Shown piece after piece: positions 1 to 43,903 of a stretch of DNA of 43,903 nucleotides; within the stretch, counting starts at the first letter, position 1; the number at the start of each line of letters is the position of its first letter. The position numbers were made by a program, and so were the translations under genes. The stretch comes from an uncultured Rhodospirillaceae bacterium (lineage in GTDB: Bacteria > Pseudomonadota > Alphaproteobacteria > Rhodospirillales > UBA2165). Location: NCBI GenBank assembly GCA_913041095.1, contig CAJWIB010000001.1, positions 1 to 43,903 of the forward strand. Reading direction: 5' to 3'. The notes beneath the pieces were generated by a model, which did no database searches, had not been told where the DNA came from, and worked only from the letters and a program-made list of their open reading frames with translations.

Positions 1-188
1 CTAGTACGAAGGCATTGCCCAGAGTTTATATTACAACTGGTCCGGAGGTGGGTAAGAAGCGGCTTTCCGGTGATATTGCTAAATCTGTTTCGACCAGTGA
101 AGTGGAGGATTTTCGCCGCGAGGCGCAGTAACTCAAAGAATCCTTAGCCAAGCAGATGCTGGAGAATCGTTTCTCAAAAAAAGCATGA
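1..188 (+). mobile_element. IS3-family transposase OrfA remnant (partial at window edge, frameshifted, in-frame TAA at 129-131)
   Basis: One frame reads YEGIAQSLYYNWSGGG*. A second frame reads VGKKRLSGDIAKSVSTSEVEDFRREAQ*LKESLAKQMLENRFSKKA*. Together these resemble the end of the HTH and the coiled-coil tail (..LEN..LKKA) of IS3-family OrfA proteins. No intact ORF remains. Confidence 0.55.
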
Positions 189-242
189 TCGCGTTATATC
201 TAGGGCTGGCGTGCTACGGCGAAGAATATTCCTTTCATCTAT

Positions 243-869
243 TTACGCCTTGCTTACCAGCCAGTTGACGGAGTCATCAATTAATGCAGATTCTTCCGGG
301 CTGTTGATGATGAGCAAATTATTGGCTGTCGGAATATCGTTCTTTTTTAACCGCCAACTGAGGAACCTGACCTCGGGAAGAAATTCAGCGAAATCCGTAT
401 CATCGAAATAACCTTCGAGCAGGGCATCTGGATGCACCGCGTCTAGCCGGTCCTTTTCATATACCATAGTTCGATTAAAAAGTCGCCACACACCGTCCTC
501 GCGCTTTTCAATAAGATCGAAAAACTGACCCCAAAACTCCCAATCGAATTCATGGCCGTTAACAATCACGTGGGAGATATGATTGAAGTGACATTGACTA
601 AAGGCTCGATTGCCGTTGAGTTGAATGCGGCCCGGACTCATAACATGTTTGCTGTATTCACCTTGCTTAAATTCGGCTAGCCGCTCAGCGGAATTGTCAA
701 CGAACTCTGAGGCGGGACCCGATATCCAAGCAATATCTATGGTGCCGTCAGGTTGAAAACAGTTGCGCAAATTTTCCCATTCAGCACGGTCGCGGGCCTG
801 CCCCCAGTACATCAGTAATTCATTAATTTCCTGGCGATCAGCTGCAGCATTTACGCGTGCTTCATCCAT
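243..869 (-). CDS. SnoaL-like / NTF2-fold domain protein
   Basis: 208-aa ORF. The N-terminal part (INELLMYWGQARDRAEWENLRNCFQPDGTIDIAW) looks like a SnoaL_4/NTF2-like fold. No specific function can be assigned. Confidence 0.55.
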   Translation of the reverse strand: MDEARVNAAADRQEINELLMYWGQARDRAEWENLRNCFQPDGTIDIAWISGPASEFVDNSAERLAEFKQGEYSKHVMSPGRIQLNGNRAFSQCHFNHISHVIVNGHEFDWEFWGQFFDLIEKREDGVWRLFNRTMVYEKDRLDAVHPDALLEGYFDDTDFAEFLPEVRFLSWRLKKNDIPTANNLLIINSPEESALIDDSVNWLVSKA

Positions 870-1043
870 GATTGGAGTCCCCTAGTGTTAACTTAATCTT
901 AGTATTAATGAGGCGGCATCACGAGACAATAGGGAATGGCTAAAATAGTTAGGAATGGAGAATATCCAGTTCGCCGAATGCCAGCACGATCGTTAGTGCG
1001 ATTTTTCCGAGCGAACGCGTCAATCATTAATTTGTTATCAAAC

Positions 1044-1817
1044 TTACAAATCAAGCTCACACCAGACCGGCGTGTGATCGGACGGCTTTTCCCAGCCGCG
1101 CGGCGTGCGATCAACGCCTGAGGCCGTCAATAAGTCAGTGGCTTGCGGTGACAGCAGGAGATGATCGATGCGGATGCCATTGTCTTTGTTCCAGGCGCCG
1201 GCCCGGTAATCCCAATAGGAATAGCGGCCGGCTTCCGGGTTAAAGACCCGGAACGCATCGGTGAGGCCAAGATATATAAGTTTCCGCCATGCCGCATGAG
1301 TCTCTGGCCGGAACAGCGCATCGCCGCGCCAGCTTTCCGGGTCATGGACGTCGGCATCTTCCGGAATGACATTGTAGTCGCCGCCCAATACAAACACGTC
1401 CTCGGTGGCGAGCAATTCTTTTGCGTGATCATGCAGGCGAGCCATGAAACCGAGCTTATAGGGATATTTTTCCGTATCCACGGGGTTGCCATTGGGTAGA
1501 TAGATCGCCGCTACGCGAACGCCGCCCGTAAATCCTTCAATATAGCGGGCTTGCTCATCACTCGGATCGCCCGGTAGCTCCGTCAGCTCGATATCAATCG
1601 GTGTTTTGGAAAGAATGGCGACGCCGTTATAGGTTTTCTGGCCGGCGACAGCGATGTTGTAGCCTTTATCTTCAACTTCCAAATGCGGAAAAGCTTCGGC
1701 AACGCATTTAAGTTCCTGGAGTAAAACCACATCCGGCGAAAAGTCATCCAGCCATCTGAGCAGATGGGCTAGGCGGGCTTTAACCGAATTGACGTTCCAT
1801 GTCGCTATTTTAACCAT
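1044..1817 (-). CDS. xthA: Exodeoxyribonuclease III
   Basis: 257 aa. It begins MVKIATWNVNSVKARL, contains LLQELK, and ends ..IDHLLLSP..SDHTPVW, all typical of ExoIII/AP endonuclease family 1. Confidence 0.9.
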   Translation of the reverse strand: MVKIATWNVNSVKARLAHLLRWLDDFSPDVVLLQELKCVAEAFPHLEVEDKGYNIAVAGQKTYNGVAILSKTPIDIELTELPGDPSDEQARYIEGFTGGVRVAAIYLPNGNPVDTEKYPYKLGFMARLHDHAKELLATEDVFVLGGDYNVIPEDADVHDPESWRGDALFRPETHAAWRKLIYLGLTDAFRVFNPEAGRYSYWDYRAGAWNKDNGIRIDHLLLSPQATDLLTASGVDRTPRGWEKPSDHTPVWCELDL

Positions 1818-1892
1818 TCAAGCTTTATCCAAAAAAAGAAGACCCGATTAAGGGCCGTTCATAACACATTATTTATAACTGCCAAAGGATAG

Positions 1893-2222
1893 CTAAACCG
1901 CAAAGGAGACGCCACAGCCACAAGAAGATGTCGCACTAGGGATGTTGAGTCTAAACGCCGCGCCCATCAGATCATCGACAAAATCGACTTCTGAATTGCC
2001 GAGAATTTCGAGAGACATATCATCAATGATAATTTTGACACCATGATCTTCAAAAATTTGATCCTCAGCAGTTTTGTTTGCATCAAGATCGAAGCCATAA
2101 GAAAAACCTGAGCACCCTCCTGCCGATACAGTCACGCGCAGCATTAATTGATCGTTGCCATCTGAGGCTATGAGATCAGTGACGCGGTTGGCGGCACTTT
2201 CAGTAATGGATAAGGCATTCAT
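1893..2222 (-). CDS. erpA: Iron-sulfur cluster insertion/carrier protein, HesB/IscA/ErpA family
   Basis: 109 aa. It has GGCSGFSY and the C-terminal SCGCGVSFAV signature of A-type Fe-S carriers. Confidence 0.85.
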   Translation of the reverse strand: MNALSITESAANRVTDLIASDGNDQLMLRVTVSAGGCSGFSYGFDLDANKTAEDQIFEDHGVKIIIDDMSLEILGNSEVDFVDDLMGAAFRLNIPSATSSCGCGVSFAV

Positions 2223-2619
2223 AATTTATTCTCTTAACGGCGAAACATTTACGTAATGATAACAATTCGCAAGACTTTTTGTAATCCAAAATATTGGATT
2301 GTCAAATAATTCACCGAATTGATTAAACATCTACAGTGTCCGCTTTAGGTTAAAGAACGGACATTATTTTCCGGCTGCTTGATGTCCGCTATTAGCCAGA
2401 AGCAGTCATCTATTGATTTGTCGACGTTGTTCGCAAGGTAATTTGACGTCAGAATCATCCAAGTTTTTGCGCACTCAATCAAGCATTCTGGAGAATGAAG
2501 TCCACCGCCCGATCGGCGACCATCATGGTCGGTGCGTTGGTATTGCCCGAAACTAGCGTCGGCATGACTGAGCAATCGGCGCCGCGCAAATTTTCGATCC
2601 CCTAGAACCGCAAGTTTAG

Positions 2620-2805
2620 ATCGAGCACCGCAACCGCATCAACGAGATCGAGAACTTCTGGAACCAAGCCAAACAGCATCTCTGCCGCTACAACGGCATT
2701 CCCAAGCACCACATCCATCTTTATCTCAAGGAATGTGGGTGGCACTTCAACTACCGGCCTACAGCCAATCTGTTGAAGGTTTTGATGCAATGGGCCAAAA
2801 TGTGA
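2620..2805 (+). mobile_element. IS1595-family transposase C-terminal remnant
   Basis: Translation is IEHRNRINEIENFWNQAKQHLCRYNGIPKHHIHLYLKECGWHFNYRPTANLLKVLMQWAKM*. This matches the conserved C-terminus (H.NxIENFW..AK..L..fnGi.k..f.lyLKEcE.RFN) of IS1595/IS1016-group transposases. A stop lies directly upstream, and the sequence further upstream (about 2440-2620) shows only broken frames. Confidence 0.7.
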
Positions 2806-2844
2806 ATACTTTGAGTTTATCTATGTCAGCCCCTTGTGTTATTA

Positions 2845-4176
2845 CTATTTATCCAAGACACGGACCACCTTCCCAACTGAAATCCTCATTAAATCTTTGC
2901 CGACCACCATCTTCCCAGAATACGTTTTGCGTGCTCGTTCGATAATCTTATCAGGCGAAACACCATATGTTACCAAATGGGTGAAGACCCCGAGTTTGGG
3001 TTTGACTGCGGCAAATACCTTACCAACTCTTTCAGGTGTGACGTGGTTATCTTCAAATGTAGCGAAGAAGGGGATCTGTTTCTTAAATTGTTCAGACACT
3101 GCCGCTACTTCGTGTATCACAAGGTCAGCACCTTTAGCTGCATCAATCACACATTGACAGTATTTAGTATCACCAGAAAGAACAACAGCACGGCCAGCGT
3201 AATCGATTCGAAACCCAAACGCATATTTAAAGGGTTGATGATCGACCATGAATGCCCGAATTGATACGCCATTTTTGTTATAAACCTCTCCCGGATATAC
3301 ATCGCGTGCAATGATCTTGTTGGCTTCTTTTTTTGCTTTATGACGAACGCGGATATCTTCGGCATAGGCAGCTTCCAAGTTAGTCATAAGGCTTTTTGTC
3401 CCCGGTGGGCCCCAAACTTGGAACGGTGTAAGTCGACCAAACATACGACCGGAAAGCCATAGATCTGGAATTCCTTCAACATGGTCGGAATGCAGGTGAG
3501 TTAGAAATAATTTGTCAGCTCTGGCAAAATAGGGGCGGGCTCGCAGAGGATGCTCGCCGCCAAGCTGGAAGATTCGGATTGTAGCACCTCGTCCGGCATC
3601 AAATACAAAGCCGCCTGCGTCAGTCTCAATTAGGGTAGATGGCCCGAAGCGCTTTACTCTCGGGGGTGGCGCTCCGGTGCCAAGTAATGTGACCCGGAAC
3701 AGTGGTTCCTCAGTTGCCGATTTAGGACATCCGGCTCCAGTAAAGAAGCCGCTGATCTCGGCTCCATCCAGTCCTTTGTTCTTATCACAGTCCATGGCCT
3801 TAAAATTGGAAAACAGGATGGCTTTGGCTTCGTTCTTCTGAACCAGTCCATCCTTATTGGTATCCATGGCTTTCGCCCGGTCCGAAAGAGGAGGAAATTT
3901 TGATTTCTTTTTAGGTGCAGCAGCTTTTGGACACTCTGTTCCCGTAAAGAAGCCGCTTATTTCAGCGCCGTCCAATCCACCATTCTTGTCACAGTCCATA
4001 TCTTTGAAATTGGATTTTAACATGCCCTGGGCTTCGCCCTCCTGAACTAACCCATCCTTATTGGTGTCCATGGCTTTTGCCCGATTTGAGAGTTCTTTCC
4101 CCTGGCTCATTGTAATTGACGAATGGGCCAAGGTGGTGGCCGCGATGAGTATGCTGATAAGTGCTGTGCGTTTCAT
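2845..4176 (-). CDS. Secreted protein: signal peptide, 2 x (paired EF-hand-like Ca-binding module), metallo-beta-lactamase-fold hydrolase domain
   Basis: The likely start is M13 of the track ORF (ATG at 4174-4176), with GGGAGG 7 nt upstream. MKRTALISILIAATTLAHS looks like a signal peptide. The loops DTNKDGLVQEGE and DCDKNGGLDGAE each occur twice. The C-terminal domain has THLHSDH (the HxHxDH motif of the MBL/RNase Z-like fold). Confidence 0.8.
   Translation of the reverse strand: MKRTALISILIAATTLAHSSITMSQGKELSNRAKAMDTNKDGLVQEGEAQGMLKSNFKDMDCDKNGGLDGAEISGFFTGTECPKAAAPKKKSKFPPLSDRAKAMDTNKDGLVQKNEAKAILFSNFKAMDCDKNKGLDGAEISGFFTGAGCPKSATEEPLFRVTLLGTGAPPPRVKRFGPSTLIETDAGGFVFDAGRGATIRIFQLGGEHPLRARPYFARADKLFLTHLHSDHVEGIPDLWLSGRMFGRLTPFQVWGPPGTKSLMTNLEAAYAEDIRVRHKAKKEANKIIARDVYPGEVYNKNGVSIRAFMVDHQPFKYAFGFRIDYAGRAVVLSGDTKYCQCVIDAAKGADLVIHEVAAVSEQFKKQIPFFATFEDNHVTPERVGKVFAAVKPKLGVFTHLVTYGVSPDKIIERARKTYSGKMVVGKDLMRISVGKVVRVLDK
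3721..4092. repeat. Intragenic tandem duplication (2 x about 204 nt) encoding the EF-hand pair module
   Basis: Residues L41-K96 and L109-K164 of the track ORF are near-identical with a 68-aa period. The plus-strand spurious ORFs at 3857 and 4061 both start MVSMAFAR and lie 204 nt apart, which shows the DNA-level repeat. Confidence 0.85.
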
Positions 4177-4537
4177 GATTGATACCTCCCTGCTTTCGGC
4201 GTCGGTTTTCAACGCTTCTCAGATCTTTCCTTTAGTATGGTAGTATGGTCTTGGCGATTAGTTAGCATCACGCATAAGGTCACTGTCAAGGATTGCCTCT
4301 GACGGCGATACCTTGCCACGGGAAAATACCACGTTACCCGTATTATTGATCGTTTTGTAGAGCCCTAGTCTTACTGTGTCACAAATGGCCCGACCAGAGG
4401 TTAGCACAATTTGGCTATTGAAACATGCGCCCGGGCCCCTGGGCATTGCCGTTTGGAGGTGCTTCAGCAACGAGAGTGGCCACACTATGAGAGGCTAACA
4501 GTAAATCACCTTGATTTTAATCAAACGGTGAAGGGAG

Positions 4538-5458
4538 CTATTTACCGTTCTCAAAGGGTTTAATTACGGCATAGAGCGTTTCATTGACCGGTGTTGGGAT
4601 ATTTAATTTTCTACCCATCCTCACCACTGCGCCCGTTAACCAGGGAGTTTCGAGGCGGTAACCTTTCTCCAAATCCTTCAGCGTTGAAGCTGTCATATCC
4701 GGCGGCATCTTGTTGGTGGCAAAGTCCATCTGGCGCTCGACGATGTCGTCCGGCAAATTCGCACCAGTTGCACGCCCGACTGCTGCTATCTCTGTCATTG
4801 TCGCACGATATGTCTTCGCCATGTCTGGATTGGCGAGAATTTTTCCGATCGGGCTCCGGGACGCTGTCGTCATGCCGCTCAACGTGGCCAAGGTTACAAA
4901 TTTTTCCCATACGGCTACCTGAATATCATCTGGGATCATCGCTTCAATGCCACTGTCTTGGCAGGCTTTTAAAAATGCCTTAGTCCGATCTGATATTTGG
5001 TTATTGCTCTCGCCAAAAATCAGTTTGGCAAAATTTCCAAAATGCTGAATGACACCGGGTTCGGCGATCACAGATGATACTTGCGCAGTTCCGGTAAGCG
5101 CATGTTTAGCGCCAATTTTCTCAGCTATCACCATGCTGCTTTCGACTCCATTTTGTAGTGATATAACAGTGGTGTTGTTCGCCAGCATCTGCTTGCAGGC
5201 TCTAGCCGAAGCCGCGGTATCCCAAAGTTTAACAGCAAAGAGGATGACATCGACCGGCCCGACACTGGCGGTATCATCCGTCGCGTTTGCGTTGGGTATA
5301 TGAACGTCGCCTAGCTCGCTTCGTACTTTTAAACCCTGGCAGCGAATGGCTTCCAGATGTTTTCCACGGGCGATAAAGACGACATCATGACCGGCTTCGG
5401 CCAATCGCACGCCAAAGTATCCACCAACTGCACCCGCTGCCATAACCGCAATTTTCAT
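4538..5458 (-). CDS. panE: 2-dehydropantoate 2-reductase family (ketopantoate reductase-like) oxidoreductase
   Basis: The start was moved to MKIAVMAAGAVGGYFG (Rossmann GxGxxG; ATG at 5456-5458), 1 nt after the upstream stop. Length and C-terminal domain are consistent with the ApbA/PanE family. The true substrate is uncertain. Confidence 0.75.
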   Translation of the reverse strand: MKIAVMAAGAVGGYFGVRLAEAGHDVVFIARGKHLEAIRCQGLKVRSELGDVHIPNANATDDTASVGPVDVILFAVKLWDTAASARACKQMLANNTTVISLQNGVESSMVIAEKIGAKHALTGTAQVSSVIAEPGVIQHFGNFAKLIFGESNNQISDRTKAFLKACQDSGIEAMIPDDIQVAVWEKFVTLATLSGMTTASRSPIGKILANPDMAKTYRATMTEIAAVGRATGANLPDDIVERQMDFATNKMPPDMTASTLKDLEKGYRLETPWLTGAVVRMGRKLNIPTPVNETLYAVIKPFENGK

Positions 5459-5459
5459 T

Positions 5460-5867
5460 CTAAATCTCCGTCCGCTCACAAATCTCGAACAGGAGGTCTG
5501 TATCATTGTCGCGTCTAAAAAATGCAACTTGGCCGTGAGAACCTTCGCGGGGGAAGCCGTCCATTATTTTAAATTTAGCCTCGGTAAATTCGTTGATGGC
5601 TTTATTAAGATCATTTACACCTATAGAAATATGATTGAGGCCGATTTCGTTGCCCATGACCTCTTTGGCGAAATTTGATTCTGGTCCCACATATTCGATC
5701 AGCTCCAAAGAAATATTTTCAGCCTCAAAAGTGGCAATGCGCAATCCAACGTCAGGCATGTCTTTGGTGTAGGCGGGTTTGCCGCCGATCAGGAAGCGAA
5801 ATCTCTCAATCGCTTTGTCGAGGTCGGCGACAATTATGCCAAGATGATCAATTCTAAGCCTGCTCAT
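5460..5867 (-). CDS. VOC (glyoxalase/bleomycin resistance/dioxygenase) family protein, methylmalonyl-CoA epimerase-like
   Basis: 135 aa. The sequence IDHLGIIVADLDKAIERF ... LNHISIGVNDLNKAI shows the paired beta-alpha-beta-beta-beta modules of VOC proteins. Confidence 0.75.
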   Translation of the reverse strand: MSRLRIDHLGIIVADLDKAIERFRFLIGGKPAYTKDMPDVGLRIATFEAENISLELIEYVGPESNFAKEVMGNEIGLNHISIGVNDLNKAINEFTEAKFKIMDGFPREGSHGQVAFFRRDNDTDLLFEICERTEI

Positions 5868-6090
5868 GGGCGGTTACTCCGTACAGTTTTGTTGGCCGTA
5901 TCATCCAATTCTAAACTCTCCGGATTAATAACAACACCATAATCCACCTTAGCCCGCTTGACCGATACCCGCCCGTTTTTAACTTCATTGAGAACAACCT
6001 CAATCGGACGCTTGAACGGGTCGCCATAGCCGCCACCACCACCGCCGGCGATTTGGCTGAGGACGGTATGATTAGTAATGTTTTTAGCAA
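5864..6090 (-). pseudogene. Hydantoinase B/oxoprolinase (HyuB-type) C-terminal stump
   Basis: The reverse translation is ..NHTVLSQIAGGGGGGYGDPFKRPIEVVLNEVKNGRVSVKRAKVDYGVVINPESLELDDTANKTVRSNRP*. The GGGGGYGDP...V..DV..G.VS...A...YGVV tail is characteristic of HyuB. There is no start codon, a stop lies upstream, and the frame runs into an AT-rich tract. Its TGA overlaps the ATG of the VOC gene (ATGA). Confidence 0.7.
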
Positions 6091-6290
6091 TTTCTTTTGA
6101 ATTATGGAGACTAGGATTATCTTTCTATAAATGATATTTTGTTAATAATGATTGAATGTCATTTTTGATAATTTCTCAATATGTTATTTTACCGTTATAT
6201 ACTAATAGGTTAACCTCATATTCTGTCTCATTCATAACTCCTATCTCATTACGATGAGCCAGAAATTCACTCTTATCAAATACTACAAGC

Positions 6291-6322
6291 TAGTGCCATA
6301 AGCGCTGACGAGGGACAGATGC
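6291..6322 (+). repeat. 32-nt intergenic motif, copy 1 (TAGTGCCATAAGCGCTGACGAGGGACAGATGC)
   Basis: It matches 15440-15471 at 27 of 32 positions in the same orientation. Both copies lie 120-150 nt upstream of plus-strand genes. Confidence 0.7.
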
Positions 6323-6471
6323 TTGTAGTGGGAACACAACACTGGACGCGGGCACCTTTCTAATTTTTCTTCGTGCTCTTTGTGCCCTTTGTGGTAACTA
6401 AACGTCGTCAACATTTTTGTGAGGGGCACCTTAAACGACTATTGTGCAGGTCGATAGGATGTGCCAAGAAG

Positions 6472-7695
6472 ATGTCCTTATGTTATTTTAATGAGTACGA
6501 AAATTTGCCCCAAGAAAAACGCCGTGGCCGCCCAATTTATCTTGATAATCACGCGACCACAGCAGTGGATGAGCGGGTGGTGGAAGCCATGCTGCCTTAT
6601 TTCTCCAAGCAATTCGGCAATCCGCATTCAGGCAACCATTTTTATGGGTGGGAGGCAGCCGAAGCGGTCGAGCTGGCGCGTGCGCAAGTCGCTGATGCCA
6701 TAAATGCTGCGCCCGATGAAATTTACTTCACTTCCGGCGCCACCGAGGCCAACAATTTGGCGATCAAAGGCGTTGCCCGGTTTTACCGCGATAAAAAGAA
6801 CCATATCATCACCTGCGTTTCCGAACATATGTGCGTGCTTGATACCTGTTTCCAATTGGAGAACGAAGGCAACCGGGTTACCTATCTGCAAGTCGATAGC
6901 GACGGTATGATAGATCTGGACGCGCTTAAAGACGCGATCTCAGAGGACACCGTGCTGATCTCGATTATGACTGTGCAGAACGAAATCGGTGTTATTCAGC
7001 CAATGGCCGAAATTGGCGCTATTGCTCATGAAAATAAAGTGCTGCTGCACAGTGATGCGGCACAGGCGCTGGGTAAAATCTTGCTCGACGTTAAAGCAAT
7101 GAACATCAATCTGATGAGCATCACGGGTCATAAAGTTTATGGACCGATGGGGTTGGGCGCGCTCTATGTTAGTAATAAACCCCGGGTTCGCCTGAAACCG
7201 ATTTTCAGTGGTGGTGGTCAGGAGAGAAATCTGCGTTCCGGTACTTTGCCGGCGCCGCTCTGTGTCGGCTTTGGTAAAACCTGTGAGCTCGCCGTGGCAG
7301 AGATGCCGGCAGAAGCTGAACGCCTTCAGAAAATGCGGGATGGGGTGATCGAGAAACTGACGAGTGAGTTGGATGGTATCCTGATCAATGGCGGGATGGA
7401 ACACCGTGTGTCCGGAAATTTAAACATCAGCATTGAAGGCGCGGATGCCGAAAGCCTGATGGCGGCATTGCCTGATCTGGCGATGTCATCGGGTTCGGCC
7501 TGTTCGTCGGCGTCTGAAGAATCTTCCTATGTGCTGCAGACCATTGGCCTCAGTGACAAAATGGCAGAAACCAGCCTGCGCATTGGGCTTGGCCGCTTTA
7601 ATACCGAAAATGAAGTTGAGTACGCGGCTGAACGCCTGATCGAAGAAATCACCAATGTGCGTGAAGGCCGGAAAAAGATTTCAGCCGCGGAGTAG
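6472..7695 (+). CDS. iscS: Cysteine desulfurase, IscS/NifS group I
   Basis: It is collinear with IscS. Matching segments are RPIYLDNHATT, FTSGATEANNLAIKG, the PLP-lysine context SITGHKVYGP, RSGTL, and the active-site loop SSGSACSS. I prefer the ATG at 6472. The track start at 6373 (GTG) lies inside a repeat element. No iscU/iscA/hscBA genes are adjacent. Confidence 0.85.
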   Translation: MSLCYFNEYENLPQEKRRGRPIYLDNHATTAVDERVVEAMLPYFSKQFGNPHSGNHFYGWEAAEAVELARAQVADAINAAPDEIYFTSGATEANNLAIKGVARFYRDKKNHIITCVSEHMCVLDTCFQLENEGNRVTYLQVDSDGMIDLDALKDAISEDTVLISIMTVQNEIGVIQPMAEIGAIAHENKVLLHSDAAQALGKILLDVKAMNINLMSITGHKVYGPMGLGALYVSNKPRVRLKPIFSGGGQERNLRSGTLPAPLCVGFGKTCELAVAEMPAEAERLQKMRDGVIEKLTSELDGILINGGMEHRVSGNLNISIEGADAESLMAALPDLAMSSGSACSSASEESSYVLQTIGLSDKMAETSLRIGLGRFNTENEVEYAAERLIEEITNVREGRKKISAAE

Positions 7696-7706
7696 CCTAA
7701 GATGGC

Positions 7707-7886
7707 CTAAGGAGGATTGCCGGTTTTTTTGTAATATTCAGCGAGCGCGTCATCGAAGGCTTTTATTTCCTCTTCCGGCACCGGCAGGCCACATTCATAA
7801 CATTCGTTGTTCATGCGGTCGAACCAGCGGCAGCCACATTCGTTACAGCCAAGTTCCGGCGCGCCGGCGGGATTGGTGAATAACAT
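7707..7886 (-). CDS. Unannotated 59-aa Cys-rich (zinc-ribbon-like) protein
   Basis: It is missing from the ORF track because it is 59 aa. The sequence is MLFTNPAGAPELGCNECGCRWFDRMNNECYECGLPVPEEEIKAFDDALAEYYKKTGNPP*. GGAG lies 8 nt upstream of the ATG and immediately after the stop of the upstream gene (12-nt gap). The Cys pattern is CxxCxC-x9-CxxC. Confidence 0.6.
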   Translation of the reverse strand: MLFTNPAGAPELGCNECGCRWFDRMNNECYECGLPVPEEEIKAFDDALAEYYKKTGNPP

Positions 7887-7898
7887 TCGTTCCGCTCC

Positions 7899-8354
7899 TT
7901 AACGGCAGGGGCCCAAAAACGACAGCCCAACAACTTCAAGGAAATCATAATAGCCGTAATCTTCGAGATCGTCCCGGCCAATCATAAAGAATAATATGAT
8001 CTGGCCGTGATTGGCGCGCTTGACTAATTCCTCGACCAGCACTTCTTCGGTGGCGCCCTGCATCATCGCCAAGGTGTCATCATCAACAACGAACAGCAGA
8101 TCGACATTGGCACGGTGAAAATGCTGGCGTTTAAAACGTTCGTATTCGACGCTAACGCCATCCGTCTCGATATTCCAGACCAGCATAGTGCCATCGAGCT
8201 GGGCAATCGATGTAGAAAAATCACCGTTACAGAATATGCCTATGCGGCCTCCCGGATCGATCGTCGAAAACGCCTCGGGGCAGGCATCGAGCATTCGCTG
8301 CCAGCCTTCGACATCGGCAAGAATTCGATCTGTATCGATGACTTGTGCGTCCAT
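7899..8354 (-). CDS. Hypothetical protein (about 151 aa; alternative start at 8387)
   Basis: The ORF sits between the OYE-type gene and the small Cys-rich ORF on the same strand. The ATG at 8352-8354 lies 4 nt after the upstream stop. I recognise no family. Confidence 0.6.
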   Translation of the reverse strand: MDAQVIDTDRILADVEGWQRMLDACPEAFSTIDPGGRIGIFCNGDFSTSIAQLDGTMLVWNIETDGVSVEYERFKRQHFHRANVDLLFVVDDDTLAMMQGATEEVLVEELVKRANHGQIILFFMIGRDDLEDYGYYDFLEVVGLSFLGPCR

Positions 8355-8358
8355 TAAA

Positions 8359-10344
8359 TTAAATCCTGCATCCCAACCGGAAGCCATTATGGATCGCTAG
8401 AGTGAGATCACCCGGCACCATGGCGTCACCGGTTCCGTGCAATTCATCGACCATCCATTGGAAATCCTGGAATAAAGCTTGATTGGGACGAATGGGCGAG
8501 GCAGCGATAATGACATCAGCGGCGATAACGCGTTCTTCTTCGCCGGTCATGACCTTGACGCCTTCAGTAGAGATGCCCAGCACCTTGGCGTCGGTTACGG
8601 TTTCGATGCCAAGCTCCTTAATCCAAGACGTGTGCCGCCATTTCCACGTCGGTGCTACATCATGGCCGAGACGCCGGTTTTTATCGATAATGACGACCTC
8701 ATAGCCCTGGTCTTTGAGCGATTCTGCAAGCGTCAAGCCAATCTTGCCACCGCCGATGACGGCGATGCTCTGACCTTTCTCTATCTCGACTTTACCTTTG
8801 GCGACATCGAAAGCATCGACCACAGGTGCACCTTCGGAAATCGGCAGGGTGTCCATATCGACTATGGCGCCGGTTGCCAGAATAACTGCATCATACTCGT
8901 GCAACATCCCACGCATCATTTTAGGCGTTGGTTCAATACCAAATTTGACTTCGATACCATGCTTTTCGGCCATTACCTCGTAGTAAAATACCATCCGCTT
9001 CAAATCTTCCGGATGCGCCAAATCGTTGGCAGCATAACCGCGCAGGGCGCCGCCGATGACATCGGATTTTTCGAAGACAGTTACTTTATGACCGCGCTGA
9101 GCAGCCGTGATGGCGGCCTCCATACCGGAGGGGCCGGCACCGACAACCATTACCCGTTTGATCGTCACCGCCGGTGAAATGTTGTATTCAGGCTCGTATT
9201 CGTGACCCAAAGCTGGGTTGATCGTGCAGGTATAAGGCAGATCGCGGAACAGCCGCGACAGGCAATTGAGCGAGCCGACGCAGACCTTGGCTTCGTGCAA
9301 GCGGTGCTCTTTGGCTTTGTGAATTAGTTGCGGATCGGCCAGTAGTGGCCGGCAAACCTCCCAATAATCAAAAATACCATCATTGAGGCATTCTTCCGCC
9401 ATTACCGGATCGGGCAGACGGCCACCGTAAGCCAGCGGTAAATCCGGCAATTCTTTTTTGGCGCGCGCGGCTAGATAATTCCAATGGCCCGGCGGGACAT
9501 CGCGGCCAATCGAAGATTCTGGTGCTTCCTGCCAGCCAATAGTCAAGCTCAGCATATCCATGCCAGCGTCGGCAGCGATGTGCATGATCTCGAAACATTC
9601 ATCGACCGTGTTGCCACCCCATTGATCCATCAACTCGGCGCCGTTAAGGCGGACAATCAAAGGATAATCATCACCGATTCTTTGCTTGATGGCGTCGATC
9701 AGCTCGACTAGGAAACGTGCCCGGTTCTCGACCGACCCGCCATATTCGTCGGTCCGCTGGTTAGTGAAGTTGGAGAGAAAATTAGCCAGCAAATAACCCA
9801 TAAAGCTGGTGATCTCGACGCCATCAAATCCGGCACGGATCGATAGCTCAGAGGCAAAGGCGTGCTGCTCGATGCACTCCTTAATTTGTTCCTTGGTCAT
9901 TTCCCGGGGCGGGCGGAAATGAGGTAAAGTTTGGGGTACGACCGAAGGCTGAACACAATAGCCGAGATCAATGCCGCCATACCGGCCGGCGTGCAAAATC
10001 TGTTGGATCGCCATGGCATTATTGTCGTGGATATATTCGGCAATGGTCTCAAACTGGGGCAGGAATTTTTCATCGTAAAGCGCGATTTGGGTGTAATAAG
10101 CTTTGCCCTCGCCCAGCGGATCGGCATAGGCACCCTGGTTGGTGATCATGCCGCAGCCGGATTCAGCAATGACCTTCATACGCGCCAATTCTCGCGGCGT
10201 GATCGAGCCATCGGTATTGTTGAAATTGGAGACACAACAGGCGCCGTATTTCACCCGATTAGTTAATTCGTATTTGCCGAATTTTACCGGCTCGAAAAGC
10301 TTGGTGAGTTCAGGCGATTGAGTTTTTTCCGGTTGGGCGTCCAT
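8359..10344 (-). CDS. NADH:flavin oxidoreductase (OYE-like TIM barrel) fused to an FAD/NAD(P)-binding domain (2,4-dienoyl-CoA reductase / amine dehydrogenase / N-methylproline demethylase superfamily)
   Basis: 661 aa. QQILHAGRYG and the barrel layout are typical of the FadH/TMADH class. VMVVGAGPSGMEAA and IAVIGGGKIGLTLA are two dinucleotide-binding GxGxxG motifs. The inter-domain Fe-S motif reads C-V-G-S-L-N-C-x11-C (see findings). Confidence 0.8.
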   Translation of the reverse strand: MDAQPEKTQSPELTKLFEPVKFGKYELTNRVKYGACCVSNFNNTDGSITPRELARMKVIAESGCGMITNQGAYADPLGEGKAYYTQIALYDEKFLPQFETIAEYIHDNNAMAIQQILHAGRYGGIDLGYCVQPSVVPQTLPHFRPPREMTKEQIKECIEQHAFASELSIRAGFDGVEITSFMGYLLANFLSNFTNQRTDEYGGSVENRARFLVELIDAIKQRIGDDYPLIVRLNGAELMDQWGGNTVDECFEIMHIAADAGMDMLSLTIGWQEAPESSIGRDVPPGHWNYLAARAKKELPDLPLAYGGRLPDPVMAEECLNDGIFDYWEVCRPLLADPQLIHKAKEHRLHEAKVCVGSLNCLSRLFRDLPYTCTINPALGHEYEPEYNISPAVTIKRVMVVGAGPSGMEAAITAAQRGHKVTVFEKSDVIGGALRGYAANDLAHPEDLKRMVFYYEVMAEKHGIEVKFGIEPTPKMMRGMLHEYDAVILATGAIVDMDTLPISEGAPVVDAFDVAKGKVEIEKGQSIAVIGGGKIGLTLAESLKDQGYEVVIIDKNRRLGHDVAPTWKWRHTSWIKELGIETVTDAKVLGISTEGVKVMTGEEERVIAADVIIAASPIRPNQALFQDFQWMVDELHGTGDAMVPGDLTLAIHNGFRLGCRI

Positions 10345-10712
10345 GGTGTTTTCCTAGGCTGCGATATTGATAACAGATACTAAATATTGTTTTGGTTGCG
10401 AACAATGTATGAAACAAATCTAGCCTTCTTATAGTTGTTGATCAAGCTTAGTAGGTAGTGGTTTTTGTGGTCGGATTTAAGTAAGCTATTCCAATAATTT
10501 CCGGGGAGAATTAGTTCATGCGATCTCGATTTCTAGTTATTGGCCTTGCAATTCCAACAGTAGCACTGATTATTTTTTATATTCTGTTTTTCTTGTACCC
10601 GCAGTGGTTCCCTAGATAGAACAAGACGGCAATTAATTTCAAAGGATGGGGAAATGAAAATGGCGGATGTTAATCCAGAAACCAGAGCCAAATGGAATAA
10701 GCTGCTCAATAA

Positions 10713-11000
10713 GTAATATTATGGCATTACATCCAATCTGACAATGGTTCTGAGTTTATTGCCCGTGATCTACAAGCTTGGTTCAAGAAGGTCGGCATCA
10801 AACTAATCCAAATCTATCCCAGTAGTCTTTGGGAGAATGGATACAACGAACGCTTCAATGGCTCCTTCAGAAGAGCAGTTTTAAACGCCGAATGGTTCTC
10901 GACTATTAAACAGGCTCAGATCGTCATTAATACCTGGTTAAAATAGTATAATCATATCCGACCCCATCAGTCATTAAACATGAGGCCGCCAGTGCCTAAA
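10713..11000 (+). mobile_element. IS3-family transposase OrfB (DDE integrase core) C-terminal remnant with in-frame TAG at 10944-10946
   Basis: Translation is ..IQSDNGSEFIARDLQAWFKKVGIKLIQIYPSSLWENGYNERFNGSFRRAVLNAEWFSTIKQAQIVINTWLK*YNHIRPHQSLNMRPPVP. It has the SDNG.EF, P..NG..ERFN and YN..RPH hallmarks of the rve domain. The N-terminal two-thirds are absent. Confidence 0.8.
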
Positions 11001-11404
11001 ACTCTACTACAAAGTGGTACTGAAAATTGGGGCTGGACAAGAAAGATGGAGTTTATTGGTCAGTGATAATCTAACGTTTGAGCCAGTCGCGTGGATTTTT
11101 ACCGATTACGCCAAGCTCAAGGGGTTGCGCCCGAGACCAAAACGATTGACGGCAATGAAAGCGTCTTTTGAGACCATGGAGGTTAACCCCTATTATTGTT
11201 GACCGGTTATCCCTTTTCAAGTTGTCCAAAATCAATTGAAACGTCCCGGTTTTATACTATCACTAACGCGAATTTCAGAGAATTCAGCCGCCTATAAGAG
11301 AAATTGTTTTTCAATAGTGCTTCCAAATGGCAAAATATTCTCACCAATGTTGCGGCAGGCAACTCAAAAAAATTAAAACTTAAGACCGATTAGAGGCTAA
11401 CAAA

Positions 11405-13579
11405 ATGATAGATAGAACTCAAAAGGGTGGCCTTCAGGTCGCCAGTGTCCTGATTGACCTAGTGGCGGATAAAATCGCCCCCGGTACCGGTGTCAAACCC
11501 GATGCTTTTTGGCAGGCTTTTGAAGATGTGCTCAACGATCTGGCACCGAAAAACAAAGCGCTGTTGCAAAAGCGTGATGATCTGCAGACCAAGATCGATG
11601 CCTGGCATGTCGAGCACAAAGGTCAGGATCATGATGCGGCGGCTTATAAGCAGTTCTTGCTCGATATCGGTTATCTCGTGCCGGAAGGCGACGATTTTGA
11701 AATTTCTACCAGCAATGTTGATCCTGAGATCGCGACGATTGCCGGGGCACAGTTGGTGGTGCCGACTTCGAATGCCCGCTTTGCCTTAAACGCTGCTAAT
11801 GCGCGTTGGGGCAGCCTCTATGATGCACTTTACGGCACTGATGTTATTGATGAAACAGACGGTAAAGAACGCAGTGGCGACTATAACGAGATTCGTGGGG
11901 TGGCGGTTATTGATTATGCTGCCAGCGTACTGGATCAAGCTAATCCGCTTGCATCGGGCAGTCAAAAAGATGCGACCGGCTATGCCATTAAAGACGGCGC
12001 GCTTGCGGTGGCGCTTGGTGAAGATAGTACAGGTTTGGCTGATCCAACTCAGTTTGCCGGTTATCAGGGCTCGGCAGATGCACCTTCATTGATATTGTTG
12101 GTCCACAACGGACTTCACATCGAGATTCAAATCGACCGCGACCACGCCATCGGTAAAGACAGTGCGGCTGGCGTCAAAGACGTTGTTTTGGAAGCAGCGA
12201 TCACGACCATTCAGGATTTTGAAGATTCCGTAGCGGCTGTCGATGCTGAAGACAAGGCGCTTATTTATGAAAACTTCCTTGGTCTAATTAAGGGCGATCT
12301 TGAAGATACCTTTGATAAAAGTGGCTCTAGCATGACCCGGCGGATGAACCCGGACCGGGACTACACGACACCCGATGGTGGGACGTTGACGCTATCTGGG
12401 CGTTCACTTCTGCTAGTGCGGAATGTCGGGCATTTGATGACCAATCCGGCCATTCTCGATAAAGACGGTAATGAAGTGCCGGAAGGTATTATGGATACGA
12501 TGTTTACCGGGCTCATTGGTATTCATGATCTCAAAGGAACCGGTGCACTCAAAAACAGCCGTGAAGGCTCAATCTATGTGGTGAAACCCAAAATGCACGG
12601 ACCGGAAGAAACCGCCTTTACCTGTGAGCTTTTCAGCCGCGTTGAAGATGCACTCGGTATTCCGGCAAAAACAATGAAGGTTGGCATCATGGACGAAGAA
12701 CGCCGCACCACCGTTAACCTTAAGGAATGTGTGCGGGCTGCAGTTGATCGTGTGGTGTTTATTAATACCGGCTTCCTTGATCGCACCGGCGATGAAATGC
12801 ACACCAGCATGGAAGCGGGACCGTTCTTGCCCAAAGCCGACATTAAGACCGAGCCTTGGATCAACGCTTATGAAGACTGGAATGTTGATATTGGACTCGA
12901 AACCGGCTTTAGGGGCAAGGCGCAAATCGGTAAAGGTATGTGGGCGATGCCGGACGAAATGGCTGCGATGATGGACGCCAAGATAGGTCATCCGCAAGCT
13001 GGCGCTAATACCGCCTGGGTGCCATCGCCAACGGGCGCGACCTTACACGCCATTCACTATCATCAATGCAGCGTTACCAACCGTCAGGAAGAACTAGCCA
13101 GCCGTGGCCGCGCCAGCCTCGACGATATCCTGACCATTCCATTGCTGGGTGGGCGCAATCTGTCAGCCGACGAAGTTCAAAACGAGCTCGATAACAATGC
13201 GCAAGGCATCTTGGGCTATGTCGTCCGTTGGGTCGAACAGGGGGTTGGTTGCTCCAAAGTGCCAGATATCAATAACATTGCATTGATGGAAGACCGGGCG
13301 ACGCTCAGGATTTCGAGTCAGCACATAGCCAACTGGCTGCATCACGGTGTCTGCGCCGAAGATCAAGTGATGGAGACGATGAAGCGAATGGCGGCGGTGG
13401 TTGACAGCCAGAACGCGGGAGACAGTGCTTATCACAATATGGCGCCGGACTTCGATAACAGCATAGCCTTTGGTGCGGCGTGTGATCTCGTGTTTAAGGG
13501 CCTCGAACAACCCGCCGGCTACACCGAACCGATACTTCACGCCAAACGCCAAGAGGCCAAGGCGAAGCTCGGGCAGTAA
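11405..13579 (+). CDS. glcB: Malate synthase G
   Basis: 724 aa, the length and N-terminus typical of MSG (..[24 protein letters not shown]). It is collinear with the glcB family throughout. Confidence 0.9.
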
Positions 13580-13606
13580 GCCAGCCGAAACTTATTGGGA
13601 GCAATC

Positions 13607-15250
13607 ATGCAGGATCGTCGCCAGCAAATACCTGAACCGCGTCCTGGCATTGATAGCCAGTCCACCTATGATGTTCTAATCATTGGTTCTGGGGCGGCAG
13701 GGTTGACCCTCGCCCTGCAATTGTCCGCGGATGTGCGGGCCGCCGTGCTCAGCAAAGGGGCGTTGACCGAAGGCAGTTCTTATTATGCCCAAGGTGGTAT
13801 TGCGGCTGTTCTGGAAGAAGGTGATACCTTCGCCTCCCACATCGAAGATACATTGAACGCCGGTGGAGGGCTCTGTGATCCGGAAGCTGTAAAATTTACG
13901 GTGGAAAATGGGCCAGCCGCCATTGGCCAGCTGATTGATCATGGTGTAGCATTTACCTCAAACGATGAAACCGGTGACAAATATCCCTATCACCTGACCC
14001 GCGAAGGCGGGCACTCTCAGCGCCGTGTGATCCATGTCGCTGATGCGACGGGTAAATCAGTTGAAAATACGCTAATCGTTCGGGCCAAAGAGCGGCAGAA
14101 CATTTCAATGTTCGAGAATATTCTCGCTGTTGATTTGGTGCGGGAAAAACTCGCGGGCGGCTACCTTGGACGCTGTGTTGGGGCCTATGCACTCGACACG
14201 CAAGACGGTCGCGTCAAACTGATTAAGGCCCGGGCTGTGGTGCTGGCAACCGGTGGCGCCAGTAAAGTTTATCTTTACACTTCCAATCCCGATGGCTCGA
14301 CTGGTGATGGTATCGCCATGGCGTGGCGGGCAGGGTGCCGGGTTGGCAATATGGAGTTTTCCCAGTTTCACCCGACCTGCCTGTATCATTCTGAGGCTAA
14401 GTCGTTTCTGATTACTGAAGCCGTCCGGGGTGAAGGTGGTATTTTGACAACACCTGACGGCAATCGTTTTATGGCGCGTTACGATGAGCGTTTGGAATTA
14501 GCACCCCGCGATATTGTTGCCCGAGCTGTCGATCATGAAATGAAACGCCTCGGTGTCGAGCACGTTTATCTCGACATCAGTCACCAGCCAACATCGTTTA
14601 TTGAGGAGCATTTTCCTACTGTCTATGAGCGCTGTCTAGAGTATGGTTGTGACATGACAAAAGAGCCGCTGCCCGTTGTCCCGGCTGCTCACTACACCTG
14701 TGGCGGTGTGGTGAGCGACCAGCGCGGCCGGACTGATGTCGAAGGCCTGTGGGCCGTTGGCGAGGTCGCTTTCACCGGCTTGCATGGCGCCAATCGCATG
14801 GCCAGTAACTCTTTACTTGAGGGGTTGGTTTTTGCTGGTGCGGCGGCGCGGGATATCGATGTGACATTGGATGAGCGGGCCGCACCTCCGGAATTGCCAG
14901 CCTGGGATGAAACCTTTGTTACCGATTCCGATGAGGAGGTGGTGGTGGCACATAACTGGGACGAATTGCGGCGGTTCATGTGGGACTACGTTGGTATTGT
15001 CCGGACCTCCAAGCGATTGGAGCGGGCACGGCACCGGGTAGAGCTGCTGCTCCACGAAATCGCTGAGTACTATTGGAATTTTCGCGTCACCAGCGATCTT
15101 TTAGAACTGCGCAATCTTTCGCAAGTTGCTATTCTGATTATCCGGTCTGCGGCGCGGCGGAAGGAAAGCCGGGGTCTGCATTACACGCTGGATTATCCAG
15201 AACCGGATACCAGCGGACCGCCACAAAATACCATCTTAATCCCCGAATAA
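13607..15250 (+). CDS. nadB: L-aspartate oxidase
   Basis: [17 protein letters not shown] (FAD), YAQGGIAA and [17 protein letters not shown] are conserved NadB/succinate-dehydrogenase flavoprotein motifs. I prefer the ATG at 13607, which has GGGAG 5 nt upstream, over the TTG at 13595. Confidence 0.9.
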
Positions 15251-15279
15251 GAAACAGCACATCCAGGGCGTGTTGTTTC
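15251..15279 (+). terminator. Possible intrinsic terminator after nadB
   Basis: GAAACAGCAC-atccagggc-GTGTTGTTTC forms a 10-bp stem with one G-U pair, directly after the nadB stop. The U-tract is weak. Confidence 0.4.
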
Positions 15280-15439
15280 CAAATAGTTTGGTCACTTCCA
15301 GTGGCTGCGGGAATTGGCTAAGGTTGAATTAAATCCAAAACGTAAAATAGGATCAGAAAAAGTGCTCACTTTCCAGGGATATACTTAAGGGCAATCACCC
15401 AACCCTTTTAGTTGTCACAGTTAGCCTGCGTTATTCCCT

Positions 15440-15471
15440 TAGTGCCATAGACGCTGACGGGGTACAGGTGC
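15440..15471 (+). repeat. 32-nt intergenic motif, copy 2 (TAGTGCCATAGACGCTGACGGGGTACAGGTGC)
   Basis: It matches 6291-6322 at 27 of 32 positions in the same orientation, and ends 124 nt upstream of the Mo-enzyme operon start. Confidence 0.7.
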
Positions 15472-15529
15472 CTCAATTCACCGATCAGGGCAAGTGCACC
15501 TATATTGATAAAATTTATGAATACCAAAT

Positions 15530-15558
15530 TTGACAATAGTTTCATATGAAACTATTAT
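15530..15558 (+). promoter_or_regulatory. Near-consensus sigma70-type promoter (TTGACA-N17-TATTAT) for the ferredoxin/Mo-oxidoreductase operon
   Basis: TTGACA is at 15530-15535, the spacer is 17 nt, and TATTAT is at 15553-15558. This lies 37 nt upstream of the ATG at 15595, and GAGAGG at 15583-15588 is a likely RBS. Confidence 0.55.
15535..15556. promoter_or_regulatory. Perfect 22-bp palindrome AATAGTTTCATATGAAACTATT (candidate operator) overlapping the promoter spacer and -10
   Basis: The sequence equals its own reverse complement over all 22 nt, and it sits between the -35 and -10 elements. Confidence 0.6.
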
Positions 15559-15594
15559 GCCTACTAACTGTTTAAAAAGTTTGAGAGGCTTCAG

Positions 15595-15924
15595 ATGGTG
15601 CGGAATGGGTTGTTGATTGATTATAATTACTGCACCGGTTGCCGATCCTGCGAGATTGCCTGTCAGCAGGAACATAATTATCCCGCTGGCCAGTTCGGCA
15701 TTACGGTCACCGAGCATATTCTTGAGAAGAAAAACGGCCTTTCGATTTACTATCTTCCGTTTCCAACTGATCTTTGTAATCTCTGCGCCCACCGGACCCA
15801 AGACGGTGCTCAACCTTCTTGCGTTAAACACTGCCAGGCCCGCTGCATGAGCTTTGGGCCGCTCACAGAAATGGTCGCTCAAATGAATGAGCAGCCGAAG
15901 ACCGTACTCTACGCGCCGAAGTAA
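15595..15924 (+). CDS. 4Fe-4S dicluster mini-ferredoxin, small subunit of Mo/W oxidoreductase (locus A)
   Basis: 109 aa. It has CTGCRSCEIAC (CxxCxxCxxxC) and CNLC-x11-C-x3-C-x3-C. It lies 14 nt upstream of the large subunit. Its paralogue is at 31371-31709. Confidence 0.8.
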   Translation: MVRNGLLIDYNYCTGCRSCEIACQQEHNYPAGQFGITVTEHILEKKNGLSIYYLPFPTDLCNLCAHRTQDGAQPSCVKHCQARCMSFGPLTEMVAQMNEQPKTVLYAPK

Positions 15925-15938
15925 GGGGGATATATTAA

Positions 15939-18191
15939 ATGAATAAGGTGGATGATGTGAAAATTGTTAAAACCGGCGCGTGGTCGGGTGGACCAGGGTG
16001 CCATGGCGGTTGCGGTGTTGATTTGCATATCAAAGACGGCAAGCTGGTCAAAGTTGAAGGCGACGAGGATCACCCGTTTCATCAGGGCCGGCTTTGTCCC
16101 CGGGCTTTGGCGCTAACCCAATACGCTTATCATGAAGACCGGCTGCAAACGCCGCTGAAGCGAGTTGGTGAGAGGGGTTCCGGCGAATGGGCGAAAATTT
16201 CGTGGGATGAAGCGCTCGACGAGTGTGAATATGAATTGCGCAAAATCCGCGACGAGTACGGTGCTGAATCGATGGTGTTTGGTCAAGGCACCGGGCGCGA
16301 TGCCGGTGGACCGCTAATCTTTATGGCTTATGCCTATGGCAGTCCTAATTGGACTTTATTTGGTCTGTCCGGCATTTCATGTTTTACACCGCGATTGGCC
16401 GGGATGCACACTGTTGCCGGTGATATTACATTTCCTGATGCCGCGCAGTTTTCACCCGAGCGTTACGATGATCCAGAATACACACCGCCCGAGGTGATGC
16501 TGCACTGGGCCCGGGGTATTCGCGGCTCTCAATGCACCGATCACTATTTCTCCGGCCACTATGTCGTCGACATGATGAAGCTCGGCACTAAGCTGATCGT
16601 TATCGATCCGCGCTTCTCTTGGGCAGCGTCCCGGGCTGAGTTGTGGTTGCAAATCCGTCCTGGCACCGATGGTGCGCTGGCGCTCGGTATGCTCAATGTT
16701 ATTATTAACGAGAACCTCTACGATAAGGAATTCGTTGAAAAATGGACCCACGGTTTTGAGGAACTTAAACAACGGGTGCAGGACTATCCACTGGCCAAGG
16801 TTTCTGAGATTACCTGGATTCCGACGGAAGATATTGTCAAGGCTGCCCGCATGTATGCCAAGGCCAATCCAGGCGCCATCCGGTTTGGCCAGCCATTGGA
16901 TTCCAACGCTCAAGCCACTGCTACCATGCATGCGCTCAACTGTCTGTGGGCGATTACCGGCAATACGGATATTCCCGGTGGTAACATTATCTGCCGCCCG
17001 CCTTATGGCGTGTCGCTTTATCCGTATTCGACCGAGGAAGTGATCCAGCTTTATGGTGAGGAGTTAGTCAATAACCTCAATAAAAAACGTATCGGCGCTG
17101 ACAAGTTCCCACTGGTGAAGAATTTCCGCGCCTGGGCGCTGGCCGATACAGTGCTTGAGCAGATGGAGTCCGGTGACCCTTATCCGATCAAGGGACTCTG
17201 GCTCTACACCAACAATTTCATGGCCGGCACGGCACAGGACCCGAGGCGGCATTATGAAGCGGTTAAGAAGCTCAATTTCAATGTCGTTGTCGATAACTTC
17301 ATGACACCGACTGCCTCGGCCATTGCCGATATCGTATTACCCGGCCAGACCATGGCGGAAAAAGATTCCGTTTTTACCACCGGTGTTATTCTTAACGCCA
17401 TGCATGGGCCGCTTAAAATCGGCGATACCAAGTCTGGCTGGGATGTTGCCTTTGAAATGGGCAAACGGCTCAATCCGCAGGCGGTACCGTGGGATACGCT
17501 ACAGGATCTGTTTACCGAACGCTTGCGCCCGGCGGGGGTTACCTTCAATGAATTGGTTGAAAATAATGGTATGCTGACGCCAAAGGATCACATTTCCGGT
17601 GGCAGACCTTACCGCCGTCATGAAAAAGGTCAGCTGCGGCCGGATGGTGAACCCGGTTTCCGTACACCGACCGGTAAGATCGAACTTTATTCGACCAAGT
17701 TCGAGGAATATGGCCTCGACCCGCTGCCTTTCCACGAAGAACCCGTTGAAAGCCCGATTAGCACACCGGAGATATTCAAAGAGTATCCGCTGATCATGAT
17801 AACCGGGCGACGCAATCCGACTTATTACCATAGTGAGCACCGGCAAATCCCCTGGCTGCGGCAGTTTGACGGGGAGCCCTATGTCGAGTTGCATCAGGAA
17901 ACTGCTGCCGAACTTGGCGTTGAGGATGGAGAATGGGTCTGGATCGAAGGCGTACGCGGCAAGGTCAAACGCAAGCTCAGAACTACGCCGGTGGTGCACC
18001 GGCAAATGGCGATGGCGCCGCATGGTTGGTGGTATCCGGAAAAGGAAAACAAAGCGCCGATTCTCAATGGCATTTGGGATATCAACCTCAACCAATTGAT
18101 CCCAATGGGTCATCAAGGTAAATCCGGCTTTGGCGGCGCGCCACTCAAGACCATGCTGTGCAAAATTTATCCGATGGAGAAAGTCTCTTAG
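15939..18191 (+). CDS. Molybdopterin (bis-MGD, DMSO-reductase/MopB superfamily) oxidoreductase large subunit, cytoplasmic (locus A)
   Basis: 750 aa. It has an N-terminal Fe-S-like motif GCHGGC-x27-CPR and a MopB-like domain order with a C-terminal dinucleotide-binding domain. There is no RR leader. Its paralogue is at 31712-33949. Confidence 0.8.
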   Translation: MNKVDDVKIVKTGAWSGGPGCHGGCGVDLHIKDGKLVKVEGDEDHPFHQGRLCPRALALTQYAYHEDRLQTPLKRVGERGSGEWAKISWDEALDECEYELRKIRDEYGAESMVFGQGTGRDAGGPLIFMAYAYGSPNWTLFGLSGISCFTPRLAGMHTVAGDITFPDAAQFSPERYDDPEYTPPEVMLHWARGIRGSQCTDHYFSGHYVVDMMKLGTKLIVIDPRFSWAASRAELWLQIRPGTDGALALGMLNVIINENLYDKEFVEKWTHGFEELKQRVQDYPLAKVSEITWIPTEDIVKAARMYAKANPGAIRFGQPLDSNAQATATMHALNCLWAITGNTDIPGGNIICRPPYGVSLYPYSTEEVIQLYGEELVNNLNKKRIGADKFPLVKNFRAWALADTVLEQMESGDPYPIKGLWLYTNNFMAGTAQDPRRHYEAVKKLNFNVVVDNFMTPTASAIADIVLPGQTMAEKDSVFTTGVILNAMHGPLKIGDTKSGWDVAFEMGKRLNPQAVPWDTLQDLFTERLRPAGVTFNELVENNGMLTPKDHISGGRPYRRHEKGQLRPDGEPGFRTPTGKIELYSTKFEEYGLDPLPFHEEPVESPISTPEIFKEYPLIMITGRRNPTYYHSEHRQIPWLRQFDGEPYVELHQETAAELGVEDGEWVWIEGVRGKVKRKLRTTPVVHRQMAMAPHGWWYPEKENKAPILNGIWDINLNQLIPMGHQGKSGFGGAPLKTMLCKIYPMEKVS

Positions 18192-18242
18192 AGTGCTTAG
18201 CAATAAAATTGAGTCGACTTTATCGATTGTCGACGGGGTAGA

Positions 18243-18713
18243 TTAACGCCGTACTTCGCCAAGCAGATTTTCAGGCGGTATTACCTGGCTATGGTAAGCT
18301 TCAAGCTCAGCCCTTAGGTGATCCGAGAACGGAGTTGGGCGTCCGGTTTCCATGCTGATCAGAACTTGAACTGAATGGGCACGCAGGCGGACTTCTCTTT
18401 CAACGGTACCGAGAAACCTAAGCTCAAAAGAAGAGGTGCCGAATTTTTCCAGAACGATTGCCATTTCTATCGATTCCCCCAAACGGCAGGGTTTCACAAA
18501 TTGGCAGTCAAGTTGCGCAGTGGGTTGGCCAATTCCTTGGACCAGGATCATGTCAGCAAAATTTGTGTCGAGCCGTTTGGTGAACCAATCTTCGACAACG
18601 GCTTGAAACATTTCAAAATAACGCGGGAAAAAAACATATCCGGCCGGGTCCGTATGGGTGAACCTGATGGGTCTCTTGATTGAAAATGGTTTGGTTGGGT
18701 CGATATCATTCAT
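18243..18713 (-). CDS. Acyl-CoA thioesterase, hotdog fold (4HBT/YbgC-like)
   Basis: 156 aa. IRFTHTDPAGYVFFPRYFEMFQAVVEDWF matches the 4-hydroxybenzoyl-CoA thioesterase-type N-terminal catalytic region. Confidence 0.75.
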   Translation of the reverse strand: MNDIDPTKPFSIKRPIRFTHTDPAGYVFFPRYFEMFQAVVEDWFTKRLDTNFADMILVQGIGQPTAQLDCQFVKPCRLGESIEMAIVLEKFGTSSFELRFLGTVEREVRLRAHSVQVLISMETGRPTPFSDHLRAELEAYHSQVIPPENLLGEVRR

Positions 18714-18795
18714 TCTTTAATCCTACACTAGTGCCGCGAATTGATTTTATGTTCTCAAGTATTGCGACTTTTTTGCATGTCCCTAGGTTATTGAC

Positions 18796-19590
18796 CTATT
18801 CGGAAACACCGTGCTGGTCAATAAAATTGGTTATCGCCTTGATCGTTGCAGCTGGTTGATCCAAATGCGCTGAGTGTTTGGCACCTTCGATTATAACTGT
18901 TTCGGTTAGGCAATTTAAGCCGGCTTCAATCGCATTAACTTGAGCAATCGAGCCATATTGATCATCAGCCCCCTGCATAACGAGTGAGGGAACGTCGATG
19001 CCGGGTAAAAACTCTTCGATATTCCAATGCCAGAAATCCGCATGGAGCCAAATGTCATTCCAGCCGCGAAAAGCGCAGTCGACATTGTCACCATGATATT
19101 TGGTGAGGCCTTGCCGCAAATCTGTTGTTTCATAGGCAATCTTGGCCTTGGCGATACTATTCACGGTGACTTCTTCATTAAAAATATGGGCGGCTATTAA
19201 GATGATAGCTTTAACCCGCGGGTCTTTAACCGCGCCGGCATGAATAATCGCAATCGAACCGCCGTTGCTATGACCGATCAAAATGGTCGAAGAGATACCC
19301 GCCGCATCAAGCACCGGAGACACCACGTTCAATCCTTCATGGTGCATATACTCTACCGGTCGCGGCAGCGGGATCGGATCGGAGGCGCCATAGCCTTGGC
19401 GGCTATAAACAAAACCATTCAGTCCTACTTCCTGGCAGAGTTTTTCCGGAAAATCGCGCCACATCGCAACACAGCCCAATCCTTCATGCAGAAAAACCAA
19501 AACAGGCTTCTCAGGACCGGCGCCAGCATCAAGTTGTAGACATTCCAGTTTAACGTTGTTGACGTTAATAAATTGCGGATCAACCGTCAT
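18796..19590 (-). CDS. Alpha/beta hydrolase
   Basis: 264 aa. It has VLVFLHEGLG (oxyanion region), the GHSNGGS nucleophile elbow and a C-terminal GAKHSAHLDQP (catalytic His region). Confidence 0.8.
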   Translation of the reverse strand: MTVDPQFINVNNVKLECLQLDAGAGPEKPVLVFLHEGLGCVAMWRDFPEKLCQEVGLNGFVYSRQGYGASDPIPLPRPVEYMHHEGLNVVSPVLDAAGISSTILIGHSNGGSIAIIHAGAVKDPRVKAIILIAAHIFNEEVTVNSIAKAKIAYETTDLRQGLTKYHGDNVDCAFRGWNDIWLHADFWHWNIEEFLPGIDVPSLVMQGADDQYGSIAQVNAIEAGLNCLTETVIIEGAKHSAHLDQPAATIKAITNFIDQHGVSE

Positions 19591-19596
19591 TAAATG

Positions 19597-20580
19597 TTAG
19601 AGGCCAAACATCTTTATCGCATTGCCGCCTTTAATTGCTTTCGCTTCATCAGCCGGGCGAGTGGCGATCAAATCATAGAGCTTTGGTATGTCGCAGGGCA
19701 TCGGGAAGTCGGTGCCGAACAACACTTTTTCAGGTCCGGCGATATCAATGCAGAGGCTTAGTGCACCTGGATCATAGAGCACGGCATCATAATAAATACA
19801 GCTGAAATATTCGCTCGGCAGTTTGTCAATTTTCATCTTCACCAGGGTTTCGACTTTGAAGAACATATCGACCCGGCCATTGACGTAAGGAATGTAGCCG
19901 CCGCCATGCGAAGCAATTACCTTTAAATCCTGAAAACGTTCGAAGAATCCGTCGACCGCCATACGCGCGATGCCAATCGTGGTATCAAACATAAAGCCTA
20001 CTCCAGGCATCAAAATACGCTCGATACCAAACTCAGCTTCCTTGGCGCCAAAGGGGGCTGTCGGATGAACCAGTACGGGCAGTGCGTGTTTGTTTATCTC
20101 AGCCCATACCGGCTTGAACAACGGATCAATCAGATGCTTGCCGTTGATGCTGGCAGTGACCATAACGCCAACCGCACCTTTCTCAAGAGCCCGGTTCAAT
20201 TCGGCGATAGCTTTATCCGGATATTCGAATGGTAGGGAGGCAAACCAGCGAATGCGATCCGGATAGGCTATCTGGCCCGCCACCATCTCATCATTTGCCA
20301 GCTGGGCGGTCTTGGCGCTAACTTCTTCGCCGCCCCAATAAACATTGGGCGAAGTTAATGAAACAATTGAAACGTCGATACCGTGTTCATTCATGGCGAC
20401 GATGCGCGCGTCATAGTCGAAGGCTTCCTTTTCCAAGGCGCAGGCAGTCGCCCCTTTTTCCACCAGATAGTCGCGGCCATCCTCCATCGTGCCGGTGCTG
20501 TAGGTCGGGCCGCCATGTTTGTGCAGCATGTCGAGCCAGGAATTGCCAAACATGTGGGTGTGAATGTCGACGACGGTCAT
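19597..20580 (-). CDS. Amidohydrolase-2 family protein (ACMSD / non-oxidative aromatic-acid decarboxylase-like)
   Basis: 327 aa. It has an N-terminal VDIHTHM (HxH metal site), HPT.., SHGGG and FGTDFP (Asp), typical of the PF04909-type amidohydrolase/decarboxylase family. It lies 6 nt upstream of the hydrolase gene. Confidence 0.75.
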   Translation of the reverse strand: MTVVDIHTHMFGNSWLDMLHKHGGPTYSTGTMEDGRDYLVEKGATACALEKEAFDYDARIVAMNEHGIDVSIVSLTSPNVYWGGEEVSAKTAQLANDEMVAGQIAYPDRIRWFASLPFEYPDKAIAELNRALEKGAVGVMVTASINGKHLIDPLFKPVWAEINKHALPVLVHPTAPFGAKEAEFGIERILMPGVGFMFDTTIGIARMAVDGFFERFQDLKVIASHGGGYIPYVNGRVDMFFKVETLVKMKIDKLPSEYFSCIYYDAVLYDPGALSLCIDIAGPEKVLFGTDFPMPCDIPKLYDLIATRPADEAKAIKGGNAIKMFGL

Positions 20581-20708
20581 GTTTCAAGTCCCTTTAAACT
20601 GGTAATAGATTGATGCCGACAAACTAGAATTTAAGAATACTGGATACAACACCAATTTGTGCTAGAATTACAGACCTGTGGCCAGTGTACTAAACTTGGT
20701 TGAAAACC

Positions 20709-21050
20709 ATGGCAAAAAACACCGATTTAAAGAAGATAAAAAAGTGGCTTGAAAGGTTGCGGAAAGAACTTCTTGAGCGCGTCGAGTTAACCGAAGATGA
20801 CCGCAAACCTGTTGAACTTGACCAGTCTCAGGTGGGCCGACTGTCCCGTATGGATGCTATGCAAGTGCAGGAAATGGCCCTCGAACAAGAACGCCGCCGC
20901 GAAATCGAATTGCACAAAATTGACGCCGCTCTTGAACGAATCAAAGCGGGTGAATACGGCTTTTGTACCCATTGCGGTGAAGATATCTCTCCCAAGAGAT
21001 TAGAGTTTGATCCCGCCGCCCCGCTTTGTGTCGATTGCGCCAGCAGTTAG
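20709..21050 (+). CDS. DksA/TraR-family C4 zinc-finger protein
   Basis: It has a coiled-coil region followed by CTHCGEDI-x13-PLCVDC (CxxC-x17-CxxC). I prefer the ATG at 20709 over the TTG at 20700. Confidence 0.8.
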   Translation: MAKNTDLKKIKKWLERLRKELLERVELTEDDRKPVELDQSQVGRLSRMDAMQVQEMALEQERRREIELHKIDAALERIKAGEYGFCTHCGEDISPKRLEFDPAAPLCVDCASS

Positions 21051-21054
21051 CAGC

Positions 21055-22413
21055 CTAATTTTTCCGTGAAATTATCCAGAAGCGAATTGACGCGAGAGAT
21101 AGCGAAACGATGCTGGCGATCAGTATTGCTTCGAAAAGCCCAATCGCACCACGTCCGGCAGGGAGTGACAGATACCAGGCGAGTGGGATCATAATGAACA
21201 GATAAGCGATGACGTGAAGGGCTGCCGGCACCCAAGTTTCGCTACATCCCCGCAAAGCATGGGCCATGACGCTCTGGCCGCCATCAGCAATTAACACCAA
21301 AGCGATGAAGCCAATTAATGGTGCAGCGCGGCTGACCAAATCCAGATTGTCGGTGAACCCCACAGCGATTTGCACATTGAAGGCGAGCAGAATAATGCCG
21401 AGCAGGCTCATCGCAATGACCGTCAGCCCAAGACCGGTCCAGCCGGCATAAACCATGTCACGCCGCTCTCCTCGCCCGTGGGCATTGCCGACACACACTG
21501 CCGTCGCCGAGCCGAGCCCGAGGGCAAACATAAAAGTAAGCGCCAGCGCGTTGAAGGCGATTGAAAAAGCTGCGAGCGGCATCACACCCAACAATCCGGC
21601 AAACAGGCTCATCGAGGAAAAGGCGCCGGATTCGATGGCGCTACTGGCACCGGCACCGAGGCCGATTTGACGCAGTTTTACCCAAGCACTCCAGCCGCCA
21701 CCCAAAATCAAATTGGCGTGCCTGCGGATAGCCAATTCCTCGTGATTTTTGAGGTTCCAAACGTAATATAGAACACAGCCCATCATGATGGCTCGTACGC
21801 ATACAGTTGACCAGGCTGATCCCGCCGCTCCCATTTCCTGTGCGCCGAAATGACCAAAGACCAGAATCCAATTGAGGATGACGTTAAATAAATTACCGAT
21901 TATCATAATATACATGCCGACTTTGGGCCGTTTGAGACCTTCGAGAAAAAAGCCGGTGGCGACAAATATGAGCATTGGCGGCATGCTCCAGCCAATAATG
22001 CCAATAATCTTGCCGCCTCCTTGGGCCAGTTCCTGAGACTGTCCGGTTAGCAGTAAGAACTCTTCACCAAAACTCGATAATACCAAGCCAATCAGCCCAA
22101 GAGCGAAGGCGTAAGTTATCGAGCGGCGCCACACGGCGCCGCATTGTTCAGGTTCCTTAGTCCCGAGGTAGTACGCCGTCATCACCAACGTGCCCGTCAA
22201 CAGGCCAAAGCTGCTCACCATAAGAAACATCATCGGTGCCAGCCCGATACTTTGGTAGGCCAGTTCCGGCGCTGAATAATGGCCAACCATAACTGCATCG
22301 ACGATCATCATCACCATCATGCCGGCGCGCGCCATAATAGTTGGCACCGCGAGGTGAAAAATATCGCGCGCATGACGCTTGATTGTTATCTTAACGGTTT
22401 CGGGTGGTGTCAT
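21055..22413 (-). CDS. MATE family efflux transporter
   Basis: 452 aa, highly hydrophobic with about 12 predicted helices. The N-terminus ..IFHLAVPTIMARAGMMVMMIVD is typical of NorM/MatE proteins. Confidence 0.8.
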   Translation of the reverse strand: MTPPETVKITIKRHARDIFHLAVPTIMARAGMMVMMIVDAVMVGHYSAPELAYQSIGLAPMMFLMVSSFGLLTGTLVMTAYYLGTKEPEQCGAVWRRSITYAFALGLIGLVLSSFGEEFLLLTGQSQELAQGGGKIIGIIGWSMPPMLIFVATGFFLEGLKRPKVGMYIMIIGNLFNVILNWILVFGHFGAQEMGAAGSAWSTVCVRAIMMGCVLYYVWNLKNHEELAIRRHANLILGGGWSAWVKLRQIGLGAGASSAIESGAFSSMSLFAGLLGVMPLAAFSIAFNALALTFMFALGLGSATAVCVGNAHGRGERRDMVYAGWTGLGLTVIAMSLLGIILLAFNVQIAVGFTDNLDLVSRAAPLIGFIALVLIADGGQSVMAHALRGCSETWVPAALHVIAYLFIMIPLAWYLSLPAGRGAIGLFEAILIASIVSLSLASIRFWIISRKN

Positions 22414-22565
22414 AATTGTGTCTGTTCAGTGATGGAGAGGTGCTGATAGCATGAGTCCTCCAATGTTTCCCGCACTATTTTTTTTTGCTTTAAGGTGAAA
22501 TAAATTTCTGGGGAAAAATTTATGTCGGCAGAGATGGAAGCGCATTTTAATAAAATTTTAATTAA

Positions 22566-22943
22566 ATGATAGACGTCACCAAGCGCGAGTAACAACGAGC
22601 TATTCACCATGACGGCGTCGATTAGCCCTTTTTTAAGAACGCCATAAAAACTATGGATAAAATGATCGCCAATGTTGAAGCGTCGCTGGATGAATTCGGT
22701 GGACCGTGGCTGTTGGGAGAGGAATACACGCTGGCCGATGTGGTGGTAACGCCTTAAATGTTGCGGCTCTCGTATTTTTCTTTCGATAGTATGTGGCAAG
22801 ATAGCCGGCCTCGCGTTGCCGAGTGGTGGGAACGAATTTAAGCCCTATCCAATTACCGTGAGGTGATTTCGCCGGACACACCGACAGCAAATCTTGAAAA
22901 ACGCCAAGCCAATGGCGCGAAAGAACGGCCAAGGGTGAAGTAA
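22566..22943 (+). pseudogene. Glutathione S-transferase remnant with multiple in-frame stops
   Basis: A single frame reads MIDVTKRE*QRAIHHDGVD*PFFKNAIKTMDKMIANVEASLDEFGGPWLLGEEYTLADVVVTP*MLRLSYFSFDSMWQDSRPRVAEWWERI*ALSNYREVISP... The C-terminal GST domain pattern (L....wL.G...TlADv...P.l.rl....p.v..W.eri) is clear. Stops are at 22590, 22623, 22755 and 22839. The N-terminal domain is largely deleted. Confidence 0.7.
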
Positions 22944-22959
22944 ATATCAGGCCTGTGAA

Positions 22960-24783
22960 TTAAGCCGATTCTGCCTTGCGGTTTTGCCGTTTGCGCTTGT
23001 GGATGTCGAGATAGCGTTTGCGCAGCCGGACCGATTGCGGCGTAACCTCGACCAGCTCATCATCACCGATATAGGCGATGGCTTTGTCCAGCCCCATTTC
23101 AATCGGCGGCGTTAAATCAACTGCATCATCTTTGCCGGAAGCTCGAATGTTAGTGAGCTGTTTGCCTTTGAGTGGATTAACTTCAAGGTCATTGCCACGG
23201 CTGTGCTCACCGATGATCATGCCGCCATAAACTTTGTCGCCAGCATTGATAAACATCGGCCCACGTTCCTCAAGATTCCACAGCGCATAGGCCACCGCTT
23301 TACCGTCGCCTAAGGAAATGAGTGTGCCATTCCGCCGTTTATCAATCGGTCCCTTATAGGGTGCATAGCCGTGGAACAACCGGTTGATGATGCCGGTGCC
23401 ACGGGTGTCGGTGAGGAATTCACCGTGATAGCCAATAAGTATCCGTGAAGGGACATGGAAAACCAGCCGTTGCTTGCCGCTGCCTGAGGGCCGCATATCG
23501 AGCATTTCGCCTTTGCGGGCGGAGATTTTCTCAACCACGGTGCCGGAAAATTCTTCGTCGACATCAATAACGACTTCTTCAATCGGCTCCAGGCGCTGAC
23601 CGGTTTCCGGGTCTTCCTGATAAACCACGCGGGGACGGCTAATTGACAGTTCAAAACCTTCACGCCGCATGGTTTCAATGAGAACTGCCAGTTGAAGCTC
23701 GCCCCGCCCTGCAACTTCAAAGGCGTTCGAATCAGTAGTAGTCGTAATTTGTAATGCAACATTACCTTCGGCTTCACGCAACAGGCGGTCTAAAATAACC
23801 CGCGAGGTCACTTTATCGCCTTCGGTGCCGGCCAAAGGTGAATCGTTGATTGAAAAAGTTATCGACAAGGTCGGCGGATCAATTGGCTGTGAATCGATTG
23901 CCTGTTCAATTATTGGTGCGCAGATGGTGTCGGCAACTGTTGCTTTGGTCAGTCCAGCAATGGCGACGATATCACCGGCTTCAGCTTCTTCAACAGGGAT
24001 GCGTTCTAAGCCACGGAAAGTGAGCAGTTGAGTGGCGCGGCTATCTTCAACGACTTTGCCATCACGGTTGAGCGCACGAATTGCCATGTTGCGGGAAGCT
24101 TTACCCGATGCAATTTTGCCGGTGAGGATGCGGCCAAGGTAAGGATCATATTCTAAAGTGGTCGCCAGCATGGTGAATTCACCTTCTGCTTCGACGCTTG
24201 GCGCTGGCACATGCCGTAGGATCAGATCAAACAGCGGGTCCATGTTGTCTTTGAGGCCTTCGGGTTCAACCGCAGCCCAGCCTTCTTTGGCGGAAGAATA
24301 AAGATGCGGGAAATCGAGCTGATACTCATCAGCATCAAGGGCTGCAAATAAATCAAATATCTCGTCTAATACCTCGTCGGCGCGCTGATCAGGGCGATCG
24401 ACTTTGTTGATCAGAACCATCGGACGAAGGCCAAGTCCAAGTGCCTTGCCTAATACGAATTTAGTTTGCGGCATCGGACCTTCGGCAGCATCAACAAGAA
24501 CGACAACGCCATCAACCATGCTTAAGATGCGCTCCACCTCGCCACCAAAATCCACGTGACCCGGTGTGTCGATGATGTTGATGCGCGCATCGTTCCGTTC
24601 AACCGACGTACATTTTGCCAGGATCGTGATGCCGCGCTCGCGCTCCAAATCAGTGGAATCCATTGCGCGTTCCTGTACTTGCTGGTTTTCGCGAAAGACG
24701 CCGCTTTGTTTGAGCAGGCAATCCACCAGGGTCGTTTTACCATGATCAACATGGGCGATAATGGCGATGTTGCGTAAATCCAT
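22960..24783 (-). CDS. typA: Translational GTPase TypA/BipA
   Basis: 607 aa. It has [33 protein letters not shown] and NKVDR, with BipA-specific length and C-terminus. Confidence 0.92.
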
Positions 24784-25012
24784 CGACTTTACACTTCTCT
24801 CATAAGCAAAAAATTTTCGAAGTTTTGGAAGTGGCCCGGGCTATTAGAATTGTCGCAGAAATTATAACTAATTTCTGAAGTGACGGCTGAATTTTAAAAA
24901 CTGGCTTTTCTATCATAATTACCGTTCCCTAGTGCCGTTTATTTAGGGTATTAAGATACAATAAGTCAGCTAAAAAGGCGACTAAAAGGCGAAATATTAG
25001 GAAGAGAATTTT

Positions 25013-26854
25013 ATGGCCGCCCCAGAAAAAATAATTCCGATGGCTTCACCGGAAGTTGAGGTTGAGAATTTAGGTGATGGCGGTGTCATTCTGCGCTCAC
25101 CTCAGCCAATCGGTGAGTATCCAGATTCGCAAAATGCCTGGCTTGTTGCCTGGGCAGAAGAAACGCCAGATGCCATTTTTGTTGCCGACCGGACTGGACC
25201 TAATGGCGAATGGCGCCGGGTCTCTTACAAAGATTTTCTCACTCAGGTAAAATCGATCGGCCAAGCTTTGCTCAATCGTAATTTGTCGGTTGACCGGCTT
25301 GTTGCCATACTGTCAGATAATGCCGTTGACAATGCTCTGCTGCTGTTTGGCGCAATGCATGTCGGTATTCCAGTGGTGCCAATCTCGCCAGCTTATTCTC
25401 TGATGTCGCAGGACTTTGGCAAACTTAAATATATCATCGGTATGGTATCGCCCGGCCTGGTCTATGTCGCCGATGGTGAAAAGTTTGGCAATGCACTCAA
25501 AGCCATTGACATTGGCGAAGTCGAAATTGTCGTCAGTAAAAATTCGCTGAAAACCGGAAAATCGACACTATTTGGTGATCTGCTCGCCACCGAACCAACA
25601 ACAGATGTAGATCAAGCTTACGCCAAAGTTGGCCCGGACACGATAGCCAAAATACTTTTTACATCCGGTTCAACCGGTCAGCCCAAAGGCGTGATCAATA
25701 CCCAGCGTATGTTGTGCTCCAATCAGCAAGCAATGGCTCAATGCTGGTCATTTGTCAGTGAAAAGCCACCGGTCGTTGTCGATTGGCTGCCGTGGAACCA
25801 TACGTTTGGCGGTAACTTTGTGCTCAATATGACTTTGCGCAATGGCGGGACGATCTATGTCGATGGTGGCAAACCGGCTCCTGGAATAATCGAGCAAACC
25901 GTGGCCAACCTCAAAGATATATCACCGACCATCTATAACAATGTGCCGCGTGGGTTTGATATGCTGCTACCCTATTTAGAGAGTGACGCAGAATTACGAG
26001 AGTCCTTCTTCAAAAATCTTGACATTATTTTTTATGCTGCAGCGGCGTTAACGCAAACTGCCTGGGAGCGTCTCGAAGTGCTTTCGGGAAAAGCCACAGG
26101 TCAGCGGGTGATGATGCTCTCGGGCTGGGGGTCGACAGAGACAGCGCCGGACAATACGATTGTTTATTGGCCGATTAAAAAGGCCGGTGTGATCGGTCTG
26201 CCGATTCCCGGTACCGAGATTAAACTAGTTCCAAACGAAGATAAGCTTGAGGTAAGAGTCCGCGGGCCCAACATTATGCCGGGTTACTGGAAGCAGGAGG
26301 AACTTACTAAGGAAGTTTTTGATGAAGATGGTTTCTATTGTATTGGCGATGCCGCCCGCTACGAAGACCCACTCGATCCTCGCAAAGGAATTGTCTTTGA
26401 CGGCAGAGTTTCCGAAAACTTTAAATTATCGACTGGGACCTGGGTGTCCGTTGGCAATTTGCGAACAACCGTAGTCGCTGCCGCCGATAATGTCATTCAG
26501 GATGCTGTCATCGCTGGTCATGATCGTGACGAAATTGGGATTTTAGTTTTTCCTAACATTGTTGGTTGCCGGGCGCTCTGTCCCGATCTGGCGGAGGAAG
26601 CGCCTCTAGATGAAGTTATTGAGCAGCCGAGCGTGCGGCAGGCTTTGGTTGAAGGATTGCAAAGTCACAATATCAACAATCCGGGTAGTAGCACCCGGAT
26701 AATGCGGGCGCTTATTATGACCGAACCGCCTAACATTGATGCTAATGAAATTACCGATAAAGGTTACATGAACCAGCGTGCGGTTTTGTCCCGGCGTGCT
26801 GGAATGGTGGAAATTTTATTCGCTGACACGGGCGGCAATATCGTTATTGAATAA
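25013..26854 (+). CDS. AMP-dependent acyl-CoA synthetase/ligase, feruloyl-CoA synthase-like
   Basis: 613 aa. It has the AMP-binding motif FTSGSTGQPKGV and GWGSTET. The long N-terminal region and overall length resemble hydroxycinnamate-CoA (Fcs-type) ligases. The substrate is not determinable. Confidence 0.75.
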   Translation: MAAPEKIIPMASPEVEVENLGDGGVILRSPQPIGEYPDSQNAWLVAWAEETPDAIFVADRTGPNGEWRRVSYKDFLTQVKSIGQALLNRNLSVDRLVAILSDNAVDNALLLFGAMHVGIPVVPISPAYSLMSQDFGKLKYIIGMVSPGLVYVADGEKFGNALKAIDIGEVEIVVSKNSLKTGKSTLFGDLLATEPTTDVDQAYAKVGPDTIAKILFTSGSTGQPKGVINTQRMLCSNQQAMAQCWSFVSEKPPVVVDWLPWNHTFGGNFVLNMTLRNGGTIYVDGGKPAPGIIEQTVANLKDISPTIYNNVPRGFDMLLPYLESDAELRESFFKNLDIIFYAAAALTQTAWERLEVLSGKATGQRVMMLSGWGSTETAPDNTIVYWPIKKAGVIGLPIPGTEIKLVPNEDKLEVRVRGPNIMPGYWKQEELTKEVFDEDGFYCIGDAARYEDPLDPRKGIVFDGRVSENFKLSTGTWVSVGNLRTTVVAAADNVIQDAVIAGHDRDEIGILVFPNIVGCRALCPDLAEEAPLDEVIEQPSVRQALVEGLQSHNINNPGSSTRIMRALIMTEPPNIDANEITDKGYMNQRAVLSRRAGMVEILFADTGGNIVIE

Positions 26855-26983
26855 TCAGAATGTCTGGAACGCATTGATTTAACTAAATTAAGTGCCTATT
26901 TAGAACTAACGGAACATTTGTCCTGCCTTCCTATAACTGAAACGTTTTTGATATAAAAGCGAGTTTAGTTATGGGAGGTAATA

Positions 26984-27145
26984 AAGACACGGAAGCGATT
27001 TTCAGAAGAGGATATATTGAGAATATTGCGCCAGATTGAGCTAGAGCTGGCGAGAAGTGTTACAATTGAGACCGCGATCCGAACGATTGGCATCAGTGAT
27101 GCGACAATAATAAACGGAAATTTCGTCGAAATTCATAGTATTTAA
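26984..27145 (+). mobile_element. IS3-family transposase OrfA N-terminal (HTH) remnant
   Basis: Translation is KTRKRFSEEDILRILRQIELELARSVTIETAIRTIGISDATIINGNFVEIHSI*. The pattern KRFSEE.I.RIL...E.G.SV.E..R..GIS.AT is typical of the HTH_Tnp_1 domain. It is truncated after the HTH and has no start codon. Confidence 0.6.
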
Positions 27146-27210
27146 GCAATGTTAGGCAAGTTACCTAAAAGCGCAATGAATAATGTTAGTTTAGAAATAA
27201 TCTAGAAAAT

Positions 27211-28815
27211 TTAGCCAAATTGCTCTTTGGTTTTTAGAAACTGAATAGCCGGAAAATCTTCACTGGCGCGATCCAAATGCCAGGTATTGCGGGCAAGAAA
27301 GACAGGCTCTTTGTCATGGTCATCGGCAATGGTAGTGCTATTTTCATCGATAAATTTTCTAAGCAACTGGGCATCGTTGGCTTTAATCCAACGGGCAGTA
27401 TAAAGCGTTGTTGATTCAAAAATCACTGGAACTTCATATTCGGTGCGAATGCGGTCAGCCATAACGTCGAATTGTAGCGAGCCGACGACACCAACAATCC
27501 AATCGGCGCCAATGCGAGGTTTGAAAACCCGGGCGGCACCTTCTTCTGCCAATTGCTGGAGCGCGCGGCCGAGATGTTTGGCTTTCATCGGGTCTTCTGG
27601 TCGCACGTTTTGTAGCAATTCAGGGGCAAAACTTGGAATACCGGTAAAACGCAGCTCTTCGCCTTCGGTCAGTGCATCACCGATCCGAAGATTGCCGTGA
27701 TTGGGAATACCAATAATATCACCTGCATAGGCTTCCTCGGCGGTTTCCCTGTCCTGGGCGAGAAATAAAACCGGATTATGTAAGTTCAGCATTTTGTTGC
27801 TGCGCACATGTTTAAGCTTCATGCCGCGTTTAAAATGTCCGGACGACAGTCTGAAAAAGGCAATGCGGTCGCGATGTTTGGGGTCCATATTGGCTTGAAT
27901 CTTAAAGACAAAACCGCTGACATTGGATTCTTCCGGATCGATGGTGCGGTCTGTCGTAGGCTGGGGACGCGGCGAGGGGGCATATTTACCGATCCCATTT
28001 AATAGTTCGCGAACACCAAAGTTATTTATCGCACTACCAAAAAATACCGGGCTGAGATGGCCCTCTCGGTATGCTTCAATATCAAATTCCAGGCAAAGAC
28101 CGCGCGCCATCTCGACTTCCTCACGAAGCTTTTCAACGGCGTAATCAGGCAGCAGTTCATCAAGCCTGGGATCATCCAGACCTTCGCACTTTTCGATTTT
28201 TCCTGGATCGTCATTAGTGCCGCCGCTCGCTTTGCCTTTGGGCAAGAGAACGAGCTGATCATTGAGAATGTCGTAGCAGCCGAGAAAATCCCGGCCCATG
28301 CCGATTGGCCAACTGGCCGGCGTTACGTCGAGTGCTAGGGATTGCTCGATCTCATCCAGAATTTCGAACGGATCGCGGCCTTCCCGGTCGAGCTTGTTGA
28401 CAAAGGTTACGATTGGCACATCTCGCAGGCGGCAGACCTCAAAGAGTTTACGGGTTTGCTGCTCGATGCCTTTAGCTGCATCGATCACCATAACAGCCGA
28501 ATCCACGGCCGTTAGTGTGCGGTAGGTATCTTCACTGAAATCCTCATGGCCGGGCGTATCCAGCAAATTAAAGGTGCAGCCATCGTAGTCATAGGTCATC
28601 ACCGATGATGCCACGGAAATGCCGCGCTCACGCTCAACCTTCATCCAATCCGAGTGAGCGCGCCGGTTCTCGCCACGCGCTTTAACCGCACCCGCCATCT
28701 GTATAGCGCCACCGAACAATAGCAACTTTTCGGTCAGTGTGGTTTTGCCGGCATCCGGGTGGGAAATGATCGCAAACGTACGTCGCCGGGATATGAACTC
28801 TTGAAGCTGAGACAT
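27211..28815 (-). CDS. prfC: Peptide chain release factor 3
   Basis: 534 aa. It has RRTFAIISHPDAGKTTLTEKLLLFGGAIQ, DTPGHEDFSEDTYR and NKLDR, characteristic of RF3. Confidence 0.92.
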   Translation of the reverse strand: MSQLQEFISRRRTFAIISHPDAGKTTLTEKLLLFGGAIQMAGAVKARGENRRAHSDWMKVERERGISVASSVMTYDYDGCTFNLLDTPGHEDFSEDTYRTLTAVDSAVMVIDAAKGIEQQTRKLFEVCRLRDVPIVTFVNKLDREGRDPFEILDEIEQSLALDVTPASWPIGMGRDFLGCYDILNDQLVLLPKGKASGGTNDDPGKIEKCEGLDDPRLDELLPDYAVEKLREEVEMARGLCLEFDIEAYREGHLSPVFFGSAINNFGVRELLNGIGKYAPSPRPQPTTDRTIDPEESNVSGFVFKIQANMDPKHRDRIAFFRLSSGHFKRGMKLKHVRSNKMLNLHNPVLFLAQDRETAEEAYAGDIIGIPNHGNLRIGDALTEGEELRFTGIPSFAPELLQNVRPEDPMKAKHLGRALQQLAEEGAARVFKPRIGADWIVGVVGSLQFDVMADRIRTEYEVPVIFESTTLYTARWIKANDAQLLRKFIDENSTTIADDHDKEPVFLARNTWHLDRASEDFPAIQFLKTKEQFG

Positions 28816-28890
28816 TGTGAACGGGTATCAATCTTATTTTTGTTAATGGGCGGCGCAGACATAGCCAGTTTTATCTGTTTTTACCAGAGA

Positions 28891-29910
28891 TTAATGGTTT
28901 TTACGCCGTTCCATAAAGCTGTAGCGGCTGTCCGAGGTCACGATGATATCAATGTCTTCACCATCGCGGCGTAAATTCAATGTAATTTCCACACCGGCAT
29001 CACCTAACGACCACAGCAACCGGTACATTGCTGGCAAACTGGGAACATCTTGATCATTAATGCCGACGATAAGATCGCCGGGTTCAACAGCCGCCGTATC
29101 AGCTGGGCCGTCGGGGATAACACCAGAGACAAATAAGCGGTCCATGGCTTCTGCCGTATATATGCCAAGCCAGGGACGCTGTGGGCCGGAGGCTATTCCT
29201 TTTGAGATCAAATCGTCATGAATCGGTTTTAATAGATCAATCGGCACGAACATATTACCCGGACTGTCTTTTCTACCTTTTTCGGAATCATTAACCCAGA
29301 GAGATCCCAAGCCGCACAACCTGCCATCGCCGCGAATAAGCGCTGCGCCACTCCAATTGGGGTGGATTGGCACAGTAAAGATTGCGCGATCCAACATATA
29401 TTCCCATGAGCCGGCAAATTCGCGGCGCGACACCACGACGGCGCTGATCGCATGATCAACCCCGCCGTAGGGAGCGATGATCACTGGTTCTTCCTCGTCT
29501 AAATCTTCTGCACCGCCAATTTCCAAAGGGGTAATGTCGAGCGGCGATAACGCATGAATAATCGCCATGCCAGACTCATGATTATAACCAACCAATTCCG
29601 CTTGTAGCAGATCGCCACTGGCGGCTTTGATCGTGATCAAGCGCGCATCAACGACCAAATAGCCGATGGTTAGCAGCAGGCCGTCATCGCTGATCAGGAT
29701 CGCATTACCTTCGCGTTCGGTGCCTAGGGTTTGGGCGCTAAAGGCATCTTCGGGAACTTCTGAAGTGAGACGAACGACCGATGACAATGCTTGCCCGAGA
29801 TCAAAATTAAGTTCTTCCTGTCTCGGGTGAGGAGCCAGTTTTAACGAAGGATCTAAAAGGTGGAGAAGACCACTCGGGCGGTGTCCATTAACGCGTTTTA
29901 TTCCCGACAT
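28891..29910 (-). CDS. S1C (DegP/HtrA-like) trypsin-fold plus PDZ protein, apparently lacking catalytic His and Asp
   Basis: 339 aa. The layout is a trypsin-like domain followed by a PDZ domain (GVIPDGPADTAAVEPGDLIVGIND). TIGYLV replaces the usual TNxHVV, SGMAII replaces D(L/I)A(L/V)L, and the Ser motif is NWSGAAL. I see no signal peptide. Confidence 0.65.
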   Translation of the reverse strand: MSGIKRVNGHRPSGLLHLLDPSLKLAPHPRQEELNFDLGQALSSVVRLTSEVPEDAFSAQTLGTEREGNAILISDDGLLLTIGYLVVDARLITIKAASGDLLQAELVGYNHESGMAIIHALSPLDITPLEIGGAEDLDEEEPVIIAPYGGVDHAISAVVVSRREFAGSWEYMLDRAIFTVPIHPNWSGAALIRGDGRLCGLGSLWVNDSEKGRKDSPGNMFVPIDLLKPIHDDLISKGIASGPQRPWLGIYTAEAMDRLFVSGVIPDGPADTAAVEPGDLIVGINDQDVPSLPAMYRLLWSLGDAGVEITLNLRRDGEDIDIIVTSDSRYSFMERRKNH

Positions 29911-29966
29911 TCCTTAATCTTTTCATTTCAAATCTAGTCGAACAATGAATTTAGTCTAACAGGCTC

Positions 29967-30884
29967 TCAACTGAGTGGCGAGGGTGAAGGCCCCGGTTTA
30001 TTCAACCGTGATTCTCGATGCGCGATGTAGGTTGATGCCGAGACAATAATTGCCGCCCCAATCCAAGTCCAGAGACCTGGAAATTCGCTAAAGACGAAAA
30101 AGCCGATAAGGGCGGCCCAGATAAGCCGGGTAAAAACAAGCGGCTCCAAAGCGCTAACTTCGCTATATTTGAAGGCCTGCACCATAGTCAAGTGTGCCAT
30201 GGCGACAAACACGCCGGTTCCGGCCAGCCAGGCCAGTTGCTCCAGGTTCGGCGTGCGCCAGACAAAAAGTGCTAGGCAAAAAGAAATTGGGGTCTGCAAA
30301 ATAGCGACCAAGGCACTGCAGGTGACGGCACTGTCAGTACGAGATAAATACTTGGCGAAAAGTTTAGTTCCGGCACTGCTGGCGGCAGATAGAATGACAA
30401 ATATGAAGCCGATGCTTACCACCGCAAATCCTGGCCGAATAATAACCAAGGCACCAATAATACCAACTCCGAGAGCGATCCATCGGCGTTGGCGGATTTT
30501 CTCACCGAGAAACAACATCGCGCCGACGGTCACAAAAAGTGGTCCGATCAATCCCAAGGCGACTGCATCGGCAAGAGGCACCAAAGACAATGCGGTGTAC
30601 CAGGTTATTAATGCACCAGCGTTGAAACAGGCGCGGACTATATGGAGTGGGAGCTTAGTTGTCTTAAGCGGCGTCAAGCCGATCTTAAAAAACCACGGAA
30701 TATAAAACAACGCTGAAAATAAGTTGGAGAAAAAAGCGATCTCAAATGGGTGAAGTTCCGGGCCAATGTGGCGGACAATACCGTGAGAGGAAATGAAGAA
30801 CAAATTGCTGAAAATTGTCAAGCCGGCAGCAAGTAAGTAGGTCGTGGACAACGCAATTCCGTGCGAGGAGGCAGGTTGGTTCAT
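29967..30884 (-). CDS. DMT superfamily (EamA-type) transporter
   Basis: About 305 aa from MNQPASSHG.., with ten hydrophobic segments in two EamA-like halves. The longer track ORF (start 30938) is less likely. Confidence 0.75.
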   Translation of the reverse strand: MNQPASSHGIALSTTYLLAAGLTIFSNLFFISSHGIVRHIGPELHPFEIAFFSNLFSALFYIPWFFKIGLTPLKTTKLPLHIVRACFNAGALITWYTALSLVPLADAVALGLIGPLFVTVGAMLFLGEKIRQRRWIALGVGIIGALVIIRPGFAVVSIGFIFVILSAASSAGTKLFAKYLSRTDSAVTCSALVAILQTPISFCLALFVWRTPNLEQLAWLAGTGVFVAMAHLTMVQAFKYSEVSALEPLVFTRLIWAALIGFFVFSEFPGLWTWIGAAIIVSASTYIAHRESRLNKPGPSPSPLS

Positions 30885-30995
30885 CAATAAAACTCGTGGA
30901 TATTTACGAGATTTGAGCCTAACAGCAGGGTGATACATTTGAAAGGCGACATCGGAAGATGTCGCCTTACCTATGAATTTTAAATTTGAAAGTGG

Positions 30996-31290
30996 CTAAA
31001 AATCTACAATAACACCAACCATGAAGTTGTGGCTGGCATAGATACTTTCGAACGGCGTTCCGCTGACATCGGAAAATTTAGGGTCTTGAGTTTCGAAATA
31101 GTGGTAACCAATTTCTATTTTGGTTCGATCATTGAGATCAAAAGTGATACCGTCGCGGACTTATAGTGCAAATACCCAATCCATATCATCGGCAACAGCG
31201 CTTTCAGTTGTGCTAAAATCGCTCAAGAATAGTCCAGCTATACCAATACCACCCATCAGAAAAGGTGTTACGCGGGTCGAGTTGGCGCAT
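30996..31290 (-). pseudogene. Outer-membrane beta-barrel (OmpA-like/OMP_b-brl) C-terminal stump with in-frame TAA at 31161-31163
   Basis: The reverse translation is ..VTPFLMGGIGIAGLFLSDFSTTESAVADDMDWVFAL*VRDGITFDLNDRTKIEIGYHYFETQDPKFSDVSGTPFESIYASHNFMVGVIVDF*. It has alternating beta-strand patterns and the terminal aromatic (..VDF) typical of OMP barrels. There is no start, signal peptide or N-terminal half. Confidence 0.65.
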
Positions 31291-31370
31291 GACGAGTGGT
31301 TGGGATTCTCTTCTTTTTAACCGCAAACAAACAAAAATATGATCAAGCAGTACTAATTGGGTGTCTAGCC

Positions 31371-31709
31371 TTACTTCGGCGTATGGGTATAGAGCACAGC
31401 CCGGGGGCGCGATGCCGCCTCGATGGCGAGGTCACTGGTCAGGCCAAAATACATGCACGCGGTTTGGCAATGTTTGACGCAGCTTGGCCGTTCACCGTCA
31501 GCCTGGCGGCCCATGCAGAGATCACACAAATCGGTGAGAAACGGTATACAATCGATCTTTACCTTGCCGTTGGCCAGTTTGTATTCGTACTCAGTGACTT
31601 TGATACCGTTAAGGCCGACCGGATAATCATGTTCCTGCTGGCAAGCAACTTCACACGTGTGACAGCCGGTACAGAAGTCCGTGTCAATTAAGATACCGTA
31701 TTTAGCCAT
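31371..31709 (-). CDS. 4Fe-4S dicluster mini-ferredoxin, small subunit of Mo/W oxidoreductase (locus B)
   Basis: 112 aa. It has CTGCHTCEVAC and CDLC-x11-C-x3-C-x3-C and is a clear paralogue of 15595-15924. It starts 2 nt after the large-subunit stop. Confidence 0.8.
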   Translation of the reverse strand: MAKYGILIDTDFCTGCHTCEVACQQEHDYPVGLNGIKVTEYEYKLANGKVKIDCIPFLTDLCDLCMGRQADGERPSCVKHCQTACMYFGLTSDLAIEAASRPRAVLYTHTPK

Positions 31710-31711
31710 GG

Positions 31712-33949
31712 TTACGCACCCCCTTCGGTGATCTTGGCGAGGCGCACTAATGTGGTTTTATACTGACCGCCGCCAAAGCCTGATTTGCTGGCCTGAGGTC
31801 CGGGGATGATCTGATTGACCTGATAATCCCAGACGTTGAATAAATTGGGCTCAGCCCCCTCGGCTTCGGGCTTAAACCAGCCATGCAAGGTTTGCACATG
31901 GTTCGGTTTGACTTTGAGAGAGATTACGGCTTTGCGCTTGATATGGCCCATGTCATTTTCGAGATGTACCCATTCACCGTCATAGATATTGTACTCTTTT
32001 GCCGTGTCGGGATGAATTTCGACTGTCGGGTCGGGCTCTTTTTCACGCAGCCAGGGGATTTGGCGATGCTCCGAATGGAAAAACAAATTGGAGCGGGCGC
32101 CGGTGATCATCACCAGGGGATACTTTTTGAACAAGTCCGGCGTAGACGCTTCGCTTTGCGGCGGCTCGGTATAGAAGGGCAGGGGATCCATGCCCCATTC
32201 CTCAAAGGATTTGTTATAGATCTCAACCTTCCCCGACGGCGTGTTGAAGCCGGGCTTACCATCGGCTCGTAAATGACCTTTCTCGTAGCGCCGGTATGGC
32301 CGGCCCGGGCCTTCCGGAGACATCGCCCAACCGCCCTTGGCTTCTAAATCTTCGAAAGTCATACCGGAGGGCTCCATCCGTTCATCAAAGTAATCAATGA
32401 CCGTGGCCCAGCGTTGCAGACCTTCCGGATTGAAGCGTTTGGCGAGTTCGAAATTGATCTCCCAGTCTGAGCGGCATTCGCCGACTTGGACGCGTTTTTT
32501 GATGCTGTCCATCGGGGTCCACCAGGAGCGGAAACTGTTTTTCTCCGGGAAGGTTGCCGCCGGCAGAATTATATCAGCCAAGGCCATGGTCGTCGGGTTA
32601 TGGAACAGATCAACAATGGCAACGAAGTCGAGTTTTTTCATTGCATCGTAGTGGAATTTGGCGCGGGCGGCCTGACCACCAATGACATTGGCGGTTTGAA
32701 TCCAAGCCCCTTTGATTGGATAGGGATCACCGGTTTCAATCTGCTCGATGGTGACATCGGGTGAGGCCCAGCCGCGGAAATGCTTATACATCGGATAGAC
32801 ATCAGCACCGATCCGTTTCTCATTCATGCGGGTGATCAGATCTTTGCCGTAAAGCTCGATTAGTTCTTCCGAGGAAAATGGATAAGCAGTAACGCCGAAG
32901 GCCGGTTTGGCGATGACCTGGCCGCCCGGAATATCGATATTGCCGGTAACCGTCCAGAGGCACGAAATAGCGTGGGCGACCGCGGTGCCGTCCGGGCACA
33001 TATCAATCGGGACACCCCATTGAATGGCCGCTTGTTTGGCATTGGCGTATGCGCGGGCCGCTGCTTGAATGTCTGCGGCGGGGATTTCCGTGATCGCCGC
33101 GACTTTATCAACCGGGTATTCGGCGGCGCGTTCTTTGATCGCATCAAAGCCATCAACCCACTTTTCGACAAAGTCTTTGTCATATATTTCTTCTTCAATG
33201 ATGATGTTGAGCATACCGAGCGCCAGGGCGCCATCGGTGCCGGGGCGAATTTGTAGATGATATTCTGCCCGGGTCGACATCCAGGTATTGCGCGGATCGA
33301 CTGAGATAATTTTGGAGCCGCGCTGCATGCAATCGACAATCCACGGGCCATAAAAACCATCGGGACAGGTGTTAGGCGGATTTTGACCCCAGACGATGAT
33401 GTATTCAGGAGCTTCCCATTCCGGGTCTTCATAGCGCTTTTCGAGGAATTGTGAACAATCGGCGACAGCGAATTCGCCGAGGGTGGTTTTCATCGCGCCC
33501 AGGCGCGGGGTATAACAGGAATGGCCGGAAAGACCGAGCTGCACCCAGTTGGGACTGCCGTAACTATAGGCCAGGAAGGTGATCGGCCCACCGATATCCC
33601 GGCCGGTGCCTTGCACGAAGATCACCGATTCCGCGCCGTGTTCGTCGCGGATTTTACCCATGCGCTCTTCGCAGATGTCAAGCGCTTCATCCCAAGAGAT
33701 TGGCTCGAATTTGCCTTCACCACGTTCGCCAACCCGGATCTGCGGCTGAGTGATGCGATCCTCATGATAGACGTATTGGGTCATCGCCAGGGCGCGGGGA
33801 CAGGAGCGTCCCTGATTCCAGGGATGATCTTCGTTGCCTTCTACCTTGACGAGCCTGCCATCCTCAACAAAGAGGTTTTGACCGCAGCCACCGTGACATC
33901 CAGTACCGGCGGACCATGCTGTTGTTGGATATACGTCTATCTTTCCCAT
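31712..33949 (-). CDS. Molybdopterin (bis-MGD) oxidoreductase large subunit, cytoplasmic (locus B)
   Basis: 745 aa, collinear with 15939-18191. The N-terminal blocks are TAWSAGTGCHGGCG (B) against GAWSGGPGCHGGCG (A). Other shared blocks are QIRPGTDGALALGMLN and HSEHRQIPWLR. There is no RR leader. Confidence 0.8.
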   Translation of the reverse strand: MGKIDVYPTTAWSAGTGCHGGCGQNLFVEDGRLVKVEGNEDHPWNQGRSCPRALAMTQYVYHEDRITQPQIRVGERGEGKFEPISWDEALDICEERMGKIRDEHGAESVIFVQGTGRDIGGPITFLAYSYGSPNWVQLGLSGHSCYTPRLGAMKTTLGEFAVADCSQFLEKRYEDPEWEAPEYIIVWGQNPPNTCPDGFYGPWIVDCMQRGSKIISVDPRNTWMSTRAEYHLQIRPGTDGALALGMLNIIIEEEIYDKDFVEKWVDGFDAIKERAAEYPVDKVAAITEIPAADIQAAARAYANAKQAAIQWGVPIDMCPDGTAVAHAISCLWTVTGNIDIPGGQVIAKPAFGVTAYPFSSEELIELYGKDLITRMNEKRIGADVYPMYKHFRGWASPDVTIEQIETGDPYPIKGAWIQTANVIGGQAARAKFHYDAMKKLDFVAIVDLFHNPTTMALADIILPAATFPEKNSFRSWWTPMDSIKKRVQVGECRSDWEINFELAKRFNPEGLQRWATVIDYFDERMEPSGMTFEDLEAKGGWAMSPEGPGRPYRRYEKGHLRADGKPGFNTPSGKVEIYNKSFEEWGMDPLPFYTEPPQSEASTPDLFKKYPLVMITGARSNLFFHSEHRQIPWLREKEPDPTVEIHPDTAKEYNIYDGEWVHLENDMGHIKRKAVISLKVKPNHVQTLHGWFKPEAEGAEPNLFNVWDYQVNQIIPGPQASKSGFGGGQYKTTLVRLAKITEGGA

Positions 33950-34196
33950 AACACAAAACCTTCATCTAAATCACAGATTTCTTTATTTAATTATCTAATT
34001 TACCAAGCTATCAAAAAGCTAATTAGTTAGACAAACTGTTTTTTGCCATTAATCGGAAATTCAGCCTTTTAACATGAGGTCAGGCTTGGTAAGTCCTATC
34101 GAGAGAATTTGGAGGGGTGATGCAGCCAAATTCCAGGAGCCCGAAATTCTCGAGTAAAAGTCATAATAAAAGCCAGTTTCGGCAGAAGGGGAATTC

Positions 34197-35861
34197 ATGT
34201 CACGGGCCGCAGACATATTAGTTCAAACCTTAATAGCGCATGGCGTTGATCGCGTTTTTTGTGTGCCGGGGGAAAGTTATCTCGCTGTCATTGATGCTAT
34301 GTATGATGCGCCGGAAATTGATGTGGTGACAACACGCCATGAAGGCGGCGCCGGGTTTATGGCGGTCGCCGATGCCAAGATGACGAGCCAGCCGGGTGTA
34401 GCCATGGTCAGCCGCGGTCCCGGTGCGACCAATGTTTCAATTGGCGTACATGTGGCGCAACAGGATGCCGTGCCGATGGTGCTGTTCGTCGGCCAAGTCG
34501 CCCGAGCTGATTTAGGTCGCAGCGCTTTTCAGGAAGTAAATTACAGCCAGACCTTTGGTGATATGGCGAAATGGGTGATTGAAGTTCATGACGCCGACAA
34601 ACTAGCTGAAAATGTGCGCCGGGCTTTTACCATCGCGCGGTCAGGCATTCCGGGACCGGTGGTGGTTTCCCTGCCGGAAGATATGCTGCTAGATGAAACC
34701 GATACACCGGCATTAGGGCCAACCAAGATTGCCCAACCACTGACCGATGCCGGTGATATCATCGAGCTTTGCGATATGCTGCGCGCAGCGGAACGCCCCT
34801 TAATTATTGCCGGTGGTCAGGTCGGCGGTGAGCTTGGTCGCCAAGCTTTGAGGACGGTAAGCGAAGTCTGGAGTATTCCGGTGGCGGTTGCCTGGCGGCA
34901 CCAGGATATTTTTGATGTCGCCCACCCGAATTTTGCCTGTCACTTGGCGTTTAATATGCCGTCATTGTTTAAAGAAACCCTCAATGAGGCCGATCTGGTG
35001 GTTGCTATAGGCACGCGCCTCGGCGATGTCGTCACTCAAGGCTATAAAATCCCGGAGGCGCCTCAGCCCAAGCAAAAACTGGTGCATGTATATAATGACG
35101 TCGCGCCGATCGGCAATGTCTTCGAAACTGATCTTGGGATTGTCGCCGATGCGACCGAGACTTTGCTGGCGGTTGCGCAGGCGAACGCGCTAGAAGCACC
35201 GGAAGGCCGGGCCGATTGGCTCAAGAAAACCCACGCTTTAAGTGCCGATAAAATGAAGTGGGAGATGGCCGAGGCTGATGATGGTGTGCCGTTCGGCAAT
35301 GTTGTCGCCCATCTGCGTGATATCGTCGAGGATGATGCCATCACGTCGATTGATGCCGGTAATTTTTCGACCTTCGTCCATCGTTTATTTGATTACAAAA
35401 CCACCCATACACAATTGGCAGCGGTCGCGGGCGCGATGGGGATGGGGGTGCCGTCGGCAGTGGCCGGGGCTCTCCGCGCCCCTGGTCGTCAGGTGATTTG
35501 CTTTGTCGGCGATGGTGGCTATCAGATGACCGGAAATGAGATATCCGTGGCGGTTGAGCGTAATTTGCCGATCCGTATATTTGTCTCGAATAATAGCAGC
35601 CTCGGCACCATCCGGCTCTATCAGGAGAAATCTTATCCGGATCGGACCTTGGCAACCAATATGACCAATCCGGACTTTGCCAAGATCGCCAAGGCTTATG
35701 GAGCCAAAGGCTTCAAGATCGAGACCAATGACGATATTGCGCCAGTGATTAAAAAAGCCTTTAAGGTTGATGGTCCGGCTTTAATAGAGGTTAATGCCAG
35801 CCTCGAATATTTGGCCGCCTATATCAATATGTCACAAATTCGCGACGTTCATAAAAAATAG
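34197..35861 (+). CDS. Thiamine-pyrophosphate-dependent enzyme (acetolactate synthase large-subunit-like)
   Basis: 554 aa. It has an N-terminal TPP-pyrimidine domain (VFCVPGESYL.., RHEGGAGFMA) and a C-terminal GDGGYQMTGNEISVAVERNLPIRIFVSNN (GDG-x24-NN TPP motif). Confidence 0.8.
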   Translation: MSRAADILVQTLIAHGVDRVFCVPGESYLAVIDAMYDAPEIDVVTTRHEGGAGFMAVADAKMTSQPGVAMVSRGPGATNVSIGVHVAQQDAVPMVLFVGQVARADLGRSAFQEVNYSQTFGDMAKWVIEVHDADKLAENVRRAFTIARSGIPGPVVVSLPEDMLLDETDTPALGPTKIAQPLTDAGDIIELCDMLRAAERPLIIAGGQVGGELGRQALRTVSEVWSIPVAVAWRHQDIFDVAHPNFACHLAFNMPSLFKETLNEADLVVAIGTRLGDVVTQGYKIPEAPQPKQKLVHVYNDVAPIGNVFETDLGIVADATETLLAVAQANALEAPEGRADWLKKTHALSADKMKWEMAEADDGVPFGNVVAHLRDIVEDDAITSIDAGNFSTFVHRLFDYKTTHTQLAAVAGAMGMGVPSAVAGALRAPGRQVICFVGDGGYQMTGNEISVAVERNLPIRIFVSNNSSLGTIRLYQEKSYPDRTLATNMTNPDFAKIAKAYGAKGFKIETNDDIAPVIKKAFKVDGPALIEVNASLEYLAAYINMSQIRDVHKK

Positions 35862-35881
35862 ATGGCGATATAGGGGGCAGT

Positions 35882-36883
35882 ATGAAGTTTGGCATATTCG
35901 ATCACGTCGACCGGGGCACTGCCCCGCTCAATGAATTCTATGAAGACCGGTTAAAGCTCGCCGAGAAATACGATCAAGCTGGTTTTTATGCCTATCATAC
36001 CGCCGAGCACCATGCGACGACCTTGGGCATGGCGTCGTCGCCGAGCGTTTATTTGTCAGCCGTCGCCCAACGCACCAAACGCTTGCGCTTTGGCCCGCTA
36101 GTCTACGTCTTGCCGCAATATCATCCGGTTCGCTTGTATGAAGAAATTTGCATGCTCGATCAAATGAGCGGCGGGCGGCTCGAAGTCGGCGTCGGCAAGG
36201 GGATTTCATCGATTGAATCTTCTTATTACGGGCTCGATCCGGAAGAAGTAACTGCGATGTATCAGGAATATTATCAGTTCTTGCTGGCGGCGATGAAATC
36301 CGATGAAGTTACTTTTGTGGGTAAGTATTTCAGTGTTGATCATATGCCGATTGAAATGAAGCCGCTGCAGCAACCCCATCCGCCGCTCTGGAACGGTTTC
36401 GGCAATCCTAATGCAACTGCGTGGCCGGCGGAGAATGCCATCAACATTATCAGCAATCATAATGCTGAAACCATGCGGACAATCACCGACGCCTACCGCG
36501 CGGAATGGCACCGGCTGGGCCGTGATCTTGATGATATTCCCATGATGGGGATGACCCGCTTTCTAGTTATTGCTGGTACCGATGATGCGGCGTTGGCGAT
36601 TGCCCGCCGCATTTATCCGATCTGGTATGCGAGCTTTATGAAGCTCTGGTGGCGGCATGATAAAATTCCGCCGCTGGCTGTCTATACTGAAGATTTTGAC
36701 GGTGTCGTCGCGAGCGGGCTGGCGATCGCCGGCAGTGCCAAGACCGTGCATGATATCCTCACCGATCATATTGAAGATGGTGGTATAAATTATTTTGTCT
36801 GCCGCTTTGCCTTCGGTAATATAACTTACCAAGAAGCCGCCTATTCCATCGACGCCTTTAACGAGATGTTTTTATCTAACTAA
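35882..36883 (+). CDS. LLM-class (luciferase-like) flavin-dependent oxidoreductase
   Basis: 333 aa. It begins MKFGIFDH.. and has the bacterial luciferase-like TIM-barrel pattern. It lies 20 nt downstream of the TPP enzyme gene. Confidence 0.75.
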   Translation: MKFGIFDHVDRGTAPLNEFYEDRLKLAEKYDQAGFYAYHTAEHHATTLGMASSPSVYLSAVAQRTKRLRFGPLVYVLPQYHPVRLYEEICMLDQMSGGRLEVGVGKGISSIESSYYGLDPEEVTAMYQEYYQFLLAAMKSDEVTFVGKYFSVDHMPIEMKPLQQPHPPLWNGFGNPNATAWPAENAINIISNHNAETMRTITDAYRAEWHRLGRDLDDIPMMGMTRFLVIAGTDDAALAIARRIYPIWYASFMKLWWRHDKIPPLAVYTEDFDGVVASGLAIAGSAKTVHDILTDHIEDGGINYFVCRFAFGNITYQEAAYSIDAFNEMFLSN

Positions 36884-36889
36884 TTTCTT

Positions 36890-36967
36890 ATTTCGGTGAC
36901 AATTTACTTTTTTCTATTATTCTCAGGTCGCAATTCTAATTCAGAAAAAGTAAACTGTCACCGAAAT
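36890..36967. repeat. Long inverted repeat (23-nt arms, 1 mismatch, about 31-nt loop) just after the LLM gene stop
   Basis: ATTTCGGTGACAATTTACTTTTT (36890-36912) pairs with AAAAAGTAAACTGTCACCGAAAT (36945-36967). Confidence 0.8.
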
Positions 36968-37010
36968 ACCCGCATGACGGAGAGAGGAATAAAAGAGCTA
37001 TAAAAAAACT

Positions 37011-37264
37011 TGTCATACCTGGGCTCGACCCGGGTATCCATCTTCAAGATTTCAATTCACCACGAAGGTCACGAAGCACACGAAAAAAAAGTAACGACCG
37101 AAGATACAGAGAACACTGAGGAATTGTTTTTGGCTGTAAGCCGATATCAGACTGACCTCATGCCATCATTCTGGCGAAAGCCAGAATCCAGTTCAGGCTA
37201 CGCGGTAAACTGGACCCCGGACCTGCCTGTGCGTAGCTTCGGCAAAGGCAGGTCAAGTCCGGGG
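37011..37264. repeat. Cluster of REP-like palindromic elements
   Basis: The cluster has four elements. ATACCTGGG-ctcga-CCCGGGTAT lies at 37015-37037. TTCACCACGAAGGTCACGAAGCACACGAA lies at 37056-37084. ATTCTGGC-GAAA-GCCAGAAT lies at 37168-37187. The nested hairpin CCCCGGAC-CTGCCT...AGGCAG-gtcaa-GTCCGGGG lies at 37215-37264. The spurious track ORF 37010-37267 (HHEGHEAHEK.. RKPESS..) is simply their translation. Confidence 0.75.
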
Positions 37265-38287
37265 TGACAAAAGGGAAATCAACTTCGTCTCAATTCCGTT
37301 CCAGTCCACCGCCTCACCCTCTGGCAAGATGATTTCGAGCCGCGAGTCGCGGCGGTAGGCGATGGGGGTAACGGAAATCTCGCCCTGGGTGCGGTCGATT
37401 AAAATCCATTCGGTGCCAAGGCGAAACACCCCTTTGAGACGCTCGACATTTTTGAGATCATTAGGACCGGGCGGTCCGAGAAAATCCACCAAGGCGTCTT
37501 GCTCAAAAATATCCTCGGGCGCAAACACCCAGCCGCACCCTTGATAGCCATTACCCGCATTAACTGCCCGCACCGGCCGGCCCGGTTGAGACGTGCCGAT
37601 GTTAGGGGCCGGTTGAGTTTCAGCGTGATCATGCAGATGTGGAAACAGCGGCAAGCGCTCATCATTGGCTTTGAGATCAAGCAGCGTGCCATCGATCTCG
37701 CCCATTTTTGCTTCAACGATCACCAGCTTTGGTGGAAATAGCGCCGCCGCCCAATCCCGAAAGCCCGCCAGATCATCCTCGCTGGCAAGATCACTTTTAT
37801 TGGCAATCAGTACATCGGCGAGATGGACCTGGTCCCTGAAGACATCAACCCCGGTTATGCGCGCATCGCCAACATATCTGGGATCAACTAGGCATATCAT
37901 GGCACCAACATCAACCACGTCTTTAAGATCGTCTTTACGCAACTCATCCAAAATGCCCGCCGGATGACCAAGCCCGGTCGGCTCGATCAGCAGGCGGTCT
38001 GGCTTGGCGCGGCGGAGAATTTCGGTAATCGCCATCCGCATCGGCACATTGGCCACACAGCACATACAGCCGCCGGGAATTTCGCGAATGGTCAATCTAT
38101 TTTCTTGGCCGTTCGTGCTGCCATCTTCAAGCACCGCCTGATCAACCGCAATTTCACCAAACTCATTGACCAATATCGCCCAGTTTTCATTTGCTGGTTT
38201 GCGGGCGAGCAGAGACCGGATGGCGGTTGTTTTGCCAACACCGAAAAAACCGGTGAATAAAGTTGTCGGGACGTTTTGGATGGTCAC
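37253..38287 (-). CDS. cobW: CobW-type COG0523 metallochaperone GTPase
   Basis: 344 aa. It has the GFFGVGKTT P-loop, the GCMCC metal motif, a His-rich stretch (HLHDHAE) and a CobW C-terminal domain. It sits next to cob genes. Confidence 0.85.
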   Translation of the reverse strand: MTIQNVPTTLFTGFFGVGKTTAIRSLLARKPANENWAILVNEFGEIAVDQAVLEDGSTNGQENRLTIREIPGGCMCCVANVPMRMAITEILRRAKPDRLLIEPTGLGHPAGILDELRKDDLKDVVDVGAMICLVDPRYVGDARITGVDVFRDQVHLADVLIANKSDLASEDDLAGFRDWAAALFPPKLVIVEAKMGEIDGTLLDLKANDERLPLFPHLHDHAETQPAPNIGTSQPGRPVRAVNAGNGYQGCGWVFAPEDIFEQDALVDFLGPPGPNDLKNVERLKGVFRLGTEWILIDRTQGEISVTPIAYRRDSRLEIILPEGEAVDWNGIETKLISLLSPRT

Positions 38288-38438
38288 TAAAAACCTATAT
38301 GTTCTGTTTCATCAGCTTAACAAATAGCGCGCGGGCCATATAATGGGCAATCGCTTCTTCACTGCATTTTTCTTCCATAACACAGATTCTCTAAAAGGTC
38401 TGCTGTCTGAAGCGCTTAAGACTTGTTATGATGGTGTC

Positions 38439-39455
38439 ATGTTTGACGATACAAAGCTTCGGAAAACGCCGCTTCATGGTGGTGACCTGACGGCAGCGGC
38501 CCAGGAATTTGGCGTCGCTGAAGCGGATTTAATCGATCTTTCGACTGGCATTAATCCTTCGCTCTACCGTCATATCGAGGTGAGTGAGCGTGCCTTGCGT
38601 ATGCTGCCGACGCCGGGTGATGTGAAGAATTTGCTGGCCGCTGCTCAAGAGTTTTATCGCGCACCTGCCAGCAGTTCGATCATCGCCGCACCGGGTACCC
38701 AAGCGGTCTTGCAGAATTTACCGCTGCTTTATCCGGGCCGGGACGTCGCTATTTTATCACCAACCTATAGCGAGCACGGTCATACCTGGGGGAGCGCTGG
38801 CAATACGGTGACGCCCGTTTCTGAATTCGATGATCTTAGCCAAGGTGATATCGCGGTACTCGTCAATCCCAACAATCCTGATGGACGGCGTTATCAGCCG
38901 GATGATATTCTTAAACTTGCCGAAGATGTAGAACTGTTCATCATCGACGAAGCTTTTTGCGACGCCTCGCCAGAACTCAGCCTCGTGCCGCATTTGAAGG
39001 GGCAAAATATTCTGGTCTTGCGCTCGCTGGGTAAGTTCTTTGGCCTGGCCGGCTTGCGTCTGGGGTTTTTGATTGGTGCATCTGACATTACCACGGTACT
39101 CAGTGACCGCTTAGGACCCTGGGCAGTATCCGGTCCAGCGATTGAGATTGGCGCCCGCGCGCTGGCTGATGATATTTGGATCGCTGAGACGGTAAGCGAC
39201 TTGGCGATTAAGGCCATGCGTTTGAACAATCTGCTGCAAGCCTGCGGGCTTTCCATTGCCGGTGGTGCGGAGTTGTTCACGCTGATCGAAACCGGACAAG
39301 CTCAGGCAATCTATCAGGGTCTTGGCCGGGCGGGGGTTTTGGTTCGGCGCTTTGAAGATCTGCCGAACTGGCTCAGGATTGGCCTGCCCGGCGCCGATCG
39401 CGAGTGGGAAAAGCTGGCAACTGCGCTAAGCGCTATCGATAATATGGGCGAATGA
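38439..39455 (+). CDS. cobD: L-threonine-O-3-phosphate decarboxylase (class I/II aminotransferase fold; CobD of Salmonella / CobC of Pseudomonas)
   Basis: ..HGGDL.. near the N-terminus, NPNNPDG and SLGKFFGLAGLRLGF (PLP lysine) are typical of the family. The start is taken at M33 of the track ORF (MFDDTKLRK..). The track ORF begins at 38343. The exact start is uncertain. Confidence 0.75.
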   Translation: MFDDTKLRKTPLHGGDLTAAAQEFGVAEADLIDLSTGINPSLYRHIEVSERALRMLPTPGDVKNLLAAAQEFYRAPASSSIIAAPGTQAVLQNLPLLYPGRDVAILSPTYSEHGHTWGSAGNTVTPVSEFDDLSQGDIAVLVNPNNPDGRRYQPDDILKLAEDVELFIIDEAFCDASPELSLVPHLKGQNILVLRSLGKFFGLAGLRLGFLIGASDITTVLSDRLGPWAVSGPAIEIGARALADDIWIAETVSDLAIKAMRLNNLLQACGLSIAGGAELFTLIETGQAQAIYQGLGRAGVLVRRFEDLPNWLRIGLPGADREWEKLATALSAIDNMGE

Positions 39456-40757
39456 GCCCATTACCGAACCGGATCGGCAGCCCAGCGGTGGCAAGGAGTT
39501 TCCCTGGGCATCTTGCGCATTAAATAAAGCTTCGCGGCCGGTCATCACCGTCATTTCACAGTAGTGAAACTCGTGGCCTCTAAACTGTGCGCCGGTTGAA
39601 CCCAGCGGTCCGTCATCCAATAAAGATAATTGCCTATAGCCCAAATGCAGCTTCGGCGCAGCAAAAGATGTCTCAACCGGCAACAGCCCAAGCATATCGT
39701 GCGACTTGCCGTCGCGGCCGGTGAGAGTCTCGCCTAAGACCATAAAGCCCCCACATTCACCATAAATAACAGCGTCCTTGGCCGCCGCCATCTTCATCGC
39801 CGAGACAAAACTTTTATTGCCGGCGATGTTTTCGGCATGCAGCTCGGGATAGCCACCCGGCAAATAGATGCTGTCAGCGACAAAATCCGGCGCCTCATCG
39901 GCGAGCGGAGAGAAAAAACTGATCTCGGTGCCGGCTGCCCACCAGCTCTCAACAACATGATCATAGCAAAAGGCAAAAGCGTCATCCCGGGCAATCGCCG
40001 TATTGCGGCCAAGCGGTGGAATTGATGGCGTCTCTTTCAACGTAAGCACGACTTTCGACTGTGTTGCCAAATCTTTAAGCGCGGCTAGATCAACATGTTC
40101 CTTGACTATTGCCGCCGCCGCATCCAGCCATTGATCGAGCTTCGGCATTTCCTTCGCCTGCACTAGCCCCAAATGGCGGTTCGGCAGATCGAGGCTGGCA
40201 TGGCGGGGTATACAGCCGAGGCACTGAATACCGTTTGGCGCTATGGCTTCGCGCAGAATTCGCTCGTGATTCTCGCCGCCGATGTGATTGAAAATCACTC
40301 CGGCTATTTTGATATCATCCCGATGATTGGCGAAGCCCTCAACCAGAGCTGCCGCCGAGGCGCCTTGAGATTTGGCATCCACCACCAGGACCACCGGCCA
40401 GTCGAGCCAATTGGCAGCGTCCGCCGTACTGCCGCTGTTTTTAGCTTTACCTGTGGTTGCGCCATCAAACAGTCCCATCACCCCTTCGGTGATAACGATA
40501 TCCACATCCTCCAAACCTGCCGTCCGTTGGCGCAATAGGGTATCCTCCTGCATCGCCCAAAAATCCAGATTGCGGCAAAGCTTACCCGAAGCCGCCGCAT
40601 GATAAGCCGGATCAATATAATCGGGACCAATTTTAAAGGAACCGGCATCAACACCTGCATTTTTAAAGGCGCGCAGCAGGCTCAGGGTAATCACTGTCTT
40701 ACCGCTGCCGGACGCCGGTGCTGCAATTATCAATCCTCCGGCTAAGGTATTATTCAT
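39426..40757 (-). CDS. cobB: (Hydrogeno)cobyrinic acid a,c-diamide synthase
   Basis: 443 aa. It has APASGSGKTVITLSLLRA (ATP-binding) and a C-terminal glutamine amidotransferase domain (GECGGFMVLG). Confidence 0.88.
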   Translation of the reverse strand: MNNTLAGGLIIAAPASGSGKTVITLSLLRAFKNAGVDAGSFKIGPDYIDPAYHAAASGKLCRNLDFWAMQEDTLLRQRTAGLEDVDIVITEGVMGLFDGATTGKAKNSGSTADAANWLDWPVVLVVDAKSQGASAAALVEGFANHRDDIKIAGVIFNHIGGENHERILREAIAPNGIQCLGCIPRHASLDLPNRHLGLVQAKEMPKLDQWLDAAAAIVKEHVDLAALKDLATQSKVVLTLKETPSIPPLGRNTAIARDDAFAFCYDHVVESWWAAGTEISFFSPLADEAPDFVADSIYLPGGYPELHAENIAGNKSFVSAMKMAAAKDAVIYGECGGFMVLGETLTGRDGKSHDMLGLLPVETSFAAPKLHLGYRQLSLLDDGPLGSTGAQFRGHEFHYCEMTVMTGREALFNAQDAQGNSLPPLGCRSGSVMGSFAHIIDSA

Positions 40758-41532
40758 CAGGCAGCCATTTCAGTTGCTCACGGAAATTGACGATGTCGCC
40801 AACCACAATCAAAGCAGGCGGCTCCAAATCAGAGGCCGCTAAATCTGCTGTGCAATTAGCCAGGGTTGATACCAACACTTTTTGATCCGGTGTTGTCGCT
40901 TTGGCAACGACGGCGACGGGCTCATCTGCTGGCCGGCCGGCTTCCTGCAATTGCTCGGCGATTCGGCTCAGATGTGCGGTCCCCATAAAAAAAATTAATG
41001 CCGGCGAGCCATCAGAAAGGGCGCGCCAATTGATATCATCCGGCACCGTGCCGCCCGCGGTATGCCCGGTAATAAACGTCACCGCCGTATTGGTGCCTCG
41101 CGTCGTCATTGGAATTCCGGCATAAGCGAGCCCGCCAACACCTGCGGTGATGCCCGGCACGATGCGAAACGGAATTTCTGCTTCGACCAGCCCAAAGCAT
41201 TCCTCAGCGCCCCGGCCGAAGACAAAGGGATCGCCGCCCTTAAGCCTGAGAACTCGGTTGTTTTCTTGGGCAAGCCCAACCAAACGTTCGGTAATATCGT
41301 GCTGCTTCGCGGATGGCTTGCCGCCGCGCTTACCTGCATATTCCATTTCGGCGTTTTCGCCGGCCAATTCAATTATGCCATCACCGACGAGGGCGTCATA
41401 AACAATGACGTCAGCCTGCTGGATGCCATGCCAGGCGAGGATCGACAGCAGGCCCGGATCACCGGGACCAGCGCCGACGATCCACACCGTACCCGGTTCA
41501 AATTCCGGAAGATCAATTGAAAGGTTTTCCAT
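40750..41532 (-). CDS. cobA: Uroporphyrinogen-III C-methyltransferase (SUMT)
   Basis: 260 aa. It has VWIVGAGPGDPGLLS, VIVYDALV and LKGGDPFVFGRGAEE. It overlaps the cobB start by 8 nt. Confidence 0.88.
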   Translation of the reverse strand: MENLSIDLPEFEPGTVWIVGAGPGDPGLLSILAWHGIQQADVIVYDALVGDGIIELAGENAEMEYAGKRGGKPSAKQHDITERLVGLAQENNRVLRLKGGDPFVFGRGAEECFGLVEAEIPFRIVPGITAGVGGLAYAGIPMTTRGTNTAVTFITGHTAGGTVPDDINWRALSDGSPALIFFMGTAHLSRIAEQLQEAGRPADEPVAVVAKATTPDQKVLVSTLANCTADLAASDLEPPALIVVGDIVNFREQLKWLPDE

Positions 41533-41597
41533 AGCCGCGGAATTTAGCAGAATGGGGCATGGATGAAAAAGCGTTAATAAGGTAATACGTTCATTTC

Positions 41598-42707
41598 ATG
41601 ACAAATAATGATGACACGACGAATACTGACGGACGGGAGCTTCGGCGCGGCTGGACGACAGGCACCTGCGCGACGGCTGCAGCAAAGGCTGCCTATATCG
41701 GTTTGCTCACTGGTGAAATACCAAGTGAGATCGAAATAGTATTACCCGGCGGCCAAAAACCAGTGTTTCAAGTAATCGACGCCAAAATCAACGGTGACAG
41801 CGCCATGGCGGCAATAGAGAAAGATGCCGGTGATGATCCGGACATCACCCATGGCGCGATTATCCGGGTGTGGGTTCGAAAAGGTGAGGGTGTTGGCTTT
41901 AAAGCTGGTTCAGGGGTCGGCACGATAACCAAGCCGGGCTTGCCGCTGGAGGTTGGTGAGCCCGCCATCAATCCCGCACCCCGTCAAATGATCACCGATA
42001 ATTTGCAAAATGCAGCAGATTGTGAAGGTGTCGAGCTTGCAGCGGAAATTGAAATCTCGGTCGACGATGGTGAGGCCCTGGCAGCAAACACTTGGAACCC
42101 ACGGCTTGGTATTCTGGGTGGACTGTCGATCCTCGGCACCACCGGGATTGTTATCCCGTATTCCTGCTCGGCTTGGATCGCCTCAATCCAGCTAGGTATT
42201 GATGTCGCGCGCGCCACCAATATCGATCACGTGGCCGCCTGTACCGGCAAAATTTCCGAGAAAGCGGTGACCAGGCTTTATGGTTTTGAGCCCAGTGCCA
42301 TCTTGGATATGGGTGACTTTGCTGGCGGCACGCTTAAATATCTGCGCAGCCATCCGATCCCGAAAGTCACCATTGCCAGCGGCTTTGGCAAGCTTTCCAA
42401 ACTCGCCGCCGGGCACATGGATTTGCATTCAAAGCGCTCGCAGGTCGACCCAGCGTTTCTGGCTAAACTCGCTGGTGAAGATGGTATCGCGCCGGAGATT
42501 TGCGATGAGATCGCCAATAAAACATCAGCCGGCCAAATTATGGAGATTATGGCGCGCAATAATTTGACCCTCGGTGATTACGTTGCCCATGCCGCCCAAG
42601 CCATCGCCTTAAAAGAAGCACACGATAGTGCCGATATTGAAGTACTGGCCTATGACCGCAGTGGCACATTGATCGGGCGGGCACCGTTTACGGGAAGGTT
42701 GACGTGA
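41598..42707 (+). CDS. cbiD: Cobalt-precorrin-5B (C1)-methyltransferase
   Basis: 369 aa. It has LRRGWTTGTCATAAAKAAY and GGLSILGTTGIV, characteristic of CbiD. Confidence 0.88.
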   Translation: MTNNDDTTNTDGRELRRGWTTGTCATAAAKAAYIGLLTGEIPSEIEIVLPGGQKPVFQVIDAKINGDSAMAAIEKDAGDDPDITHGAIIRVWVRKGEGVGFKAGSGVGTITKPGLPLEVGEPAINPAPRQMITDNLQNAADCEGVELAAEIEISVDDGEALAANTWNPRLGILGGLSILGTTGIVIPYSCSAWIASIQLGIDVARATNIDHVAACTGKISEKAVTRLYGFEPSAILDMGDFAGGTLKYLRSHPIPKVTIASGFGKLSKLAAGHMDLHSKRSQVDPAFLAKLAGEDGIAPEICDEIANKTSAGQIMEIMARNNLTLGDYVAHAAQAIALKEAHDSADIEVLAYDRSGTLIGRAPFTGRLT

Positions 42708-43441
42708 AGCGGCTTCTCATCTTAGGCGGCACCGGTGATGCGACGAAGCTGGCACGGGAAGCCAGCACCTTGCCTGATCTTGAAGTTATTTATTCGCTGG
42801 CAGGCCGCACCAGCAAACCCAATCTGCCAGACTGCATGATTCGTATCAGCGGCTTTGGCGGGGTCGAGGGTCTGCTTTCTTATTTGCGCGAGACCGAGAT
42901 CGATCTGGTTGTCGATGCGACCCATCCCTTCGCAGCAATCATGGCTGATCATGCCGGTAAAGCCTGCAATGAAAACAATATTCCGCGTCTTAAGTATTGC
43001 CGTCCGGCCTGGGCCCAAGATGTTGTTAGTTGGATCTCCGTGACGGATTACAAGACTGCTGCCTAGCAACTTCAAGATTTGGGCGAGCGCGTCTTCCTCT
43101 CTATCGGTACTAAAAATTTGGAGGCGTTCACCAAGCTTGCCGGCATATGGTTTCTGGTCCGCGCCGTCGAACAACCCTCAACACCGATCCCGCTCGAAAA
43201 TTTTGAACTGCTGCTCGAACGTGGCCCATTTGATGAAACGCATGAAAAAACGCTGCTGGTCAGCTCCCAAATCGACGTACTGGTGTCAAAAAATAGCGGT
43301 GGCAAAATGGCCCCTAAACTCACTGCCGCGCAGGCCTTAGGCATTCCCATTATCATGATCGAACAACCTATTCCGCCAACGGGGGAGGTGGTGGAAAGTG
43401 TTGGGGACGTACTCGAATGGATTAAAGGGCGTAATTATTAA
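42704..43441 (+). pseudogene. cobK: Precorrin-6A/cobalt-precorrin-6A reductase interrupted by a single in-frame TAG (43064-43066)
   Basis: Track ORFs 42704-43066 and 43079-43441 are in the same frame. Together they give a normal-length CobK/CbiJ with LLILGGTGDATKLA, VDATHPFA, ..AA*QLQDLGERVFLSIGTKNLEAF.. and SKNSGG. The start overlaps the cbiD stop (GTGA). Confidence 0.8.
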
Positions 43442-43442
43442 A

Positions 43443-43459
43443 CTCGCGGCACGCGCGAG
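43443..43459. terminator. Possible bidirectional hairpin between convergent genes
   Basis: CTCGCG-gcacg-CGCGAG forms a 6-bp GC stem directly after the cobK stop, with TTTT following at 43471-43474. Confidence 0.35.
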
Positions 43460-43473
43460 GATCAATAGACTTT

Positions 43474-43863
43474 TCAGCCGAGCGGCATACCGTTGCCTTT
43501 GGTCAGCTTAGACTGATAGGCAAGGTTTCCGGCGCTATCGAAAAATGAGATTTTAATGCCGCTAATCTTTGGCTTCAGGCACGTCTTGCCATCGCGGCGG
43601 CTTTTGTCGGCGGTGTCTTCCAGACAGAGCGTCCCGGCATCGGTGATCCGCCACGTGCCATCGACGAATTTGCACGGGAAGTACTCATCATAGACTTTGC
43701 CAAAGCGGCCAAAATAGATGGTGTGCTCAAGACCGGTTTTCTTATCAATATAGACAAAGGTATGATCGCGTAGCTGGCGGTCGAGATCAGCCGTATCGGC
43801 GTTCGCGGAAACCGGTGCTAAAAACATAAGAGCCAGCAGCGTGAAAAATAGCTTTTTCATCAT
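43474..43863 (-). CDS. Hypothetical secreted/periplasmic protein
   Basis: 129 aa. MMKKLFFTLLALMFLAPVSANA-DT looks like a Sec signal peptide with an AxA site. The mature part has four Cys. I recognise no family. Confidence 0.6.
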   Translation of the reverse strand: MMKKLFFTLLALMFLAPVSANADTADLDRQLRDHTFVYIDKKTGLEHTIYFGRFGKVYDEYFPCKFVDGTWRITDAGTLCLEDTADKSRRDGKTCLKPKISGIKISFFDSAGNLAYQSKLTKGNGMPLG

Positions 43864-43903
43864 GGCAAAAGAGTACCAGAAAAAAGCTGTAAAAAAAATA
43901 TTG

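Follow-up and report, generated by a model that had tools for sequence, protein, structure and literature searches.

The window, a stretch of 43,903 nucleotides from an uncultured Rhodospirillaceae bacterium (contig CAJWIB010000001.1), carries on its minus strand three tightly spaced genes that encode a reductase of 661 amino acids (aa) and two smaller proteins of 151 aa and 59 aa. The features of this locus, in positions of the window, are as follows.

10345-10635, minus strand: upstream non-coding stretch, conserved in L016 and L017, the MAG loci most closely related to the window
8359-10344, minus strand: gene of the 661-aa OYE-FAD reductase, an ORF with Oxidored_FMN and Pyr_redox_2 domains
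9214-9282, minus strand: Fe-S linker motif C355-V-G-S358-L-N-C361-x11-C373-T-I-N-P, by alignment to solved structures
7899-8354, minus strand: gene of the 151-aa mid-size partner, an ORF whose start is supported by homologues
7707-7886, minus strand: gene of the 59-aa Cys-rich partner, an ORF with AAGGAG before its ATG

The ATG of the 151-aa gene lies 4 nt past the reductase stop codon and that of the 59-aa gene 12 nt past the stop codon of the 151-aa gene, confirming the ORFs and the spacing that an earlier note on this DNA had described. The 59-aa peptide and its CxxCxC-x9-CxxC pattern are identical to those quoted there, and the GGAG ribosome-binding site was found as AAGGAG. The longest possible ORF of the mid-size gene begins at 8387; homologues favour the 151-aa start. 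Upstream of the reductase start, approximately 290 bp match L016 and L017 at 74% identity and the similarity stops beyond. Positions 10345-10635 probably hold the operon's promoter or its 5' leader. A search of this stretch for a promoter consensus gave no significant match, promoter and terminator scans stayed at background level, and an Rfam scan including the stretch gave no match above background. A convergent cysteine desulfurase-like gene (6373-7695) was rejected as a functional part of the system because its synteny is confined to the closest MAGs and it does not flank the trio elsewhere.

As the earlier note had proposed, the 59-aa ORF proved to be a genuine gene. Its product has more than 274 homologous protein clusters, and all of its five cysteines are invariant among 37 diverse homologues. 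The ORF differs from the orthologue in L016 at 24 nt, of which 22 are at third codon positions, and the codon changes comprise 20 synonymous and 3 non-synonymous ones. This excess of third-position and synonymous changes indicates purifying selection, and the substitution pattern together with the conservation rules out a chance ORF.

We analyzed the conservation of the gene order in 80 genome loci encoding the 59-aa protein. Neighbours were counted by tblastn because clustering of ORFs across these loci was unreliable, with wrong-strand ORFs being picked in GC-rich genomes. The mid-size gene lies immediately upstream of the small gene in every one of the 80 loci, and a trio-type reductase is found upstream of the partner pair in 73. 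The small ORF is therefore kept downstream in orthologous operons and the three genes represent a linked module, as had been suspected. The order is repeated in independent metagenome contigs, and the variation of the flanking genes between lineages indicates that the three genes travel together. The mid-size and small genes share 4 nt in half of the loci (40/80), suggesting that the two proteins are made together. The trio clade is present in at least 214 genomes, mostly MAGs labelled Rhodospirillaceae/Rhodospirillales, Burkholderiales/Burkholderiaceae or Rhodocyclaceae. No fusion proteins involving the partners occur among the homologous clusters of the 59-aa and 151-aa proteins, and we found no description of the trio in the literature on salicylyl-CoA/dihydroxybenzoyl-CoA reductases and OYEs.

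Assignment of the large enzyme to the class of FadH, TMADH and NCR, which had been made from the sequence, is borne out by Pfam domains as well as by alignments to solved structures. Oxidored_FMN (PF00724) matches residues 15-349 (E 3.4e-56, profile positions 1-340 of 342) and Pyr_redox_2 (PF07992) matches with an E-value of 1e-27. The best solved relative is 2-naphthoyl-CoA reductase (NCR, 6qkg), a type III aryl-CoA reductase, which aligns end to end (residues 15-661, 418 bits), followed by the E. coli 2,4-dienoyl-CoA reductase FadH (1ps9; residues 15-547 and 551-659, 276 bits, identity in the low 30s percent). Its layout is that of FadH, in which an FMN-binding OYE TIM barrel is joined by an Fe-S linker to Rossmann domains for FAD and NAD(P)H, and the proton-donor tyrosine, both dinucleotide motifs and an acyl-CoA context are shared as well. 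The dinucleotide motifs read GAGPSG (402-407) and GGGKIG (531-536), the latter followed by D554. Tyr184, within SFMGYLL, aligns with the tyrosine of the conserved G-Y-L motif in FadH (SEGYLI) and NCR (VGYLI); the active-site proton donor of FadH is Tyr166. Among 58 orthologues Tyr184 is invariant, and both GxGxxG motifs and the acidic residue (E/D554) are invariant or nearly so. The reductase scores below the equivalog cutoffs of two related families, namely mycofactocin FadH/OYE oxidoreductase 2 (TIGR03997, 395 versus 793 bits) and the BaiCD bile-acid Fe-S flavoenzyme (NF041087, 330 versus 825 bits), and no mycofactocin genes were seen near the trio in the window.

The two closest solved relatives also set the enzyme apart. 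In its second alpha/beta domain NCR has GGNEIS and no GxGxxG, whereas this motif and the acidic residue are intact in the window reductase, which makes NADH the probable electron donor. NAD(P)H is not a donor for NCR, which is postulated to depend on an external ferredoxin (PMC6502838), and the sequence of the NAD(P)H-type GxGxxG argues against an NCR-like donor for the window reductase. Furthermore, NCR stems from strictly anaerobic sulfate reducers, whereas the trio is found mostly in MAGs labelled as Rhodospirillales, Burkholderiales and Rhodocyclaceae. No SCP2-like or zinc-ribbon partners have been described for NCR and no accessory proteins of such a kind for FadH.

A further difference concerns the iron-sulfur cluster. 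Of the four cysteines of the CX2CX2-3CX11C motif of the FadH/2-enoate-reductase subfamily, the window reductase possesses three. HMMER alignments to the solved structures of FadH, histamine dehydrogenase (HDH) and NCR place Ser358 (codon TCG, 9271-9273) on the second cluster cysteine, such that CVGSLNC in the window corresponds to CIGCNQAC in the four-Cys motif of E. coli FadH (1ps9), to CIGCNIC in HDH (3k30) and to the canonical four-Cys CTACNQGC of NCR (6qkg). The earlier note had read the second ligand as serine, and the lack of cysteine at this position turned out to be true of the entire clade: 66 of 68 readable orthologue motifs have Ser and the other two Gln. A sequencing error or local mutation was rejected as the origin of Ser358 on the basis of these 66 orthologues and because turning TCG into a Cys codon takes two changes. 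A shifted fourth cysteine, the finding that would have overturned this reading, was rejected as well, since residues 355-377 hold no cysteines beyond the three ligands; further clade-invariant cysteines (36, 37, 130, 319 and 331) are all located in the TIM barrel. The 23-residue linker segment is near-invariant in a clade whose members are overall only 62-93% identical. The replacement of Ser by Gln in two orthologues makes the Ser hydroxyl unlikely to be an essential ligand.

The earlier note had called the combination of a degenerate motif with a small metal-binding partner unusual; the motif by itself is not unusual for the class. A residue other than Cys at exactly this position has been published (PMC11759058), and sister clades of the window reductase carry Gly or Asp there. 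The second-largest SSN cluster of 2-enoate reductases ('cluster 2') has Ala at the second ligand position in approximately 92% of cases, and its representative OYEBi, an Ala variant, still binds a [4Fe-4S] cluster alone, without a partner (PMC11759058). OYEBi was purified and was active alone, with no partner proteins reported, and in its model the open cluster site faces FAD at a buried domain interface (PMC11759058). We compared OYEBi with the window reductase by motif position: both groups have replaced the second cysteine of CX2CX2-3CX11C, cluster 2 by Ala or another non-polar residue, the window clade by Ser (97%) or Gln. The degenerate motif is thus a known kind of deviation, and what is new is that two partner proteins are conserved alongside it. 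A putative causal link between motif and partners is weakened by two reductase relatives with Asp at or next to the second ligand position (L096 and L097), which occur without partners, and by four loci in which the pair has no reductase next to it.

The 151-aa protein has no match in Pfam or NCBIfam, and a profile search retrieved 314 homologous clusters. Its AF2 model has a pLDDT of 85.6, with the last five residues disordered. SCP2-like proteins were the sole high-probability Foldseek matches of this model, with 1wfr (Thermus TT1886), 2cfu (the C-terminal domain of SdsA1) and 2cx7 at the top (E ~3e-3, TM ~0.43, probability 0.99). SCP2 membership at the sequence level was rejected because Pfam found no SCP2 in 42 members of the family and only six weak DUF192 matches, hhalign detected no similarity between the family and the SCP2 domain of a ligase in L096, and a PDB profile search with the family gave no match. 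The predicted structure points weakly to an SCP2-like alpha/beta fold. SCP2 proteins have no counterpart to the invariant C-terminal G-x-C-R of the 151-aa family, which is present in 79 of 80 loci and contains Cys150 in the window (codon 7905-7907).

The 59-aa protein had been taken for a small metal-binding protein, and its invariant cysteines, zinc-ribbon-like model and weak profile matches agree with a sequence of this type. The knuckles CNECG and CYECG are both invariant, and the invariant residues of the protein include F3, N5, P6, G8-E11, C14, C17, C19, R20-R24, C29 and C32. The AF2 model (pLDDT 92.9) shows short beta-strands around both knuckles and a C-terminal helix. A PDB profile search matched the RanBP2-type zinc finger 2mxv of RBM10 (E 0.0055) and the eL37 zinc ribbon (E ~0.06), and a Pfam match to L37e fell below the cutoff (E 0.023). 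The protein has in common with Cys4 zinc ribbons and RanBP2 zinc fingers two CxxC(G) knuckles, which are predicted to lie on beta-hairpins; unlike them, it has a fifth invariant cysteine (CxxCxC), an invariant N-terminal F-x-N-P-A-G-A-P-E-L strand and the C-terminal helix. In contrast to eL37 and RanBP2 it is a stand-alone protein tied to a metabolic operon, with no ribosome or RNA link. By model and sequence, the protein resembles a Cys4 zinc ribbon that has an additional, fifth invariant cysteine, and not a recognisable Fe-S protein.

As rubredoxins also have two CxxCG knuckles, the 59-aa protein might instead be a redox-active, rubredoxin-like iron carrier that feeds or drains the reductase, comparable to the ferredoxin thought to be needed by NCR, the closest solved relative, which makes no use of NAD(P)H (PMC6502838). 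A similar three-gene layout is found in L099 (P0247), where a canonical four-Cys relative is followed by a gene for a 174-aa protein and one for a 68-aa dicluster ferredoxin. We consider an iron carrier very unlikely. The partners in L099, a single short contig, were rejected as relatives of those in the window because they are not homologous. In the 59-aa protein 9 residues separate the knuckles, which is the spacing of a zinc ribbon, its weak structural and profile matches are all zinc fingers or ribbons, and the second GxGxxG and acidic residue of the reductase speak for NADH as the probable donor. Moreover, rubredoxins have potentials far above those suited to dearomatising chemistry.

The names 'ribosomal protein L37E' and 'cysteine protease' for the 59-aa protein are misnomers. 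The latter, used in some GenBank records, was rejected given that there is no Pfam or NCBIfam peptidase match and no invariant His in a protein of 59 aa with a predicted zinc-ribbon-like fold. A plasmid search for annotated copies of the protein gave no match. Its gene had been omitted from the first ORF list by the length cutoff alone and was already called in public records.

An aryl-acid adenylating ligase is encoded within 8 kb of the trio in approximately 37 loci. Its closest solved relatives are the salicylate-AMP ligase 5wm2 (540 bits) and DhbE 1md9 (532 bits), and its position next to the trio in other lineages parallels the aryl-CoA reduction of NCR. Other neighbours are genes for thiolase, hydroxyacyl-CoA dehydrogenase/enoyl-CoA hydratase, 4HBT and LuxR-type regulators. 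Amidohydro_2 genes also lie near the trio in other lineages, and the window has a copy at 19597-20580 (42% identical). In L096, the neighbour of the Asp-variant reductase relative is a CoA ligase that carries an SCP2 domain as a fusion. Neither ligase nor beta-oxidation genes are adjacent to the trio in the window and its closest relatives. The neighbourhood suggests catabolism of an aromatic-acid CoA ester, with the inference on the substrate borrowed from other lineages, and links the module to salicylate- or dihydroxybenzoate-like acids degraded via CoA esters. To our knowledge, the reductive step of this catabolism is still poorly defined.

The same neighbours raise the question of whether the partners belong to the reductase at all. 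They might serve the downstream CoA-ester pathway as a carrier or scaffold pair for thiolase, hydratase and thioesterase, and merely be co-transcribed with the reductase, much as zinc-ribbon DUF35 proteins scaffold thiolases. Four Rhodocyclaceae-type loci (L090, L092, L094 and L095; upstream sequence covered 8 kb, in L092 approximately 4 kb) have the pair but no reductase next to it, and the pair may thus serve another pathway enzyme. A 4HBT thioesterase-like gene is located ahead of the pair in three of these four loci. In Aromatoleum tolulyticum (L094) and a related MAG (L090) it is preceded by a dehydrogenase/hydratase fusion gene; a thiolase gene is close by, and the 8 kb upstream contain no reductase. 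L092 has the 4HBT-like gene only. Homologues of the 4HBT, dehydrogenase/hydratase and thiolase genes also flank full trios (L028, L045, L049, L070 and L075). However, the pair follows directly on the reductase in 73 of 80 loci whatever the neighbours, the trio of the window clade stands alone without beta-oxidation genes, and the 59-aa protein is devoid of the OB-fold that defines DUF35. We therefore regard a role confined to the downstream pathway as unlikely.

Our preferred reading, which we consider an evenly balanced proposition, is that the three genes represent one functional unit, an NADH-dependent reductase of the FadH/NCR type with a three-Cys cluster and two non-catalytic partners. 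What the analysis itself establishes is how the genes are ordered and conserved, the state of the motif, the folds that are predicted and the genomic surroundings. The reductase is probably an NADH-dependent FMN/FAD/iron-sulfur enzyme of the FadH/2-naphthoyl-CoA-reductase type and would reduce a C=C bond in a CoA thioester; this substrate most likely arises during the degradation of an aromatic or alicyclic acid. Electrons would pass from NADH to FAD, then reach the Fe-S cluster of the linker between the domains and finally FMN, which would transfer a hydride to the substrate while Tyr184 would provide the proton. By analogy to OYEBi, the cluster is most likely a [4Fe-4S] cluster held by C355, C361 and C373 only, leaving one iron without a Cys ligand, and Ser358 would not be an essential ligand. 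The two partners most likely dock on the reductase as a small non-catalytic heterodimer, in which the 151-aa protein, given its weakly SCP2-like fold, could handle a hydrophobic acyl- or aryl-CoA ligand and the Cys4 zinc ribbon of the 59-aa protein would act as a structural clamp. We infer a physical complex, its cofactor content, NADH as the donor and the substrate class. What counts against this model, besides the weak SCP2 assignment, the four loci with the pair but no adjacent reductase and the lack of ligase or beta-oxidation genes next to the window trio, is that a purely structural role leaves the spare invariant cysteines, C150 in the 151-aa and C19 in the 59-aa protein, unexplained.

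These two residues could have a different purpose. One of them, C150 of the G-x-C-R tail or C19, might complete the cluster in trans, giving rise to an inter-subunit [4Fe-4S] cluster and making partner binding a prerequisite for electron transfer. Each partner has one invariant cysteine not needed for its own fold, C150 being located in a tail predicted to be disordered and C19 outside the CxxC...CxxC ribbon, and the near-invariance of the Fe-S linker is as expected of an interface. The partner-carrying clade has Ser or Gln, which is not an established cluster ligand here, at the second position, while the relatives with a ligand-capable Asp (L096 and L097) lack partners, although just these two partner-less sister loci are informative. 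There is precedent for subunits sharing the ligands of a cluster, as in dark-operative protochlorophyllide reductase with its three-Cys-plus-one-Asp cluster. On the other hand, OYEBi with its Ala binds [4Fe-4S] without a partner, and a buried site facing FAD would be hard to reach for an external tail (PMC11759058). The pair is also found without an adjacent reductase in the four loci described above. On balance, a ligand provided in trans appears quite improbable to us.

A bolder version, which we think has only a slim chance of being correct, is that the trio is an unrecognised heterotrimeric OYE-type CoA-ester reductase that has its cluster completed or gated by a partner cysteine and reduces the ring of a hydroxybenzoyl-CoA (salicylyl-CoA or 2,3-dihydroxybenzoyl-CoA). 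If so, it would enable an NADH-linked, ATP-independent dearomatisation of monocyclic aromatic acids, and its hosts would be facultative anaerobes and marine Alphaproteobacteria.

Returning to the evenly balanced reading of one functional unit with non-catalytic partners, the trio suggests that a well-known enzyme class has a multi-subunit form not described so far. FadH, NCR and 2-enoate reductases are studied for their role in anaerobic aromatic degradation and as biocatalysts and, as far as we know, are treated as single-polypeptide enzymes. A reductase of the trio type that is expressed alone in a heterologous host may be an incomplete enzyme, and the site-differentiated iron may have a partner-dependent role. 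The analysis also defines two protein families that have had no Pfam or NCBIfam model, and corrects the misleading name 'cysteine protease' of one of them.

The minus strand of the window carries three ORFs in head-to-tail arrangement. The earlier note had read them as an operon with gaps of 4 and 12 nt and a ribosome-binding site ahead of the last gene, and this layout was seen in the sequence. The region comprises the following features:

8359-10344, minus strand: gene of the 661-aa reductase (ORF)
7899-8354, minus strand: gene of the 151-aa protein (ORF), with its ATG 4 nt past the reductase stop
7707-7886, minus strand: gene of the 59-aa protein (ORF), starting 12 nt past the stop of the 151-aa gene and preceded by AAGGAG
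6373-7695, plus strand: class-V aminotransferase or cysteine desulfurase-like gene (Aminotran_5, E 2e-79), the next gene downstream, converging on the trio
10345-11404: AT-rich non-coding spacer of ~1,060 bp (39.8% GC vs 50.5% for the window) between the operon and a divergent 724-aa gene

AGGA-type ribosome-binding sites also precede the 661-aa and 151-aa genes. A longer reading of the 151-aa gene is possible from 8387; the shorter start is supported by the homologues, whose N-termini fall on the same MDAQ/VDAQ residues. Downstream, the stop codon of the cysteine desulfurase-like gene lies 11 nt from that of the 59-aa gene. This gene is syntenic in the closest metagenome-assembled loci (L016 and L017), does not stand beside the trio in other lineages and is therefore probably unrelated to it. 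Neither a convincing ORF nor an Rfam match turned up in the spacer, and conservation in L016 and L017 (74%) is limited to the 290 bp that adjoin the operon. Beyond it lies the divergent 724-aa gene, which we take by eye to be malate synthase G. Flanked by a convergent gene on one side and by the spacer and a divergent gene on the other, the trio is predicted to be a self-contained transcription unit in the window.

The 661-aa protein matches the OYE FMN barrel (E 3e-56) and the Pyr_redox_2 FAD/NAD domain (E 1e-27) of Pfam. Its NCBIfam matches all score far below the curated cutoffs (mycofactocin OYE_2, 395 vs 793; BaiCD, 330 vs 825), and it thus belongs to no named equivalog. The closest solved relative is 2-naphthoyl-CoA reductase (NCR, 6qkg; 418 bits), which aligns end to end, followed by FadH (1ps9, 276 bits) and then by histamine dehydrogenase and trimethylamine dehydrogenase. 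A set of 58 orthologues, at 62-93% identity to the window reductase, keeps the FAD motif (GAGPSG), a second motif, GGGKIG, with an acidic residue after it at position 554, and the Tyr184 of a G-Y-L motif. NCR, an enzyme independent of NAD(P)H (PMC6502838), reads GGNEIS where the window reductase has GGGKIG. We infer from these motifs that the window reductase is probably NADH-linked, with an electron donor closer to that of FadH than to that of NCR. A Cys-Cys pair at residues 36-37 (KYGACCVSN, nt 10234-10239), Cys130 and Cys319 are also invariant in the clade; neither NCR nor FadH has a Cys at the aligned positions.

That the Fe-S motif carries a Ser, as the earlier note had claimed, was borne out: each of the three printed alignments pairs Ser358 with the second cluster Cys, and the window reads CVGSLNC against CIGCNQAC in FadH, CIGCNIC in histamine dehydrogenase and CTACNQGC in NCR. 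Of 68 orthologous reductases from genome loci, 66 have Ser and two have Gln at this position, and the entire linker, C[IV]GSLNCLSRLFRDLPYTCT.NP, is almost invariant. In a HMMER search of the reductase against 1.8 billion cluster representatives, the clade fell into what is essentially a single 50%-identity cluster (P0241, 63% identical). Relatives at the next level of similarity likewise lack the second Cys, reading CLGGLVC (51% identity), CIGDLMC (46%), CIGLDLMC (45%) and CIGDLTC (43%), and from 38% identity downwards the canonical CxxCxxC is back (92 of the 100 representatives in which the motif pattern matched). A 2025 survey of 2-enoate reductases reported Ala at exactly this position in about 92% of the second-largest cluster, and in OYEBi, a representative of that cluster, a [4Fe-4S] was still present by ICP-MS and EPR (PMC11759058). 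A three-Cys motif at this position is thus established for the class, and the Ser is simply one more variant of this known deviation. Its replacement by Gln in orthologues argues against an obligatory Ser-O ligand.

The earlier note had also proposed the 59-aa ORF as a gene. Indeed, the protein has more than 274 homologous clusters, and 214 loci were confirmed in a pattern scan that took one genome per species. The great majority of substitutions separating the window from its orthologues are synonymous and fall on third codon positions; we conclude that the ORF is translated and under selection. Across 37 diverse members all five Cys are invariant and the first 33 residues hardly vary (M-I-F-x-N-P-A-G-A-P-E-L-x-C-x-E-C-G-C-R-W-F-D-R-M-x4-C-Y-E-C-G). 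Carriers are mostly metagenome-assembled genomes labelled Rhodospirillaceae/Rhodospirillales, Burkholderiales/Burkholderiaceae, Rhodocyclaceae or Xanthobacteraceae, and two are cultured, Paramagnetospirillum caucaseum SO-1 and Aromatoleum tolulyticum. The closest relatives come from uncultured Rhodospirillaceae genomes and are 93-95% identical in this protein. The confident AF2 model (pLDDT 92.9) shows short beta-strands ahead of a helix (residues 38-55). Similarities are confined to Cys4 zinc fingers and ribbons and are weak throughout. Some database records name the protein "cysteine protease" (GenBank, e.g. MBT3917207.1 and MDE2166989.1, from metagenome-assembled genomes) or "ribosomal protein L37E" and RpoP (JGI); neither domain nor fold evidence supports these names.

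A single-sequence, word-indexed search with the 151-aa protein returned four relatives only. A profile search that included the mid-size genes of distant trio loci reached 314 clusters, all unnamed, and the family had no match in Pfam or NCBIfam save weak DUF192 hits in six of 42 members. Its AF2 model (pLDDT 85.6, pTM 0.81) is confident except for the last five residues. The sole high-probability Foldseek matches in the PDB were SCP2-like (Thermus TT1886, the SdsA1 C-terminal domain, 2cx7; TM ~0.43, E ~3e-3), and sequence-level tests did not find SCP2 membership. We regard the SCP2-like fold as a lead from the model, not a result. The family ends in G-x-C-R in 79 of 80 loci, and Cys150 is its sole invariant Cys.

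The mid-size gene directly precedes the small gene in every one of the 80 retained genome loci, and the two overlap by 4 nt in 40. A reductase of the trio type stands directly upstream of the pair in 73 of the 80. Three further loci stop at a contig edge, one of them still showing the reductase's last 22 residues, and four have no reductase in the upstream sequence covered (8 kb in L090, L094 and L095; ~4 kb in L092). Upstream of the pair in L094 (A. tolulyticum, 1525-8153) and L090 stand a gene for a hydroxyacyl-CoA dehydrogenase/enoyl-CoA hydratase fusion and a 4HBT thioesterase-like gene, and a thiolase as well as GntR- and LuxR-type regulators are encoded nearby; in L092 a 4HBT-like gene alone lies upstream. 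Homologues of these neighbours flank complete trios in other loci, too. An adenylating ligase gene occurs within 8 kb of the trio in ~37 loci; its product is closest, among solved structures, to salicylate-AMP ligase (540 bits) and 2,3-dihydroxybenzoate-AMP ligase (532 bits), and scores 575 bits on TIGR02275, under the cutoff of 724. Amidohydro_2 genes repeatedly adjoin the trio as well. The flanks otherwise vary by lineage, and the trio appears to behave as a mobile functional unit.

Outside the clade, reductases have other neighbours. Downstream of the Asp variant CIGDLMC at L096 (6001-11329; 46% identical) come two genes of the glyoxalase fold and one for an AMP-binding CoA ligase with a fused SCP2 domain, with no gene for a small Cys protein at this locus, and no partner genes lie downstream of the CIGLDLMC variant at L097. 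At L099 (29-2777) a canonical four-Cys relative (38% identical) precedes a 174-aa gene, whose product weakly matches ATC_hydrolase, and a 68-aa dicluster ferredoxin gene; this layout resembles the trio, but the partners are not homologous to those of the window. The pair thus seems to be confined to the Ser/Gln clade, and other reductase branches may have small partners of their own.

The best-supported reading of the trio is a three-component CoA-ester reductase. The reductase, with FMN, FAD and a three-Cys cluster, most probably [4Fe-4S], would take electrons from NADH, and the two co-translated small proteins would be its dedicated accessory subunits, the 151-aa protein as a weakly SCP2-like ligand-handling domain and the 59-aa protein as a zinc-ribbon clamp. 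In other lineages the ligase, Amidohydro_2 and beta-oxidation context suggests that the substrate is the CoA ester of an ortho-hydroxylated aromatic acid; hydration, oxidation and thiolytic cleavage would come after its reduction, in a logic parallel to the benzoyl-CoA pathway. The earlier note's central idea, that the metal-binding partner is tied to the degenerate motif, was also considered, with trans-ligation of the cluster as the mechanism. Its main support is that each partner has one invariant Cys without explanation. However, three-Cys enzymes of this class keep their cluster alone, the open site in the OYEBi model faces FAD on the buried side (PMC11759058), and the pair is able to occur without an adjacent reductase. 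Such a link, while possible, is unlikely; the data neither require nor favour it.

Neither the enzyme class nor the three-Cys deviation is new. What is new about the trio is the obligate-looking link to two uncharacterised protein families, and both families themselves; our literature search found no paper describing a reductase associated with these two partners. The trio is widespread and cleanly defined.

Elsewhere in the window, a 750-aa molybdopterin oxidoreductase with an N-terminal Fe4S4 domain is encoded at 15939-18191 on the plus strand. A similar gene lies near the trio in L014, which may be coincidence. On the minus strand, an alpha/beta-hydrolase gene and an Amidohydro_2 gene (327 aa, 19597-20580) form a pair at 18796-20580. 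The Amidohydro_2 protein, whose gene lies 9 kb away from the operon, shares 42% identity with the one flanking the trio in L008 and may be a detached member of the trio's pathway.

Follow-up and report, generated by a model that had tools for sequence, protein, structure and literature searches.

A two-subunit molybdenum/tungsten enzyme of a marine Rhodospirillales bacterium, probably of the Gordonibacter-type catechol dehydroxylase family

Catechol dehydroxylases have hitherto been characterised almost only in gut Coriobacteriia. The members of the Gordonibacter-type class, Dodh, Cldh, Eadh1/2, Gp Hcdh, and Gs Vadh, come from work of the Balskus laboratory (2020-2025) and are cytoplasmic enzymes of two subunits (PMC7028382 section 9; PMC11887054; PMC11585353; PMC11574389). 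They bear no Tat leader, and a smaller catalytic subunit without a membrane anchor is combined with a small 4Fe-4S partner (PMC7028382 section 9; PMC11887054). One review points out that the Gordonibacter proteins lack the canonical Fe-S motif and are predicted to bind fewer clusters (PMC11574389). The Eggerthella-type enzymes Dadh, Hcdh, and Cadh, which share the wider clade and the reaction type, possess a Tat signal, a catalytic subunit of ~1000-1200 aa with the canonical Fe-S motif, a four-cluster beta subunit, a membrane anchor, and accessory maturation proteins (PMC7028382; PMC11887054; PMC11574389). Oxygen-atom transfer to Mo has been proposed as the mechanism of Dadh (PMC7028382).

Here, we describe a gene pair, locus A, within a 43,903-nt stretch of DNA (the window) from an uncultured Rhodospirillaceae bacterium. 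Locus A probably encodes a soluble, cytoplasmic alpha-beta Mo/W bis-pyranopterin enzyme of the Gordonibacter-type catechol dehydroxylase family, and it belongs to a large environmental branch of that family.

Organisation and surroundings of locus A

Locus A comprises two plus-strand open reading frames separated by 14 nt (Table 1), and both frames of the sequence-only reading, of 109 and 750 aa, were recovered at this spacing. A sigma-70-like promoter lies ~37 nt 5′ of the small-subunit start codon, and this promoter block is kept 5′ of the small gene in five Rhodospirillaceae loci (L001-L005), where the flanking DNA is not alignable. The palindrome that overlaps the promoter is present as a single copy within the window; an exact GTTTCANNTGAAAC occurs in L003 and L005 and near-exact copies in L001, L002, and L004. 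It is a candidate operator for some dimeric regulator. As one part of the dehydroxylase reading, and with the same better-than-even confidence as that reading taken whole, locus A can be viewed as an independent operon of two genes, equipped with a promoter of its own and a palindromic candidate operator. A same-strand small-subunit homologue lies within 400 nt of the large-subunit gene for 72 of the 86 family genes, and the pairing of large and small genes is more than chance.

Table 1. Features of locus A and its paralogue, in window coordinates
Feature	Position	Strand	Remarks
Sigma-70-like promoter	15530..15558	+	TTGACA, 17-nt spacer, TATTAT; 11/12 matches (scan)
Palindrome TAGTTTCATATGAAACTA	15537..15554	.	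Perfect, 18 bp; overlaps promoter spacer and -10 element
Ribosome-binding site, small-subunit gene	15583-15588		GAGAGG
Small subunit (beta)	15595..15924	+	109 aa; mini-ferredoxin, two [4Fe-4S] clusters predicted
Ribosome-binding site, catalytic-subunit gene	15925-15929		GGGGG
Catalytic subunit (alpha)	15939..18191	+	750 aa; Mo/W-bisPGD enzyme, acetylene-hydratase/catechol-dehydroxylase clade
Degenerate N-terminal cluster (FS0) motif codons	15981..16097	+	W15-S-G-G-P-G-C21-H22-G-G-C25 ... C53-P-R55
Cys148 codon	16380..16382	+	In L-S-G-I-S-C-F-T-P-R; predicted Mo/W ligand
Locus B, paralogous second pair	31371..33949	-	Large 31712-33949, then small 31371-31709

A Pfam scan of eight neighbouring proteins found no NrfD/DmsC-type anchor, cytochrome, or TorD/DmsD-type chaperone, nor was any anchor, cytochrome, or chaperone present in the precomputed Pfam hits of the called genes from ~5 kb upstream to 10 kb downstream. 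The Pfam hits of the neighbours thus agree with the earlier remark that no anchor, cytochrome, or maturation chaperone gene lies near locus A. Unlike the Gordonibacter type, locus A has no adjacent LuxR/LysR regulator or transporter (MFS), and no electron-donor gene adjoins it; in that class, a co-localised regulator or transporter is a common accompaniment and not a strict defining feature. Housekeeping functions account for most of the genes around locus A (malate synthase G, NadB, DksA, MATE, and BipA), and the nearby decarboxylase, hydrolase, and thioesterase genes are on the opposite strand. Surroundings of this kind, with a decarboxylase set facing the other way and no donor, transporter, or regulator at hand, count against a dehydroxylase reading, and so does the host, a marine Rhodospirillales MAG not known as a strict anaerobe. 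The second pair of the window, locus B, encodes a large subunit of 745 aa, 52% identical to that of locus A, and a small subunit of 112 aa, in the reverse gene order (large then small), and it adjoins a TPP enzyme and a luciferase-like oxidoreductase.

The two subunits and their closest relatives

The large subunit contains the Pfam domains PF04879, PF00384, and PF01568. Its frame opens with MNKVDDVKIVKTGAWSGG (N-terminus MNKVDDVKIV) and has no RR motif. Each listed frame runs from the earliest start codon that follows a stop, so the large frame is maximal, without possible upstream extension; a Tat leader is therefore impossible. The N-terminal cluster motif is GPGC21HGGC25-x27-C53PR, in which Gly18 takes the place of the first Cys of C-x2-C-x3-C. 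In the alignment to acetylene hydratase, C21, C25, and C53 pair with C12, C16, and C46 of that enzyme, His22 and Arg55 take the positions of its catalytic Asp13 and of Lys48, and Cys148 (SGISC) pairs with the metal ligand Cys141. The three-Cys state is found in ~110 of 120 homologues with 55-99% identity and is therefore a family trait rather than a sequencing error, while Cys148 is invariant in 12 of 12 aligned sequences, including Cldh, Dodh, and a sequence labelled 'eadh1'. The cluster at the invariant three-Cys site may be [3Fe-4S] or, if a non-Cys ligand takes part, [4Fe-4S]. The AlphaFold model of the subunit (pLDDT 81) has acetylene hydratase as its top fold match (Foldseek, TM 0.82/0.84).

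In the small subunit, the Cys residues form group I (13/16/19/23) and group IV (61/64/76/80). The protein aligns with residues 2-55 and 115-148 of the four-cluster PsrB (195 aa), and these matching segments indicate that it keeps Cys groups I and IV without groups II and III. The 74 small-subunit homologues taken from the loci are nearly all 108-113 aa long with the eight Cys 99-100% conserved, and the best 120 of 378 database matches are almost all 108-111 aa. The small subunit is not a fragment, because its homologues share both its length and its eight Cys.

Much of what the sequence-only reading had proposed for the two proteins is borne out by these data. It had described a Mo/W-bisPGD catalytic subunit of the MopB superfamily, now supported by the three Pfam domains, with no twin-arginine leader and with a three-Cys N-terminal motif lacking the first Cys, which the homologues share; the Cys that it had picked from SGISCFTPRL as candidate metal ligand is the one aligned with Cys141. 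The cytoplasmic location and the dedicated partner of 109 aa, with two cluster motifs and shorter than four-cluster beta subunits, are likewise upheld, and the near-uniform length of the homologues answers its question of whether the small frame is a piece of a normal beta subunit.

Judged by sequence comparison, the closest characterised relatives of the large subunit are the Gordonibacter-type catechol dehydroxylases. It aligns over the full length with 'eadh1' (43% identity, 626 bits), Cldh (42%, 578 bits), and Dodh (41%, 568 bits), values comparable to the 46.5% identity between Cldh and Dodh. In a neighbour-joining tree that includes few outgroups, no Eggerthella-type enzymes, and only a minority of the other MopB clades, the environmental family and the Gordonibacter enzymes group apart from acetylene hydratase with 97/100 bootstrap support; monophyly of the environmental branch is weak (52 of 100). 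The window protein, Cldh, Dodh, and 'eadh1' have in common the motif W-S/T-(x)-G-P-G-C-H-x-G-C and the ligand-Cys motif L-S-x-x-S/A-C-x-x-P-R, and the window protein and the Gordonibacter enzymes share the His in place of acetylene hydratase Asp13 and the Arg in place of Lys48. A human-gut contig (L093) holds a gene 100% identical to dodh, followed directly by a mini-ferredoxin gene (~110-120 aa) whose product is 51% identical to the window small subunit and shares its eight Cys. Locus A thus agrees with the class in clade position, size of the catalytic subunit, absence of a Tat leader and of an anchor, small Fe-S partner, degenerate motif, and ligand Cys.

These comparisons alter parts of the sequence-only reading. 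Its statement that the enzyme could not be placed in known clades does not hold, given 41-43% identity to Gordonibacter-type enzymes and the 97/100 bootstrap value. The four departures from characterised members that it listed are real, but three of them are documented Gordonibacter-type traits and so not unprecedented. By its own terms, a high-identity characterised enzyme of the same two-subunit design would have refuted it; such a counterpart exists as regards architecture, though at moderate identity (41-43%). The architecture of locus A is therefore already described as a class, and the environmental branch itself is uncharacterised.

The database relatives of the large subunit number >7000 at E <= 1e-20, more distant MopB relatives included. 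The environmental branch, in which the window pair falls, is highly conserved and spans Pseudomonadota, Desulfobacterota, Chloroflexota, Acidobacteriota, Actinomycetota, and Clostridia at 55-85% identity. One environmental member with the same motif, from Desulfobacula toluolica (TTWSAGPGCHGGCG), already stands in an eLife alignment (Figure 7), and no activity reports for members of the branch were found in the literature. Public names for these proteins are 'molybdopterin-dependent oxidoreductase', 'anaerobic selenocysteine-containing dehydrogenase', and 'DMSO reductase subunit B' only.

Gene context, proposed reaction, and alternatives

Phloroglucinol-pathway genes (SDR, cyclase, 3HCDH, and BKACE) adjoin relatives in four loci (L038, L053, L068, and L091), UbiD with an EcdD-like subunit adjoins clade-A genes in four others (L006, L010, L016, and L092), and an ACMSD/LigW-type decarboxylase lies beside the window locus and five other clade-A loci. 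TRAP transporters are also among the neighbours of branch relatives. Some relatives share an operon with true pyrogallol hydroxytransferase homologues (888 bits to 4v4c_A, 187 bits to 4v4c_B), and 22 of the 81 loci carry an AthL-like gene no more than 10 kb away. This context suggests a small phenolic as substrate, for instance gallate, protocatechuate, pyrogallol, hydroxyhydroquinone, or tetrahydroxybenzene.

The comparisons establish family membership, subunit architecture, and the conservation of ligands and partner. The type of reaction, the direction in which electrons flow, and the class of substrate we infer: by analogy with the characterised relatives, the enzyme would most likely remove a hydroxyl group reductively from a small polyhydroxylated aromatic. 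Briefly, some low-potential donor would reduce both [4Fe-4S] clusters in the 109-aa subunit, and homology suggests that electrons would then pass to the three-Cys N-terminal site of the 750-aa subunit and on to the Mo/W centre held by Cys148. The reduced metal would take the oxygen of a ring hydroxyl from the polyhydroxylated aromatic, giving a dehydroxylated phenol and water, following the proposal for Dadh (PMC7028382). His22, at the position of acetylene hydratase Asp13, would probably act as proton shuttle. At 41-43% identity, the substrate and even the reaction type can differ within MopB clades, which counts against the dehydroxylase reading; acetylene hydratase, a non-redox member of the wider clade, counts against any assured reaction type, and a corticoid dehydroxylase shows that substrates other than catechols are used (PMC11574389).

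From the context, the sequence-only reading had favoured a phenol hydroxylase or transhydroxylase-type reaction. The link to phenolic metabolism is plausible, but neither of these reactions fits best, since the characterised relatives are reductive dehydroxylases. That the pair adds hydroxyl groups to phenols oxidatively, or shuffles them as half of a transhydroxylation in which it exchanges electrons with a pyrogallol-transhydroxylase-type enzyme, is unlikely, even if this account survives better than the others. It can draw on the gene order large, small, AthL-like, BthL-like in the four phloroglucinol clusters (mostly clade B), on the co-operonic pyrogallol hydroxytransferase homologues, on the AthL-like genes near 22 of the 81 loci, and on the reversibility in principle of Mo oxygen-atom transfer, a matter of general MopB chemistry. 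However, a dehydroxylase beside AthL accounts for the co-occurrence equally well, and no AthL-like gene is present within the window. The similarity of the large subunit to pyrogallol transhydroxylase is marginal (31.9 bits, residues 83-307 alone), Ser is its Mo ligand (PMC10100899) where the window protein has Cys148 and a cluster motif, and the characterised close relatives are all reductive (PMC7028382, PMC11887054).

Slightly less probable again is that the enzyme reduces or reductively dehydroxylates a compound that is not aromatic or not a catechol, e.g., an S-oxide, an N-oxide, or an alpha-hydroxy ketone. Non-catechol substrates do occur, as a corticoid dehydroxylase, a Mo enzyme of Eggerthella and Gordonibacter, removes the hydroxyl alpha to the ketone (PMC11574389); the window context provides no firm aromatic link, and the TPP enzyme and luciferase-like oxidoreductase beside locus B fit such a substrate. 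Against this, the recurrent neighbours in the 81 loci belong to aromatic acid and benzenetriol metabolism (UbiD, ACMSD-family decarboxylases, AthL/BthL, and phloroglucinol-pathway genes), and catecholic aromatics are the substrates of each characterised enzyme in the sequence comparison, namely Dodh, Cldh, and 'eadh1'.

It is very improbable that locus A encodes a cytoplasmic PsrA/PhsA-type enzyme that reduces polysulfide, thiosulfate, or another oxyanion. PhsA is the top NCBIfam match of the large subunit, PsrA its second-best solved structure (E 3e-76, TM 0.77), and the small subunit resembles PsrB most, but the 271 bits to PhsA are far under the cut-off of 694 and the identity to PsrA (32%, 256 bits) is below that to the dehydroxylases. 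Locus A lacks the Tat leader and the NrfD-type anchor and has a two-cluster beta subunit, and the neighbourhoods of the relatives contain no recurring sulfur- or selenium-metabolism genes. A non-redox hydratase is the most improbable of all: acetylene hydratase ranks first among the solved relatives by sequence (33% identity, 317 bits, E 1e-94) and by fold, and both enzymes are cytoplasmic with a Cys ligand, but its Asp13 is replaced by His in the window protein and the 11 relatives aligned with it, several of its pocket residues are altered or deleted in the family, and the two-cluster ferredoxin partner is kept in most cases.

Far outside the gut, the soluble two-subunit design is common: it occurs among environmental anaerobes and in a marine alphaproteobacterium of wide distribution, and its relatives are tied to anaerobic polyphenol routes through pyrogallol transhydroxylase, phloroglucinol-pathway enzymes, and UbiD/ACMSD-type decarboxylases. 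More tentatively, the environmental branch might supply the missing enzyme of anaerobic benzenetriol and gallate metabolism, for example a dehydroxylase of tetrahydroxybenzene, hydroxyhydroquinone, pyrogallol, or gallate, though we regard this as doubtful. If it did, electrical coupling to pyrogallol-transhydroxylase-type hydroxylases could give a redox-neutral hydroxyl shift feeding the phloroglucinol pathway. Ocean dissolved organic matter, e.g., phlorotannin-derived phenols, would in that case also come within reach of this chemistry, since abundant marine Rhodospirillales carry the enzyme as two paralogous pairs. A substrate, once found, could fill a gap in the oxygen-free funnelling of gallate-, pyrogallol-, and hydroxyhydroquinone-type compounds and would provide a marker gene for this process in sediments, peat, guts, and low-oxygen sea water. 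Meanwhile, pathway-annotation tools may mistake proteins of the family for pyrogallol transhydroxylase.

Comparison with other molybdopterin systems

Acetylene hydratase (Pelobacter acetylenicus, PDB 2e7z) resembles the window enzyme in its cytoplasmic location, Cys metal ligand, N-terminal cluster domain, and overall four-domain fold, and the Gordonibacter-type family is probably its sister group, a placement that shares the confidence of the dehydroxylase reading as a whole. The cluster motif has four Cys in acetylene hydratase and three in the window protein. Acetylene hydratase is a non-redox monomer that is not known to have an electron-transfer Fe-S partner, and its Asp13 was reportedly found by mutagenesis (tenBrink et al., in 2011) to be needed for catalysis. 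The altered or deleted pocket positions are Ile113, Ile142, Trp179, and Trp472, which we take to be part of its hydrophobic substrate pocket. Formate dehydrogenases of the FdhF/FdhA type, which have a (Se)Cys-His pair at the active site, were considered and rejected: the large subunit scores 256 bits against TIGR01591 (cut-off 666), and Phe follows Cys148.

PsrABC and PhsABC have the MopB fold in common with the window enzyme, whose small subunit is derived from the PsrB/NrfC-type beta family. Unlike locus A, Psr is periplasmic (Tat) and has a four-cluster beta subunit, an NrfD anchor, and an inorganic sulfur substrate. AthL/BthL (PDB 4v4c) is, like locus A, a cytoplasmic two-subunit MopB enzyme, and it acts on benzenetriols. 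It belongs to another MopB clade, however, and BthL has 274 aa against the 109 aa of the window small subunit; the large subunit of pyrogallol transhydroxylase is not known to hold a cluster and its beta subunit has three. A precedent for a three-Cys cluster within MopB is AioA (arsenite oxidase), a periplasmic enzyme with a [3Fe-4S] cluster and a Rieske partner. This is a resemblance only, as the lost motif position is the fourth in AioA and the first in the window protein. AioA has, furthermore, no protein ligand to Mo (PMC10100899).

The Gordonibacter type differs from locus A in a few features. Its hosts are gut Coriobacteriia and the host of locus A is a marine alphaproteobacterium; the gene order is large then small at dodh and small then large in locus A. 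One extra residue separates W-S from G-P-G-C in locus A, and clade A has R-G-S-Q-C-x-D-H-Y-F in place of the usual N-P motif. In both, a catalytic subunit of ~750-800 aa is accompanied by an adjacent Fe-S protein of ~110 aa.

Placement of the locus A large subunit

The catalytic (large) subunit encoded at locus A, which the sequence-only reading could not place, groups with the catechol dehydroxylases of Gordonibacter at 41-43% identity. Full-length comparisons with Cldh, Dodh, and a sequence labelled 'eadh1', all taken from the eLife Figure 6 source alignment, gave identities of 42% (578 bits), 41% (568 bits), and 43% (626 bits), respectively, against 33% (317 bits) for acetylene hydratase and 32% (256 bits) for PsrA, again over the full length. 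Cldh and Dodh are themselves 46.5% identical (737 bits, full length). In a neighbour-joining tree (741 columns, Kimura distances, few outgroups), the environmental family together with the three Gordonibacter enzymes, with acetylene hydratase outside, was recovered in 97/100 bootstraps, and the environmental family alone was monophyletic in only 52/100. Catechol dehydroxylases have been described as a bis-MGD clade that is sister to acetylene hydratase (Maini Rekdal et al., eLife 2020, PMC7028382). Those of the 'Gordonibacter type' are defined as having two cytoplasmic subunits (PMC11887054; PMC11585353), with a catalytic subunit that lacks the canonical Fe-S motif and with fewer Fe-S clusters in use (review PMC11574389). 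Locus A probably encodes a soluble reductive dehydroxylase of this type.

Pfam recognized three MopB domains in the large subunit (Molybdop_Fe4S4, Molybdopterin, and Molydop_binding). No NCBIfam model scored above its cut-off, the top one, PhsA, reaching 271 of the 694 bits required, and assignments to PhsA, Fdh, DmsA, and Nas were rejected on account of sub-cut-off scores and missing features. Among solved structures, acetylene hydratase (2e7z, aligned over residues 20-704, E 1e-94) ranked first and PsrA (E 3e-76) second, with pyrogallol transhydroxylase marginal at 31.9 bits. A fold search with the AlphaFold model (pLDDT 81; below 50 in the loop at residues 16-24) agreed with this ranking, returning 2e7z (TM 0.82/0.84) followed by PsrA (0.77).

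Architecture and conservation of the two-gene unit

The two ORFs of locus A, separated by a gap of 14 nt, have the positions and sizes originally assigned to them. No upstream extension of the large ORF is possible; it begins with MNKVDDVKIV, and the absence of a twin-arginine motif noted earlier holds. Its N-terminal motif reads W15-S-G-G-P-G-C21-H-G-G-C25-x27-C53-P-R, with Gly18 at the site of the canonical motif's first Cys, which is indeed missing. The small subunit aligns only with residues 2-55 and 115-148 of the four-cluster PsrB (195 aa); Cys groups I and IV are thus kept and groups II and III are absent, in agreement with the short, two-motif partner first described. The Pfam-annotated genes from ~5 kb upstream to 10 kb downstream likewise include none for an anchor, a cytochrome, or a chaperone.

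Features of loci A and B (window coordinates)
Feature	Position	Strand	Source
Strong sigma-70-like promoter, TTGACA / 17 nt / TATTAT, matches 11/12	15530-15558	+	promoter scan
Perfect 18-bp palindrome TAGTTTCATATGAAACTA, overlapping the promoter	15537-15554		sequence
Ribosome-binding site GAGAGG, small subunit	15583-15588	+	sequence
Small subunit ORF, 109 aa	15595-15924	+	ORF listing
Ribosome-binding site GGGGG, large subunit	15925-15929	+	sequence
Large subunit ORF, 750 aa	15939-18191	+	ORF listing
4HBT-type thioesterase, alpha/beta hydrolase, and ACMSD/LigW-family decarboxylase-like amidohydrolase; convergent, downstream of locus A	18243-20580	-	Pfam
Amidohydrolase of the preceding set	19597-20580	-	
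Locus B large (745 aa) and small (112 aa) subunits, gene order reverse of locus A	31371-33949	-	ORFs
Locus B flanking region	34197-36883	+	
Locus B flanking region	29967-30938	-	

The -35 element and the palindrome overlapping the -10 element form a block, CTTGACAnTAGTTTCAnnTGnAACTA, that is conserved in six Rhodospirillaceae loci (the window and L001-L005, loci of relatives). In L001-L005 it precedes the small-subunit genes by ~40-70 nt, within intergenic DNA that is otherwise unalignable. Among the nearest relatives the conserved unit comprises this promoter-operator block and the two genes only, the neighbouring genes being different. The block looks like a candidate operator for a repressor, travelling with the two genes. 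Since the palindrome occurs once in the window, it is not common to the paralogous locus B.

A database search with the large subunit returned more than 7000 relatives, the best 120 of which are 55-99% identical, and ~110 of these 120 carry W-S-x-G-P-G-C-H-G-G-C-x27-C. Two homologues (P0117 and P0120) read W-S-x-G-C-G-S-H-G-G-C, where one cluster Cys has moved two residues upstream, Cys21 is lost, and three Cys are retained; in two others (P0103 and P0119; W-S-x-G-C-G-C-H-G-G-C) a fourth Cys is regained. The variants that shift a Cys while keeping three hint that having exactly three is important, and both kinds of rare variant are relevant to the choice between a [3Fe-4S] and a [4Fe-4S] cluster at this site.

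For the locus survey, one genome per species was scanned and 80 loci were fetched, with genes called as simple ORF picks. A small-subunit homologue lies on the same strand within 400 nt for 72 of the 86 family genes in these loci and the window (upstream in 19 cases, downstream in 54), and 5 of the 14 exceptions without an adjacent small subunit are at contig ends. The homologues collected from the loci (n = 74) are nearly all 108-113 aa long, and their Cys 13, 16, 19, 23, 61, 64, 76, and 80 are 99-100% conserved, a pattern that fits two [4Fe-4S] clusters. A database search with the small subunit gave 378 matches, the best 120 of which are almost all 108-111 aa. Given this uniform length and the conserved Cys, the small ORF is no fragment but encodes a conserved mini beta subunit. 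Its AlphaFold model, from a 31-sequence alignment, had a pLDDT of 54.6, too low for a fold search.

Clostridial homologues of 834-867 aa were considered as small-large fusions and rejected, as their extra ~100 aa, a C-terminal tail devoid of Cys, did not match the small subunit in BLAST. This tail is conserved in Lachnospiraceae and Oscillospiraceae members (P0053, P0058, P0061-P0066, P0071-P0075, and P0081). The locus of P0071 (L087/L088, 9001-11529) shows a minimal arrangement of MerR, small subunit, large subunit, and EamA genes.

Genomic company and the reaction catalysed

The nearest relatives of locus A (89-96% identity) come from MAGs of marine Rhodospirillaceae/Rhodospirillales, some of them assembled from samples of Tara Oceans and of the Arabian Sea. 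The window, from a marine Rhodospirillales MAG of ~50% GC, holds two dehydroxylase-like pairs, and its aromatic-metabolism context is weaker than that found across relatives. Upstream of locus A are malate synthase G and an L-aspartate-oxidase-type flavoprotein. The downstream amidohydrolase belongs to the ACMSD/LigW/gamma-resorcylate decarboxylase family, which recurs near genes of the window's branch of the environmental family (clade A) in distant taxa (L010, L016, and L020). With neighbour families assigned partly by eye from cluster representatives and Pfam-confirmed only for a subset of loci, Amidohydrolase_2 proteins were found in 6/30 clade-A loci, window included, and UbiD with an EcdD-like small subunit only beside clade A (6/30 loci plus L092). 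TRAP transporters and sigma-54 regulators accompany the Desulfobacterota members of clade B. Locus B, whose large subunit is 52% identical to that of locus A, groups with these sigma-54/TRAP-linked members in the tree; it is flanked by a divergent TPP-dependent enzyme and a luciferase-like oxidoreductase on one side and by an EamA transporter on the other. The cobalamin-biosynthesis genes that follow it (CobW, CbiA, CbiD, CbiJ, and TP_methylase; ~37250-43900, in synteny with L084) are probably unrelated to the dehydroxylase-like pairs. The neighbours of L003, a 92%-identical relative, are too mixed to name a substrate (DctP, GFA, YaaA, ChaN, MarR, and UbiD).

Homologues of both subunits of pyrogallol hydroxytransferase, AthL and BthL, occur beside relatives (888 bits to 4v4c_A and 187 bits to 4v4c_B), with an AthL-like gene within 10 kb in 22/81 loci. 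The operon order large, small, AthL-like, BthL-like is often direct, as in L038 (9989-15983), L053, and L068; L091 (15803-20331) has large, small, and AthL-like genes, the contig ending inside the last, and L046, from the cultured strain Propionivibrio dicarboxylicus DSM 5885, likewise has these three. These sets sit within phloroglucinol-pathway clusters; the pathway genes that recur beside relatives include those for an SDR, for cyclases, and for 3-hydroxyacyl-CoA dehydrogenase, as well as BKACE and thiolase genes. The association is most clear-cut on the Clostridiales contig L091, where a clade-A and a clade-B pair share one cluster. The four-gene sets suggest a functional, possibly electron-sharing, link between hydroxylating and dehydroxylating molybdoenzymes. 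In Dehalococcoidia and further Chloroflexota (L050, L052, L056, L079, and L029), and in one Actinomycetes MAG (L069), the gene immediately 3' of the pair is of the tungsten aldehyde:ferredoxin-oxidoreductase type; its product may be an electron donor or may act on an aromatic aldehyde or acid of the same pathway. Such recurrent neighbours are typical of the anaerobic metabolism of hydroxybenzoates and benzenetriols.

For such an enzyme a substrate other than a catechol is possible, a precedent being corticoid dehydroxylase (review PMC11574389). The sequence-only reading proposed a hydroxylase or transhydroxylase. The window large subunit is not an AthL-type enzyme, and the window holds no AthL-type gene; given the AthL/BthL co-operons of relatives, an oxidative or electron-coupled role is an improbable but not negligible alternative. 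A Psr/Phs-type reductase is unlikely, with a score far under the model cut-off, no leader or anchor, and no recurrent sulfur-metabolism context.

CAMPER-predicted 'pgthAB' (pyrogallol transhydroxylase) homologues have been reported across marine SAR116 (2026 preprint, bioRxiv 10.64898/2026.07.17.739263), and automated calls of this kind in such genomes might actually represent the dehydroxylase-like family. Environmental homologues with the three-Cys motif, such as that of Desulfobacula toluolica, are already among the 'putative dehydroxylases' of the eLife Figure 7 alignment (PMC7028382); further homologues are that of the 3,5-dihydroxybenzoate operon of Thauera aromatica AR-1 (A0A088SRF0) and the Streptomyces CC-1065/yatakemycin ones; in the literature searched, no characterised homologue from the environmental branch or a phloroglucinol cluster was found. 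The interest of the locus lies in the substrate question, the strong cross-phylum conservation, the pyrogallol/phloroglucinol link, and the two paralogous pairs in a common marine alphaproteobacterium.

Proposed mechanism and comparison with known enzymes

By homology, the two small-subunit clusters would be the entry point for electrons, which would then cross the three-Cys site to Mo or W, held by two pyranopterins and Cys148. The three-Cys site may hold a [3Fe-4S] cluster or else a [4Fe-4S] cluster in which one ligand is not a Cys. The large subunit of arsenite oxidase is a precedent for a three-Cys site with a [3Fe-4S] cluster. In the scheme proposed for Dadh, an Eggerthella-type enzyme, the substrate first binds Mo through its para-hydroxyl; after tautomerisation of the adjacent hydroxyl, Mo takes up the oxygen atom while the ring regains its aromaticity (PMC7028382); by analogy, this could also fit the window enzyme. 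In acetylene hydratase, Asp13 acts on the water bound to the metal; His22, at the corresponding position, is a likely proton shuttle.

In the alignment with acetylene hydratase, Cys12, Cys16, and Cys46 correspond to C21, C25, and C53 of the window large subunit, and the metal ligand Cys141 to C148, the residue already singled out as the candidate ligand. At the position of the catalytic Asp13, the window proteins and every dehydroxylase aligned have His, and Lys48 is an Arg in the window large subunit. The hydrophobic pocket is also altered, with Ile113 deleted, Ile142 replaced by Phe, Tyr, or Met, Trp179 by Phe or Tyr, and, in clade A, Trp472 by Gly. With the catalytic Asp absent and a redox partner conserved, an acetylene-hydratase-like role is unlikely.

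The N-terminal motif of the window large subunit recurs in the Gordonibacter enzymes (Cldh, TTMWSGPGCHEGC; Dodh, TSVWTGPGCHNGC; 'eadh1', TSVWSAPGCHEGC), which also share the ligand motif L-S-x-x-S/A-C-x-x-P-R. A metagenome scan with Dodh retrieved human-gut contigs 100% identical to it, on which an ORF starting just 3' of dodh encodes NGLLIDYEFCTNCHTCEVAC...LCDLCADRVAEGRLPSCVHHC, followed by an MFS transporter gene. The product of this ORF matches the window small subunit at 51% identity, with all eight Cys in common; a characterised enzyme thus has the same mini-ferredoxin partner, and the architecture, motif, and partner once taken as departures from characterised members are already those of known dehydroxylases.

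Follow-up and report, generated by a model that had tools for sequence, protein, structure and literature searches.

Locus B is one of two gene pairs, each comprising a large molybdopterin oxidoreductase subunit and a small ferredoxin, that lie in a 43,903-nucleotide stretch of DNA from an uncultured Rhodospirillaceae bacterium (contig CAJWIB010000001.1), which we call the window. Its presence raises two questions: what reaction the pair catalyzes, and whether it arose from the other pair, locus A. An earlier note, made from the letters of the DNA, had described B as a diverged paralogue of A with the subunit order swapped, the product of an old duplication. The genome is a metagenome-assembled genome (MAG) that is 83% complete, with 2.67 Mb assembled of about 3 Mb. 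In our best explanation, to which we assign a probability of about 0.7, locus B encodes a soluble, cytoplasmic Mo/W catechol- or pyrogallol-type dehydroxylase pair of the Gordonibacter-type clade, a family with which gut Gordonibacter strips hydroxyls from plant phenolics.

Organization of Locus B

The pair and its surroundings are laid out as follows.

29967..30938, minus strand: EamA/DMT transporter (Pfam EamA), 432 nt downstream of the B ferredoxin gene
31371..31709, minus strand: small ferredoxin subunit of locus B, open reading frame of 112 aa
31710..31711, minus strand: 2-nt spacer from the catalytic stop codon (TAA) to the ferredoxin ATG, read from the sequence
31712..33949, minus strand: catalytic subunit of locus B, open reading frame of 745 aa
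33950..34196, no strand: divergent intergenic region of 247 bp that separates the catalytic gene of B from the TPP-enzyme gene
34197..35861, plus strand: TPP enzyme of 554 aa (Pfam TPP_enzyme_N/M/C), divergent neighbor of B

The gene junction reads TAA-CC-ATG, and AAGGGGG, a likely ribosome-binding site, lies 5' of the ferredoxin ATG; the short spacer taken with this site suggests that the two genes are translationally coupled. A gap of 2-3 nt also separates the two genes in the orthologous B loci of three genus relatives. The divergent intergenic region presumably houses the promoters of B and of the TPP-enzyme gene. A consensus scan of this region found no sigma-70-like promoter, and the sites returned by a promoter/terminator scan around B were no commoner than in shuffled controls. 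The divergent layout is kept in the genomes G003, G006, and G007, and orthologues of the TPP enzyme (82-95%) adjoin the B orthologues at L019, L020, and L021; the TPP enzyme is syntenic with B within the genus. It scores 640 bits against NCBIfam NF006052 (cut-off 539), which places it in the uncharacterized PRK08199 subfamily, and NCBIfam and PDB searches gave nothing beyond this generic subfamily name.

The EamA/DMT protein is a possible carrier of a substrate or product, with the caveat that its linkage to B is not conserved: in the relative G007, a histidine kinase gene stands downstream of the B pair instead. The neighbors of B are the TPP enzyme, an LLM oxidoreductase, this transporter, and housekeeping genes; no recognizable aromatic-pathway gene is among them, no electron donor gene adjoins B, and the operon contains no membrane-anchor gene. 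We also considered base composition as a signal of horizontal transfer and rejected it, as the 54% G+C of B is not distinctive when housekeeping genes stand at 51-52% and the genome as a whole at 49.5%.

The Catalytic Subunit and Its Ferredoxin

The 745-aa subunit belongs to the DMSO reductase (MopB, Mo/W-bisPGD) superfamily. It matches PF04879 (Molybdop_Fe4S4, E 8e-13), PF00384 (Molybdopterin, E 1.6e-36), and PF01568 (Molydop_binding, E 4.9e-17), all three above their gathering scores, and it stays under the cut-off of every NCBIfam equivalog. Among solved structures, acetylene hydratase (AH, 2e7z) is its best match by sequence (phmmer E 1e-82). When the AF2 model of the subunit (pLDDT 87.4, pTM 0.90) was used in a Foldseek search, AH was again the best match at TM 0.85, and MopB structures fell at TM 0.7-0.85. 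The model is least confident at residues 14-17 (pLDDT < 50), near the three-Cys site described next.

The predicted metal ligand, Cys145, aligns with Cys141 of AH and is invariant in every group aligned. The N-terminal Fe-S motif (FS0) has three Cys residues, C18, C22, and C50. The alignment bears out the observation that A and B both lack the first Cys of the C-x2-C-x3-C motif, and it extends the absence to two further paralogues; in B, Ala11 occupies the column of the missing Cys and is followed by a four-residue insertion. The three-Cys motif, WSxGxGCHxGCG, recurs across the aligned clade members; it is a common trait of the sampled clade and no defect. TAWSAGTGCHGGCG and SGHSCYTPRL are likewise present in B. 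The N-terminus, MGKIDVYPTTAWSAG, contains no twin-arginine (RR) motif, and the subunit is predicted to be cytoplasmic, without an export signal. Locus B is intact and kept by purifying selection, the dN/dS of its catalytic gene being 0.03-0.04 and that of its ferredoxin gene 0.02. Neither A nor B carries a disabling change; the Cys that binds the metal is conserved, as are all three Fe-S cysteines.

The 112-aa protein matches the Pfam families Fer4_2/Fer4_11/Fer4 and carries two CxxC-type cysteine groups, predicted to hold 2x[4Fe-4S]. By phmmer, its residues 5-31 align with the first motif, and residues 61-102 with the last motif, of FdhB (1h0h_B) and PsrB (2vpw_B), and it corresponds to cysteine groups I and IV of four-cluster beta subunits. 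It is 51% identical to the A ferredoxin and 69% identical to the ferredoxin on contig C234. C54 and C85 were each considered as an in-trans fourth ligand and rejected, since neither is conserved in the ferredoxins of A or of a further paralogue, D.

Placement among Known Systems

Trees were built with FastTree (145 rows) and IQ-TREE (65 rows); in them Gordonibacter is represented by homologues from Gordonibacter sp. 28C in place of the sequences named Cldh and Dodh. In both trees a single clade with support of 100 unites A, B, D, and B' (a paralogue on C234) with the Gordonibacter sp. 28C / Eggerthellaceae enzymes, and AH falls outside it on a separate branch. B and the Gordonibacter sp. 28C proteins share a clade of 58 rows in the IQ-TREE analysis and of 88 rows in the FastTree analysis.

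Small Cldh-like enzymes, of which Gordonibacter sp. 28C is a carrier, are described as TAT-less, reduced in size, and encoded together with a small 4Fe-4S partner and next to a transporter (PMC7028382; Maini Rekdal et al. 2020, eLife). The Gordonibacter-type systems and B are alike in having a MopB subunit (Mo-bisMGD) of ~750 aa without a TAT signal and, downstream of it, a gene for an Fe-S protein of ~110 aa, and they have in common the WSxGxGCHxGCG motif, the Cys metal ligand, and membership of the same well-supported clade; a nearby transporter gene may be a further parallel. The absence of a TAT signal, the small size, the adjoining 4Fe-4S gene, the lack of an anchor, and the clade placement would together mark B as a Gordonibacter-type dehydroxylase. 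B is 45% identical to a Gordonibacter sp. 28C enzyme and 31% identical to AH; the former value is the figure given for Dodh and Cldh, whereas Dadh and Cldh are only 29% identical (PMC7028382). The two systems differ in host, an environmental alphaproteobacterial MAG as opposed to gut Coriobacteriia, and in transporter, EamA/DMT with a linkage that is not conserved as opposed to MFS in Gordonibacter, where the layout of locus L063 is cat-fdx-cat-fdx-MFS. Moreover, B lies in a proteobacterial sub-clade in which no characterized member was found, and the nearest characterized enzymes are only about 45% identical. Characterized members of the family vary widely in substrate.

The Eggerthella-type enzymes Dadh, Hcdh, and Cadh, which remove a catechol hydroxyl reductively, are related bis-MGD enzymes and, like B, have Fe-S partners. 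They are larger, carry a TAT signal, and are accompanied by a membrane anchor and by a 4Fe-4S ferredoxin with a gene of its own (PMC7028382); B, at only 745 aa, has neither the larger size nor the RR motif nor the anchor gene. Pyrogallol-phloroglucinol transhydroxylase (4v4c) and its AhtL-like relatives are cytoplasmic MopB enzymes that act on polyhydroxybenzenes, but their sub-family has an N-terminal PF21423 domain, whereas B has PF04879 and no PF21423 match, and their beta subunit, which has a CarboxypepD_reg domain and a length of about 280 aa, is unlike the 112-aa partner of B. Against the B model, 4v4c ranked 24th in Foldseek (TM 0.73, 19% identity).

Gene Context and Proposed Reaction

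Among the relatives' loci with precomputed Pfam assignments, seven of eight contain polyphenol-related genes: Cyclase, SDR, 3HCDH, and BKACE; AhtL-like transhydroxylase pairs; and UbiD or Amidohydro_2 decarboxylases. The first four correspond to DPGC, PGR, TfD, and TAL of the phloroglucinol pathway (PMC10470551). Phloroglucinol-pathway, transhydroxylase, and decarboxylase genes adjoin relatives of both the A and B clades, which leads us to read B as a probable cytoplasmic polyphenol dehydroxylase. The genome itself contains a BKACE gene and two cyclase genes on C118 and four AhtL-like genes (PF21423 matches). Paralogue B' sits beside UbiD and EamA genes, the latter upstream of B' and unrelated to the EamA gene near B, and paralogue D adjoins LigB, a ring-cleaving dioxygenase gene; the permeases at the B' and D loci are of the EamA and TauE families. 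For supply of the Mo cofactor, MobA and ModA are present in the genome.

What the analysis shows of B is its fold, its cofactor motifs, its partner, its clade, its evolutionary history, and the purifying selection on it; the reaction direction, the substrate class, and the electron path are what we infer. The enzyme would be a heterodimeric Mo (or W) bis-pyranopterin-guanine-dinucleotide oxidoreductase in which Cys145 of the 745-aa subunit holds the metal and only C18, C22, and C50 hold an N-terminal Fe-S cluster, either [4Fe-4S] or [3Fe-4S]. Its partner, a putative cut-down beta subunit with two [4Fe-4S] clusters, would supply the catalytic subunit with electrons drawn from a cellular donor. 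Most likely, a ring hydroxyl would then be taken off a catechol- or pyrogallol-type phenolic reductively, and the product would be a meta-hydroxylated compound that is usable downstream, for example in the phloroglucinol route.

Alternative Reactions

The same fold could run the opposite way. As a water-dependent phenolic-ring hydroxylase, similar to resorcinol hydroxylase or the oxidative half of transhydroxylation, B would send electrons out via the mini-ferredoxin; oxygen-atom transfer at Mo-bisPGD is reversible in principle, relatives of B repeatedly adjoin AhtL-like transhydroxylase or hydroxylase-type pairs, and ring-cleaving dioxygenase genes of the host, such as the LigB gene by D, may favor hydroxylated intermediates. 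We consider this unlikely, as the characterized members of the clade are described as reductive dehydroxylases (PMC7028382, PMC11887054), and a low-potential 2x[4Fe-4S] partner that is not linked to a quinone or cytochrome is better suited to delivering electrons than to disposing of them.

A non-redox hydratase of the AH type is suggested by AH being the closest solved structure in both sequence and fold, with the metal-ligand Cys kept. The Syntrophotalea (Pelobacter) acetylenica enzyme, like B, is cytoplasmic, and the two are similar in size. Three of the four Fe-S cysteines of AH (Cys9, 12, 16, and 46) are kept in B, but Cys9 has no counterpart. Asp13, which is essential and specific to the AH subfamily (PMC12096430), is replaced by His19 in B and in all five paralogues, an assignment made by the C-x3-C register because the AH N-terminus falls outside the alignments. 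AH is also a monomer that has no partner subunit and performs no net redox chemistry, whereas B has a dedicated, co-evolving ferredoxin, and neither tree places B on the AH branch. A hydratase function is therefore highly improbable.

Just as improbable is an inorganic or S/N-oxide reductase acting on thiosulfate, polysulfide, DMSO, or selenate. The best NCBIfam names for the catalytic subunit are PhsA (NF012032, 263 bits) and Fdh-alpha (259 bits), and PsrA (2vpw) is the second-best solved relative, but both scores are far under the curated cut-offs of 694 and 666. A TAT signal, a membrane-anchor gene, and a four-cluster beta subunit are all missing from B, whose partner is half the size of such a subunit, and the conserved context of the relatives of B is aromatic, not sulfur or selenium.

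Relationship to Locus A

Locus A lies in the same window, 13.2 kb from B.

15595-15924, plus strand: ferredoxin of locus A, 109 aa
15939-18191, plus strand: catalytic subunit of locus A, 750 aa

The two pairs are collinear, full-length paralogues, and the estimate by eye of roughly half identical positions agrees with BLASTP: 386/745 (52%) for the catalytic subunits, aligned from end to end with 10 gaps (E = 0), and 55/107 (51%) for the ferredoxins (E 2e-41). All of the quoted blocks are present in both, namely GCHGGCG, LQIRPGTDGALALGMLN, GDPYPIKG, HSEHRQIPWLR, and KSGFGG. Pocket positions differ between A and B in the alignments, which is compatible with the proposed divergence in substrate. 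Of the AH residues, Trp179 is not reliably mappable onto B, as the alignment is gappy there, and Trp472 maps differently in the 145-row alignment; pairwise alignments were relied on, and the mapping is uncertain.

A and B are not, as the earlier note had them, simply two copies; the genome contains at least five paralogues of this MopB dehydroxylase-type family, and the nearest paralogue of B is B' (71%), not A. Homologues of B at 70-75% occur in Hyphomicrobiales and Burkholderiales, and homologues of A at 73-85% occur in Thermodesulfobacteriota and Clostridiales, values well in excess of the identity between A and B. A tree in which A and B form a clade of their own is rejected by an AU test (lnL difference 665.6, p 3.9e-73); the two are not each other's closest relatives and fall in separate multi-phylum clades. 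The split is old, as had been proposed, and is far older than this bacterial lineage, but it did not take place within it: A and B are better described as two ancient, widespread sub-families that were inherited or acquired separately. The real recent duplicates of B are B' and further copies in related genomes; B, B', and the G013 copies group together and are restricted to this bacterial family (SH-aLRT 93).

The opposite gene order in the two loci is confirmed, with the ferredoxin gene first and a 14-nt gap in A and the catalytic gene first with the 2-nt gap in B. The polarity is the reverse of what "swapped" in B would imply. Throughout the family, and in Gordonibacter too, the catalytic gene as a rule precedes the ferredoxin gene, and this order is ancestral, whereas the ferredoxin-first order is limited to the inner subclade of A and is derived; because it is common to A-clade members of other phyla, the rearrangement predates this lineage. 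We considered whether the 834-867-aa proteins of the A clade are ferredoxin-catalytic fusions that could explain the inverted order, and rejected this, as BLAST found no ferredoxin module in them. What makes them longer is either an extension of unrelated sequence at the N-terminus or an over-called start.

That B arose from A by a local duplication, within the genome or the genus, and then diverged where it stood, with the genes of one copy later rearranged, has next to no chance of being correct: the pairs do lie close together on one contig, collinear at 52%, and A, B, B', and D do occur together in one subset of the genomes of the genus, namely G006 and G007, but the higher identities to foreign homologues, the tree with its AU test, and the ferredoxin-first order in the A clade of other phyla all stand against it.

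Significance

A diverged paralogue with a swapped gene order would, alone, be ordinary gene-family biology, and the enzyme family is already known, with B a further member. Gut Eggerthellaceae are known for sizable dehydroxylase repertoires, and the comparable set in this ~3 Mb genome, five acetylene-hydratase-like/dehydroxylase-type and four transhydroxylase-like enzymes, amounts to an expanded arsenal. The phloroglucinol-cluster context of the A and B relatives yields a shortlist of candidate substrates: pyrogallol, 1,2,3,5-tetrahydroxybenzene, hydroxyhydroquinone, gallate, and protocatechuate. The three-Cys FS0 motif and the clade-specific gene order can serve as markers to classify such genes in metagenomes.

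A broader proposal, which we offer tentatively and with the odds against it, is that the members of the proteobacterial B clade, along with A and D, are oxygen-independent ring dehydroxylases that, together with co-resident AhtL-like transhydroxylases and UbiD/amidohydrolase decarboxylases, funnel phenolics into the PGR-DPGC-TfD-TAL pathway in free-living, probably oxygen-respiring marine Alphaproteobacteria. The feed would be of the gallate, pyrogallol, tetrahydroxybenzene, or hydroxyhydroquinone type, and the three-Cys FS0, possibly a [3Fe-4S] cluster, would be a family-specific redox tuning. If true, this would extend "gut-type" catechol dehydroxylation to the turnover of polyphenols in the ocean.

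Locus B, Locus A, and Their Paralogues

Locus B pairs a gene for the catalytic subunit (cat) of a MopB-type Mo/W-bisPGD enzyme with one for a small ferredoxin (fdx), and locus A is the comparison pair in the same window.

Genes of the two loci
31712-33949, minus strand: B catalytic gene, 745 aa
31371-31709, minus strand: B ferredoxin gene, 112 aa
15595-15924, plus strand: A ferredoxin gene, 109 aa
15939-18191, plus strand: A catalytic gene, 750 aa

Both B reading frames lie where the earlier note placed them on the minus strand. It had judged by eye that roughly half or more of the positions match between A and B and asked for a pairwise alignment; with BLASTP the catalytic subunits are 52% identical end to end (386/745, 71% positives, 10 gaps) and the ferredoxins 51%, and every shared sequence block that it quoted is found in A and B alike. 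The B junction reads TAA-CC-ATG with AAGGGGG just upstream of the ferredoxin ATG, so the 2-nt gap described previously is real, and the arrangement suggests that the two genes are translationally coupled.

The locus had been described as one of two copies, but a whole-genome search of the source MAG (G000; 2.67 Mb, 370 contigs, 83% complete) gives five family members.

Family members in G000, with catalytic-subunit identity to B
B, window 31712-33949, minus strand: 100% (reference); ferredoxin downstream
B', contig C234 2067-4313, plus strand: 71%; downstream ferredoxin 69%; UbiD-family and EamA genes ahead
A, window 15939-18191, plus strand: 52%; ferredoxin upstream
D, contig C8 13319-15568, minus strand: 50-51%; ferredoxin downstream; adjoins TauE-family, LigB, FAA-hydrolase, and SDR genes
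E, contig C27 12302-14473, minus strand: 38-40%; canonical C-x2-C-x3-C motif; without ferredoxin

Identities of the ferredoxins to B track those of the catalytic subunits (69/71% for B', 51/52% for A, 44/51% for D), and the two genes therefore appear, from these values, to have diverged jointly, as one unit. Of the 10 other genomes of the genus, three have B orthologues (93-97%) and two have A orthologues; this patchy spread marks the dehydroxylase-type copies as accessory genes. The E type is present in all 10, hence in all 11 of the genus, and looks like a core, uncharacterised enzyme resembling acetylene hydratase (AH, PDB 2e7z). E-type loci are C27:12302-14473, L024-L035, and L066-L072; in other Proteobacteria (61-64% to the G000 copy) the gene adjoins AhtL-like transhydroxylase-type genes. 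The B' locus (L130, C234:20-4641) carries a UbiD-family decarboxylase gene truncated at the edge of the contig, an EamA transporter, cat, and fdx, and its UbiD-EamA-cat order recurs in the genus relatives G006 and G007, the latter with two EamA genes. At the D locus (L131, C8:9298-15568), cat, a 125-aa ferredoxin, and a TauE/SafE-family permease adjoin a ring-opening dioxygenase of the LigB type, two genes of the FAA-hydrolase family, and an SDR, with a branched-chain-type ABC transporter upstream; an oxygen-dependent ring-cleavage gene is thus combined with a dehydroxylase-type Mo enzyme.

Phylogeny and Gene Order

Homologues 70-75% identical to B are many, in Hyphomicrobiales, Xanthobacteraceae, Burkholderiales, and other Proteobacteria; those of A, at 73-85%, come from Thermodesulfobacteriota, Clostridiales, Lachnospiraceae, and Chloroflexota. 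In both trees (FastTree, 145 sequences; IQ-TREE, 65) one support-100 clade takes in two basal groups (Agathobacter with an Eggerthellaceae MAG; Gordonibacter sp. 28C with an Eggerthellaceae MAG), the D clade, the enzymes of ∼815 aa as a further clade (Dehalococcoidia, Bathyarchaeia, Desulfobacula), and superclades A and B, which are sisters, each with several phyla within it. AH and the E-type enzymes fall outside.

The proposal of an old duplication with substrate divergence survives in part: the age of the split stands, neither copy is damaged, and divergence of substrate is plausible, but A and B are not a duplicated pair, as holding the genus copies together costs 665.6 lnL (AU p 3.9e-73). 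B, B', and two more copies, from a sister genus (G013), form a group confined to this bacterial family (SH-aLRT 93), and relatives carry tandem copies (B-fdx-B'-fdx in genus relative G003; cat-cat-fdx in G013), so the recent duplications are those of B/B' rather than A/B. The G003 copies (C15, L021/L036) read TPP<->B-fdx-B'-fdx. In G013 (L046 on C1, 'uncultured Rhodospirillaceae' CAZNLR010000001.1) two catalytic genes 55 nt apart share one downstream ferredoxin, and similar cat-cat arrangements occur in L136 and on one contig of a Betaproteobacteria MAG (P0019 and P0050).

Both genes were placed by tblastn in every locus, and four A-clade proteins with called neighbors were added. The order is cat-then-fdx in B, B', D, the 815-aa clade, Gordonibacter, Eggerthellaceae, Agathobacter, and also the outer A-superclade loci L056 (67% to A) and L058 (56%). 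Among the loci examined, fdx-then-cat occurs only in an inner A subclade of unrelated taxa (A itself, G006, G007, L126 at 85%, L127 at 77%, L128 at 76%, and L129 at 73%). The order of B is therefore ancestral, which reverses the polarity of the swap as first described, and the inversion is a derived trait common to the A subclade, older than the gene's arrival in this lineage. The ∼815-aa enzymes (L069, L073, L075, L076, L079, L081-L083, L085, L086, L121; hosts Dehalococcoidia, Bathyarchaeia, Desulfobacula, and Actinomycetes) have a ∼70-residue insertion after the N-terminal part, the same 3-Cys motif, and a mini-ferredoxin downstream. We regard this history and the family assignment of B as very probable.

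Fold, Cofactor Sites, and Pocket

The B catalytic subunit contains the three MopB domains (Pfam Molybdop_Fe4S4, Molybdopterin, and Molydop_binding). No NCBIfam equivalog scores close to its cut-off (PhsA 263 vs 694 bits, Fdh-alpha 259 vs 666), and no twin-arginine signal was found in the N-terminus. AH is the closest solved protein by sequence (E 1e-82) and also by fold (TM 0.85, 27% identity; AF2 model, pLDDT 87.4, pTM 0.90). Since a PDB search with B returned nothing nearer, the Gordonibacter-type family is apparently without a deposited structure. The ferredoxin can be aligned with the four-cluster beta subunits FdhB (1h0h_B) and PsrB (2vpw_B) at their first and last cysteine motifs, and with cysteines at C13-x2-C16-x2-C19-x3-C23 and C62-x2-C65-x11-C77-x3-C81 it is probably a beta subunit of half size that holds two [4Fe-4S] clusters.

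The absence of the first motif Cys, reported for A and B, holds for B' and D as well, all four reading WS(A/G)GxGCHGGCG. Gordonibacter has WSGPGCHDGCG, the basal Agathobacter and Eggerthellaceae proteins retain the first Cys (CAWSxPGCHPVGCG), and the compact C-x2-C-x3-C is found in E and the outgroups. Together with its four-residue insertion, the 3-Cys motif recurs over the sampled clade and is thus a clade character, not a lesion; confidence in the AF2 model is lowest at residues 14-17, within this motif. A check for disabling cofactor-site changes found the metal-ligand Cys and three Fe-S Cys kept, with strong purifying selection on B (dN/dS 0.03-0.04 against the G006/G007 orthologues; ferredoxin 0.02). 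MobA and ModA are encoded in G000.

Residues of AH (roles from PMC12096430, except that of Trp293) mapped onto B
Cys141, metal ligand: Cys145; invariant in all groups
Cys12/Cys16/Cys46, Fe-S: C18/C22/C50; conserved in the other paralogues
Cys9, Fe-S: no counterpart; absent in A, B, B', and D
Asp13, catalytic: His19 (matched by motif register); His in 5/5 paralogues
Ile142: Tyr146; Tyr in B, B', and D, Phe throughout the A superclade
Trp293: Trp311; mostly Phe in A
Trp472: Trp477 (alignment-dependent); Thr-Gly in A

These clade-fixed pocket differences would fit distinct substrates for A and B. The role of Trp293 in AH is that reportedly described in the 2007 structure paper.

Genomic Context and Likely Function

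Two kinds of catechol dehydroxylase have been described (Maini Rekdal et al., PMC7028382): the Eggerthella type is larger, TAT-exported, and accompanied by a membrane anchor as well as a ferredoxin, and the Gordonibacter type is smaller, lacks a TAT signal, and has a small 4Fe-4S partner and adjoining MFS transporters. Gordonibacter sp. 28C is among the few strains with small Cldh-like enzymes (PMC7028382); its locus L063 reads cat-fdx-cat-fdx-MFS. The L063 proteins are 44-45% identical to B (AH: 31%), which equals the Dodh-Cldh identity reported in PMC7028382. In architecture and phylogeny B belongs to the Gordonibacter-type family, and it falls outside the AH, Dadh-type, PhsA, and AhtL-type enzymes; B adds a new, uncharacterised member from the environment to a known kind of enzyme.

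The neighbors of B itself say little on function. The divergent TPP enzyme gene (PRK08199 subfamily) keeps its place beside B in three relatives of the genus, and an LLM oxidoreductase gene comes after it in the window; the EamA gene downstream is not conserved, a histidine kinase standing there in G007, and the 432 nt between EamA and the B ferredoxin gene (30939-31370) hold no minus-strand ORF of at least 60 aa. Among relatives' loci with precomputed Pfam neighbors, 7/8 carry polyphenol-related genes.

Neighbors of catalytic genes in relatives' loci
L136 (B clade, Hyphomicrobiales): LysR, two Cyclase, SDR, 3HCDH, second catalytic gene, AhtL-like pair
L135 (B clade): two AhtL-like pairs, second cat-fdx pair, BKACE
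L134 (B clade): AhtL-like pair, Cyclase, SDR
L133 (B clade): UbiD, two Amidohydro_2
L129 (A clade, Clostridiales): 3HCDH, BKACE, two Cyclase, LysR
L128 (A clade): UbiD and EcdD/BsdD-like gene
L127 (A clade): AhtL-like gene, tautomerase
L126 (A clade): no polyphenol-related neighbors

Cyclase, SDR, 3HCDH, and BKACE are the families to which DPGC, PGR, TfD, and TAL of the anaerobic phloroglucinol pathway belong (PMC10470551). In G000, C118:291-3052 holds in a row a BKACE (TAL-like) gene, two Cyclase-family (DPGC-like) genes, and two 3-hydroxyisobutyrate-dehydrogenase-like genes, a candidate phloroglucinol-degradation module. A recent preprint on SAR116 (10.64898/2026.07.17.739263) reported that no DPGC gene was found in the SAR116 clade. 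The ∼3-Mb genome also has four AhtL-like (PF21423) pyrogallol-transhydroxylase-type catalytic genes (843-1019 aa; C4, C310, C236, C16) and about five additional MopB genes (836-894 aa).

Our full explanation of B, reductive dehydroxylation included, has a probability of 0.7. Taken by itself, reductive dehydroxylation of a phenolic stands at about even odds, and the main live rival runs the catalysis in the opposite direction, with B as a water-dependent ring hydroxylase. That B is tied to the phloroglucinol route in particular is rather unlikely. On our best reading, B would be a reductive dehydroxylase acting in the cytoplasm on a catechol- or pyrogallol-type phenolic, and its product would supply meta-hydroxylated intermediates to downstream catabolism.
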